NCBI GenBank assembly: GCA_023920165.1
Contig: CP089275.1
Location: 1,364,001-1,428,000 of the forward strand
DNA length: 64,000 bases
Reading direction: 5' to 3'
DNA from: Curvularia clavata
Lineage: Eukaryota
The position numbers and the translations under genes were made by a program. The stretch's first letter is position 1, and every line of letters starts with the position of its first letter. The notes below the pieces were generated by a model that was not told where the DNA came from, ran no database searches, and was given only the letters and a program-made list of their open reading frames with translations. Below, piece after piece: positions 1 through 64,000 of the stretch.

Positions 1-257
1 CATTCACACAAGTGATTTTGAGAAACTCATGATTGCATACCGCTAATGTGAAGCATCAGTGTCATATAAAATATAAAAAATACATAGTTACATTCTCAAG
101 ATCCAGTCTCGAAAACAAGAAAAAAAAACAGAAAGGGAAACCAAACGCCAAAGGGGGGTATCACAATCATCCATATCCATGTCCAACATTACACAATTTC
201 CCTTCCATTCAACGCACCACGACATCTTCTTCCTTCCTTCCAGGATCGATACCTAGC

Positions 258-923
258 TCAATGCCTCCCAGAAGACCCCCCAAATGCCTTGCCCACGCTA
301 TCCAACACACTCAGCAAACTGCCTCCCAGCGTTGGCCTCCTCTCCATCCGGCGCTCCCTCGCATACCGCCGCTCATACTCGCGCTCCGTGTCGGAATCCA
401 GCTGGCCGTGGCGGTCAGAGTACTTGTTTTCTTCACCGCTGTTGCTGCTGTTGCTATGATGATCATCATGCGGGCTGGTGCTGTACTCGGATGTGGAGCG
501 GCGATGCATCGAGGCGTAGCCCGATGGAGGTGGGTACGAGGATGGGTACTGGAAATGCTGGGGGTGAGGCTGGTGGATGGGGATGGCGTTGGAGTGGGGG
601 AGGGGAGCGTGTTGGGCTTGTGGGTGTTGTTGGGGTGGCTGGGTAGGGTAGGTTGCTGAGGAAGTAGAGTAGCTGCGGGGGTGAGGGCCGTGGTGTGCTT
701 GGTGCTGTTGCTGTTGCTGGTGGTGGTGATAGGAATGGTGGTGGGCTAGTCCGCTGTGCGTGTAGGTTGGCGACGACGAGTATGTCTGTTGCTGCTGTTG
801 CGGAAAGTAGCCTTGGGCCGAGGACGAGGGGGCTCCGGGTGTAGTGGGGTATGGTGGTGCTTGGAAGGGCTGGTGGTATTGCCCGTGGAGGTAGCCTGAG
901 GCATTGGAGTCGTAGGACGACAT
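258..923 (-). CDS. Hypothetical low-complexity Q/H/P/Y-rich protein with charged C-terminal segment
   Basis: Intronless ORF from ATG 923 (MSSYDSNASGY...) to stop at 258. Coding-like composition; C-terminus EREYERRYARERRMERRPTLGGSL. Confidence 0.7.
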   Translation of the reverse strand: MSSYDSNASGYLHGQYHQPFQAPPYPTTPGAPSSSAQGYFPQQQQQTYSSSPTYTHSGLAHHHSYHHHQQQQQHQAHHGPHPRSYSTSSATYPTQPPQQHPQAQHAPLPHSNAIPIHQPHPQHFQYPSSYPPPSGYASMHRRSTSEYSTSPHDDHHSNSSNSGEENKYSDRHGQLDSDTEREYERRYARERRMERRPTLGGSLLSVLDSVGKAFGGSSGRH

Positions 924-2260
924 GGTGAAGATGATGTGCACGGCTGTTCAGTTCAAGATGTGGGTTGTGGGCGTGAGACACGACCCGCTGGCAAGCGTTT
1001 ATATCTGGGGGGGATTATTTGCCCCGGTAGGCTGGGCTGGGACGGGACGCTCCTTGTGCTGGCCTTGTGCCCTTTGGCCCTGTTTTCGAGGGGGGTTTGA
1101 GGATCGGCAAGGCTGGATGGCGTATGCGGCTGGTGGTTGTGCGTTTCGTCTAGTCCAGGGGTCGGGATAAGGACTCTGTACAATGACGGCAATTAAGAAC
1201 AGATGCGTCAAAGATAAAGCTGCATCTGCCATTGCATTTCCAATAGTCTCAATATATAACTAGCTACTCTCCTTGGACAAGCCTCACGTGCAATGAATTC
1301 GCCATCGCCCGTGCTTCACCGGTGTACGTCTGTAACGGGGTTGACCCGTACGCCAACGGTTAGCAGAGTGCGGGGGAGGCTTCCCGTCGAATGGAGTTTC
1401 TTTTTGCGACTCAGTAAAGTTGCCAAGTGCTGCTCTATGAACGCAGCTGAGAATGGCGAAAACGAGAGGGGCAATCAGAGGGCGAGCGTATGATGTCACT
1501 GCTCTAGTCCCAATGTTGCCCAGGGGTCTTTGTCAGGGTTCCTGACGTTAGCGACGGTTGGATGGTGTGCAGGAAACACATGTTGTTGGCCGAGGCGTAC
1601 CTTGACGCCGCTGATCGCTTCTAGAGTATGCCGGGAACCGTGAGAGAAGCTTGGCCTGGGGTATTTGATTCGACGGTGCCGCTGATGGTTTTCATACCTC
1701 AGGATGATAATCTGCTGTAACATTACGTTTCCAGTTTAACGCGGAGTTGCAGACGATTGCTGTTCAGTGGCAGCAGTGCATCGTCTACTGTACAACCTTA
1801 TGCAGCGTATCTGAGCTGCGATCGGGTCTTAGCAGTACCGCAGTCGCCGTGTTTACCAATCCTCGCCGAAACCAGTCCGATATCTGTCCACGAATTCGCT
1901 TTCTTACTGTCATGTGCGGCCAACGTCGCGAGGCTGTGCTGCCGGCGCATCGCCACGACGCCACGACGCAACCACCCGCAGCCACTCTGTAGCGCTCAAA
2001 TGAGGTGTTGGGCATTGCTGCCTTACCAACGACTAGCCGCTACCGTCACGCCAAGGGCTGCTTCGTCATGAACAAGCCATTTCGCTCGACCCACCCCACC
2101 ACTTGCAAAGGCTGAGTCTACTCAGCCACCATCACCACTCGTCTGACTGGGCAACTGAACTCCCCCTCTTATTTTCCGTGGTAACCACCCTCCCCCTGCG
2201 CACGCTGATCTCCTCTTTTTCCGTATTCCTGGCGCTGCACTGTTCAGAAATCACCCAGCC

Positions 2261-3792
2261 ATGTCCTACTACAACCAACCACCGGGCGGCTATCAGCAGC
2301 CCTACCAAGGCCGTAAGTCGTCAGAGTCTCACTGTACAGCCCGTCCATCTTTGTGTGCTGGAGGGCATGGCACGGCTTGGCGCTGACCTCGACTCGATAC
2401 TAATATCTCACAGAACCTCCTCCTCCCCAAGGTTACGGTCAGCAACAGTATCAACCACCCCCTCCACAAGGTTATCCTCAACCCCCTATGCAGCATCAAC
2501 AGTACGGCGGATATCCGCCTCAGCAAGCCTATGGCCAGCAGCCACCTCAAGGCCAGTACGGCGCTCCGCCGCCAAATCACTATGGCGCACCACCTCCAGG
2601 TCAATACGGCGCCCCGCCCCCACCTCAAGGTTATGCTCCTCCCCCAGGGCCGTACCAACAACCACCTCCAGGCCAGTATGGTGCGCCTCCAGGACCTCCT
2701 CCAGGACAGTATGGCGCACCACCACCCCAGGGACAGTATGGCGCACCGCCGCCAGGTCAGTATGGAGCCCCTCCACCTCCACAAGGCCAATATGGAGCAC
2801 CCCAGCCAGGTGGTTATGGCGGCCCACCAACCCAACCATCTCTTGGCTACGGTCAGCAAACAGCCAACATCGATATGATGAGGGATGTTGAAGCTATCCG
2901 CAAAGCCATGAAGGGCTTTGGCACTGATGAAAAGACGCTGATCAACGTCTTAGCCAAGAAGGACCCTATCCAGATTGGAACCATCCGTGCACAATACGAC
3001 CAGCGCTTAATGCGCAATTTGATCCAAGATCTAGAGAAGGAGACAAGTGGGTACTTTGAAAGGGGCTTGATCGAGATTGTTCGAGGACCCTTGGTGGCTG
3101 ACTGCTACAACCTCATGGAAGCCATGAAGGGCATGGGCACCAAGGAGGTTGTCCTGGACGATATCCTTGTTGGCCGCAGTAACGCCGATATCAACGCCAT
3201 CAAGCAAAAGTACCAGGAGCTCTTCAAGCGGTCGCTGCAAAAAGATCTTCAGGGCGATCTCAGCGCCGGCACCGAGCAAATGTACGACATGATTATCTCT
3301 GCCCGCCGTGCAGAAGACTCGCATCCCGTCATCCCTCAAGAGATTGAGCAGGCCGTGACAGACCTACAGGCAGGCATAGGAGGCTTTGTCGGCAAGAATG
3401 CGGCTCAGGTCTGCCAGATTCTTACCAGCAAGAACGATGCCCAGCTCAGAGCCATCTCACAGTCCTACCAACAGCGATTCCACAAGTCACTCGACAGCGT
3501 GTTGAAATCCACATTCTCAGGTCACATGGAGGATGCGCTCCGTCTCCTGGTCCATCGTGCTGTCAAACGGCCCGAAGCCGAAGCTATCCGTCTGGAAGAG
3601 TCCATGGCTGGCTTGGGCACCAAGGACGAGCTTCTTGTACAGCGCGTCGTCCGCTGCCACTGGGACAGGAACTTTATGAACGCAGTTAGTGCCGCGTATA
3701 AGCAGGTCTACAAGAAGGATCTGGTGAAGAGGATAGAAGGAGAAACACGTGGCGATTATGAAAAGCTCATGGTTGCCTGTGTGAAGCCTTGA
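2261..3792 (+). CDS. Annexin (annexin A7-like, with [14 protein letters not shown] N-terminal tail)
   Basis: Exon 1 2261-2312, GT-AG intron 2313-2413, exon 2 in frame with ORF 2488-3792. Annexin repeat motifs [29 protein letters not shown] and [10 protein letters not shown]. Confidence 0.95.
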
Positions 3793-4172
3793 GGGAATTG
3801 TTATCTGTTAGACTGGGAGGCTTTCTGATCGCATTGTATCACGTTTTTTGTTTTGGACTTTTCGCAATTCTTGGCACCATGGGAGGATACCCCAAGTTGG
3901 TTGATTAGGAATGTTCTATCCTCTTTTCACGAAGGCAGGAGACATAGGACTAGTTTCATTGTTATACGATTACCATTCACAAACTCGAGTAGTCAATTTC
4001 TTCATGAATTCATCTATTCTAAATGTTCACTGTTACACAACATGTAATGTATCTGTACACACAGTCAATGATAGCGACAGATCACAGCAGACCTACAGTA
4101 CAGCAACCACATCTGTTTTACAGGCCCCGATAGCTTTTACAGAATCTACACCCACAATTTTCTACTTGCAAC

Positions 4173-5549
4173 TCATCTGTGGTATGGCGGTGGCGGAAGC
4201 TGCACCGCTACCTGTCCGCTCGCTCCGCCCTGCCGCATCAATTCCTGAGCAACATCAAGTTCTCCTAATCTCAACGGCGGTGGCGGCTCCTCTGGCGGTC
4301 CCAATTGCCCACCCGGCCTCGTCATGGGCTCAATCAGCACATCCTTCATCTCGACCTCGTGCTCCGACTCTTTGCCTGCACATTCCAACAGCAGATTGTA
4401 CTTGACATCGTAGTTCAGCGCAACAGCGTACGTTTTAAACGTCGGCGGAACTATTTTGTTGATTTGAAACCCATCGAGCACAGTGTCCTGTGTGACTTGT
4501 ATCCCCGGCTTACTGTATCGCTGGTTGAAGAGATCGAATTTCTCGATGCTCTCGGCGCACACTTCGCCGGCCGAGGCGGAGGCGAGCGGAACACGGTAGT
4601 GGAAGTGAGCGCTGACTTGCGCACGGATGCCGCGGAGGTAGACGGGTGCCGCCGGTTGCTCGTATCCGTCGGTCAAGGTGGCTTGCAGCGAGATTTTGAG
4701 TGCGGTGGTGCTGGCGCCCACGCGGTACTGGGCTGGGGCGCGGAGGACGAGGAGAGAGGTTGCGGACGAGTCTTCGACTTTGTCCACGCCGCGTAAGCCC
4801 GTCGTGAGCCGTTTCAATGACGTGCGCCGCTCCTTGGTAGGGTCTGGTGTTGATGGCCGGGACTTTCGCTCAAAGCGAATGGGCGGTGCAGGTAACAGAG
4901 GCAGTGGACTGGGTACATCGAGTTCTGGTACCGATGGACTGAAGCGTAGTTGATGTACGACGACAGGGTTGAGGGTGAAGGATGTCTGCTCTGCAACGTA
5001 TTCCGCCCGGAGAAAGTACTCGTTGCAGATGTCGTTCTCATTCAACCAAAGAGACGGTGGAAGCTGATGACCACTCTCATGTTCAAAAAGTCCGCCCGGC
5101 TTGAATGGTGCTTCGTTTTGCAGCATGGGTTTTGCCTCGACTGCCTCCGGGAACCGGAACTCAAACGGGTACTCTACACGTGAAGGTGGACATGTTGGAG
5201 TAGGCATCTGGATTCTTGACAATGTCTTCTCGTGACAGAATAGTTCGACTTCGGCAACATGTGGATTTGCTGGGTTCCGGTCATTGGAAAGGCGACATGT
5301 TGTTTTGCCAATGAACTTGATGGTGACGCGTTTGATTTGCAGTCGTGCCTTGACGTGGACTACTCCTTTGACAAGGTCGTTGTTGGTGTGAATGCTCCGT
5401 CGGCTCGATCGGGAAAAGGCAATGGAGATGGGTCCTTCTGGAGTGTTTTGCCGGTCTGGATGATGGTGGTCGCTGTACAATTGCGGTTGAACCACGTAGC
5501 TGTAAAGTGCACGCGGCCGCTGGGTATGACTCGCTAACGTAGTTGCCAT
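4173..5549 (-). CDS. Arrestin-like (alpha-arrestin fold) protein with C-terminal PPxY motif
   Basis: 458-aa ORF containing VKGVVHV, IKFIGKT, EYPFEFRFP, LPPS and PPTFKTY, ending LPPPPYHR (Rsp5/Nedd4-binding PY motif). Confidence 0.8.
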   Translation of the reverse strand: MATTLASHTQRPRALYSYVVQPQLYSDHHHPDRQNTPEGPISIAFSRSSRRSIHTNNDLVKGVVHVKARLQIKRVTIKFIGKTTCRLSNDRNPANPHVAEVELFCHEKTLSRIQMPTPTCPPSRVEYPFEFRFPEAVEAKPMLQNEAPFKPGGLFEHESGHQLPPSLWLNENDICNEYFLRAEYVAEQTSFTLNPVVVHQLRFSPSVPELDVPSPLPLLPAPPIRFERKSRPSTPDPTKERRTSLKRLTTGLRGVDKVEDSSATSLLVLRAPAQYRVGASTTALKISLQATLTDGYEQPAAPVYLRGIRAQVSAHFHYRVPLASASAGEVCAESIEKFDLFNQRYSKPGIQVTQDTVLDGFQINKIVPPTFKTYAVALNYDVKYNLLLECAGKESEHEVEMKDVLIEPMTRPGGQLGPPEEPPPPLRLGELDVAQELMRQGGASGQVAVQLPPPPYHR

Positions 5550-6113
5550 CTAGACTGTGTAAGCAGTTCAATAATGAAAATGACGAGCAAAGGATGGCAG
5601 AAGCCAAGACTGGGCTGTTAGTTCGAACATATGTTGGCAGCCATGTCTTACAAATGGAGCGATTACAAAGCCATCTGCTTCACACATAAGTGATCATGCA
5701 AAGGGCGCGCGAGGGAGCGCGGCAATATACCCCGCTTCTGTACCTCACACTTATATTCGGCCGGCGGTTGCCAAGTCCGCATTGGCTGGCTTATCGGGTC
5801 CACACTCCATCGTGGTATCGATGCCGTGATGTTGTGGGTGTTAGGAGGTATCGTTGGCTGGCAATTGCATTATCCGACTTGAGGCCTCCCATGCAAATGC
5901 CGCAATTTCTCTTAAGGTAGCTCTACCGCTCCTCATGCAGCACATACCAATCTCGATTTATCATGGGCAAGCATCCTAATCTTTGTCAGATTCAAGTTCT
6001 GAACCGAGTTACTTGGAGAGCCATACCGTCCGATCATCATGTGAAAGAGGCTGGTGTCTGCAATAGAGGTGGTGGTGGCTGTGCAACTTCAACATAGTCG
6101 TGTCTAGGCATCA

Positions 6114-6146
<33 letters not shown>

Positions 6147-6157
6147 TACACACACAC
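6114..6157. repeat. (CA)n microsatellite
   Basis: About 44 bp of CA repeat with two TA interruptions. Confidence 0.95.
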
Positions 6158-6947
6158 CGGACAAAATCTTTGCACCAGAATCATCTTCCAAATCAAATAT
6201 GCTCCGAGCGGATGATCTACCGATACCTGTATCCTGTCTCTTCATCCGGTAACCAAGGACCCGCGTAAAATATCTGGCGTGGCTGAGATTGCGGCGCAGC
6301 AGAGGCATTCCTAGGCCCTAATCTGACTTCACTTCATCTGACCGTCTCAATTTCACTTCAAACAGGATTCATCCAAAAGAGATAGGATTACATCAGAAGA
6401 AACCTGATCTCTTCCGGTCAAGAAGCTGCTCATATGCACTGATCAAGGCATCGCAGGCTCAGCCATCTCGGGGTATCATTGTTCGGAAAATCATACGGAG
6501 AGCGCAAGGTAGAACTGTGCATTTCACACATTGAAGCAAAATCTGGAGAGTATGGTTTTCGGGAGAAACAAAAGTCTCAAATAAATCATACACTAGATGA
6601 TTGTTGGAAGGACATGAACTAAACATCATAGAAACAAGAAATCTCATTTGCGAGCTCGAAGTCATACAATAACCGCAGGGTATTCAGAATGACACGCTTG
6701 GCCAGAAAGCCCAGACAACGCCCAAAACAGAAATGAACCATCTACCAATGACGCCGACCAACCAGATCCCTACCAAAACTACCAACCAACCAATAAGAGC
6801 GCTCTGGATCCCCATCTACCCCTGTATCGCGTCCACTGCTTCAACATCTAGCACTATTAGAAATCTGACACACAATAAAGATTTCTGAACACTTACAGCA
6901 TCCCGCTTGTTCGAAAAATGTTCCCGAAAAATTCATCTCGTCATGCC

Positions 6948-7169
6948 TTATCGAGCATTGGCGTCGTACAGTGTACAATTGCTATCACGCCAGTGGTTGC
7001 AGCAGATAGCACATCCCTTGTCCGTCTTGTAGCTGTTGTCACCTCTGCACTGGCAGCAGATCCATCGCCATACCGGCGGGCGTTCTGGCCTTTGGTGATA
7101 ACCAGGGCTTGGACCAGTACCCGGGATTCCATAGCGGTTGGAAGTGTACTTGTAATCGCTGCCACACAT
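6948..7169 (-). CDS. Small Cys/His-rich putative zinc-binding microprotein (73 aa)
   Basis: ATG-started ORF; C-terminus WICCQC-x10-CAICCNHWRDSNC resembles the motif in the neighbouring ORF 8443-8736. Confidence 0.55.
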   Translation of the reverse strand: MCGSDYKYTSNRYGIPGTGPSPGYHQRPERPPVWRWICCQCRGDNSYKTDKGCAICCNHWRDSNCTLYDANAR

Positions 7170-8442
7170 GTCGCCGGTTTAAAGTCAAGTCGATGTGGGG
7201 AGTTGGTAAACGAAAAGAGATGTAATCAACGATGCGTTCAAAGCAGATGAAAAGGGAATCAGCAACGGTGAGTGTACTCTGTGTCTGAATAGAAACTCCT
7301 TGAAAAACGAAGAGGGATGGTAATGTTATACTAGGTCACCACATCCTTTTCAGTCCTCCGACTTGGCTATCGTCAGATTCACTGCCCCCTCGAAGCCCTT
7401 GCCTTGAGATCGGGGCACAAAAAGCAGTACCAAATGACCTCAATGCTTCATTTTGCCGCCTAGCACAGCAGTGCCCCTCGCCCTCTCGTCCCTTAGCGGA
7501 GACCGATCGTACCAATGGAGCAGAAGAAGGACCATAACTCAGCCAACGTAATACGAAGCGTTTCCTGGGAAATAGACAAAAAGTGTGAAAAAAGTGGGCT
7601 CTGGTGAGGCACTCCGCAAAGAACGAGGAATTTCAGGACGTCAAGGTATTCACCGCCGCGAGTGTGCGGAAAAAAAGGTCAGCATAGTTAGCCCAATAGG
7701 CGGTGAAATATGAGCTGTTGCCTTCATTAAAATGAGACGCCAGGAAATAAGGCCAAAATTCAGGCTTCAGGCAACCTTTTTGCCCAATGTTATTGTAAGG
7801 CAAATTTATGTGGCGTATGGTCCTCCAACTGACTCAACAAATGCCCCACAACGCTCGGCTCGTCCTGCTTTCGAGGGAGATACGCTCCCGATTGGTCATA
7901 ACGTGGCTTGCTTAATTCTCCATTTGTATGCTACAATCTCGATGACAAACACTTGCCCTTCCGATTACAGCAGGAGAGGCCGTTGGGAGGCGTGTGTCAT
8001 CTTTGAGGGTGTGTTGTCTCAAGTACCCGTCCGTGTACCTGCTTGATGCGAGATCATCTTGCATCCAGATTCGAGACCTGCTCTTCGGTCGTGCTCCATG
8101 ATGTCGCTACCGTCAGACTTTCCGCATGAGAAGATGTCGCCCCCTATCAAACTTTCATTGTGGGAAATGAATATGCTATTTCGACACTTCAAAAGACGCG
8201 CAAGCAATACTGGCAAATAATAGGGTTTAAAATAAACATAACCACTGAATTGACTAGACATCTTCTAATGCTACAAAACTCCAGCCAAAACCAACCCTAG
8301 ATATCGAAAGACCCAAACACTGAATGTCCGCCGCGAGGCCCGTTTCTAAGAACCAACCGAAATAGCGCCCTTTGACACGAATTAGCACTGCTCGTTCTGA
8401 TTGGAATCTGAAGGAAGCTGCCGTACATGGATGAAGGTGCAT

Positions 8443-8736
8443 TCAGGAGGTCTCCTCCACCTTGCAGCTGCCGCATCTCTGGTGGGAGCATGATGTGCAC
8501 ACGTTTTGCCAGATACCGTTTGGTCCGTCACCGCAGGAAGAGCAGAACCAGATTTTTTCGCCATCAGTAGCGGCTGGCATATGGTCGTACGGGTTGCGAG
8601 CGAGGGTTAGCGGAGAGGGAGTCGGTTCGGGGTAGGCAGAGAGGTTTTCGCTGTAGAGACAGCCTGCAGAAGCTGGCCATTGTTGTTGAGAGAGAGCCTG
8701 CTGGCCACTGTAATAAGGAGTAGAAATCACAGCCAT
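8443..8736 (-). CDS. Small Cys/His-rich putative zinc-binding microprotein (97 aa)
   Basis: ATG-started ORF with a P/Y/S-rich N-terminus and C-terminal WFCSSCGDGP-x8-CTSCSHQRCGSC. Confidence 0.65.
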   Translation of the reverse strand: MAVISTPYYSGQQALSQQQWPASAGCLYSENLSAYPEPTPSPLTLARNPYDHMPAATDGEKIWFCSSCGDGPNGIWQNVCTSCSHQRCGSCKVEETS

Positions 8737-9772
8737 TGTGAATGCTGATATCGATATTGAAGTATGTGTAGAGAAGCTGGAACGCTGGAAGATGGGTATC
8801 GAGCGAAGTGTGCATTCGTAGCATGGCGTCGAGCCTGCTTAAATCAACATCTGTGTATCCACTTTCAAGTCCCGCGAATGCCTCATCTTTGTCCCTCTAC
8901 TTTGCTGCGCCCTCAACAAAAGATCCACGACGCCGTTCTCGATACCACACTGGAGTAGCAGTTTCAGCAGGCGAACAACGAGACCCACAGTCGTGTAAGG
9001 CGACATTGGATGTCGGCCACTCAGGATCGTAGAATGCTAAGGGAACAAGAAGGTCCTACGAGCAATCAACCGGAAGGCGTGCGAAGGCGATGCATGGCCA
9101 CACTCTCCGAGCGTCAGTGCGTCGTGGTCCTTAGGCTAAGTAAGCATCTTCTTGTATGCCTTGCTCGGACTAGAGCCAGATATCGTATCCGACGACCCCA
9201 TGGTCTTGGCTCATACATAGAGCATGGTGTATAGCAGTGGAGCTCAGAAGCATCTGGCGTTACAATGATCGTGGCGAGGTAGGGTGGCATAGTTGAGGAT
9301 CAAGATCTCCTATCCAGATTAGGAAAAGAAGTTATACCTTTTTTTTTGCCTGATTCGCCTAGTTTGCCTAGTGCGCACAGCAAGGCAGTTTGTTGCTTGG
9401 ACAAAGGATCCCTCGAGATCAACGCAAGTACTAGTCTCAAAGTGAGAAAAGGTCTGATGTGGGTACGATAGGAGGGACCATTACACTTACAGCAGCGCAT
9501 CTAACAACCCCAATGATATCATTTAATAAATACATCTTGAAATTTCCAGATTCCAGTACAATCTAGGGAGTTCAACAATTCCGTACTTTCCCATCCATGC
9601 CCCTTCTGCCAAGCCTCGCAGCACTCAGGATCTTCACAGCCCCATTCCAATAACTCTTCTAAACTGATGACCTCACACCGCCGGAAACTCGAATTTCGAG
9701 GCCTGTGGGTGGCTTCAGGCGCTGTCTATGTCTGCTGACCAGCCTAACCGTGCACATCTCTTCATTCCTCCA

Positions 9773-10072
9773 TCAGTGGCTGTTCCTCGACGCACGACAT
9801 TCAGTAGCTTCACTAGCATGACTGCAAAGTTTATCCATAACACTGTAGCCTGGAACTCGGTCTTTGGAGATGGCTTTGGCTGTGCAGTAGCTGAAGAGGA
9901 CGACCAGTAACAATCGTTCCTCGCACCGGTCGACCTGCGGCGGTGCAAAGTCCGGTTCATAGAATATGACAGTTTTTTGCTCATACCGGTGGCCCTCGTC
10001 AAAGTAGCCTCCAGATCCGATCTGATGCCGATATGTCGAAGCTTGCCGGTCATACTGCGCAAAGTCAGTCAT
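9773..10072 (-). CDS. Possible small hypothetical protein (~99 aa)
   Basis: Internal ATG (MTDFAQYDRQASTYRHQIGSGGYFDEGH...) of ORF 9773-10411 looks protein-like, but no domain is recognised. Confidence 0.3.
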   Translation of the reverse strand: MTDFAQYDRQASTYRHQIGSGGYFDEGHRYEQKTVIFYEPDFAPPQVDRCEERLLLVVLFSYCTAKAISKDRVPGYSVMDKLCSHASEATECRASRNSH

Positions 10073-11215
10073 ATGAGCAAAAACACCCGGTGGGACAACG
10101 ACTCTACACACCGGCTTTGAGCATTCGCCCAAACAGGGATTACTAGGCGGATTCACCGTGTGCTGGAATGAAGTGAAGCTGCTGCTGGGCTGACTGTGAG
10201 TCAGTGTTTTCGAAATCACTTTGAATACCAAAGGAGTATATGCTATGTTTACGCCAGATGCAGGGCGCAAAGTATATAACCTGGGCCCTGTCTTTGAATT
10301 CAGCCTGCATCTTGTGAAGCAAAATCTAGGTGCAACCTTTTCGCCTGTGGCGGCCATGCGTGATAACTGCCGTCTTCCGCAAACGGCACAAAGTTTTGGT
10401 AGAGGGGCCAAAGCGGCGGCGTCACTATTCCCAAACGCTCACCGAGAGACACAAAACTATGAGGCTTTTTGGTCCTTCAACTCAGCCTTGCGGCTCCGGT
10501 CAGCGCAATAGGGTTAGCTTCAACAAAATCGTACGTGTATGGTCCTCCAAGGCAGTCCTCAGTGGTGTTAATGAGGCCGAAGGACTCGAGCAGTGTCATT
10601 TTATGTGGAACAAACTAAAACAAATGAGAATCAAGATATATCCAAATGGCAAGGCTGAACCCCATTTTTGAGGTTTTCATGCAGGCTGATGCACGGCGAT
10701 GTTTAGTAATTGATCCGTTCCCTCCGGACCACGATGAGCTTACAGAGTCGCAAAGAAGCAGTTCTTTTAACACACAGAAGATTATCAAAGTGTCAATCAT
10801 AGCTCTGGAGGGAATTGCAACGAGGAAAAGCAATTCGGACGTTGGCTCCTGTACACCAGTCCTGAAGTCGTGGAGGATGACGTCGGCAACGGCCGCTCTC
10901 GGCCGATTGGACAGACGGCGCGTCGCACACGCGCGCGGTATTCACTCGCCATGACTTGAAGGCGTATGAGTTGGCGATACAACACTGTGCAGCATGTTTG
11001 AAAGCTTTCGACTGTAATGCGTGTATCGTATGTTAAAATGACGTGTCCGCGGCGGTGTTGCCAAGGGTTTGTCTTCGGCAGCGGACTAACCGCGCATTGT
11101 TCGCGACCTTGGCCCAACGGGCAGCCTTGAAGATCGTCACGACTCCTTGCCGGCCTTCTTTCGAGGGCCCCTAGAGTGAGCGCAACCATCGTGCCTGTTC
11201 CACAATCCCATCGCA

Positions 11216-12495
11216 ATGACACCTCCACCAGCAGTCACCGATCCGCCAAAGCCGGGCGCAATCACGAACCCCGCGATAGAACAGAAGATCGGCCAGGCAA
11301 CCTCCGTCATCATTCCTCTCCTCGAATTCGGCGCGTTGGGCTACGAAACATGGGTCTTCGTGTACTTGATCTGTATAAGATACCTTGTGGATCCATCCGA
11401 AGACATACAACGCGACTTCAACATCCAGCCCCGACGGTCGACCGGTATCGCGCTCATCGTCGTATACGCCCTTCTACTCCTGTTCCTCACCATAACATGG
11501 CTGCGCCTTATACAAATGATATGGTCACAACCTGACCTTGTTCCGCTCGGAGACGCTTCGCGAGAGAAAGAAAATGCTAGTACAAAGGATTTCGCGTTCG
11601 ATCAGTATGACGCATTCATCTGCGACTACCAAGGGCTTCCGCTCTGGTGCGACAAGTGCCACAACTGGAAGCCGGACAGGACGCATCACTGCAAGGAGCT
11701 GGGTCGTTGTGTGAGGAAAATGGATCATTATTGCCCTTGGGCTGGTGGGATCATAGCAGAGTCGACACACAAGTTCTTTATGCAATTCGTAGTGTACGGA
11801 GCGCTATACACGACGTTTACATGGATCGTGATAGCCATTTTCCTAGCGGAACGCAGTTCAAAGGTACGCATGCTTAGCCGCCGCCATCGCATATCCAATC
11901 GAGTATTAACACATCGTAGATGAGCTCACGACCTGGAACATGGATTGGCGCCCTCGTCGTGGGTGTACTCTTCAGCATCTTTACCTTTACCATGAGTTGC
12001 ATGACAGGCTGGAATCTGATGATTAATTACACCTCAGTCGAAGGCATCCAACGAGGTGGCATCCACAACATCGCCTTCCTCATGTCTCAACCATCTCGAC
12101 GTTCTAGCAGCACTATCCCACCACCTGGAACTCCGCCGTCGACATCTAGCAAATCCCATAAGAAGAAGTCTGCCAGAGCGTCGGAAAGAGAAGGCATCGA
12201 AGAGGAATGGCCTATTTTAACAACGGTGGTGCGTCCCTCCAAACGCTCTTACGTAGTCATGCAGACAAAGCCATTTGAACATCCTTGGTACACGAGTCTC
12301 ATGCAAGGCTGGAAAGACACTATGGGGGACAGTATAATCGACTGGCTCCTGCCGCTGAAACAGAGTCCATGTAAAAACCGAAGTCACAGGGGCGAGTACC
12401 AGTGGGGGGAGGTCGTGTACGACATGGCGAGGATGTACGAAGAGAAGTATCCAGAAGCCAGACTGGCGCTTCTTCATGGCTCAAGCAGGCGGTGA
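11216..12495 (+). CDS. PFA5: DHHC-family palmitoyltransferase (Pfa5-like, DHYC variant)
   Basis: WCDKCHNWKPDRTHHCKELGRCVRKMDHYCPW plus TM helices. One GT-AG intron 11864-11919 joins the two ORFs in frame. Confidence 0.9.
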
Positions 12496-15400
12496 TATCA
12501 TCAACACTTATTTCTAGGAAATCCTCATGATCAACAGTAAGCAGGCATGTAATTTTTATTTTCTTATTTCTCAGTATATGATACCCACTTCGGTTGTACA
12601 TAGTAACATAGCCCCAACGGGAAAAATCAAGCAAAGAAGAACAAAAAAGCAAGCAGCGAGTGTGATCCTCGATTGGGAGTTCGGCCAGACTTTAACTCAA
12701 CGTCATCTCTTGCCCATCACTTAGCGATATGTATGCCATAGTAACAAACAGCTGTGTTTTAGATCCGTCTTCTCATCACAAACTTACAGTTTCCGTGCAA
12801 CAAGACTCCGCCTGTCGATTGCACAATCCGTGGACCAGACAACGTCGCACAGAAGAGCCTAAGTAACTCCACATGGCTTCCTGCAACATGCTGCCCAATT
12901 CTCTTTATCATTCCTCGTATCCAACTAACCTACTTTCTTCAGTCCGGCTGTCATGATAGGTCATAGGACACCAAATCCGGTTCACCCCGGCCCCAAGGCG
13001 CGGGTAATCGTACATCGCGACCCAAACTCTAGACAAAAGTCTAGCACCAATGATGTAAAACGGCCAAAGCAACCTCTATATACGCACACGCCGGCGGCAG
13101 ATTCCGCCATGCACCGGAGACGCCTCCGAACAAACGATGGACTGGAAACGGCGGCTGAGTCCGGGCTGACCATAGATGCTGAACTGAGGATTAAGTGTAA
13201 CATTTTGGTCATTACTCTACCAGACCATTTTGGCTTCTGGAAACTACCGTGTTATGCAACCTGAACTCAATCCAGGTCACTTACTGATGGTATGCTAGCC
13301 ACTACCACCGCCACCACCACCACCACGTCTAATGCACTGACATGCCCAGTCGATGTACTCTGGTACCGCAATAAGCCTTGTTGAAGCAGCACAGCAGAGC
13401 CCGGAGGAGATACCGAGTAAGCATATTGCGCAACTTAAGTTTTGCCTAATTCGCGCGATACAACCGCATGAAGAACTCTAACGCTTTTTCCGCCGAGTTA
13501 AGATGTAAACTACTACATCGATATACTATACACACAGATCACGCATCACATACATACGCACGAAACGCACGACGCGCGCGCTAACGACGTCCATGGCTCG
13601 CTCATCTTACACACGGTGATCAGGACATTTCGTTTTTGATCTGGACTTTTTTGTTCGGATCCATGGGGCGCAAAGGGCGTCACATAACGTTATCAGCCCA
13701 GACCCCCCTCTCTCTCTTTCTCCGCACGGAAGTTGCCATCAGAGGAGGGAAAAGTGTAATCGGTGATGAAATTGAAGGTGATGATCATCATCTCATCTCA
13801 TTTTTGGGGGGCAGGATTGAGAAAACGAAACGGGTTTCCTGTTTTGTTGGGAGTTTGGATCATGCGAGTAGGCAAGGAAGATCTGCACTCGGGGTATCAG
13901 TGTACTTGTAGATCTTCATCTTCCTCATCTTGATAGAGGCTTGGTTTCAGATTCATCAAGTGGATGCGTTGGAAGATGGAAGGGTGGGGGGGAAGCACCA
14001 AAACGTGACGTTGACATGTATATGATGGTCTTGGAAAAGACCGTTGAAACCTGGACTGGACCCTGCACACACATGCAAAAGAGGTTTGTTGGATTGATGG
14101 CCCTGGGGGTCTTTGCTGCGGCGACTCAGGCACCAACATCAACACCACCGTCACCCTGTGCGCGTGTTTCTGCAAGGCTGCATTCGTACAGATATGCACA
14201 GGGTTGTATGCTCGTCACGAAGCCATCATGTCGACTGTGGATCGCCCCAACCCCCATAAAATGACCGTTTCACCATGAACCATGGGAGCCATGTATGGCG
14301 AGGCCCGTCGACAGGGGGATCTTGATTGTCACAAGAGGCGAAAACAAAAAAGATACAAGGTTTGGGGCCGGGCCGGGGCAACAGCAAAGAGAGAGAGAGA
14401 GAAAAAAAAGGCGATAACCTTTGGACATATCGCAGGGCATGTGCACACCGGGGACCATGCGGCGAACTGAATCGGCGCCTCGTTTCGTCTCCCCCAGTCC
14501 TCAGGCAAAGTCATGGACAATAACAGAAGTGGGGGAAAAGACTTATGGGACTAGCCGCGATAGTCTCCGAAACAGTAGAACCTTTTTTTTCTGTTTTTTT
14601 CGCCTACCTCTAACTTGTCACTTGTGTCAAATGACTGAAAAATGGTGCCTTGCTATACGACATGTTCCCTGGGGGTGCGGCGTGATAATCAATATAATCC
14701 CTGTGTGACTCGTTTCAAGGTTCAGCGGCGCGTGAGTGTCTGACCAGCTCCCTGGTAGGTAACATCCCTGTACATAACATCATTATCGTCCAATTCTAGG
14801 ATGAGGATGTGACGGGCAAGTTGGACGAGAGAGCAAGCACCTAGTCACAATCAGGTCATTACAAGATTGGGTTAGCCGAAAAATTAAAGGGCAAGAAGAT
14901 AGTTGCTGGCCAGACCAGCCCACCTGGCTCCGATCCCCCAGGGTTGGAGAGGGGGACAGGGCATCGGGGACGCCAGGCCAGGCCCGTAAGAGAAGTGGCT
15001 ATAGTATCCTTGCTGGCGATCTTGAACAAGGGTCTCCCTTCTAATGCAAACCTCGCCAGCTCCGCTTCACCGGACAGAAAGTTGATTTATGAAGTCCGGC
15101 TGTGTGGGCCGGCGCTCAGGAAAGGGCTGGCTGGATTGTCCATTTTTTTTACTCAGCTAAGTCTTGGTATCGGGTAGCAGGAGCCGAAGGGGAAGAAAGC
15201 GGGCAATGAAAGCTCCGCGCCTCGAACTTGAAAATTTGTGGAGACCTGTGGAGAGGAGGCACAGGTACGGAGGAGAGTGGGACCCTCTCTTCTCTCCTTC
15301 TTTTAAGGAATTCAATATTTCGAAACATGTCATGTTCAGACACCTTGTTCGGATAATACCCTTGCTGCACACCCGACACCACTCCCAAAAATACCAACGG

Positions 15401-16225
15401 CGTCAGCAGTGTGCTCAAAGGTTGACCGTTGTGCGTCCCGTTTTGGGTTTGGTTAGTGAAACACCGAAGCTTCCGGTAGCGTTTCGAGCATAGCGTCGAC
15501 AGTGCCATGGCTATCAAGGTTGGGAAATAATAGCGATACAAGCTTCCGAGTTTGGACAATCTGGAGCCTTATAGAACCAAATCTGGCCGTTTTGGCCCTA
15601 AATTTTGTGCATACGCTATACGATCGATAGGCTAAGGACCGGGGGCCGATCTTTTGTGCATCGCGTGAACTGTCAGTCGAGGTTGTTTCATCTTGCTTGT
15701 AGTTGAAGAATATTATTTGTCAATCAGTCTGAAAGTTGTGGGTAGTAGAAATGGGCAATTGTAAAGGTTTTCCAAAAAAAAACCGCCTATGATATTAGGA
15801 TATGAAGACAAAGGCAAAAGCCGAATCAGAAACAAGAAAGATGGATTGAAAGCCGCCATGTGCGATTGCAGCGTAGTGGTGCCCGATACGCCGTTTCCCA
15901 TGATGCAAAAAAAACATGTCCTCCGATTTGGGTCCCAGGGTATTCAACGTTAGGAAAAGTTCCAGATGGCTGATGCACCCAGTGAAAAGCTTGGAAACCC
16001 GTTTAGTACCTATGCAAAAACCGAAAGATAGGCAAGCCGCCCAAAGAAAGAAGAGAAAAAAAGGCCTCAGAAATTTTTGGATCAACCAGTATAACGATGG
16101 CGCCTAAGCAAGAACAGAACATATGATGGGATGGTATCCCATGACCGAATCTAAGGGACTAGAGGATGAGGAATGTATCGCGGGAATGAGTCGCAACTCC
16201 CGAACAACTTCCGAGCTTGGCAAAA

Positions 16226-17954
16226 CTATGCGTCGGGTCCGTTGGCTTCGCGTTCGCGTTGCTCCTTTTGTGGGGCCCGGCGGCGTGCGTTGATGAACCA
16301 GTTGGAGACCTAAATGGTGTCAGCGACTTGTTCGGTACGATATCATGACATTTTGTAAAGTGACCCAAGACAGAGCGGAAGTAACAGAAAGGTCCGAAAC
16401 CACGTTGCTGTCTGAAGAATACGGCACTGAAAGACAGGAGTGTCATATGTAGCAGACGTGTCAAAGTTGGCACGCCGGCTGGTGACGATTACGTACCTGA
16501 TTCAAGCTCAAGCCAGTGCGGTTGCACAGTTCCATTTTCTGGTCTTCTGTTGGGTAGGGCGACTGCCTGTTGGCGGCAAACCAGTCTTTGAGCAGGTTGG
16601 TAGCCTCTTTGGGCAGGTTTCCTCTTCGCTTCCTGTTGAATGCGCTGTGGTCAAGACCGACGTTGTGCTGGAAACGAATATCTCCGCCATAGGGCGCATC
16701 GTAGGCCGAGTAGCTAGCTCGGGGATAGTAGGAATCTTGGGACCGTTCATAGCCGCTGTAGGCTGCTGCCTGGTGATCGTGATAATAGCCCTGAACCATA
16801 GGTGGCTGGTATGGGTTTTGAGCAACGGGCTGGTGAATAGCTGGCTGGGCAAACGGCATCTGGCCTTGAGGGACAGGCGATGACCGATGGCGGACGTGAG
16901 GATGCATTGGGGGCGGTTGCTGGTGTGGTGGTGGGTAGGAAGGAGTTGAACGGTGAGAATAGCTCGAGGGTACCGGTTGTACGGGGTGCTGTTGAGCGCC
17001 GTGGGGTGAGTAGCTGGCAAGGGCAGGGTCAATAGCACTGCTCATACGACGGGACTCGGCGAAAGGCTGTTCAATGGTGCTGCGAGCGTAGATATCGCCC
17101 AGTGTGTCGACACGCCTTCGCTTGCTGTCTGCCCATGCTACCTCATCAAAGTGGGGTTGTGCGTGGGGAGAGCTGTCAGCCGAGCCATGGCGGCGTTGTG
17201 GTGTCCTCGGTGGTGTAGTAGTTCGTGTAGTATGGAGAAACTACACGGGTCAGCTGTGTTCGTCTTTGCGTTAATTGCAGGGATTGAAGCTTCATACCTC
17301 GGAAAAGGACGGGAGCTTGCCGGGGAAATGCTGTTCGCCTGGCTGGATTGGTGGAGAGCTGCGCATGTGATGGTTCTGGGGTTCTGTCAGAGTGGTGGTC
17401 AAGGGCAAAGACGCCGGTTGTTTTTCGTGGGTGAGTGGAATAGAGTCGTCGAGAGAGCGGGTTTGCTCGAGCGAGTGCAGCGTAAGGATGGAATGAAGAT
17501 TGGATTGTCTCGTTGGTTGGGGTGAAGTGGGCGGGTGGTGGTGAGGGAAAATGAGGGAGCGAGGTAGCGCAGCTTCTTGAGCGTGCCGATCCATGACGGC
17601 ACTCGCAGTTGCGGATGGAGGATGCGAATTGGGTATGGGAGGGTCTATAGTGCGCTGTGGAAGGCTGCGCACCTTCTCTCCTTGGACAAGTGCTTGTCCG
17701 GAGGCGCGGAATGGATCAGGCAGGGCGGGCGATGGAGCTTTGAGAGCAGGCTCGAGGAAAAGTGGAGCAGACAAGGGCAAAGGGGAAATGAGGGAAGTAG
17801 AAGTAGAGGTAGAGGTAGAAGTAGCAGGTTGGTGACTTACCGCAGCAACCATGTTGGCCAGCGGGCTCTCTGCAGAATGTGTAGAGTTCATTTTGCGCGA
17901 GTGCAGTGGTTCACAATGGCGGTGCGGAATATCTTGGAGGGTAAGATATTCCAT
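16226..17954 (-). CDS. TALE-class (Homeobox_KN) homeodomain transcription factor
   Basis: Exons 17954-17298, 17240-16497 and 16309-16226. Spliced homeodomain KRRGNLPKEATNLLKDWFAANRQSPYPTEDQKMELCNRTGLSLNQ|VSNWFINARRR; LPSFSEFL motif across intron 1. Start codon uncertain. Confidence 0.92.
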
Positions 17955-19934
17955 ACGAGCAATTGAGCGGGATTTATTAAATACTCTGGAGCAAAGCAGG
18001 CGTTAGCGAATTCGTGTGCTGTGTGTCAATGTGTCCATGGTGAGTGGACGGGGCGCCATTGCTCATCCATAGTTGGTGACAGCTTGGTACCAGCGTTGAC
18101 TGGCACCGTTGACTGGCACCGTTGAATGCCATCACCCACGAGTATGGAGCCAAGAGACGGGCATGCTGGGGAAGGAAGGTTACTTACCCAGGTATCTAGA
18201 TGGTGATGTAACAAGTAACTGGATGAGGCAACGCAAGGGTCCAATACAGAGCTACCGAACCAAGAAACGTATATCGCAGATATATGCGGGGTGGGCGGCG
18301 GACAACTGAGATATTATGGTACAGAAAGGCTCGCTATGTAGCCGATGGACAATGTACAAGGAGAGAGGCACAGTGGGTGGTTGGTGATGTCGGAAAGGGC
18401 AGCCGGCGCAAGCACACAGCGAATCGTGAGAAGAAATGGTGTTTGTCTGAGGAGAGGCTGTGTGGTGATGACGGGTGCGAGTGTGTTTAAGAAGCAAGTG
18501 TGTGTGAGAGCCAAAGGAGGCGTTGCAGAGGCCAAGGAAAGACTGCAACGGGCCGTGGATTTACCATGCCTCTGATCGTGCAGCACGAGCAAATGAGCCA
18601 GGGGGGGCTGTGAGCAGAGGCCAATGAAAAGGGAGCAGGCGTGTTTAGCAAGACGTGTGTAGGCTTGACAGGTGAGGGTTAAGGTTTAGTCGATATTTCT
18701 CCGAACGTGCACAATGCAGGCTGTGGCCGGATAGAGGCCGAGAGTAGGAAACAAGAAGACCCTCAAGCCTGACGCCGCAGAATTGGGCACAGGCCAGGGC
18801 GCTGAAGCTGCGCCGTCTGCTGCAAGCGCCATTGAGCGTCGACCCGGTGTCTCCACTTGTCGAATCGTCGCAGATCTGGCTGCATCTGACTCGGGGCAGA
18901 GAAACGGACCAGGGTGTCGTCTGCCTCTGGCTCATTTTGTCGCACGCTGGCCTCGATTATCTCATCTGCGCGCCCACACGCTGGACGCCGCAGCCATGTT
19001 GCTACAACGTTCCATGGCGGCGAAAATGTCCGTCCAAGAGACTTGTAGCTGCACGCTTGGCGTGCGTGCGAGCGAGGGTGCCGCCCGCCAGCACAGCACG
19101 TCGCTGCCTGTTTGAGGCGCCAGCTCACAGAGTTTGTTTATTGAGCAGCTGTGTCCTGGACGACGTGGTGATGGTGCGGCTCAGGAGAATTTGCGGGGTG
19201 CTAGTTGATGGACGCTAGGGGGCATGTCTAATAGAACACAGGAGTCTAGTACGGGGCCACGGAGGGACTGGCTACTCCACCAGAACACGAATGAAGGGGA
19301 GCAGCAGGAGCAGTAGCAGTAGCAGACACAGCACAGCATGGGGGAAAGCAGTAGCAGCAGTAGCAGCGGACGGGGGGAGGGGTCGGTTGTTTAGCAGCGT
19401 CAGGGCCATGTTGTCGAGGGCCGAGCAGGATACAGTGGTACATGTCACGCAACACCAGGCACGATAGCCGGCAGACAGCTGCCGCTCGACTGAACCAGGC
19501 TGGTGGCTGAAGGTAGAGAGCACCTGTGTGACTGAGGCGTACCAGCATCCGGGGGGCAGGACTTGTGGTGGTGTGTCGAGGCAGCACAAAGGACGCTAGG
19601 GCTGCGAGTGGGAGCGTTGGGAAGAGCGAAGAGGCGTTTTCGCGGTGCGACCGGAATAGCAATTTGAGCGACGACGACGACGACGACGTCGAGGCGGCGA
19701 GTTGCGACATGGGCCTTGGGGACATTGCACTGTCGCGGGTCTGGCGCGAGCGGGAGATGATCCATGGCAAGGGCTGGGTATTCTCCACGCCTGCTAGGGA
19801 AGACTAGTCGGAGAGCCGTCGGCGGTGGACCCTGAATCAGCTGCACATGCTCTGTCCCCGAGTCCTGGTGTTGGTGTTGGCGCTGGTGCTGGTGCTGGTA
19901 CGTAGATGTGCATGGCGGTGGTGGTAGTGCTGGT

Positions 19935-20016
19935 GTGGTGGTGGTGGTGGTGGTAGTGGTGGTAGTGGTGGTAGTGGTAGTAGTAGTGGTAGTGGTAGTG
20001 GTGGTGGTGGTGGTGA
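19935..20016. repeat. Compound (GGT/AGT)n trinucleotide repeat
   Basis: Directly visible; it produces the poly-Thr/poly-Pro runs in spurious ORFs here. Confidence 0.9.
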
Positions 20017-23000
20017 TGATGTTAGTAGTGATGTTATTGCTCCTGCTCCTGCTGTTTCCTGTTGCTGTCCACTGACACTCAGATGATTGCCATGTACGCA
20101 AGTAAGCAATCCCATGACGGCCCCTGGCTATGCCATTACCGACGACGACGACAAGGACAACGAGGGCCTTGAGATAAGGCAAGGCCAGCCATTGGCAGGC
20201 GGCGGGCGGGAGCAGAGGGCCCTTCTGCGGGTGACATCTGTCAGTGGCATGCACAGCAACAAGCAACCGCGACTGGCAGCCGGGGAAAGTGCGACGACGT
20301 CTGCGCGGGCGGTGATGGGCAGCAGGGATGGTGCGCCCTTGCCTGTCTCGGCGTCGCGCCTGCCCGTCCGGTGCTGATGTGCTGATCCCACCGCCCGCTA
20401 GCCGGCCGATCAAACATGACTGCCCTGCCACTGTCTCCAATTCACCCTCCGCCCGCTGCCGTCACCATTCACCATGTCGTCCACTCTGCCCACCCACGCC
20501 GCCGCGCCTGTCACGCAAACGAGATGAGACCTGCCTACTCAACTCACCACTCCATCTCCACCCACGCCAAACTCGGCGCCGTCGCAGCCAGACCATCCCA
20601 CTATCCAAACTTTGCCCGCCCACCTTGGCCCTCCGCGCTTTGCGCCTGCACTCCAGCACCCCATGACGGGCCTGTCCTTGCCCTTGTCCTGCTCGTATTC
20701 GGCACCCATGCCGCGACTGCCCGTCCACTTTCATCCTCGCGTCGGCGCCATACCCAGAACAGACTGGCCCGCTTGCTCAATCCTCAACTTGGCCTCGACC
20801 CTTAGCCAGACCAGTGTGCAAGCCTAACCTGTGCTCTTCGCTTCACCCTTGGCTACTGTTCAACACTTCCACCAACATCGTCATCCCGCTGCCGCCGCCG
20901 CCGCGAACCTCTGGCTCGGGATCCATTTCTTCGCTCACAGACGAGCCAACACTACCAGCCCGCCTCCCAACTCGGCCCTCGATCCCAATGCATTCAACTC
21001 ACCCTCTCACCAGCCTGTGCTCTGCCGTCAACATCAGCCACACGAGTGTACAGCAGCGACTGGCCCGCCTGACAGTCCCAGGCCCGCCGTCGTTTGTAGG
21101 TAGCCAGTATTGCCTGCTCCCTCGCGCCATGGCCGAGGCGGGGCCCCCCTCAGTCTACACCACTTCAGCCATTGTCTCGATGCTGGACCCTCTAGCCTGC
21201 GGCTCCCCTTGATCACCCATCACCAGCCTTTCCCGGCCAACCTCCCTTCCCTGCTGCAAATCGTCGGCGGATACAAAACTCTACAAATAAAATTTACCCT
21301 CTTTTTTCCCCTTTCTTGTTCTCGACCAGGTACAACCATCGTGGTTGACCCTGTCACACCACGCAAAAGCCCCAGGCGCCTTCTGCGTTTCCACGCAAAT
21401 CTCAAACCTGGTTTTCAAACCTGCACCAGCACATGGACATCTGGCTTCCTTAGCACAATCTCACTGTGCCTTGATGCATGTAGGCTCTGCTTAAGCTCGT
21501 TTCCAAGTCTCGATCCCGATGCCGGTTCCTTGTGAAAGCTGAGGCTGCCTCGATCTACATGCAACGAGAACGCCCATCGATGCAACTGGATGATGCGACA
21601 TTCCTGTCTCGTACCAAGAGGCCTTTGGGTAGTTCGTTGCACCGCCTGGTTGCGATAATGCACACTGCATCGGCTGCAAGATGAACACATCCCATTTCAT
21701 ATATGTAGAACAAACCCATCGGAAGCAGCAGATCGGACGTGGGCAATCTGACGATGACAACCATGCCAACACGTCCATCTGTGCCGCCTGTACGAGGCTT
21801 GCACATCGTTATCCACGGCCATCCGTTGCCACTCTCTCGGAATCGCCACTAGTACGCCAACGATTAGTGTGTGAGCATCGGCCGTCGTGGCAGGAATCCC
21901 GTCCCTGTAGACGACTTGACGGAAAGGGAAAAGGCTGCAGACAGCAGTCACACAACGCATGGTGGCGTGCATCCATTACTGTACGCATCCTTTCTGCATG
22001 TCAACACTCGCTCCAACGCAGCAACTTTTTTGTTTTTGCTTTCACTGCCACCGCATCACGGTGAATCTGGTATAGGGTATGCTTACGGCAAACAGCGGCC
22101 GAATCATCCACAATGCACAACTCACCTGTGGCAACGTCGTAGCATGGGGCTTGGCCGCAGCGGCTGCACTGAAACGCCGTCACTCAACGCTGTACGCTTG
22201 AAAACGCAGCTAACAAGGTCCCAAGACCTGTGGATAGCTTTTGGCTGCCATCCGCACATTTTGATACTCCACGCGCAGCCTCATGGACGGGTACCTTATT
22301 TTCCGCATCAAATCTGACGTTACCGCTGTCCCAAGTGCTGACACCCTCGACTTGTGTTTGTTTAGACCCATATATTGTTGTCGACCAAAAGCTTACCAAC
22401 ACGTGAAACGCTAGCATCCATGTACTGAGGCAGCAGATTGGTTGCTCTTCATTCCTTGGACGCCTGGAACCCACCAACGCCTATTCGTACGTTTCAGAGG
22501 CAGCTGTCAAAGATGTTAATCCTAATCTACATGACCTGCGTCGCAACTAGCTCTATTGACTTTGGGATACTGAAGAAAAAAAAGTCTTGGCCGGTTGGCT
22601 AGACTCGCTGTATAGAATCTGGTCTCTCATCGGATTTTGCTACTGAAAGATGGCATCCACCAGACCAAAGCTACCTTGAAAAATAGGCTCACTGCCTTAC
22701 GAGCCATCTCTATCGCCAGAGCCCAGCTACTTTCAGATAAGGTACTAATGAAGGCAGTCGCAGGTCCCCTCGAGTCAACAACATGGCCTGTCGCCGGCCT
22801 GCGGCTCTGTCAGGAGCTTGCTTGTCAGAGTCGTCGAAGGTTCCCCTACGATTCTGCTCCTGTGTTTGGTCGTCCCGTAGGTTTTTCGTGCCCAGGATGC
22901 GTTCCAAGATCTATTAATTGATTGACACTGACCCTGCTGCCTCTTCGCTACTGCATCGAATGACCATCAGATGCTCTAGAACCTTGTGCAGGCAGCATGT

Positions 23001-26000
23001 ATGCCAAAAAGTTGTCTGGTGAGCACGATAATTGACAGCAGCCGGGGTTCGCATCATTCCAAGTCAGATGCCTTGCCAAGGCGGAGCTTTCACGAGTCAT
23101 CTTGCATTAGTCCTGAGCCTGTTTGCGTGTATTTGTGTCAATATGTGCCAAACTTTCATGGGCTATTGAGTGGCTGCCCATAGCCAATCACAGCACCACT
23201 TCGGGCGACTCCCGACTAGCGCACTCATTCGGTAACTGACACTGGCTAACCCACTTACTCATGACGCGGTTCCTGCATATAGACAGACTACATACAGCCG
23301 CTGATCATCGGCACAGCCACCCTCCCCCCCCATCGTTCGGCTCTGCTTTCCGTCATCGCACCAAAACAGGCATCCGAGCCGTGGTTTCAGTAGCTCAAAT
23401 GGCAAGGGGCGGCCATGTCAGACGCCATGATCTGCCTGACCGCAGATCAAGTCCAGGGTAGGTTTGCGACATGTCGATGCAACAGCCCATCCCGCTTCTT
23501 TACAACGCCATCCAGAACCCTTATCTTGGCAAAAGGTCACCTACATACTCTCGGAACCGCAAGCGAAAGAGAACCCGGTGTCGCTAACATCAAAATCTCT
23601 TGGCACGGGAACAAGAATAAACGCGCCGATTTGTGGTACCCGCCCGGAGACGGCGCTGTTGATTCGAAATCACTTGTTTCCGAGCACATGTCTCGCCTTG
23701 CATTGCCAAATTCGTTTGCTGAAGGTTTGGCGAGGCCATCTGCAGTATGCAGTATTAGAAATAATCGTGTTGAGGACTTGCTCCACATTCCGACAAGCAT
23801 GTCAAAACACCCATACTCCTGCTCCAACTTTAGACATTGAAGACTTGGCCAGACTCAGAACGAACCCCGGCCCGTACACGGCAATAAGCTACTAGTATGT
23901 AAAGATAGGAATCCTGGATCAGCTAGCGGTTGAATTGATCGGCGTTGAGACGATTATGACAGCCCGCCTGCGTCTACCGTCTGTCTCCACTAATATCGGC
24001 CAGCCGTATCCACGTCCAAATGTCATTGCGAACAGCAGGGCCGGGGGAGAATACGGGGTGTCGCTATTACGGGAGGCCGTGGGACTGCTTCACCTCGCAT
24101 TGATGCTTCCGTTGTTGCATCGCCTTGGACCCGTGGAGCTAACGACCGCTTGCATTTCCTCAAAAGACCAAGATCGCCGGCATGGAACCCCAGGTATCCG
24201 CAGTGACATTGGACGCTTTTGCAGGCGGGAGAGAAAAACCATTATCGATCGTCTCCTGGAAATGGTGGGTGGCAGGAGGCGACCATGGCGGGCCGCTTGG
24301 TGTCTGATCCTTTCTCAAATCATGGTACGTCAGATGTGTCGAAACAGAGCACTAAAAGCACCCTAACGTCAAGCTTGATTCCCGCATGGCCTTTCCCTGC
24401 GACTGGACTTTGTTACTGCTTCGGAAACATTGCGAAGCCATGGTACCCGCTGTCAAAGAAGGAGCAAGGTATCCCTTTTTTTCGCCTACCATGCCCACTT
24501 ACGACATCTCATATATACCATACACGTTTCAAAGCATGCATGCTTGATTGGTTTGGCTCTTCATATCCACCACCTCCTTTCTCATGACGTCAAGCTTTGA
24601 CAGCTTGGGGCCAAGGCCAAAAAGTATGGTTCAAGATAGTTCCGGGGCTACATCCGCTCAACGTTCCCCGCTGTCATGCGACAGGGAGTGAATGCAAGTA
24701 ATTCGTGGGCTCCCAATGCCGTCTTTCATGTTGGGTTGCGCACTTGCAGCATAGCAAAAAAGCTAGAAGCGATCGGCTACCTAGCGCGGCCCGCAAAGGG
24801 TTCTGAGTCGTCTCCGCTGCACGTTATTCGGTGCCATGGTTGTCTCCCTCCCCCAACCTAAGCGCAGATAGGCGCATAATGTCCAGCACTCACGATTCGC
24901 CAGCCCATCATGTGACACCGGAGCTGAGCGTAATACGACAAGGTTTACGGTCATGCAAGGCTAAGGTTTGTTCTGTGTGCATGCAATGTGCAGATCGTAG
25001 AAGCAGAAAAGAGGGCACGAGGAAGCTTCCAAACTGCTGCAGTAGTGCGCTTCTTGTGGCTGGCTAACGGTGCCAGCTCCGCGGCCTGGGAAGCGATTTC
25101 TTTTTTATCCCTCCCGTACCCGCGCGCCCTTTCCAGCCCCCCCTTCCCCTCTCTAATACCCTCATTTTCTAAGTGGAGGCCTTGCAAAGGCGCCCAGCCC
25201 GAAGATCAAGCGAGAATATGGTTAGTCGCCTATTGGGTAGTTTGAAAGTATACACGTGCCCTGTGGATACAAACAGGCGTGTTGATGGTTGTGTTTTTTC
25301 ATCTAGAACATGATACTAGAACCTTTTTACACGCTACGTGTCCGAAGTGGGGGGCGTTTTAGAAAAACAATAGCGCTCTAGATATCGCTTCTCTGCAAGC
25401 GACCAGATGGTGTTGTATTGCACTCAGTTACCTCACCGTATCTGGGATACATGTAGAAAGGGGGGGCCCTTACCAAGTGGGTACGGCGTAAAAGAGGGGT
25501 AAGTGTAGTTCACACCATCAAGCCTAGGCCTAGTAGGTGGAGAAAGAAAAAACAAAAAAAATAAACGACTGACTAGCTTGAACGACTGCTCGCCGCTACT
25601 TCCCGAGCGATTAACGGCAAAAAGAAATATGTGGGAAAAGAAGAGACCGCAGGTTTTAGTGGGGGGAAGAAGTAAGTGAAAAAGGTGTGAGAAGACAAGT
25701 ACGTATAGTATGCTCTGTGCTTTTGATTGTCGATTGCGAGGAGTTTTTTTTTGCAAGATTGATGTAAATGATGGTCTGAGCTACAAACACTGCTTTGTAT
25801 TTCACGTTGTCGCATGTGCTAGTATGTTATGAGTCACTCACTGTTCAGACGCAGATTTTTTAAGAATCTGCAGAAGATACTGTTTGGCTCAGGAACTTGT
25901 TACATGTCGAGATCTCTCTGTCTGATTGTTCGTCTATACGTGTATTCGTGCTCTGCTCTGCTCTGCTCTGCTCTTTCTTTCACTATCTTAATACAAGAGA

Positions 26001-27836
26001 AGAGATGTATTCTCAAATCAAACAAGCTATCGAATGTTATGTTGTAGTATGTCCTCACACCTGTTTTCTCTTTAGGTTCAGATTAATATAGCTATGCTGT
26101 TCCCGATCACTCTCTGCTCTTCAATCGTATCAGTGATGCAATAGTCAACTCATATCTACCTAAGCTCTGGTGTATTCAATCTCGTGCCTACTTTTCCTCA
26201 TCTCCTACCAGACAGCGATAATTAAAACAACATGAGACTTCTATCTATGGTTGAAAGCAACTCTGTGCAGCAAGGGATTCTTCCTTATTCAATCTTGTGA
26301 AGAATCACACGGTAAGTAGACATGGCAGCCGTCACAGTATAAAGCTGTTCAACATGTGTGTCTTTATATCTAAAATATTAGGGTATTTTAGATATATCGG
26401 ACGTGCGAGCTGTAGGGTTCCACGAGCTTAACAGAGTATCATGTCGTCTTGTGGAGACTTGTTTGAAAAAAAAAGCTTTTTTGCTTACTCGGACACCATT
26501 TGTAGGGTTTTCTCGTATTTTGAGATAAATGGAGCTGTTTCTCACAGAGCAATTCAGAATAAAGCAGCGCTTCAGACTGAGAAAGAGGGAGTAGAGACAG
26601 TTTCAGAGAAGGTCGAAACACATTCTGGCATGGAAAAGAATAATGTACTATATACCTAATGATATAAACCCACAATATGGTGTCTACTCAACATCACTAC
26701 TGATATCATGTTGATTTATGCTCCCTATTAGATTGTAGACTTAACAAACTCACGCTCTTGTATATCTGGCCTCTCTTCTTGTAGAATCCATGTCAAGCAC
26801 TTTCCTACATCAATGTAGTTCTGATCTATTCGTCTTCCTTTGTCTTCTGAACATACTCCGCGTACACCTCTACAAAAAGCGCACTTTAGAGACACTTGCA
26901 CTAGCCCCTGAAGTCTCTCCTGCATCTCCTAAAATCATAGCAGCGAATCAAGCTCTTCTTCTTGTCTACCACGTCCAGACTTTCTGACAACCAGTCTTAT
27001 GATTCAACTGACGGACACTTTAACAACCAGTTCAACTCGCAGTCGTTCTGTTATCGCAGTCTTATGCGACCAATGAACAGAATCTTTGAATCTCAAATTA
27101 ATCAAATTAATTATTGGCAAGTCGCGACTATACACAGAAGACAATGACTCCCTGTACATCAAAGTCATCATATCCGCAGACCGTATTTACATGCGAAGTC
27201 GAGATTCCAAACAGCCCAAACGACTCGAGCCAGTCTTATAGCAGGGACCTTGTACGATAGACATCAACTCTCTCAACTTTATCTGGCCTGGTGTTATCTA
27301 AAACCTTGGTTTTTCTAGTCACTGCTCGTTCACTATGACTGCTCTTCTTGGGTCAATCTAATTGAGGATTGGCCACCAAGTAGATCTCATGGCAGAATAT
27401 AGTATACGTAGATTCAGCTAGATGATGGGTTGTCTGTGGAGAGTATGATGTGTGATACTTGAGATAGATTCTGATGGAGAGGACGAGGAGAAATGTCGTT
27501 CTGGAGCTGTTATGCGGTTTTTGGAAATTCCACCAATTCGGATCTACATAGATAACTTGGCTGGCTGTTTAGGAGAGAAATAGGTTGTCTGCATCGTTCT
27601 AGCTACGAAGACTGGACGGGTGAGTAGTTTGGTGTTTCTCAAGTCATTTGTGCTCGAGAAACTTAGTGCTCTTCTCGAAAAGATTTACCTAGTGGACAAG
27701 AACCAAGATGAAGTATCAACTTTCTTCCTCTTGCTACAATGACTCTAGTTCCCCCAAAACTCAACTTCCCCACTCTTCCTCTAGCAACTCTAATTTTCCA
27801 ACCCATCAACCAAACCGCTCTCTTCTCTCCCACCCC

Positions 27837-28490
27837 CTACAATTCCCTCTTATGCACGACCTCCTTTCCACCTCCCTTCCCTACCAACTCCACCCCCACC
27901 TCTGGCTTCTTGACTAACGTCTGCAAAACAACACAATACCTCTCCGTCAATTTCCCCAGTTTCTCCAACTCGTCCTCTGTAACCTCGCCACCCCCCTCCC
28001 TCTCCCCCAGCTCAACCTCAAACCTCAATCTAATCCCTTTAATCCCCACGGGCGCCTCCCTATCCACTCCCAAGGTGCCTCTGAAATCCAAATCGCCCTC
28101 TGCCGTGACCGTGCCCCCGATGACCGGAATATTAAGTGCCGTAGCCACAGCTTTGAGCGTTACACCGGAGCAAGCGACGAGAGCGTCAAGTAGCATGTCT
28201 CCTGAGCAGAGTTCACCAGAGATGGCGGGGTCGGTGCCGCCGGCTTTTTGGTGCAGGCCGGCGATGCGGTGGGCTGAGCTGATGCCCGGGGCAGACGAGA
28301 GCTTGCATGTTATGGAGGTGGCGTCGAGGGAGCCGGTGGATTTGAGGGTTACGAGGGCGGACGAGGGGTTGCTGCGGTACGATTCTTTGATCGGGGCTGT
28401 GTTTTTGAGAAGTAATTAGTGGTTAGAAGAGAAGAATAGAGGGGTTTATTGCGTGCCTTGCTTTTCGCGAAGGGCTTGCGCGGCGGACAT
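27837..28490 (-). CDS. OsmC/Ohr-family protein
   Basis: Spliced MSAAQALREKQ|APIKESYRSNPSSALVTL...GELCSGDMLLDALVACSGVTLKAVATAL...TERYCVVLQTL. Requires a GC-AG intron 28456-28397. Confidence 0.88.
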
Positions 28491-28706
28491 GGTTGTGGCT
28501 GTGGTTTAGGTCGTTACCAATGACTTTTGGACAGGAAACCGATCAAAGAGATGGTAAGCTGTGACAGTTTAGATTTCTCTACATAGCGGATCTCATTTAA
28601 ATTATATCTATTTGAGCTTTTGATGCGGGCCGGATAATAGCAGACGTGGAGGCTGCCCCGCATATGGCAGGTCCCGAGGTTCTACTGCTGTTGGTTCGCG
28701 AGCTCC

Positions 28707-28731
28707 ATCACGTGACATTGTATCACGTGAT
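28707..28731. promoter_or_regulatory. Paired E-boxes ATCACGTGA(C/T), candidate bHLH sites
   Basis: ATCACGTGAC at 28707-28716 and ATCACGTGAT at 28722-28731, about 220 bp upstream of the OsmC-like ATG. Confidence 0.4.
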
Positions 28732-29035
28732 GTATGACCACGTAGCTTATAGATAAACAATAACGGCGTGCTCTATGTCATATAAGTACAAACTAATAAT
28801 GTATTTAGTAAGAATATTACTAAGGAGTAGCAAGTAGACTACTCAAACAGCTTCTCAGCTCGAGGGTGACAGTTGCGCCAAGAGGGGTTGCCCGAGAGCG
28901 CCGAGATTAGCGTCAGACATTACTTTTGGAAGGCACCTCCGCATACTTTCCTCGTATTATTATCAATAATAGACTGCAGCTAAGTCCGCTCAGCAGGCTA
29001 TTCAAACTGCCTATGTCTGATACAAGTTAACCAGC

Positions 29036-30520
29036 TCACCAAACTCCGGGTATCAGGCGCCAGCGGACACGACGGCAGTACTCTTGCCAGTACTTGCCAT
29101 ACTTATCGTGGCATCGCCTCTCGTCTCGCAAGCAGCGGTGTATAAGTAAACCCAGCATAAAAAAACCATAGAACCATACCAGCGGCCTCGTAGTACCAAC
29201 TAGTGCGCACATAGCAAAGCTCATAAGGAGATCGCCTACATAATTTGCGTGTCGCGACCACCCCCACCATCCGCTATAAAGCAAGATGCTCTCGTGCACT
29301 TTTCCATCTGTTGTCTTGTATCTAGCCCGGATGTATCGCGGGGGCTGTCCGAAAATAACACAGTTCCCGTTGCTGGTGCGGACTCGATCCTTTTGGTTGT
29401 TCGCGACGCGGAACATTATATATCCAGCCAGGCCCAGCCCAAAAACAATTAGGAGATAGATTCTGGATACTACGGTTGGGAAGTGGCCTAGATACTGCGC
29501 CTGGAGCGTGTAAGTAGCTGGGATCCAGACAATGGACCCCCAAGCCAGATAGAAACCAAAGTGGTCATGGGCGATGTCAATTGTCCGTAGGTACCAATTC
29601 TCGTGAACGAAAAAATCTACTACATAGATTCCATGCAGTATTGTGACAAGGACAAGCGAGGGCGTGATGACATGGTATGTTTGATACTGGTAGGCAATGT
29701 TGGATATGTCGCTATGGTCAGAGTCAGTCAGTCCTCCGTCACCATCCGTAGGTAGATATTGATAACAAACTTACATAACAGTCCAAGAAATCATGCCCAA
29801 TCTGCCTACCGTGAAAAGCTTTATATCGAAGTCATTTCCAATCCTGGGGTTGTGTTCAATGCCCATGTAGAAGTCATACAAGAGAGAACCTAGTTACACA
29901 GTTAACATCACCAGCTAGCTAATCGTGTTGGTTTGTCAAGGTTACTACTTACCGCTAAATTTTCGATCTCGAATATGTGAGGGGACAAGGTGGCCCTTGA
30001 TAAAGGCAAAACCAGACACCAAGAAGCCGAAAACGTTGGCCACGTGCCACAAATTAATCCAGTTCTTCGGGACAAAGCCAGGGTCCACAACTCCCAGTAA
30101 GCAAAGGATGCCAAGAGTGGCATGTGTGACGAACCATGCATAGAGACCATTGGTTCTGTATGAGAGTATGTTACCACCCGCAGTCGGTTGCCCTGAGCTC
30201 TTCTTTCCAGGAAGGCCCCAGAAAAGAAGCGCCTGAAGAAGCACCCAGAAAGTATACCCAGCTAGAGCATGCCAGCTAGAGCGAAAGTAATAAGCTGGAA
30301 GGGTCGAGGAGAGATTTCCAGAATATGCAGCATAGACAAACTCCGCGACTGAGCCCTGGAATTCAATGATGATGATGCTGAATAGAATTCCTAGAAGAGG
30401 CGTCGCACAGACCAGGAACGCGGAGAGGACAGAATAGCCCAATGATCCTCGATTGCAGGCTCGACCCCAGATAGCTGACTTCTGCGGTTCATTTGCTACG
30501 TGTACAATACCCGCCAACAT
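29036..30520 (-). CDS. DHCR7: Sterol Delta7-reductase (7-dehydrocholesterol reductase/DWF5-type; ERG4/ERG24 superfamily)
   Basis: Exons 30520-29953, 29889-29775 and 29711-29036. Motifs WGRA, YDFYMGIEHNPRIG, ENWYLRTIDIAHDHFGFYLAWG, FRVANNQKD, SGWWGWSRHANYVGD and HRCLRDERRCHDKYGKYW match my recollection of DHCR7 better than Erg4/Erg24. Start codon uncertain. Confidence 0.88.
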
Positions 30521-30946
30521 TCTGGATTTGGCCTTGGGACTGAATGTTTCACTCTTTCTGACGCAGTCTTGTTGGTAACTTGAGGCCAAGGGATAAAAAC
30601 TAACATTTGAATGGTCGATTGGTCGGTAAGGGCTAGCGGATATGCAGACCGACTGGATTTATAAAGGACTTACGGGTATGTTTCTCAGGTTAGTACTTTG
30701 AAGAAGAGGAATAGCGTCGGGAGAATTGGTTCGGATATTGTGCTTACTTTCTTACGATGGGGCCAAGCCCCAACGGAATCGGATTACGTTAATCTAGCCG
30801 GTATAGACTATAGCGCATGATGATGAAAGCTAGGTCCGCGGCTAGCTCATTTTAGTTATTGATCTTCATGCTGCAAGTGCCTACAAAAGGCCCCATTTAT
30901 ATCAAGCAAACACTGCCATTGGATATCTTGCTCCCTCTTACCCATC

Positions 30947-32190
30947 ATGACAACGCCCGTCTACAATTGCACTCTTTCGATCAGCACTATTCTCTGGCAG
31001 TCCGCTTTTCTACTTATCTACGCATGCGCAATAATTCTGGTTCCACCGAGAAAAAAGGTCTATCGGCGGCTTGGCGTTATTGCTTTAACCTACATCACCT
31101 ACGTCGCACAAACAAGCCTGCTCGAGACTTGTCTCAACCCGCACTGGCGAGGAATCGGGGCCCCCTTACTCTGGATACAGCTCCTCAGCGCAGCCGAGTT
31201 AATCACGATCTCTTCCGTGTCGCCATCTACCTTCCTTGACACTTGCCAAGCCTCGAAGCTCTCCACTGCTGCCGCTATCGTCCAAGGAATACTGTTGCTC
31301 TGGAATCTCAGAAGAATTGGGACCCCATGGGCAGCCAAAAATGTGCCCTCAAGGCCCCAGCAAAACCTTATTCAATTTATCGCCGACAGATTACTTCGGC
31401 TGTCTTTTGCCTATGTCCTATTGGATCTCTGTGTATCTGCCCCTGGTCCAAGTCAGCATCTATTGAAAGTACCAAAACAGACGTTGTGGAGACTGTGGAG
31501 CCTTTCAATTGAAGACGCCGTATTCCGAATAGTCGGCTCGATATCTTTCTGGATTACCGTAGCTCTTTTGCTATATTGTCTACACGGCACGGCAAATACC
31601 ATTGGCGTCATCTTGAATCTATGGCAACCCGGCGACTGCGCCCCTCTATTCGGGTCTTTTTGTGAAGCTTACAGCCTTCGTAAGTTTTGGGGGTAAGTCA
31701 AAGCCAATAAAACATATCACGCTAGCTAACATAAGGGAAACCTTGCAGCGTGGTCTGGCACCAGTGTCTCCGCCAAAGCCTTTGCGGATTTGCAGATGCA
31801 TTTACGCATTCATTGCTCCGTATACCACCGGGCACTCTGTTCTCACGCTATACACGGCTGATATTGGCTTTTGCTTTGTCGGGAGCAGTTCATTACGCTT
31901 CGGACTTGGCCATGGGCATACCGCTCCAAGAAGCCGGCGGACATAAATTCTTCATACTACAGGCCCTACTCATCATGTTTGAAGACTTGATGCAGTATAT
32001 TATAGACCAATTGAATCTTGACGATATTCCACGGGCTTGTTTCAAGCTTGTTGGATTCCTATGGGTTATATGCGCTCTGGCCTGGTCCACGCCAACCTGG
32101 TTTTATCCAATGCAGCGTTTAGGAGGAGACCCTTCTGCTCTATTGCCTTTCAGAGTTATGGTTTGGATCAGTGAATGGACCCGGGTGTGA
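30947..32190 (+). CDS. Membrane-bound O-acyltransferase (wax synthase-like MBOAT_2; Tri7/Pyr8-type)
   Basis: Multi-TM protein with PLFGSFCEAYSLRKFWG|VVWHQCLR and AFALSGAVH (catalytic His region). Intron 31693-31748. Confidence 0.88.
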
Positions 32191-32895
32191 AGCGGTTATT
32201 TTAATATGGAAGGTTTTTCAGTGCCTTTCCTATAGCGATAGAGGCCGTAGGGACCGAAGGAGAATATGTTACTGCTCCAGCCCCCTATAGTAGAACAATA
32301 CTTAGGGGTAGCTATCTACGGTTGTGTATAAATTGTCTTGTGTGGTTCTACGGTAAGATGGTCACGTAGTCAGAGTCCTCTTTAGTAATAACTCTCTTTA
32401 CGTATGGTAGTTGTAGATAGGTTATCAATCTTATTCTTCGTAATTTAGTTAGTATTTATAATAGGCTAGACGCCTTTTGGTGAGCTCTTCGATGTTATTT
32501 CGGTGCGCGGTCAAATAGTCCGGAAATAGGCCATAGCACCCGAATTCTGCCTATCTAAACCGCATTCAGAGGCAGCGGTCAGACATAACGCTCAGATCAA
32601 CGGGAGAGCATGTTTATCTGATCTGTAAACAAATTTACGCTCCTGAGAAGATGGCTACTAGCTCTCTATCGCACACAATCTGGGTTACACCCAACATTGC
32701 TGTTGGCATAACACTCTCTTGAGTACAGCCCCTTACTATATTTCCTATTAGCTAGTGTAATTCAGTGCTAGTCTACGAAGTGATTATATGAGAAAGCAAT
32801 AGTCTTCTTTTTTTTTGTTCGTAACACGCTAGCCTTAGCCCTAGTAGATTTATTAATCATAGAAGTAATCTCTGACTCTTGCAATAGCCCATGAA

Positions 32896-34563
32896 TTAGT
32901 CAACGAATTCCCAAGATACCCGGTCCCAACCGCACCGCCTTCGTATCTTGATACCAACTGGATCCTCATGAGCTGCCGGTTCGCCGACTGCAGAGCCGAG
33001 CATGGGTGCGCTCATGATGGGTATTCTAATCGCCATGTTCGGGCCGTCAGCACTACGCATATCGTAGCCAAGACAGAGAATCAGAATTAGCCCCAGAATC
33101 TCGGACTGGGCAAGATGCCGACCGGGGCAGATATGCCGACCGGAACCGAACGGGATAAATGCAGAACGCTGAGAGCTCGTCGCAGTGTCAGGCCATCCAA
33201 TGAACCTTTCTGGTCGAAATTCTGAGGCATCGGGTCCCCAGACCTCTTCCAGGCGGTGTGTGACCCCCGCAGGCATCATGACTTGCGATTCAGCCTCGAT
33301 CAAATGCTGAGCTCCGCCATGGCGGCCTCGGTTCAGAACCACATCCTCTGAAACCAATCTTGTCAACAGCGCCTGCCCGTTCAGTCGACATGTCTCGCGA
33401 TAGCACGCCATCAGCAGCGGGCATTTTCGCCCTATCTGACTGGCACTAATAGTAACTCGCCTGGAGTCGGTTGGAGATTCCTGGGACGACACTTCTGCTA
33501 ATGCCATGCACTCGTTGCGGATCGCTTCCACGAGGTCCAGGCGTGAGAATACGTGGATAACAGTCCAGAATAACAGTGGTATCGTGTTCACAGTTGCCAC
33601 ATGCAACATGGCTACTTCGCATCTGGCAATATCTCTCGCACCCGTGTTTCCATAATCGCGGTGCACTCGAGCTCTTATACGCGATATATCCTCAATTGTA
33701 TCCTGCATTGAGACTTCAAACAGTGGAGTCAGAGCTGAAACGAGTCTCTCCCGAGCTTTGTAGGCTTTGAATGCGGTTATACGTGGAAGAATATTGACCA
33801 GTAGTCTTTGGGATCCGTTCTTGAACGACCTGGAATAGTTATTGACACTATCCGATTCAGTGACAAGGTAACATTCTTCTTACCATAGATCATCTATAAG
33901 CTTCCGATCACGACTCAGTGGACTTGGCGAACCATAGAGTGCTCTGCCCGTAGCAATTGTTAGAGCGATACCAAGCCATCTGTACAGGTCAGAGATCTCC
34001 AGCTCTTCAGCTTGTGGTATCTCATCATCTAGATGCTCAACAAGCGCCCCAAGGGCGACAGAGTTGAGACGAGCCAGAGGTTTCCCAGTGAGCGCTGGTC
34101 TGGTTTCATGCATTAAGCCACTGAGCATTCCAGAGTGTATAGCCTGCATAACACTAGGACTGAGTCCTAGAAGAGGTCGGGCTAGAGGAATCAGTAACGG
34201 CTCGAATGACATGGCACGAGATGAGAGTGCCTTTTGCATCAGCTTAAGGTCGAATATAACATGAATGTTGCCCATGAGCATTGGAAGGGCGGCGATATCG
34301 ACGGGATCCTTCTCACTAGACCTTGTTAGTAACCTAGGGGCGTAGTGGGTGTGTCTGCTGTCTGTTTGTCCATACTAGAGGTGGTGAAAATATTCGATCT
34401 GTTGAGTCGCCATGCCTATAATGTGGCCGATGAAAGGTATCGAGGGTTTCAGTACCGTACGATCATGATGCGGCTTTCGATTCTTCCCAAAATAATAGAA
34501 TAATAGGGGAGCTGTCAAGAAGAGGACAGCATATACGAGTTGCCTCCAGATTGATTGAGACAT
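32896..34563 (-). CDS. Cytochrome P450, CYP7/CYP8-like (I-helix xNT type)
   Basis: Exons 34563-34376, 34315-33884 and 33829-32896. N-terminal TM, PFIGH, I-helix ATVNTIPLLFW, ExxR (ETCR), FRPERF, heme FGSGRHICPG. Confidence 0.92.
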
Positions 34564-34851
34564 ATTTTCATCGAGCCAAGATATTGGAGAACAGGATGAA
34601 CTAGAGTTGGGCTGAAATGCGATAGATGTCAAATGAGGAGAAACTATGTATGCGTAGATAATCTCGTGTTACCAGCCTCTCTCCACTATTAACTAGGAAT
34701 CGGTCGTCTTTGTGCAGCACAGGGCCGCATTTCTCACTTTCTGACCCTTGTAGCCTGTACGGCGTCTTTCGACACCAAGCGCGGTATAAATGCCGCCTGC
34801 TCCATAAATTCAGAGAATAGCTGACTCATGTAGGAAAGCTGCGGTGTATTA

Positions 34852-34978
34852 GGGCGTGTTTGGTAGCTCCGGTTGCAGATTACGCACTAGACAAGGTCTC
34901 AATATTGCGCGTCAGCGCTAATAAGCTCAATTCCAAGTTATAGCGCTGTAACTGCAACTGGAGCTGTCAAATAGGCCC
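34852..34978. mobile_element. Tourist-like (PIF/Harbinger) MITE, 127 bp
   Basis: Imperfect TIRs: GGGCGTGTTTGGTAGCTCCGGTTGCAG versus reverse complement of the right end, GGGCCTATTTGACAGCTCCAGTTGCAG. TTA flanks both sides (34849-34851 and 34979-34981). Confidence 0.8.
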
Positions 34979-35215
34979 TTACTAAGTCATTGAACTTCGG
35001 GTCCATATTCATCCGACCTTCATAATGACTTTACAGCCTGCTTCTGTCCATCTGCCAGCAGCTCTAATAATTGTGTACTGCTATTCCATCTCGCCTAACT
35101 GCTCATTCGGGATATATATTGGGCAGGCAGACGACTGATTCGGCGATTTCGTTCTCCTTCAAGTTTGATCCCCCTTATTGCTCATTTCTTTGATCCAGCC
35201 GAGTTCTAATTCATA

Positions 35216-36880
35216 ATGAATCTATCAATTTGCTATGATTCATTATACCGTATTGCTGCTGGCGGAGTGTTCATCGCTCTTTGCTTCGGTATCTTGCGCA
35301 TCCTTGAGTACATAGTTTGCAACACCTGTGGAGAAGAGCCCCAACCTGTATACAGCCGCATTCCATTCCTTGGACATGCACTGGGCCTGGTGAGGCATGG
35401 CGTCTCCTTCTACGAAAGACTACAGTGAGTTGTGTCATTCAAATTATACTGTGCCACAGGTCATGCATTACAGCAGTCGGCTAACTTAATCATGAACAGA
35501 GTGTCATCAGGATTGCCAATTGCTACTGTGTTTCTTGGTCTTCAGAAGGTTTACATTATAAATTCCCCAGAGCTTGTCTCTCATGTCAATCGTGCGCCCA
35601 AGGCTATGAACACGGCATTACCATTCCTTGTCGTTGTTTGCGGAAAGCTGTGTGGCATGGAACAAGACGACCTAGAAACTCTGATGAAAAACCCAACCGT
35701 TCGAGGCTCGCCCTGGCGAGACATTCAGGAGTGTATCCATGCTCACTTGGATGCTGGATCTTCGTCCGGAAAGGAGATTACATCCCGAGTTGCCAATGAG
35801 TTATGGAAAGGTATTGATGAGTGTAGTCAGAGGAAGGGGACGGCGAATCTTTTGAAATGGCTACAAGGGATATTCGCCCACTCGACAGGGCATGCTGTGT
35901 TCGGCCCAACACATTGCCTTGCTCAAGATCCAGCGATCATTGACTCACTATGGTATGTTGTCGCGTGTCAATAGCCGATCCAACAATTATCAATATTCTA
36001 ACCTTCCAGGATAATGGCAAACGGTCTCAAAAAGCTCACTATGTGGCCATTTCCGTCCTTTTCGGCGCGGACAGCAACACAGGCCCGTGAAAAGGTCGCG
36101 TGCGCTTTAGAGGCATATTTCCGTAACAACGACTTACCTCTGACTAGTCATTCAGAGATCGTCAAGAGTCTTATGCAGTGCATACACAAACACAGCATGG
36201 GTACTAAGTTCGCTGCCAGATTTTTCCTAGGCTTGATCTCTGGATTCGTTATCAACACAGTGCCTGCTGCCTTTTGGCTGATAGGACACATCTCAGAGGA
36301 CGAGCAACTGAAAGCCATGATCAGAGAGGAACTCAACCAAGTGGTCACTTCGGATACTTGCGGCAATCTGACTATCTCTCCCGAAGCTGTAAGAGGTCGA
36401 TGCCCTTACCTGATGTCCACATGCCATGAGGTCTTGCGACTAATCAGCTCTTCAACGAGCACTTTCTTCATCCATCAAGATACCTACCTCAACAACAGAT
36501 ACCTTTTGAAGAAAGGAGCAATCTTACAAGTGGCATCTACAGCAATTCACTCCAATACTGATATTTGGGGCCCGGCAGCGCAAGCCTTCAAACCAGATCG
36601 CTTCGTCAAGCCGCAAAAGGTTCACCCCTCAGCCAACCGCACCTTTGGCGGAGGTATCACTCTCTGCCCCGGCAGACAGCTCGCGATGAACGAGTTGATA
36701 CTAACAGTCGCCATGATATTCCATACTTTTGATGTTGAATTCTCGCCAGAGACACCACGACTACCGGCACCGATGGTTACTGACATGCTGTCCGTGAAGA
36801 AGCCTGTGACAGACCTCAAGATCAGAATGTTACGCAGGCCTGGAATGGAACATGTTTCGTGGGTATTTCGCGAACCATAA
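35216..36880 (+). CDS. Cytochrome P450, CYP7/CYP8-like (paralog of 32896-34563)
   Basis: Exons 35216-35424, 35500-35952 and 36010-36880. PFLGH, I-helix FVINTVPAAFW, ExxR (EVLR), FKPDRF, heme FGGGITLCPG. Confidence 0.92.
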
Positions 36881-37524
36881 GGAAAGTGTAGACAGACGGG
36901 CTACGAGGAGTTTCACCACGATGAATATTTTCGAGCTATCGACTGGACCAAGTCTTTAGCATTCTAGTAATTAGCTTGTAACATCAAAATGCTTCTATCT
37001 AGTTACCTCTGTTTTCCCATGTTCTCATTAAACGGAAGGGCCTTGGATAAAATCTGACCTGTATCTGCAATAGGTATCGCATCAGCCGACCCGCCCGTGT
37101 GGGTTGCGGTGCTGAAGCATGCCCTAGTCTAACATAATTCATTTATGCTTGTTTCATAGCCGTTGATCTGCGTATCCGCTAGATTAGATCTCACTAAGTC
37201 TGCTAGTTTTTTTTAGTGCTTATACGGTTATCGTATTCTCGGTCTTATGTTAACTGCCGAAAGTATATTGTTATAGCATGTAATCCCTCCGAATGTAGAT
37301 GTGTTTACATGAATCCACTGACTCGTCATGTAAATCGTATCCATGCATCGGTAGGGGACGGTATACGTCTAGACACCTGTTCAGGATTGTTGCCAGGGAG
37401 GTATTTTGAGAAATAATCGGCTACGATAGACCCTGTATCTCTTATATCTCTCGTCGCGACCTGTTTGGTGGTAAATCAATCCTTCTTTTCTCTTTACCAA
37501 TCGCTTATTCATCCATCACTCAAA

Positions 37525-39277
37525 ATGATGGATGGTTCGATATGTAAAACTAGCCTGGCAGGTCTCGCCTTGGCAATCATTGTCTCAATTTCTGCCCGCT
37601 ATTTTCTATGGTCTAGTGACATGAGTAAAATTCCGTTGATAAATCCTCCAAGTTGGTACGACCCGATGAACCTTGTGGGGAGGGTGAAATTTGCTCTTCA
37701 TGCGAAAAACTTGGTGGAACAAGGTCTGCAGAAGGACAAACCCTTTCGGCTCTTGACCGAATTTGGAGAGCTTACCATGATGCCGGCCAAGTACGCCCCA
37801 GAGCTCCGTGTTGATCCAAGGCTGGATGCCTCGGCCGTAATTGATATGGTATGTACGAACCCTATATATTTCATTTCCTCGATTCAATTCTCAGGTTAAT
37901 ATCTTTCGAGATTACTCAATCCCATCTGCCTGGGTTTGAGGGATTCCGCTTAGGAACCCCAGATGGGCATAATACCCGTGAGATTGTAACTAAGCATCTC
38001 TCAAGCTTTCCCGGTATGATTGTTGCATCTGATATAATGTAAACCATGTCTAAGGTAACGGTTAGATGAAGTAACAGCGGCTCTCTCTGCCGAATGTGAC
38101 TCTGCTTTGATAGATATCTTGACTGATTCTCGAGGTGAGTAGAGTTAATGCGGAACCACAACTATATTTGGCTAACGGTTGGATATCATATTAGAATGGC
38201 ACGAGGTTCAGCTGAAAGAAACAGTGATGATGTTGATCGCACGCATGTCTGCACGCATTTTCCTTGGCGATGAAGGGGCACGGAACGAGGCTTGGCTCAA
38301 GATCACAAGAGAGTACACAACCAACGGATACATTGCTTCAGCGATCCTACGCATTTGGCCTAAGGCCCTGAGACCGCTTGTCAACATGATCCTTCCCAAG
38401 TGTCACCAGTTACGGGCTCAAGTCATGGAAGCTCGCAAGATTGTCAACGAGATCATTGACAGGCGCCGCAAAATTAAAGCAGATGCTCTACGTCAAGGGC
38501 TTTCTGTACCCGTCTTCAACGACGCTGTAGAGTGGTGGGAACAAGATACCAAAGATGAAAGCGACAAGTATGACCCAGTCATCGGCCAGCTTGTACTCGC
38601 GCAATCATCCATTCACACAACAACCGACTTTCTCACGCAGGTCATTTTGGATATTGCAGCCAATCCGGAGGTCAAAGGTCCACTGATCGCGGAGATTAAG
38701 CAGGCGAAGAGCACCTATGGGTGGTCTAAATCTGCTCTGTACAGTATGCGCCTTACTGAAAGCGTTATGAAAGAGAGTCAACGGATGAAGCCCATTGCAC
38801 GTTGTAAGTTTGTTATTCCGATGATCCGCCAGCTACGTCCAATACCTAACCAGAGGAAACTCAGGCACAATGAATCGAATGGTACTGGCGGATATGAATC
38901 TTTCTGACGGCACGCTGCTAAAAAAGGGGACTCTCCTAGGAGTCTCGGTAGACCGCATGTGGGATGGATCTGTCTACGAGAACCCCCAGAAATGGGATGG
39001 TTGGCGCTTTTATCGCAAGTATCAGCAATGTCCAGAGGCTAGGGACGTTCCCATAGTCAACACTGAGCCTAACTATCTGGCCTGGGGATATGGAAGACTG
39101 GCTTGCGCTGGCCGCTTTTTTGTCACCCAGGAGGCAAAGGTAGCTCTGGCAAATTTGTTGTTGAAGTATGACTGGGAGATAGTCTCATCTCCATCTGATA
39201 CAAAAATCTCAGAGTTTGGACTCGTGTTAGCATCTAACCCCAAGGCTAGAATTAGGGTTCGTAGACGTGTTGAATAG
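37525..39277 (+). CDS. Cytochrome P450, CYP68/ent-kaurene oxidase-like
   Basis: Exons 37525-37848, 37911-38013, 38066-38134, 38195-38803 and 38865-39277. HLPGFEGF, I-helix AQSSIHTT, KESQRMKP, WDGWRF, heme WGYGRLACAGRFF. Confidence 0.9.
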
Positions 39278-39619
39278 TCCACTAGTAAAACTCATATATT
39301 GCATTACTGAGTTATTTACTTTCAAGTTTATATAGTTGATGTAAACTTGGTCCCTTTGTTATCACTTGTCTTCTCTTCACGTGGATAAGGCTAAGCGGAA
39401 TAAGGCTGATATGTATATGCAATAAAGTTAACCAGTGGACTATCCTCGGGACTACTTTCTTTGGTCCTCACTATAACGAGGTAGCGCAGAGACATGAGAT
39501 ACTCCTCGATGACCCAACAAACGAGGAGGTCAAAAGCGAGATCATGAATGAGGAAATGTTGATTGGCTCTTGTATCGAAAGAGCCCATTTTCCGAGATAG
39601 TAGAATATACTAGCTCCAG

Positions 39620-39973
39620 ATGAAAGTTGAGAAAGCAAGATGCAGCTGCTACTAGGAGCAGGATCAGGGACAAGATCCAGGCGGCTGCTAAAGCTTCTGC
39701 AGCAGCTATGAATATCCAGGAGGCTACCAAGGCCCTGGGGGCTACCGAGGTCGCATACACGATGGCTACTAAGGCGGCAGAACTAGCCATGAATAAGGCT
39801 ATGAGCCTCAGATATGTCACCAATTTGGAATCAAACTCTTCGTAGATTCCCATAGATTATCCATGGACTACGGTTCGGGCCGTGGATGGATCCCGTTATT
39901 GTAGGGGTTCGAAAACAGAGTGCTTTCAGAACTCAGATTGGTATTGAAACACGAGAAAATTATGGACGAGTAA
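39620..39973 (+). pseudogene. Degenerate G/Y/Q-rich ORF with RIP-like nonsense mutations
   Basis: Frame from ATG 39620 reads ...CY*EQDQGQDPGGC*...PGGYQGPGGYRGRIHDGY*GGRTSHE*GYEPQ... All five internal stops are TAA/TAG, as expected from CAA/CAG. Confidence 0.4.
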
Positions 39974-41853
39974 GTTATCTACTGTCTTAAGTCTTTTTCC
40001 GACTTCTTTGTATAGTAGACTAGTAAGTGGGTTGTCCTTGGCGTCACGGTTGGGTTGCTGAATGTTTCAGCCAATATGAGAGCTTAGATGTCACAGGCAA
40101 TGGACATAAGGCTCAGAAGATAGCCCTCGGCCTAGTAAGTAAGGCTGAGGACCTGCATCCTATAAAAGCCACCATTCGATCCTTGGGATAAAACCCGAAG
40201 ATTCGACTGATTACTATTCTGATATTTTTGCTCCTACCTGCTAAACCCCTTACATTAGTACTGTAATTCTCTTAAACAAACCGTTCTTCTAGATTTGTAA
40301 GCGACACGGATTCGCGAGCCATCTACAATCTCACCAAAATTCAAGAACCACAGAGGTCTACATCTAGACATATATTCAATACAATCTCCCAAAAATCTAA
40401 TGGTTGCAACGGCATGAGCAAGACTAGTCGGATCGGTATGGGTATCAGTATCAGTAGATAGTGTCACTGAGAGGGCATATGGAAGTGCGTAGGACATTAG
40501 AAACACTGTAGATTCTGTAGACACTCATAGGCCTAGTACGAAAAAAGGATATACAAAATTGACTAAATATCGATAGAAGTTACCTGGTATTTATACCTCT
40601 AATACGGATCGTTCTTGGATCTTCCCCAGCTCTTGGTTGGATCTCGATAGGCTATCTCACTAGGATGAGTCTTGGGCAGTGAATGGTTACGACGAACTCG
40701 TGAGGTACGTTAATTGATGTAGAGAAAACAGATAGCCATGCCTGATATTAACCTGGTCTACAGAGAGGGGGTATAGCAACGTGTAGGTTTGGATAACGTT
40801 CAGATTAGTCCAGCTACATTTTTCGACCGCCTTGGGATCTGCAATACACTGACAATACCCTTCTCGCCATTGTTGGGACGAAAGCACATAGTGCCAGCGG
40901 GATATGCCATGGAACGTCTCAACATCTTTCTCTTCGATTTCATCGACTAAATCGCACGCTCTATTCAATGATGCCAGATGGTAAACAATTACTTTATGCT
41001 CAGACTTAGCCATGTACATGTCGGACAACTTGTTTCACCACCAAGCCGCCCATTCCCACAGGTGCATGTTTGCTTCATTGTGACGCCCCTCTCTTGTTTC
41101 GTCCCAGAAGAAGAAATGGTTCTGAGCCATGTAAACCCACATGTTCATTCTCCCCTTCCGGTCTCTTCCAGAGGATGGGGTCACCAAAACACATATCAAA
41201 GCATAGCCCGGCGGGCGACTTCCGTCTCCATCCATATAGGTAGAATCGCCAACAGTTCTCCTGCCTTGGTCAAGGCCAACCAGTAGAAAATAAGATACAA
41301 GGTCCACAGAAAGACCACTTGCGCCAATGGAAAAACAGGCCGTTAGATGCCTTTTGATAAACCCGACAACTCTAATCGTTTTCGAAGTTGCAGCAGCACA
41401 ACAAAGCAAGACGGTGTAATAAAGACGAGGAACGTAATGTGTAGAAGAGACAAACAGACTATTTTGCAGCATGGAGTGAATAGAAGGAGAGAAAAAGCAA
41501 GTATGGCAAGGACACGACAACGCGTTCAAAAAATAAGAGACAACAAGTTTGAGATTATTCTGACAAGGAAACTCGGGTATCGTGCAGAAGAGTAGCCGCA
41601 GAACGCACAAGGGTAGCGGCAGCCAGGACACAAAATTCCTGGGTGCCAAGGAGCCCTCTTCCTGGTCAGCTGGCAAGCTGGGCCAGCACAAGAATCCAAC
41701 ATGGATGGTCAATCAAAAGCCTCGTGGAGACATGTAGACGTTGGAGAAAGGGATGGAAGGGTGCATCGTCGAGGGTGCATATGGAAGGTAAGGACGACAA
41801 GGAAATGATCATGGCGGGGTCATAATGGCAGAGGCCAGAGAAGCCAATCTTTT

Positions 41854-42874
41854 CTACAGCAAGATGAGGTAATTGCTGGGCGCAATACCGGTCTCGCCAT
41901 TGGGCTTCTTGGCCTGCCACCATCGACCGCTGACGTCGGACACTTCGAGAATATCGTGCTTTTGGAAGCTGATTTCGTTTGCGTCATCTGGGTTGGCCTC
42001 GTAGCTGTAGATGGCCTTTGCACGGTAAGGGTACTCGATGGTGGCTTCTTGCTGAGATTCTTCGGGTGCTTGCGACGAGATGGCGCCGAAGGGGGGTGCG
42101 GACGAGTTGCGGGCATTTGCGCCGACAGGGCCGCCTGGGTAGCCGGATACGGGAGAGGAAGTCTCGAAGCCATTGAGTTGGGCAGAGGTGTACATTTGCG
42201 GGGCGGCGTTTTGGGTTTCTGGGCGGTTGGTGTAACCGTTGGAAATTGGACGGGATGAGCGCGAGCCCGAGTTTTCCTTGTTAAGGGCGTACGAGTCGAC
42301 AAAAGTGCGGTGGCTTGCTTGGGGCTGGGATCCATAGTAAAAGATCCAGACAATCTGTTAATGTTAGTGATGGGTGGTGGTTGGATACCACTATATCTCT
42401 TACAGCAATCATAGAGAGCAAAATGTAGCCGGCGGCTGCCGCTTCAAAGGGAGTGACTGGCGAGTAAACGAGCGAGTTGACTGAGGAGGTGGTGAAGACG
42501 AGTCCAGCAGCAAGGAAGCCAACAATCTAAGCAGATTAGCAAGTGCGATTCGAAGGTGCGCGAGTGTTTGTACGTACGGCGACATGGTAGGTACGCTCAG
42601 CGTCCGAGGCGACTGTGACTGTGACACCGGCGATGCAGAAGAACATGAAGACGAGTGTCCACCAGGCGAAGTTGGGGAAGCCGCCATGGATGGCGGACAA
42701 TATGGAGCTGACAAAGGAAATGATCCAGGCGAGCTGCGGACTGGGTTAGCCATGGGAGTTTGGATGGGCTGTCGAGAGACTCACGATGCCGATGGAGATT
42801 GTGGCGAGGGCAAACGGGTCGCCGACGATGCGGGCGAAACTGAAGCCTGACGACCGCTGGCCGAAGTTGTCCAT
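41854..42874 (-). CDS. SHO1: High-osmolarity signalling protein Sho1 (4 TM + SH3)
   Basis: Exons 42874-42785, 42733-42578, 42526-42404 and 42354-41854. [13 protein letters not shown] and C-terminal SH3 [25 protein letters not shown]...[11 protein letters not shown]. Confidence 0.96.
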
Positions 42875-44481
42875 TGTGGCGAGTGAGGGAGTCCAAGGAA
42901 TGTGGTGGTGGTGTTGTCGTGGGTGTTTGGGTGTTGGCTGTGGGGGCGAGTGAGGATGGGAGGGAGAGGATGCGCGTCGGCAGAGTGGACCAGCGACGAG
43001 GGCGAGGCGCAGCGAGTATATGAATGCGTGGTACGGTAGAGCGGGCGGGTGAGCACAAGGCGCGGGCGGCGACTGTAGGCGGCTGAGGGGATTCGGGAGT
43101 GGGGAGAGCGTGTGTTGGACGGAGGGTGAGATTGAAGAGACAGGACAGGACAGCAGCGCACAGCACAGCGCAGCAGAGAAGCAAGCGGAGCAGCGAGCAG
43201 CAGGCAGGCAGGCAGGCAGGCAAGCGTGCGTTTGGAATAGGACGAGAGGAGCTGGTGCGAAAGAGCAGAGGTGCGACGGTTTCAAGTCGGACTTGGGGGC
43301 GCGCTCGATTGGCCGGCCGGGGCGCCCTGGGCCAGCCGGGGATTGCGGCGGGTCGCACGCGTATGCAAATGCCAATGTAATGTAATGTCATCTAGTCAGC
43401 CAAAGGCCTGGCCACTCTCGATTAACGTTCCCAATTTCTGGCCGTGGCCGTAGAGGCGCCGCCACACTGGCCGCCGACTTGGCTGTCTACGCACATGGAC
43501 GTTGACAGCCAGTACACAGATAGACGCCAGCACCGAAGAGGCTGCCTACACATGTCTTCGCATCCTATGCCATTCTAACCACGTCCAAGGCTGGCGGCGG
43601 TTTTGCTTCTGCGCTGGCTGGGCAGAAGCGTGTGGCCCAGGGACATTGCCTGCGACTAGGGGTCCCTCATGCATGCTCGATTGTGCGAACCCTTGGTGAA
43701 CCACGCCCTACTTGCATCTACACATACGGCCATCCCAGTCGGCCATGGCACGCCTCAGGGGCACCGGATACCACGGCCTGCCTTTGTCACGCCGTCTTGC
43801 ATTCTGTCGGTTCATGCCCACACGCTCTTCCAAGTCGCCGCCGCCTGCCGTCGTCCGTCGAGCGCCCTCGTATCTGCTCATCTCATGTACAAGCCACACG
43901 ACGCTGCCCGTGCGCACCCACAGCCGTTCCCAGCCATGCGAGACGGCGCTGAAACGTCTGGCCACGGCATGGCCCTCTCCGCAGCCCTACACGACATCAC
44001 CACCACATCACAGAGCCCCCGCCTGGCGCTTGTCAAGCCGCCGCCTGTTTGACCATGGCCGCCCTGACATGGCAAAATGTTTCTGTTCGCTCGTCAAGCA
44101 TCCAATTGCCCTCGCCCAGCCTCACTAGCCCCTGTCCCATCCGCTGGTTCCATTCGCTCAACACGACCCAAACATGCGTCGTACCTGACATCCGGTCCTG
44201 TCCAGGCTCTCTTCCTTGCCGGCGCTGGCGGCTTCCTCAACGCTGCCCGTCATGACGACAGTCTGCCATGCCGGCTTCGCCCATCCGCTTTCTGTCACAC
44301 ATGCTACACATGCCCTCGACCACAAAAGACGCCACATCAACGCGACATGCCTTGCAGACGTCTACAACAACTGCCCATTTCCCTTTCTAGCCTACGGCAA
44401 GCCCTCAGCCCCCGGCCGCTGTCCGTATCAGTAATTTCTTTTGCATGCTTCCATGGAATCTGCGACATGTGCTGACAGTTA

Positions 44482-45262
44482 TCACAATTCGTCATCTTCA
44501 CTGTCGTCTTCCTCTTCCGCTGCCTCTCTAGCTACTTCTGCCTCACCCCCATGCGCCCCCTCGTTGTCCTTTTCGTCGTCGGGCCGCCGTCTGTACTCCT
44601 CCCTCACCACCTCTCGCAGCGCCTTGGTAAGTCTCTCGTTGTAGTCCACCCAGCACCTGCCCGCACCCAGCACCATGACCTGCTTATATCTCTGGTTCAT
44701 AAGCCCGTTCCTCCGCCGCAACTCGGACATTTTGAGCGCTTGCTGCAGCTGCCGTGCCTCAGCTTCGGCAATCCGTGGCCGCAGCGCTGCAAGCTTGCTA
44801 AAACCCTCCGTCGTCGGTATCTGCTGGTCCTCGAGTGCTTTGAGTTGCGAAGCCGTCGTCGCAAAGCTAGTTGCGCGCTCTACCACTAATGCCGTCTTCT
44901 GTGCACTGCTGAGCCAACTGCCGTCCTTGTCCTTGTGCTCGTCATCGTCGTCGCTGTCGCTGTCGCTGCTGTCGGCGGCCGGCGGCTTGAGGACGTCCTT
45001 GTGCTTGCTTACTTGTTTCGTCAGCCCTAAATCAGAGGCTGAGCCATTGAGTTTGCATACATAGGTTGTTGGCCTCGTCGAGCAGCGCCGTCTTGCCTGC
45101 TAGCTGCTGCAGTGACTGCTCAATCCTGTGTATCCTATCCGCTGTAGTCCTTGGCTTGTCTTTGGCCACTTCCTGCGCACCACCCAGAACATATTCCAGC
45201 CGATCTAGCCGTGACTCCAATAGAGAAAATGTGAAAAGGACTGCCTCTTCGTACTCGTCCAT
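44482..45262 (-). CDS. ro-10: Nuclear distribution protein RO10-like (dynactin p24)
   Basis: N-terminus LLESRLDRLEYVLGG, coiled-coil body and C-terminal CWVDYNERL. Intron 45060-45012. Confidence 0.7.
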
Positions 45263-45628
45263 GGCGGCCGTGGTAGTTGTAGTTTTGCGGTGTTGGTCTG
45301 CAAGTTGCACATGCGCAGGTACGGTACGCAAATAGCGCGCCTGGCCGCTTAGGTACCTGGGGCGGAGCGGAGGCTGCGTTTTAGCGGGCGGCTATCCGCT
45401 TATCTATCTCCCTGGTCCCGTACGTACACCCCGAACTCGGTCATCCAGTGCGTGACACCAAACGTCAGCGAGCCTTTTCAACCGCCTCACCTGCCACCCT
45501 CAACGACAGCATCTCTTATCGCAAGCGTTTGCGGCGCCGCCTCTTCGACAGCAGACAACAGCGCCTTTTGGCTTCAGCCGCATGCGCGCGCAATAACATC
45601 TACCCGACACTACACACTTCCCGGGAGC

Positions 45629-47285
45629 ATGGCTACCTACTCCGCGATCAACCCCGACCCAACAGACGAGGACCCCATGTCGTCGAGCATCGGATCGCTG
45701 AGGGGACGAAGGTCAGAGATAAACACCATCTGGTGCCTGTTCAACACAAGCTGACAGCAGCAGGAGACGCAGAGGCAAGCAAGATGTCGGCTTCAAGGGC
45801 GAGGCGACCTGGATTTCGAGCGTTATCAACCTCGCCAACACAAGTACGTTCCCCGTCCCTGCACGCCAGCCACGATACTGACACTTGCAGTCCTGGGCGC
45901 TGGTCTTCTCGCCATGCCCTCGGCCCTCTCCAAAATGGGCATCTTCCTCGGCATCTTCGTCATCGCGTGGGCGGGCACGACAGCTGGCTTTGGCCTATAC
46001 CTACAGACTCGGTGCGCCCGTTATATTGATCGCGGACATGTATCCTTTGCAACATTGTCCCAGATGACGTATCCCAATCTGTCCATCATTTTTGACGCTG
46101 CTATTGCTATAAAGTGCTTTGGCGTCGCCGTCAGCTACCTGATTATTATTGGCGACCTAATGCCAGGCGTGGTCAAGGGCTTTGCTCCAGGCGCTGCGCA
46201 CATCACTTTCTTGGTCGACAGGCAGTTTTGGATTACTGCCTTCATGTAGGCACCATGCTCAACTACCATGGGGTTTACTGGCTAACGCGTATAGGCTTGT
46301 TGTCATCCCGCTATCCTTCCTTCGCCGTCTGGATTCGCTCAAGTACACCAGCATAATCGCCCTTTTCTCCATCGCATATCTTGTCATCTTGGTTGTCGCG
46401 CACTATATCAAAGGCGATACTCTGGCAGACCGAGGTACAGTTCGTGTGTTCCAGTGGGCGGGCCCTATCCCTGCTCTCGCTGGGTTTCCCGTCATTGTCT
46501 TTGCGTATACATGCCACCAGAACATGTTTTCGATCCTCAACGAGATTGCCGACAACTCCCATTTCCGTACAACGACAGTCATCTTCGCCTCTATCGGCGG
46601 CGCCTGCGCATTGTACATCTTGACGGGTATCACGGGCTACCTTTCCTATGGCGACAACATTCATGGCAACATCGTCTCCATGTACCCAACTGCGGCCGCC
46701 AGCACTATCGGTCGCCTGGCTATTGTCATTCTGGTCATGTTCTCGTATCCTTTGCAAATCCACCCTTGCCGCGCTAGCATCGACGCCTGTCTCAAGTGGC
46801 GTCCTGGTGGTGCACGAAAACAGACCGAAGGCAGTCCGTCCCGTGCCAGCTTGATGAACAACACACCCAAGCCAGGCGTTCCTAAGAGCACCGAAATGAG
46901 CGACCTCAGATTCGCCATCATCTCTACTGTTCTCATTGTTCTTTCCTTTATCACTGCCATGACTGTCACGAGTCTAGAGAAGGTTCTTGCCTATGTTGGA
47001 TCTACCGGCTCGACTACAATTTCCTTTATTCTTCCCGGTCTGTTTTACTACAAAATATCCGACCCAGAGTCTGCGCACCATCAACGGCTTGTCAAAGACG
47101 AAGACGACGAGGATGAGTTTCACAGCGGCCAGGTCGAGGGATACGTTACACGTGAGGGCTATCTAAACCGCGATCTTAGACGAGGAATGTTGAGGAAGCT
47201 GGCGCTTGGATTGAGCATTTACGGCGTCATTGTCATGGTGACTTGTTTGGTCACGAATACATTTTTAGTCGCGGCGGCAGAGTAA
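45629..47285 (+). CDS. Vacuolar amino acid transporter (AVT5/6/7-like, Aa_trans family)
   Basis: SSVINLANT|ILGAGLLAMPSA, IAIKCFGVAVSYLIIIGD, FAYTCHQNMF and GSTGSTTISFILPG; three short introns. Confidence 0.92.
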
Positions 47286-47619
47286 GCGTTGGGGCCTGGT
47301 ATACGATATGTTGAGGACTTTGCATTTAGCGGGAGTTTTTCTCTTATTATTTTTTTCGCGGCATACTAGAATTGTTAGGTTTGAAAGGCATGGAGCCTTT
47401 GTCCTTTTCCTAAGACGTTTTATATATTCTTACATATAATCAACCATCGTACAACTACGCAAGATAGATGCTGTAGCCTTTTCTTATCTTCTTCCTGGAA
47501 AATCTCCTCGTATAACGCCGTGTGTCATGATGCTTGGTGTCCTCCTCAGCCGTGCAACCTCCTCCTCTTCTTCTCCTTCATGTAAATCCAAAAAAAAACC
47601 CCCCTCTCCCTTATCCACT

Positions 47620-48127
47620 CTAACTCTGAGTCTCAGCCTCCACCTCCTTCTCCTTCTTCTCCGGCACCAAACTCTTAAACGCCGAATCCGCCTTCACCAC
47701 CTGCCCTTGTATCTGCCCGACACGGTACTGCGGCTCCAAAATCCCCACCATGCTCAAGATCCGCCACGCCGTATCGCTCGGCTGTGCGCCCACACCCACC
47801 CAGTACCGCGCGCGCGCTACATCCAGCTTGATGTCTTTCCACGGCCGCCCGTGCGTGTCGCCTGGTCGTGGGGCCTGTGGCTTGGGGTCGTAGGTGCCGA
47901 GGACTTCGAGAGGGCGCGAGTTACGTGCTGTGCTGGAATTCAAGTCAGCTTTGAATATGTATTGGGGGTTTCTGCGCTGGAAATTTGAAGGTAGGAAAGG
48001 GCAATTGGGGCTTGCGGGTTTCTTCTAGATGGAGGGTTTTGCAGACGTACCGGGCGTGTGCTACGACAATGTTGTAGAAGGGGGCGTGCTTCTTGCCGAA
48101 GCGGGCGAGCCGGATTCTTAATACCAT
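47620..48127 (-). CDS. MRPS16: Mitochondrial ribosomal protein S16
   Basis: MVLRIRLARFGKKHAPFYNIVVAHAR|TARNSRPLEVLGTYDPKP...RARYWVGVGAQPSDT; one intron. Confidence 0.95.
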
Positions 48128-48552
48128 TGCGAGGGGGCTTTGTGTATGTGTATGTGTATATGGGAGGCGTGGTCGCGGCGGCGCGAAGGCTGGTGGGATG
48201 GATGGGTGGTGGTTTGGGGATCTTTTTGGGATGCGCCGAAGATCAGCCGAGCATGGGCATGGATGCGATGCACGTGCGGTTGTGTGAGGGAGATGGATAG
48301 TGTTTTGAGTTTGTTATGTGAGGAAAGTGAGGAATTATGCTTGTTGGCTTTGTGTGTTTGTATAACTTGGACTCGGATTGGTTTTAAGATTTTACGAGGT
48401 TCTGTGTCTCGAGGCTGCTTCGACTGCATACTACGCAGCCTGGCCAGTGATGTAATTGCAAACACCACCAACTGTACTTCAGACTTGAAAGCAGTTCTTG
48501 AACCCCACGTCTACTTTTCTTCAGTTGAAGTCCCCGAGTATCAAAACTGATA

Positions 48553-49413
48553 ATGGCCATCAGAGTAAGCATCTACGGCACCTTTGATTCACAAGTATGC
48601 TAATACCGATAGACTCTCTCCGCCAAAAGCGCCGCCGCGCTCGACCAGGAACTCATGTCATCCGGCGCATTCTCCATCGACCAGTTGATGGAACTTGCCG
48701 GCCTCTCCGTATCGCAAGCAGGTAATTCCACCTCGAAATCAAAATGCAAAACCTAGACTAACTACCACAGTATTCAAACTACAACCCCTCAACAAGGGCA
48801 AGCGCATCCTCGTAGCATGCGGGCCCGGTAACAATGGCGGCGATGGCCTCGTCGCAGCTCGCCATCTCTTCCACTATGGCTACCAGCCCACCATCTATTA
48901 TCCAAAGCAAAGTAAGAACGAGCTTTACCAGGTACATCACAAGAATCCAATTGACCCCACTCTATACATACTCACCCGCCGCAGCGCCTAAAGAAACAGC
49001 TGGAAGACCTCAAAGTGCCATTCACAGACGACTTCAACAGCGCACTGAAACAAACCGATCACATTGTCGATGCCATCTTTGGATTTAGCTTCTCTGGCGA
49101 GGTGCGCGAGCCTTTTCCCAAAGTCATCGAGGCACTGGCATCTACCGATATCCCCGTTCTGTCAGTTGATGCGCCGTCATCCTGGGATATTGAAGAAGGT
49201 CCGCGAGACTCCGGACCAGGCAAGGGGTTCATGCCGCCGGCGCTCATCAGCCTGACAGCACCGAAGCCGCTCATCAAGAAGTTTACTGGGCGTCATTTTC
49301 TTGGTGGCAGGTTCTTGAGCCCGGAGATGGCAGACAAGTATAATCTCGATTTACCAAAGTATGAGGGTTTGGACCAGATAGTTGAGATGCCGGTTGAGGG
49401 CGGAAAGCTGTGA
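48553..49413 (+). CDS. NNR1: NAD(P)H-hydrate epimerase (YjeF_N)
   Basis: [19 protein letters not shown]...[46 protein letters not shown] and SLTAPK; three introns. Confidence 0.93.
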
Positions 49414-49857
49414 ACATAAAACGTTAACGCACGAAAATTCAAAGTATTTTCTGTCTCGCTTCATCATTGAAATCAATCCAATCCGAAAACCCCGATGTAT
49501 GTCTGTGTTCACTCCTCACGATCTGGAATGCACTTGCTTGTTGTGACTAGCGCGTTTTCCCCGCAAAGCCGCGGTACGGCTAACAGCGGTCTTGAAATGT
49601 CGTCGGAACCCCAGCCTCGACGCATCTTCGGTAAACAGCCCTCGCAGTCTTCTGTGAGCCGCGAGCCGGTCCAATTTCAGTATTTGTTTTTTTCTGTCAC
49701 ATAGTGCGGGCTGTCGTCTTTTTGTCTGCAAACTGTACAGCCATTGCGTACTCATCCTGAACCCCCAGCGTGCAGCCCAAGTGACATCACTCCCCAGAGG
49801 GACACGGACAACCAAGGCTCACCGTGCTGTGGAAAGTTTCCAATTCCCCAATTCAAG

Positions 49858-51698
49858 ATGATTCCCAAAGCACCTTCGCGCGAGGCTTTGGCCTTGCTCA
49901 AGAACACAATTCGACCCGCCGCGGCTATCCGACCACAAGCACAGCGCTGTCTTCTCTCCTCCACTTCCCGCCCTACGACACTTGCGCATTCGCGAGCTGG
50001 GAACTTGCGCCCAGCATCCCGCAGTGTAGCTACCTTTACACATTCACACCACGCCGAGGCTGTGTCTGTCATCCCTACAAACGTCGACACGAGCAATGCC
50101 GACTTCAAAGAGAACAAGCGCCAGATGGACGAAGCAACAGAGAAGCTTGTCAATCTCCACACCAAGATTGCCCAGGGCGGCCCGCAGAAGGCGAGGGACA
50201 AGCACGTACAGCGAGGCAAGATGCTGGTCAGGGACAGAATCTCTGCCCTGATTGACCCTGGCACACCTTTTCTTGAATTAAGTCAAATGGCAGGCCACGA
50301 GATGTATGGCGAAGACGACGTACCCGCAGGTGGCATTGTGACCGGCATTGGTACTGTCAACGGCGTCCAGTGCATGGTGGTCGCAAACGATGCCACAGTC
50401 AAGGGAGGCACATACTATCCCATTACCGTGAAGAAGCACCTGCGAGCGCAGACGATTGCCCAAGAAAACCGCTTACCGTGCATCTACCTTGTCGACTCTG
50501 GAGGCGCGAACCTTCCCAACCAAGCCGATGTTTTCCCAGACGTGAACCACTTTGGTCGCATATTCTACAACCAGGCGCGCATGTCAAGCATGGGCATTCC
50601 GCAGATCAGTGTGGTGATGGGGCCATGCACAGCAGGCGGCGCCTATGTGCCTAGTATGAGTGATGAGAACATTATCGTAGAGAACCAAGGTCACATTTTC
50701 CTCGCGGGTCCGCCGTTAGTCAAGGCAGCCACGGGCGAGATTGTCTCTGCAGAGGATCTCGGTGGAGGCAAGCTTCACAGCGAGGTTTCTGGTGTCACGG
50801 ACTACCTAGCAGTCGACGACGCACACGCCCTCGTTCTAGCACGAAGAAGCATTGGAAACCTCAACTGGCATCGCAACCAGACAGTGGCCGCACAGCCGAG
50901 CTACCAGGAGCCACTGTACGACCCCCAGGAACTGTCTGGCATTGTGGGCACCAACCTCCGTCGCCAGATACCCATCCACGAGGTCATTGCGCGCATCGTC
51001 GACGGATCGTCCTTTGACGAGTTCAAGCCACTGTATGGATCGACGCTGGTGACTGGATTCGCAAAGATCTACGGACACCAGGTGGGCATAGTCGCCAACA
51101 ATGGTATTCTCTTCAGCGAAAGCTCGCTGAAGGGCGCGCATTTCGTCCAGCTTTGCGGCAAGCGACACATTCCGCTCATTTTCCTGCAGAATATCTCGGG
51201 TTTCATGGTTGGACAAGATGCCGAGAAGGGCGGTATCGCGAAGAACGGAGCCAAGCTTGTGACTGCTGTCAGTTGTGTCGATGTTCCCAAGTTCACCGTC
51301 GTGGTAGGATCTAGTGCTGGTGCTGGAAATTACGGCATGTGGTAAGTGTCTTTTGATGTTTTAAGACTCTGGATTTGGCTTTGCTGACACATCAACCTAG
51401 TGGGCGCGCATACTCTCCACGGCTCATGTTTACCTGGCCTAATGCAAAGACATCGGTCATGGGCGCCGAACAGCTGTCGTCGGTCATGGAGGCGGTTGGC
51501 AAGAAGGTGGATCCTGCGCTTAAGGCGAGAATCGAACACGAGAGTGAAGCAACGTTTGGCTCGGCAAGACTATGGGATGATGGCATCATACCGCCCGAGC
51601 ATACCCGGCGGGTTCTCGGCATGGGATTGCAAATGGCGTGCGGCGGGCAGAACCAGCGCGTGGATAAGGAGAGCACCTGGGGTGTGTTTAGGATGTAA
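49858..51698 (+). CDS. mccB: 3-methylcrotonyl-CoA carboxylase beta (carboxyltransferase) subunit
   Basis: Mitochondrial-type presequence; [39 protein letters not shown] and ARLWDDGII, ending WGVFRM. One intron near 51342-51400. Confidence 0.95.
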
Positions 51699-52760
51699 GC
51701 ACGGAAGATTGGTAGAAAACAAAATTCAGGAACGCGCGTTTTGCTTGGTTTGGTCGTCAGCTTGATGCTCGTGTCTATGGTGATGTTCATGGTGTGGTTG
51801 CAGAAAAGGTGGTTCTGTTGTTGCGCGGCGGATTCGATCACAATTTCCGCCCCCACAAAAACCCTTGCGTCCGCCGCTTCCGTGCGTCTTGGCAGGCGGG
51901 CGACCGGCATTCTCAAGACGGCGCAAGCATGCTTGGGCAATGCTTGTGTGTGGCGTGGTAAGCTGTATGTCCCTGGCTTCTAGGCAGGCACAGCCGTTGT
52001 CTTCCATAGCTGTATGTATGCGTGTCAACGTCTCTGTACATGGAGCAACGACATGTGTTTGTGAGAAGATGTTTGTTTGTAAGAAACAAGGCATCCCAGA
52101 TCCTCCGGCCCTGCGCCACAGTTCCTTGACTCCGCCCCGCCAAAGCTGGGTCCTCTCTCTGTTTCAACCCTTCGTCCACATGTGACCAACCATGACTAGA
52201 GAAAACTCTTTCCAACGCACAACCGTTTGCCCGGCTTTTCTGGTAACCGGCCCTGAAAATCCATCTGGGACGTAAATAGTGGTAGCTAATATTGTGGCGC
52301 CGGAACCAAACCGGCTCAGCATAGCGCTGCTGGTCTTGGCAGCCCTGCCGACCTGCCTCTCGCAGATGGAAATGTGAGGGGAGCGAAGAGCGGGCGCATG
52401 CAAGTGTCATTTGCTGACGCCCTGAATACGGGATTAGGTGTCCAGCCCTGTGCCACTCACGCCCATGGCACCGAGTATTCCTTGCCAGGTGCTTGCCTGT
52501 CGATCCCGCCCACTCTTCCTTCGTCACCTTCACGCGCCCTGACGCTCCATTCACACGTTCGCTTTTCCCCTCTTCTAACCGTCGCCCGCCCACCTGACTG
52601 ACTTGCTTATTCTCTTCAACTACTCACCCACTTGTCCCTTCTGCTGCATTTTCATTCTCTAGTACTACTACTATTATCACATCTTGCCACTAGGCCCGGC
52701 TCCCAGTATCCTGGAACCCCACTCGTTAGCATTGCTCTAGGCCCCATCTCACATGCCGTC

Positions 52761-54382
52761 ATGAAGTTATTCAGCCCTGCGCAGGCACTAGCTGCCCTCT
52801 CTCTGCTGTCGACCCAAGTCGTGCGACCACTTACCCAGGCTCTGACTCTGGATCCCAATTCCCCAGGTAAGCCATAATCTTGCCAGCGCTTCCAAACACT
52901 TATGCGCGCGTGCCAAGTATTGACCTCTTTGTCGCATAGATTCTATCAAAGATGTTTCCAGCAAGGTCGCCAAACAGCTTGTCGCGCAGTATGCCACAAT
53001 TGACGACAAGGGGGTTCATGTCCTCGGAGGTTACCCAGGTATTCTATACCCGCCGTACTACTGGTGGCAGGCCGGCGCCATGTTTGGCACACTGCTAGAC
53101 TACTGGCACTACACCGGCGACGACCAGTACAATGAGATGGTCCGCGAGGGCCTAATCCACCAGTTTGGAGAGCATCTTGACCTGGTACTTATTTCTTCCG
53201 AAAGTATCATGTTCAATCAATTACTAAGTCTCTCAGATGCCTTCAAATCAGTCCAAGAACGAAGGAAATGACGATCAAGTATTCTGGGCCTTTTCCATGA
53301 TCGCTGCAGCCGAGTACAAGCTCCCAGATCCTCCGGAAGACCAGCCTGGTTGGCTCGCCATCACGCAATCCGTCTTCAATCAGTTTGTCGGTCGCTACCA
53401 GAAGGAGGTTGCTGATGGCAATTGCGGCGGTGGCATGCGCTGGCAGATCTACCCATGGCTGAATGGATGGACGTACAAAAACACTGCCTCGAACGGAGGT
53501 CTTTTCCACCTCGGAGCCAGACTTGCCATGTACACAGGCAATGATACATATGCGGTTTGGGCAGAGAAAGCCTTTGATTGGATGTCTGATAGCCCAATCT
53601 TGCCCGGTGATGGTCAAGTCTACGACGGCACGAGCATGACGACAAATCCTCCCTGTAGCAAGGCCGACCAGACGCCCTGGACGTACAACTACGGCATCAT
53701 GATCGCAGGCGCAGCCTACGTACGTTCACTTTTCTTTCCCACGGTTCAATTCTCTCACTCAAAAAAGCAAACAAACTAACAAACATCCCAGATGTACAAC
53801 TACACCAACGGTGCCGACAAATGGAAAACCGCCCTTTCCCAATTCCTCAACAAATCTGCCATCTTCTTCCCGGAAGACAAGGGGGGCGTCATGATCGAAG
53901 TCTGCGAAGCCAAACAACTCTGTGACGCCGACCAAGAAAGCTTCAAGGCCTATCTCGCGCGCTGGCTCGGCATCACCATCCAAATGGCCCCCGAATTCAC
54001 CCCCCAGATTCTCCCCAGGCTGCAAAAATCCGCTGTCGGCGCCGCGCAAACCTGCGAGGGCCCTTCGCAGCACAACGGTGGACCCCACCAGTGCGGCATG
54101 AAGTGGTACAACACAGGCTTCGATGGCATCGGCGGCGTGGGCCCCCAAATGACGGCCCTCAATGTCATCTCGGTGCTTAATGCTGAGCGCGTCCCCGCGC
54201 CCTACTCGCATTCGACGGGTGGAACGAGTAAAGGTGACCCGGGGCTGGGGTCGGGCAATGACGAGGATCGCCTGCCAAAGTTTGAGAAGGAAATCACGAC
54301 TGCGGATAAGGCGGGCGCGGCGATTCTTACCATCCTGGTGGCGGCTATGTTTGTTGGTGGGTCGTATTGGATGTTGATTTAG
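52761..54382 (+). CDS. GH76 alpha-1,6-mannanase/transglycosylase (Dfg5/Dcw1-like), secreted with C-terminal anchor
   Basis: Signal peptide MKLFSPAQALAALSLL; PYYWWQAGAM, EGNDDQ, CGGGMRWQI, YKNTASNG, WTYNYG and ITTADKAGAAILT; three introns. Confidence 0.94.
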
Positions 54383-55196
54383 GTACCGGGTTGGCCTATG
54401 TACCGTTTGCTTCTTCTTTTTTCTGTGTCTGGGCGCATGCAAAAGGACATTTCTCGTCTTTTTTTCTTCTCTTTTCTTCCGTTCTTATCACCCGGGGGGT
54501 TTTTTTTCTCTTCCTCGGCTTATACCCATCCCGAAGATGGAAATGACTGATGGCATGAACTGGTGCCGGAAATTGAGCATCGTGGCGTTTGGTGGGGGCT
54601 TTTTTTTTGTTTGCACATTTGGGGTGGGATGGTTTTTTGTTTCGGAAACAGGTTGGTCTCATCGAGTCTTATTTGCATACATATACATACATCTTTCGAT
54701 GGAAATGAAGAAACATTGTTATCACATGTTCACTTCGCGGGTTCAGGGCAGGGGTTCCATGTGATGTCTTTGTTTATTTTTTGTTTCTGTTAAACAAGAC
54801 TACACTGACTCCCTCCAACCAGGAAAAGCGGAAAATCAAAACGAGCTCATCTACCAAGAAGAGGCTGTCAATAAAGAGACGATAAACAAATGTGACAACC
54901 AGCGCTATTTCTAAAAGCAAAGTTGTATGCAGAAATAGTAGAGCAAACAATCTATAACTGTGACAACTAAAGCTACTTTTTACAGTATATGAAGTATCGG
55001 TATAAGGAATAATTCATTGCAATCTAACAGTGGGTATCAGAGTGTCTATCTAGCCAATCCTACCAACGCCTTGCCATATCCCATGCCTCGCCGAGTCGTG
55101 CAAATACCAACCCTAGTGAAAATGGTGGCCAATCGCCATCTATCCAAGATTTTTTCTTCTGGCTTGCAATCTCAGACAAACACCTAATAGAGACTC

Positions 55197-56473
55197 CTAA
55201 TCAATATAGCGTCTCCAGCCATTTGCAACCAGGCATTTCTTCCCTTTGTCATCAAGGCCCACCACAAATCGCTCCCATCGAGCATCTTGCCCAGCACCAA
55301 GAACTAGCACAGTTTGGTCATCCAACCAGCCAATCAAGCCTTTTGTGGGCCTACCGCCTGGCACGCCTGGAATACCTGCACTTAGGGTAGCAGATTTGCC
55401 ATGTGGGCCCCACGATGTGGGCTCATCACCCATCTCAAACTTGGCCGTCGCGGTAGGGTACGTATCAGAGAACTGCCGGGGCAAGAGCGGGATTTTGGAC
55501 AGTATGCCATACTTGTGCTGTGCAGGATCGGCTTGTGGGGCAGCAGTTGCTGCCTTGAGGTCATAAATGTGAAGTGTGGATTTGTCGGAAGTCACAGCGA
55601 GGGTGGAGCCGTCGGGTGAGAAAGCAAGAGAGAAAATGGCTGCAGGGTCAACGCCACGACGGAGCTCTGCGAGTTTGGTGCAGGATGGAAACGACCACAG
55701 ACGTATGATTGTGCCCTGTTCACTGGCTGTTGCTATCAGATCGCAATTTCTGCTTATGCCGATTGCGCGTAGTGGGCTCTCGTGGGCAGGAATGATGCTG
55801 ACGTTGCCCGTGTTCAGATCGTAAATCTTGACTTGCCCAGCTGCCCTACCCGGGAAGGCGACAATGTTTGTGCCCAGCTCGCACAGCCCAAACGGATTGT
55901 TGACGGTTTCGTACTCGGCCGTCTTGGCTGGAGGCACCTTCATCTTGTATATGCACAGTGAATTCAGTAGCGCGACCACCATGTGCGTCTGCGACAGTCG
56001 TACACGCTGAATAGGCGTCTTGAACTCAACCGATGTGGTGAAGCGTTCCGTCTTGTCGTTCCAAATTTGAACCTCGAAGATGAAGTCAGTATCGTTGACC
56101 AATATCCAGCCGGAGTCCTCGGGACGCACTTTATTCTGGGGATACTTGGGCTGCTTCCCTCCTCCGACTAGGGCTATGTAGCTCTTATTGCCGAGCATCT
56201 CTGCGCAGCCGATGCCGCCGCCAACCTCTGCGAATATGTCAGCATGGTTTTGTGGGTATTGGTGAACTGAAAATACCTCTGGCGATCCGCTCCTCGCATG
56301 TTGTGGATGAGTAGACTGCAAACGTCAACTACAGTCTATATGGACTTGAATGGGCGTATCCTACCGCGAAAGCCAGTCTCGAGCGCTACAGAAAAATGGG
56401 AGCAGTCGGCGTTGAACGAGGCCGAGAGCACAAACGGCCCGGTGTCCGAGTCGAGAATGGGCCTGGTATTCAT
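55197..56473 (-). CDS. HSV2: PROPPIN/WIPI-family WD40 protein (Hsv2/SVP1-like protein 2)
   Basis: MNTRPIL...SASFNADCSHFSVALETGFR, ALVGGGKQPK, IIPAHESPLR, ATASEQGTIIR, LRRG phosphoinositide motif, TSDKSTLHI. Confidence 0.9.
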
Positions 56474-57449
56474 GGTCCGTCGTCGCTATAAGGTAGTTCG
56501 GCTATGCGCTGTTTCAAACGCTCAGGCGGGGGCGGGGTTTGTTTGTTGTACTTGTGAATGCAAAAGCAGATAGATTATTTAGTACGGCGAGTGCAGGCGT
56601 TAAAAGGCCAGTGGTATGCTAGACCCATGGTCCAGGAGCGAGTGCGGCGACATGTGTACCGAGGGAGGGGAGGGGAGGGGAGGGGAGTGGGTTGGCAACG
56701 TCGATATCGAGGGTCCGCAGGTCACTGCTCACCTTGTCATCTGCGCCCGCCTGGCTCTTTCCCCGTAATGCGGGAGCTAACCGGTTGCGGCAAGCGTGAC
56801 TGGTGGGACGCAAGACATGGAGTGTACGCAGAGTACGGCTTGTTGCAACACGGGATGCTACTGTACGACGGAGAAGACCAGATGATCAGAAGACTATTAG
56901 GCGAGTAGTTTTTTTTCGCCGTCAAATGCAGCGTGGCAGGGCATGAGTGTCTCCGGCAGAAGCAAATCTGTCGATATATTTGTAAACGGTCGGGACTTGG
57001 ACGCGTCGACGCCGATACGGCATCAATATCAGGAGACTGCGAAGCGCGACGACTGCACCAAGGCAGGTGAGTGCATGTAGACACATGCGCCCTCGCTCGA
57101 CAGATTGATTCTAAGGCTGCTCTCTCTCTCTGCAAGTGTGCGCGACCAACAAGCGTCTCTCTGGTACTGCAAATCGTACCCAAAGCAGTCGGGTCGGGCC
57201 AGGTGGTTGCGCCAAGAAGGAGAGGCCGACCAGGGTGTTTCCCGCTAGCGAGCCCCTTTGCATCGCGCAGGGAGTAGCTGCCAGTGTCCCCAAATTTCCA
57301 CGACGACACCGCTCCAACACCACAGACAGTCATCATCCTCTGTCTCTCTACACACTCTCGCCTCCGGTCTCGCCCTCTCTTCCGGCAGTCTCCATTGTGT
57401 CCACACGCTTCCATCCAAGACACATCACATCCACATACCACAGCCCATC

Positions 57450-58890
57450 ATGTCTTCGGTACGACGCTCCTCCCCACGATACCACGTCTCCGCTCCTCAG
57501 GCACGCGAGGCCACCCTGCCCTCTGCACACGCCCTTGCTATCCCTTGTCGTTACTAACAATGCCTCAGGCGCTTAACAAGACGCGCAGAAAGAAGAATGT
57601 CAAGAAGGGAATCCAGTTCTGCCTGATGGTCTGCGGTGCCTCAGGTACGGGCCGGACCACCTTTGTCAACACGCTTTGCGGCCAGCAGGTGCTTGGACAC
57701 AAGGAGGTTGATGATCCCACAACTGCCCACGTTGAGGAGGGCGTCAAGATCAAGCCCATCACTGTCGGTGCGTTGCCCCCGTCGATGGTGGTCACTCCCC
57801 TGATGCAGCGACTGACAATTGGACAGAACTTGACGAGGAGGGCACCCGCATCTCGCTCACCATTGTCGACACACCCGGATTTGGAGACCAGATCGACAAT
57901 GAGGCCAGGTAGGCATCCTGCAGCCATATGATGACGCCGGCTCACATGTGATACAGTTTCTCAGAAATCGTCGGATATCTGGAGCGACAGTACGATGGCA
58001 TTCTTGCAGAGGAATCGCGTATTAAGCGTAACCCGCGCTTCCGGGACGATCGTGTACACGTACTCCTGTACTTCATCACCCCTACTGGACACGGGTATGT
58101 CTTCTCTCCACGTTAGCCAATACACTGCTAATACCGTCCTAGTCTCCGTGAACTCGACATTGAGCTCATGAAGCGCCTTTCCCCCCGCTGCAACGTCATC
58201 CCCGTTATCGGCAAGGCCGACTCACTTACACCTGCTGAGCTTGCCGAGTCGAAAAAGCTCGTCATGGAGGACATTGAGCACTACCGCATTCCTGTGTACA
58301 ACTTCCCTTACGATGTCGAAGAAGATGACGAGGACACAGTCGAAGAAAATGCCGAGCTCCGTGGCCTGATGCCCTTTGCCATTGTTGGTTCCGAGGACAT
58401 TGTCGAGGTAAACGGCCGACGGGTCAGGGCGCGCCAGTACCCTTGGGGTATCGTAGAGGTGGATAACCCCCGCCACTCCGACTTCCTTGCCGTGCGAAGC
58501 GCGCTCCTGCACAGCCATCTTGCCGATCTCAAGGAAATCACGCACGACTTCCTGTACGAGAACTACCGTACCGAGAAGCTCAGCAAGAGCGTCGAGGGTG
58601 CTGCTGCGTAAGTGTTGACCCCTCCTTTGTCCTTGAATTACACGCTAACAAAAAGAAGTAACGACTCGTCGATGAACCCTGAGGACCTTGCCAGCCAGTC
58701 GGTACGCCTGAAGGAGGAGCAGCTGCGCCGTGAGGAGGAGAAGCTGCGTGAGATCGAAGTCAAGGTCCAACGTGAGATCAACGAGAAGCGACAGGAGCTC
58801 TTGGCACGCGAGAGCCAACTGAAGGAGATTGAGGCCCGCATGAACCGAGAGCAGAGTGGTATGGCGCATGATGATGCAGACGACGCTTAA
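57450..58890 (+). CDS. CDC11: Septin, Cdc11/AspA group
   Basis: MSS|ALNKTRRKKNVKKGIQFCLMVCGASGTGRTTFVNTL (GRT P-loop variant), DTPGFGD, GKAD, RQYPWG and a C-terminal coiled coil; several introns. Confidence 0.93.
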
Positions 58891-61800
58891 GCCTGCTTGC
58901 CCCATATGCGTGTATGCCCGCTCCCGGTCTTTGCATCGACTCCGTGTGCGTGTGGTTTTGGGCAGCAGCGGCCAGCGCGCTTGCACCGAAAAAAAAACCG
59001 CCAAGGAAAGTTGACCAAAAAGACGGCACTGGTGATCATGACGGTTGCTGGCGTTTTGCAAAATGGTGAGGGGGTTGGTGGATTGCTGACATTGAAGGGG
59101 ATATACTCGGAATGTCTGGCTTCATTTTCTTCTCAGTCTGCGGGGCCTTTCCATTTTTTTAACGGGACAAAGTGTTCTAGCCTTTTAGATGTGTGGTTTT
59201 ACACGGGTCCCAAACACGACACAAGCCTTCTCGTATGTTTACTTAGCCTTTTTTCCGATAACTTATTCCCCCCCGCCTTTCTGGTCCTTTGTAGGAAGTA
59301 GTAATTTACATTCTAATATCACTCTGATGTTGACGGACATGTGTGTGCGTGTGTTTGTATATGGTGGTTGTCTGTGTATACTTGGTGCTTGTGGCAAGAA
59401 GCAGGCACACGACGACTTCCTGTGCCTTGTTGCGCTGTATGGCCATGTCCACCTGCAAACCAGTGGGAAGGTTATTGTTACATTGAACTGCATGAATCTA
59501 ATGCAGTGGCTGTTCAGGATTGGCACTTTCCATCAGCCCTTTTTTCCGGCATAAGAAATTATCGTTGTGTTCCGCGAGCATTGCCCTCACCGCCCTTCGC
59601 CCTGACTACGGCTTCCTAAACTACAGCTGTTCCCATCAGATAACAGGGCCGCGTATCTGCTTCCTCCCGGCGTTTGTAGCCCATCGGCGGTTCTTGTTGG
59701 ATGATTGATCTCCGCTCCCTATCGATGATGATTGTCGGCTAGTTGCTCCTCATACGTAAGTGACACGGAGGTACCGAGGACCCGAACGGAGTCCGCGATG
59801 ACGGGCCAAAGACGAGAGCAGGATCATCTCCGCAGGAAGACATTGGGTCCTCTGGTTTGCGTGAATTGCGTAGACTTACATATATGCCAAGCATAGCGAG
59901 GGTCTGGATGTTACATGGATGGAGGGTGGGTTTTTTCTGGGTTCTTTTTTGCCAGGCAGTCCGTTTGGCCTATCTCTCTGTATGTGGCGCCTGTTGAGAC
60001 GTAATTGCTTCTTTCTCGTTTACCACGAGGGATTTTGAGCCAGCCAGTGCGGTATCAAGACGGAGAGTGGGGCGTTTATAGGCCATGTGTCTAGAATATT
60101 GCTCGCTCGCGCGATTGCCGACGGATGGTGATGATGATGGCGGAGATGACAAGCAAAGGACGGAATTGCTGAAGCGAGCTGCCAAATCGGTGAGGTGCTG
60201 CACGTCATGATGCCGGTACGTAGCGACCCGTCTTACGCTGACTATCGGTAGATTCCCAGATGCCCAGTGCAGTGCAGTGCAGTGTAGTCCCATCTTGTTT
60301 TTATCGCCGCCGAATGGGTGGCCTTGGTGCGATGACCCTCCTCTTGCATTGGGTATCCAGGTCGCTGACCTTGGGATCTTGCTCGATAGTATTGGTACGT
60401 CTATGGTTGGTCTCACGGTGAGGGGGGGCAATTGTAGAGCTTCAGATATGGTCTCGTATGGGCCAAGTATATCAAAAATCCTAGCAAAGATAGTTTGGTC
60501 TACGACGTGTCTATGGCCTTGGTACTTCAGATCCTATCAGAAATCTTGTCAGACATGCACAGCAGTTGAGCTTACTGGGAGACCCTTGGACTAGGCAACC
60601 AGCTGTTGGAGACGGAGTGGGCTCAGGAAGCCTTACTATCAGCTGTTTCATACTAAGAGCGATGGCAAGTCGAGTATCAGCCGTTAGCAGGAGGCCGCCC
60701 GAAGCGATGAAGCATCTTGATGAATTGCAGTTGGGCGATTGAGGTCAAAAGGATGGTGTGTCCATGTCTGTTCCGGCAAAAGGGATTGATGATCCCAGCG
60801 TGCAGTGGCGGTCGAAGGAACGTGGCTGTATGTGCATAGCAATGCAACTTGCACAATGCCATCATCGGTGAGATCTATGTGCATGCATGCTCGTCCACTC
60901 AAATATATTGGCTCTCGGACCGCCCACGAGTATCTGGCAGCGGATTCGGCATACCGACAACTGCCGGAAGATGTGGCGCTTTACGACGATGTTATTGCCG
61001 CCTGCTTTCAAGGCTCCTGGATCCCGATTTCTTGGCTTCATGGTATTGGCCTTTGGCATGCAGTATGACCTCGATCCGAGCGTTGACGCTCGATACGGGA
61101 ATCAATAAAGGCGCTCAACGATCTTGGCTGCTCACACAACAGGCCGTGTTGCTGCGGCCGGGAGGATGCCTTGAAGAGGAGAATTCCATGGTGAAATTGG
61201 CCGATAGAAGGGCGGGGAAGCAGAGTCCAGACTGGGAACAAAGATATGGGTGGACTGGGCGAGTGGTTGCAGGTGGCACCGGTATCTTATGCAGCGCGGT
61301 CCATGGGAACGAATCCTGTTGTCCCAGTTTCCACCGTGCGGCCGACGGCACGGCCAGTGGGGCGGGGGGTTTTGTGTGTATACACGTCGTGGCTTGGGGG
61401 TCTCGACGCCGGAGGTGTGCATAACCGATGTCCTGTTGCGGACGAAGCGAGGAACCTAGGTTCGTCGATCGGCAGGGCGTTTAGTTTGCTGGTGGGGGTG
61501 CAGGTGCAGGTGCAGGTGCATGACGCACGCCCCCGCCCCACCCTTTTCCCAACGGGCCCACTCGGACGACGTGATCCGGCTCCGGTACAAGCTTTGAAAT
61601 AATGGCTGTAGCCGCGCAGTGCGCGGCTGTCTTTTTATTCTACGAGCCCTCTGCTTGTACACTATCCTCTGGCTGAGTCATCGGGCGGTGCAGTGCTGGG
61701 ACCGAAATACTCGAGCGGGGAGCTAGCGAGTCGTTGCCATCAGGTGTGCCAAACGTCTCTCCTGGCCAGAACAGCATGTATCCAGTGACTGAGTGCTATT

Positions 61801-63315
61801 ATGCAAGTGTAGCATAACTAACGACGTGTCCAGTTGTTCTTTTGTGCTGCGTCTGCATCTGCATCTGCATCTCTGCACAAGCAGAATACGTAACCTCGGC
61901 CTCGACTGGACTGCCGACTACTGCGGGCCTGGGGGTCCGTTGCCAGGCACCGAAGGGCTAATAGGCTAGACAGGCATACGCTCGGATGGGGAAACAGAGC
62001 CTCCTGCTGTGAACTAGCTGCATGGGGCCCTGATGGCAAGACGGTCGAATGAGCAATGTGCTATGTAGGTAGCACAAGTCCAAGTTCCACCTGCGTGGTT
62101 CGGGAACGCCAGCTGATGCAACCTGGTCTCACAGGGCCTGTACGAGGACCAGGGCACGCGCCGACAGCACGTCAGCTACCCACTGTCAGAGTTTTCCGCG
62201 ACATTGTGTCGACTTGCTGGGCTCACCGGATTGCCCGGCGGAGCTGAAAACCGTGCTGTGCACATGTGCGATTGGGGCGTGTGGGTGTGGGTGTGGGTGT
62301 GGGTGTGGGGGATGCCGCCACCTGGTTGACATGGCCGCACCCACGGCGAGGGCGAGGGCGAGGCCAGAGACGTTTAGGCAGGCCGCATTCGGATATAATG
62401 TTTGTTGATTGACTGCAAATGCAGCTATTGAAGTTTGCGCTCGCCCGTTGGTGGCTGGCTGGCTGGCTGGTGGCCAACTGATGCCCCGTTGCCGCGTTCA
62501 TGCAGGGTCTCGTCACCCTACGGCCATATCCCCATCTACACCTACACCAAGGTCCCTCTGGGGGCCAGGGGCGTCCAATTCACATCCCGCACAGCGCCTG
62601 CATCGTGATGGAGGGCCCCGTTTCCCTCGCCCGATGCAAAAGCCTCCGTCACAGATACGTCTAGACTCGCCAATCGGATGGCAGATCGGCGGGGAGACGT
62701 GAAGCCCACCAAAGCCACCATGGTCTTAGCGAGCTGCACGGCTTCGTCCTGAACGCGATTGACAGACGCGGAAGCAGGGATGCCTCTTCCCCGGCGCTGA
62801 TGCTCCATGCTGCTAGTCGCCCTCTTGTCCAAAATGCTTCTCCGGAAAGCACAGGCAAGACGACTGTTAGCATCGCTGCACTATTCTTGCGCGCGACTGC
62901 GGCGGCAGAGCTAGTAAAATACACTCCCGGCCATGTTCGTCATCATCTCAACTCGCTGCCTGGGTGCAGGCTCCGCCGGGCAGGTACCACTGGCACTTGA
63001 CTGGATCGCTCCTGCTGCTTGCTCTTTTCTTCTGTACCACCTCCCTGTCCTCTCTACCCTCTCATCCCACTCCATATCTGACGCCACCCCTCTGACGCCA
63101 CCCACGCTTCCAGGTTCAAAAGCCCTCTCCTCCAGTCTCTTTTCTGATACATACCCTCCCTCGCCTGGGCCTTCCACTACCAACTCTCACTACACCACCA
63201 CGGCTGCTTGTCCCCGAGAGCTTTCTTCAAGTCCTTCTTTCTTTCAAGCTCTCTTTCTCTTACCAATTCCTCCTCCTCAAACAACTACACCTGTTCACAT
63301 CACTCAAATCACGCC

Positions 63316-64000
63316 ATGGATCGACCACAAGTATCCATACCACCAGTACGTCACCCTGGCCATGTCGCGTGCTTCATCTGCTAACCGGGAACGCTAGGCT
63401 GCCAATGTCCTCGGGGTAGGTCACCTGCTCCATCAACCTTGAGTCATGATGCTAATTTACCTTTCCTCGAATAGACAATAGGAACTGGTGGGTAAACCGC
63501 TGTCGTCCTCCACACGCTATGCTAACTCGATCCTAGTGTATGCACATCATGCAATTGATTCTGTCAACTTTTTGCTAACATGCTCTTCCTGACTGTAGCT
63601 GTTGGTGTGTTCAGGTATGTGAAGCTTTTGAATCATTGAAACAGCAGCGACTAACAAAGGACAGATTATTCCACAGTAAGAGTCACAACAACCCTCAGTC
63701 TAATTGCCAACTAACATGGCCAAGAATATGGCATAACTGGCGCCGAAAGAGTACCGAAGGCCTGCCAGGATCCATGCTCATCCTTTGGTCAATATGTGAG
63801 ACTGTCGCCAGTCAATACACAAGCTTGAAACTGACCATAGCAGGCGGTGTCCCTTTTGGTGTATACGCTATTGTTCAGGTATGGTTGCCAACACGATCCT
63901 CGAGCCTCTTCTAATGCGACGCAGAACTTCAACTTTGCCTTGAAGTTTCAGCCTCAGGCATTTGCCGGTCTCACACTCATTTCCTGGGGTCAGACTCTTT
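63316..64000 (+). CDS. PQ-loop repeat membrane protein (partial; runs off window)
   Basis: Spliced from exons of 30, 18, 13, 1, 16 and 11 nt, then longer ones: MDRPQVSIPP AANVLG TIGTVCWCVQ IIPQIWHNWRRKSTEGLPGSML...GVPFGVYAIVQNFNFALKFQPQ. Confidence 0.85.

What the first reader, a model, noticed from the sequence alone, without database searches (positions are those of the whole stretch)
29036..39277. Backbone-less steroid-tailoring cluster: sterol Delta7-reductase + MBOAT acyltransferase + three P450s
Seen: five contiguous, apparently intact enzyme genes, arranged as two divergent pairs plus one, with no PKS, NRPS, terpene or oxidosqualene cyclase, TF or transporter next to them. Established: DHCR7/DWF5 reduces the sterol Delta7 bond. 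Vertebrate CYP7/CYP8B-type enzymes oxidise Delta5-sterol-derived substrates. CYP68-family P450s include terpenoid and steroid hydroxylases. Tri7/Pyr8-type MBOATs acylate terpenoid hydroxyls. Inference: the cluster takes ergosterol or a Delta5,7 precursor from primary metabolism, reduces it to a brassicasterol/campesterol-type Delta5-sterol, oxidises it several times and acylates it. The product could be an oxysterol or steroid-hormone-like metabolite, or the cluster could modify host sterols. Core-enzyme-based BGC predictors would probably miss it. I do not recognise it as a characterised cluster, but I cannot exclude that it is one.
Basis: partly seen in the sequence, partly recalled or inferred. 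Interest (0 to 1): 0.92.

Follow-up and report, generated by a model that had tools for sequence, protein, structure and literature searches.

The report
Cyclase-less sterol-tailoring gene cluster in fungi
Five neighbouring fungal genes (a sterol double-bond reductase, three oxidising P450 enzymes and an acyl-adding enzyme) form a real, conserved and apparently mobile unit that probably turns the fungus's own sterol into an unknown oxidised, acylated steroid.

Summary
Window 29036-39277 holds five intact genes, arranged -/+, -/+, +: a DHCR7-type ERG4/ERG24 reductase, an MBOAT_2 acyltransferase, two distantly related P450s (one clearly CYP7-clan) and a third P450. RNA contigs show all 7 introns modelled in g1, g2 and g5.

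The block is a unit. A metagenome contig (L003) carries all five genes at 85-90% nucleotide identity. Homology stops within 31 bp of the outer stop codons, and the flanks are unrelated, RIP-like and AT-rich. dN/dS is 0.13-0.28 for every gene.

Named genomes add support. Pyrenophora, Ascochyta and Exserohilum have consecutive accessions for DHCR7, MBOAT and P450. Fusarium species hold copies at least 90% identical. Pyricularia and Colletotrichum hold diverged versions.

No cyclase, PKS, NRPS, transcription factor or transporter lies in the block. Its neighbours are housekeeping genes.

The sterol reading is coherent but unproven. Delta7 reduction would create the allylic C7 that CYP7-type enzymes attack. 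However, g1 sits on a long-stemmed accessory branch of the DHCR7 family. The CYP68 label for g5 and the CYP7 label for g4 are not established.

Nine literature searches aimed at it (of ten run) found no description of such a cluster. Verdict: a new variant of a known kind, interest 0.65.

The parts
29005..39290 (.). Conserved five-gene block (island). These are the limits of homology with metagenome contig L003.
   Evidence: blastn: L003 919-11545 matches window 39290-29005 at 85.6-90.2% identity in three pieces. L003 flanks 1-918 and 11546-12609 match nothing in the 64 kb window by blastn or tblastx. The block is 47% GC.
29036..30520 (-). g1: DHCR7-type sterol reductase (ERG4/ERG24 superfamily), 452 aa. 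Exons 30520-29953, 29889-29775, 29711-29036.
   Evidence: PF01222 1.8e-58. Both introns are seen in RNA contigs of X12 and X13, and one also in X16. 99.7% identity over 377 aa to a Curvularia clavata protein and 89-93% to Pleosporales and Fusarium proteins. dN/dS is 0.13 against L003.
30947..32190 (+). g2: MBOAT_2 membrane acyltransferase, 395 aa. Exons 30947-31692, 31749-32190.
   Evidence: PF13813 8.5e-14 on exon 2. The intron is seen in X12 and X13. 84% identity to the P. seminiperda protein that its source names 'TRI7' and to a 395-aa Ascochyta lentis protein. dN/dS is 0.28.
32896..34563 (-). g3: CYP7-clan cytochrome P450 (P450a), 517 aa. Exons 34563-34376, 34315-33884, 33829-32896.
   Evidence: PF00067. 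Best solved-structure sequence hits are CYP7A1 (1e-13) and CYP8B1 (6.7e-11). The I-helix NTIP..FW is shared with human CYP7A1. Same length as the Exserohilum and Ascochyta orthologues. dN/dS is 0.19. No RNA contig covers it.
35216..36880 (+). g4: cytochrome P450 (P450b), 510 aa, a distant relative of g3. Exons 35216-35424, 35500-35952, 36010-36880.
   Evidence: PF00067 8.4e-30. 23% identity to g3 over the full length, E 7e-42. Atlas rank-2 named cluster is CYP39A1. Indels against L003 fall only in intron 1. dN/dS is 0.21. No RNA contig covers its introns.
37525..39277 (+). g5: cytochrome P450 (P450c) of a different clan, 505 aa. Exons 37525-37848, 37911-38013, 38066-38134, 38195-38803, 38865-39277.
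   Evidence: PF00067. All 4 introns are seen in RNA contigs. Cys ligand, ExxR and I-helix are present, and the unusual heme loop (W..G..ACAGR) is shared with its closest full-length relative from Colletotrichum falcatum. dN/dS is 0.25.
30521..30946 (.). Divergent promoter region between g1 and g2.
   Evidence: 78% identity to L003, against 88-93% in the flanking exons. No motif shared with the other promoters beyond chance.
34564..35215 (.). Divergent promoter region between g3 and g4.
   Evidence: 80% identity to L003. No known sterol-regulatory or CGG-type motif found.
36881..37524 (.). Spacer between g4 and g5, containing the g5 promoter. This is a site of insertions in relatives.
   Evidence: L003 has a 234-bp insertion at window position about 37296. 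L001 has at least 1.1 kb of RIP-like, 27% GC DNA at the same point instead of g5.

Best explanation
This is a self-contained, tailoring-only biosynthetic cluster that works on a sterol the cell already makes.

Proposed order (inferred, not shown):
1. The DHCR7-type reductase g1 saturates the Delta7 bond of ergosterol or an earlier Delta5,7 intermediate. This gives a Delta5 sterol of the brassicasterol or 24-methylenecholesterol type. C7 then becomes an allylic CH2.
2. The CYP7-clan P450 g3, and probably its distant relative g4, hydroxylate the nucleus. By analogy with CYP7A1, CYP7B1, CYP39A1 and CYP8B1, the positions would be C7 and/or C12.
3. The third P450, g5, adds a further oxygen.
4. The MBOAT_2 enzyme g2 esterifies one hydroxyl.

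The product would be an acylated polyoxygenated ergostane. All named holders are plant-associated fungi, so it is probably made for interaction with plants.

Shown here: gene identities, intactness, transcription and splicing of g1, g2 and g5, purifying selection on all five genes, conserved co-location, and transfer of the block between genomic contexts.

Inferred: substrate, order of steps, regiochemistry and biological role.
For: Families:
- Pfam hits for all five genes.
- For g1, 425 proteins matched and the best 120 were listed. All 120 are at least 53% identical over the C-terminal half, and most named ones are called 7-dehydrocholesterol reductase.
- Holders include powdery mildews, Tuber, Saitoella, Mortierellomycota, Glomeromycota and Blastocladiomycota. 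These are lineages reported to have Delta5 sterols or DHCR7 (passages of PMC2878339; passages of PMC10629195, which also cites the characterised Mortierella alpina enzyme).
- g3: best solved-structure sequence hits are CYP7A1 and CYP8B1, and it shares the NTIP..FW I-helix with CYP7A1. The model of its Exserohilum orthologue (pLDDT 76.5, pTM 0.80) ranks CYP7A1 first. CYP8A1, CYP8B1 and CYP51 fill the rest of the listed matches.

Unit character:
- L003 holds all five genes in the same order, with no frameshift or stop, and dN/dS of 0.13-0.28. L002 holds g1-g4 with dN/dS of 0.19-0.27.
- Conservation runs exon > intron > intergenic.
- Homology ends at the outer stop codons, and flanks differ in three contexts.
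- Consecutive accessions: P. seminiperda RMZ69162/63/64, Ascochyta lentis XPS78860/61/62, Exserohilum turcicum EOA81981 and EOA81983, Fusarium proliferatum KAG4275196/97.
- Diverged versions: Pyricularia sp. locus tags 08176 and 08178. Colletotrichum phormii has both genes on one contig. A C. orbiculare 807-aa model fuses MBOAT-like and P450a-like parts.
- The closest relatives of g5 come from the same two genera.

Transcription: spliced contigs for g1, g2 and g5 in runs X12 and X13, which belong to one study, and partly in X16.
Against: - No substrate or product is known.
- In the tree of 83 DHCR7-type proteins, g1 lies in a 48-row, taxonomically mixed clade on a long stem (0.48, support 100). 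This clade is separate from the lineages whose sterol chemistry supports Delta7 reduction, so its specificity may have changed.
- No ERG4 or ERG24 reference sequences could be included. The closest solved structure is labelled Delta14-sterol reductase. Two homologues are named C-14 reductase by their sources.
- The CYP7-clan status of g4 is weak. g5 falls below the 40% identity usually asked for a CYP family.
- No pathway-specific regulator and no shared promoter motif were found.
- In C. navitas the nearest MBOAT_2 homologue lies on a different contig from the DHCR7 homologue.
- Adjacency in named genomes is inferred from accession order and contig length. It was not read from DNA.
Confidence: 0.55

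Rival explanations
1. The cluster does not build a metabolite from the fungus's own sterol. Instead it modifies or detoxifies steroids taken up from the host, such as phytosterols, brassinosteroids or steroidal saponin aglycones.
For: All named holders are plant-associated fungi. Fungal P450s that hydroxylate exogenous steroids are well known and inducible, for example Curvularia P450cur and the CYP68 enzymes (PMC10744122, section 2.2 and discussion). The block has no regulator or transporter of its own.
Against: Plant sterols are already Delta5, so a Delta7 reductase would have no obvious host substrate. The characterised Curvularia steroid 7-hydroxylase is a different protein: CYP503A1-like, 516 aa, best nr hit 62.5%. 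Tight conservation of a reductase with an acyltransferase fits biosynthesis better than detoxification.
Confidence: 0.13
2. This is membrane-sterol remodelling, not secondary metabolism. The block would switch part of the membrane sterol from ergosterol to Delta5 sterols and steryl esters under particular conditions, for example inside a plant, where ergosterol is recognised as a microbial signal (recalled, not from a call).
For: The vertical part of the DHCR7 tree belongs to fungi whose bulk sterol is a Delta5 sterol. A Magnaporthe oryzae gene called 7-dehydrocholesterol reductase was reported as induced during appressorium formation (passage of PMC2441471). Its orthology to g1 was not tested.
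Against: Three P450s are more than a change of bulk sterol needs. The known sterol acyltransferases (Are1/Are2-type) belong to another MBOAT family (recalled). Transcripts of g1, g2 and g5 are at low depth in the runs examined, which does not suggest bulk lipid synthesis in those samples.
Confidence: 0.12
3. This is a split cluster acting on a non-sterol terpenoid. The reductase has been recruited to reduce a double bond in another polycyclic scaffold whose cyclase lies elsewhere in the genome.
For: g1 sits in a long-stemmed, taxonomically mixed accessory clade, typical of recruited paralogues. MBOAT_2 enzymes and the relatives of g5 carry names from sesquiterpenoid pathways (TRI7, TRI1) in source annotations.
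Against: The block is transferred and conserved without any cyclase in three different contexts. Two independent components, the DHCR7 type and the CYP7 clan, both point to sterols.
Confidence: 0.12
4. The five genes are a chance neighbourhood of unrelated accessory enzymes with no joint function.
For: No shared promoter motif. No evidence of co-expression.
Against: The same five genes occur in the same order and orientation in L003, with homology ending at the block's edges. All five are under purifying selection. Three-gene adjacency is inferred in four named genera.
Confidence: 0.03

Closest known systems
Sterol Delta7-reductases (DHCR7, plant DWF5, Mortierella alpina Delta7 reductase)
   Same: Same Pfam family. 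The C-terminal NADPH-site signature (SGWWG..RH.NY.GD) aligns with the solved bacterial sterol reductase. The nearest homologues are fungal proteins named DHCR7, including those of Delta5-sterol lineages.
   Different: g1 belongs to a divergent, patchily distributed accessory clade found in ergosterol-producing ascomycetes. It is embedded in a gene cluster and is not part of the primary pathway. Its activity is untested.
Vertebrate bile-acid and oxysterol P450s: CYP7A1, CYP7B1, CYP39A1, CYP8B1
   Same: g3 has these as its best sequence matches among solved structures, and the model of its Exserohilum orthologue has them as its best fold matches. g3 also shares the I-helix NTIP..FW motif. g4 carries a similar NTVP..FW motif and has a CYP39A1 lead. 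Those enzymes attack Delta5 sterols or their 3-oxo-Delta4 products at C7 or C12 (established knowledge).
   Different: Identity is only 16-20%. The relationship is at clan level and is not family membership. The proteins are fungal, and substrate and position are unknown.
Fungal steroid clusters: demethoxyviridin (vid) and the fusidane clusters for helvolic and fusidic acid. Recalled from the literature, not seen in a call.
   Same: These clusters are rich in P450s and acyltransferases and tailor a lanosterol- or protostane-type scaffold. As I recall, the viridin-type cluster starts from a primary sterol intermediate and has no cyclase of its own.
   Different: Those clusters are larger and contain dehydrogenases, Baeyer-Villiger or KSTD-type enzymes, and in the fusidanes an oxidosqualene cyclase. 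None is known to me to contain a DHCR7-type reductase or CYP7-clan P450s.
MBOAT_2 acyltransferases of terpenoid pathways (Tri7, Pyr8)
   Same: Same Pfam family, PF13813. The P. seminiperda orthologue is named TRI7 by its source. PMC4434069 (abstract seen in the listing) describes two acetyltransferases in the pyripyropene cluster.
   Different: No direct comparison with the Tri7 or Pyr8 sequences was possible. Acceptor and acyl donor are unknown.
Oogoniol and antheridiol steroid pheromones of the water mould Achlya. A chemical analogy, recalled.
   Same: These are Delta5 sterols oxidised at C7, hydroxylated elsewhere on the nucleus, and acylated. That is the kind of product this enzyme set could make.
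   Different: The organisms are unrelated, and their genes are not known to be clustered. This is a lead only.

Membership tests
ERG4/ERG24 sterol reductase superfamily (PF01222) | Match to the family profile above the curated cut-off. | tested here: met
   198.8 bits (cut-off 27) for the C-terminal exon ORF and 35.7 bits for the N-terminal ORF.
DHCR7 (Delta7) subfamily | Closest relatives are DHCR7-type proteins, including those of fungi with Delta5 sterols. | tested here: met
   All of the best 120 listed hits are at least 53% identical over the C-terminal half, and most named ones are called DHCR7. The tree follows the species tree through Blastocladiomycota, chytrids, Mortierello-/Glomeromycota, Saitoella, Pezizales (Tuber) and the mildews. 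Sterol data come from PMC2878339 and PMC10629195.
DHCR7 (Delta7) subfamily | Separation from the ERG24 (Delta14) and ERG4 (Delta24(28)) subfamilies in a tree with reference sequences. | not tested
   No ERG4 or ERG24 reference sequences could be obtained with the tools. The closest solved structures are labelled Delta14-sterol reductase. Two homologues are named C-14 reductase by their sources.
DHCR7 (Delta7) subfamily | Delta7-reductase activity on a Delta5,7 sterol. | not testable with these tools
   g1 lies in a long-stemmed accessory clade (stem 0.48), so its specificity may differ.
CYP7 clan (CYP7/CYP8/CYP39): g3 | Best sequence and fold matches, and the clan's I-helix motif. | tested here: met
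   Sequence: CYP7A1 1e-13, CYP8B1 6.7e-11. Motif: NTIP..FW aligned with CYP7A1. Fold of the orthologue: CYP7A1 takes ranks 1-3, 5, 6 and 8, with CYP8A1 and CYP8B1 also in the top 13.
CYP7 family in the nomenclature sense: g3 | At least 40% amino-acid identity to a family member (nomenclature rule, recalled). | tested here: not met
   16-20% identity in the fold alignments. The relationship is at clan level only.
CYP7 clan: g4 | Best matches to clan members. | tested here: inconclusive
   23% identity to g3 over the full length. An NTVP..FW motif is present. Atlas rank-2 named cluster is CYP39A1. Against this, the best solved-structure sequence hits are local matches to P450 BM3, and the I-helix part alone found nothing.
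CYP68 family: g5 | At least 40% identity to a curated CYP68 member. | tested here: inconclusive
   No curated CYP68 reference was available. Identity to a Fusarium protein that UniRef names TRI1 is 48% over exon 4 and 38% over the full length.
MBOAT_2 (PF13813): g2 | Match to the family profile above the curated cut-off. | tested here: met
   52 bits against a cut-off of 25, on exon 2. Exon 1 alone has no Pfam hit.
Fungal biosynthetic gene cluster | Conserved co-location of the genes in other genomes. | tested here: met
   L003 has 5 of 5 genes. L002 has 4 of 4 genes within the contig. Consecutive accessions occur in four named genera.
Fungal biosynthetic gene cluster | Co-expression of the genes. 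| tested here: inconclusive
   Only assembled contigs were available. g1, g2 and g5 are transcribed. Nothing can be said about g3 and g4.
Fungal biosynthetic gene cluster | A scaffold-forming core enzyme. | tested here: not met
   None in the block or within the 64 kb window. This is the point of interest, not a defect.

The most novel reading that the evidence does not exclude
The block is a horizontally mobile 'steroid cassette' of cereal and legume pathogens. It would convert ergosterol, a molecule that plants recognise, into a Delta5 oxysterol ester. That product could act on the host as a hormone-like signal (brassinosteroid- or oxysterol-like), or could hide the fungus's sterol signature during infection. 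The near-identity of the Fusarium and Pleosporales copies would then mark the recent spread of a plant-interaction trait.
Probability: 0.1. Interest if true: 0.9.

Novelty: new variant of a known kind. Interest (0 to 1): 0.65.

Why it matters
Genome mining for fungal natural products starts from scaffold enzymes. A cluster that borrows its scaffold from primary sterol metabolism is invisible to that approach. This one pairs a Delta7 reductase, which ergosterol fungi have no primary use for, with P450s whose nearest characterised relatives make bile acids and oxysterols in vertebrates.

The cluster is small (10.3 kb, five genes). It is conserved under purifying selection and is present in several crop pathogens. 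It appears to move between distant fungi.

It is directly testable in yeast, which already supplies the presumed substrate. A positive result would define a new route to oxidised Delta5 ergostanes. It would also give a function to the scattered DHCR7 genes of ascomycetes.

Tried and rejected
- Whole-genome search of the window's own assembly: no genome is held.
- Earlier notes of this scan, by place, sequence and words: nothing.
- RNA evidence for g3 and g4: no contig of X12, X13, X16 or X18 covers 33005-35672, and only traces lie beyond. No listed holder is on record as RNA; the RNA label of these runs is a guess supported here by spliced contigs. This says nothing about expression.
- Depth cannot rank genes because all runs were contigs.
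- Exact look-up of 8 ORF-style translations of g4 and g5 exons: 0 of 8 are in the collection. Accession-level adjacency of g4 and g5 in named genomes therefore remains untested.
- Shared promoter motif: 0 shared 8-mers and 3 shared 7-mers among the three promoter regions, about what chance gives. The best candidate (CGGTATA) is absent from L003. No Upc2-type, SrbA-type or CGG-spacer-CCG sites were found.
- Terminal or direct repeats at the block's edges: only short two-copy matches of chance quality.
- g4 I-helix stretch against solved structures: no hit.
- Identity of any cluster P450 with the characterised Curvularia steroid 7-hydroxylase P450cur: rejected. P450cur is CYP503A1-like, 516 aa, with a best database hit of only 62.5%.
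- Literature: ten searches were run. Nine could have turned up such a cluster; only sought sterol data. None found a paper describing a DHCR7 + CYP7-like + MBOAT cluster. MIBiG could not be consulted. Most subscription-journal papers are not in the library.
- Small ORFs at 39.3-40.5 kb and 25.4-25.8 kb: no Pfam family.

Full report
WHAT IS THERE

The window is fungal DNA with short GT-AG introns. Stop-to-stop ORFs between 29.0 and 39.3 kb match ERG4_ERG24 (1.8e-58 and 5.6e-09), MBOAT_2 (8.5e-14) and cytochrome P450 (four ORFs, 5.1e-20 to 2.7e-06). Splicing these ORFs with canonical introns gives five uninterrupted proteins:
- g1: 452 aa, minus strand, 30520-29036.
- g2: 395 aa, plus strand, 30947-32190.
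- g3: 517 aa, minus strand, 34563-32896.
- g4: 510 aa, plus strand, 35216-36880.
- g5: 505 aa, plus strand, 37525-39277.

The finding's coordinates are therefore the two outer stop codons, and the 'two divergent pairs plus one' layout is correct.

Contigs of four coded public runs were laid on 25001-45000. They contain spliced joints at exactly the modelled positions for 7 of the 7 introns of g1, g2 and g5. Runs X12 and X13 (one study) show these, and X16 shows one g1 intron. So these runs hold RNA, and these three genes are transcribed and processed as modelled.

No contig covers g3 or g4. Their models rest on three things:
- Length agreement with the annotated orthologues (517 aa in Exserohilum and Ascochyta).
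- Conservation that runs exon > intron > intergenic.
- Indels that fall only in introns.

WHAT SURROUNDS IT

Pfam scans of 86 ORFs across the window (16 from a listing of ORFs of at least 80 aa over the cluster region, 70 of at least 110 aa from the flanks) and of 11 further stretches found only housekeeping-type neighbours:
- annexin
- DHHC palmitoyltransferase
- a homeobox protein
- an OsmC-like protein, 27.5-28.6 kb
- a four-helix membrane protein with a C-terminal SH3 domain that looks like the osmosensor Sho1, 41.85-42.87 kb
- an amino-acid transporter
- YjeF_N
- a carboxyltransferase
- GH76
- a PROPPIN
- a septin

There is no PKS, NRPS, terpene or oxidosqualene cyclase in the window. There is no transcription factor or transporter inside the block.

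The five genes have uniform GC3 of 0.50-0.54. The flanking genes have GC3 of 0.56-0.72.

IS IT A UNIT?

A scan of metagenome contigs with the last exon of g3 returned three loci.

L003 (12.6 kb) aligns to window 39290-29005 at 85.6-90.2% identity. It carries all five genes in the same order and orientation. Its outer 918 and 1064 bases match nothing in the 64-kb window. Those flanks are 24-25% GC with a strong RIP-type dinucleotide bias.

So homology begins 31 bp beyond g1's stop codon and ends 13 bp beyond g5's. In that fungus the block sits in repeat-derived DNA, not between OsmC and Sho1. The L003 proteins are 95-97% identical to those of Ascochyta lentis.

L002 carries g1-g4, followed by an unrelated ORF with an AAA_16 domain.

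L001 carries g3-g4. Where g5 would be, it has at least 1.1 kb of RIP-like DNA.

In L003 no exon has an indel or internal stop, and dN/dS is 0.13, 0.28, 0.19, 0.21 and 0.25 for g1-g5. In L002 the values are 0.19-0.27 for g1-g4.

NAMED GENOMES

The 90%-identity clusters of the g1, g2 and g3 homologues contain:
- Pyrenophora seminiperda: RMZ69162, 63 and 64 (reductase, MBOAT, P450).
- Ascochyta lentis: XPS78860, 61 and 62 (P450, MBOAT, reductase).
- Exserohilum turcicum: EOA81981 and EOA81983.
- Pyrenophora teres and Curvularia clavata.
- Fusarium proliferatum: KAG4275196 and 97, on a 12.7-kb contig.
- Fusarium xylarioides: three accessions, on contigs up to 91 kb.
- Fusarium agapanthi.

g1 is 99.7% identical over 377 residues to the C. 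clavata protein, so the window comes from that species or a very close relative.

More distant versions also exist:
- In Pyricularia sp. CBS 133598 the reductase (60% identity) and P450a (64%) carry locus tags 08178 and 08176.
- In Colletotrichum phormii both genes lie on one 540-kb contig, with accessions six apart.
- A C. orbiculare 807-aa gene model fuses an MBOAT-like part (42%) to a P450a-like part (42%).
- The best relatives of g5, among 1957 hits in the representative library, are from grass-infecting Colletotrichum species (59% over exon 4, 52% full length) and from Pyricularia pennisetigena (74%, partial).

Adjacency in named genomes is inferred from accession order, locus tags and contig length. 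It was not read from DNA.

One contrary item: in C. navitas the nearest MBOAT_2 homologue is on a different contig from the reductase homologue.

THE REDUCTASE (g1)

Of 425 proteins matching g1's C-terminal exon, the best 120 were listed. All 120 are at least 53% identical. Most named ones are called 7-dehydrocholesterol reductase, while two are named C-14 reductase by their sources.

I built a tree of 83 of these proteins. I chose the named ones, left out the unnamed metagenome rows and the three fused models of more than 900 aa, and added six cluster members and the window model.

The basal part of the tree follows the fungal species tree: Blastocladiomycota, chytrids, Mortierello-/Glomeromycota, Saitoella, Pezizales including Tuber, and Leotiomycetes including four powdery mildews. 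These are the lineages reported to have Delta5 sterols. Erysiphales have 24-methylenecholesterol, and Tuber and Taphrinales have brassicasterol (passages of PMC2878339). DHCR7 is reported in Mortierello-, Glomero- and Blastocladiomycota, and the Mortierella alpina enzyme has been characterised experimentally (passages of PMC10629195).

g1 itself lies in a 48-row clade on a long stem (0.48, support 100). That clade mixes classes of fungi in a way the species tree does not. Within it, the Pleosporales and Fusarium proteins (7 rows, support 100) are sister to Pyricularia (support 100).

So g1 is a DHCR7-type protein of an accessory, apparently transfer-prone lineage. Its activity is inferred.

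I could not add ERG4 or ERG24 references. The nearest solved structure is a bacterial enzyme labelled Delta14-reductase (1.1e-48), and the C-terminal cofactor-site signature is conserved with it.

THE P450s

g3:
- Its best sequence matches among solved structures are human CYP7A1 (1e-13) and CYP8B1 (6.7e-11).
- The alignment shows the shared I-helix NTIP..FW.
- A model of the 89%-identical Exserohilum orthologue (pLDDT 76.5, pTM 0.80) ranks CYP7A1 first by fold. Prostacyclin synthase, CYP8B1 and CYP51 fill the rest of the list, at 16-20% identity.
- This is a clan-level relationship, not CYP7 family membership.

g4:
- It is 23% identical to g3 over its full length and carries NTVP..FW.
- It has CYP39A1 as its second-ranked named Atlas cluster.
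- Against this, its best solved-structure sequence hits are local matches to P450 BM3, and its I-helix stretch alone found nothing.
- Its clan is therefore likely but not shown.

g5:
- It belongs to a large family (1025 representatives at E of 1e-10 or better).
- It is 38% identical over its full length to a Fusarium protein that UniRef names TRI1.
- It keeps the Cys ligand, ExxR and I-helix.
- It shares an unusual heme loop with its Colletotrichum relative.
- CYP68 membership was not testable here. That CYP68 enzymes include steroid hydroxylases is stated in the discussion of PMC10744122.
- The Curvularia steroid 7-hydroxylase characterised in that paper is a different gene.

HOW IT MOST LIKELY WORKS

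The combination makes chemical sense. Ergosterol's C7 is part of a double bond, so the allylic C7 hydroxylation typical of CYP7-type enzymes is impossible until the Delta7 bond is reduced. A DHCR7-type reductase clustered with CYP7-clan P450s therefore suggests this order:
1. Delta7 reduction to a Delta5 sterol.
2. Nuclear hydroxylations.
3. A further oxidation by g5.
4. Esterification by the MBOAT_2 enzyme.

Gene identities, intactness, selection, co-location and partial transcription are shown here. Substrate, order, positions and biological role are inference. I put 0.55 on this reading. The rivals are host-steroid modification (0.13), membrane-sterol remodelling (0.12), a non-sterol terpenoid with the core enzyme elsewhere (0.12) and chance (0.03).

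MOBILITY

Several observations argue that the block has moved between lineages as a unit:
- The block lies in three different contexts.
- Synonymous divergence between the window and an Ascochyta-like copy is only 0.19-0.31.
- The gene tree inside Pleosporales is unresolved and does not follow families.
- The Fusarium proteins are 92-93% identical to the window's.

Contamination of the small Fusarium contigs cannot be excluded from here. However, one F. xylarioides copy lies on a 91-kb contig, and the protein occurs under three accessions.

NOVELTY

Ten full-text searches were run; nine were aimed at such a cluster or its components (only sought sterol data), and none found a description of it.

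Tailoring clusters on sterol-type scaffolds are known (viridin and fusidane types, recalled). A five-gene, cyclase-less block built around a Delta7 reductase and CYP7-clan P450s is not known to me. I therefore class it as a new variant of a known kind, interest 0.65.

Noticed in passing
proteins P0154, P0155, P0161-P0163: Fusarium proliferatum, F. agapanthi and F. xylarioides carry reductase and P450a proteins 91-93% identical to the window's (Curvularia-type) proteins. In the tree the two reductases (F. proliferatum, F. agapanthi) nest inside the Pleosporales clade. This is either recent transfer between fungal classes or assembly contamination (contigs of 4-91 kb).
   Followed up: partly
L003:1-918 and 11546-12609; L001:1-1159: In the metagenome relatives the block is bounded by DNA of 24-27% GC with strong RIP-type dinucleotide bias. 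In L001 such DNA replaces the position of g5.
   Followed up: partly
window 36307-36410: One low-depth contig of X13 (depth 2) shows a 102-nt joint with CT..AC ends inside g4's last exon. This would be an intron of an antisense transcript.
   Followed up: no
window 28397-28456: The OsmC-like neighbour has a 60-nt intron whose ends read CT..GC on the plus strand. On its own minus strand this is a GC-AG intron. It is seen in 4 of the 4 runs laid.
   Followed up: no
window 40919-43271: The Sho1-like gene (CDS 42874-41854, three introns confirmed by RNA contigs) has a 3' untranslated region of about 0.9 kb. It has the highest contig depth of the stretch laid.
   Followed up: partly
proteins P0043, P0086, P0108: Three gene models of about 950-1000 aa, from Fusarium fujikuroi, a Naviculisporaceae species and Podospora australis, join a DHCR7-type domain to FAD_binding_4 (PF01565). 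In those fungi the reductase therefore lies next to, or is fused with, an FAD oxidoreductase. This may be a different sterol-related gene pair.
   Followed up: no
protein P0152: The annotated Curvularia clavata reductase model (568 aa) agrees with the RNA-supported model only up to residue 377. Its 3' part is probably mis-annotated.
   Followed up: no
window 16000-22000: A GC-rich stretch (54-58% GC) with very strong GC skew (up to +0.29, then -0.20). It has long ORFs without convincing Pfam families, only a sub-threshold mucin-like hit. It probably encodes low-complexity Ser/Thr/Pro-rich proteins.
   Followed up: no
PMC2441471: A Magnaporthe oryzae gene annotated as 7-dehydrocholesterol reductase (MGG_03765) was reported as induced during appressorium formation. 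Whether it is the orthologue of the Pyricularia cluster gene was not tested.
   Followed up: no
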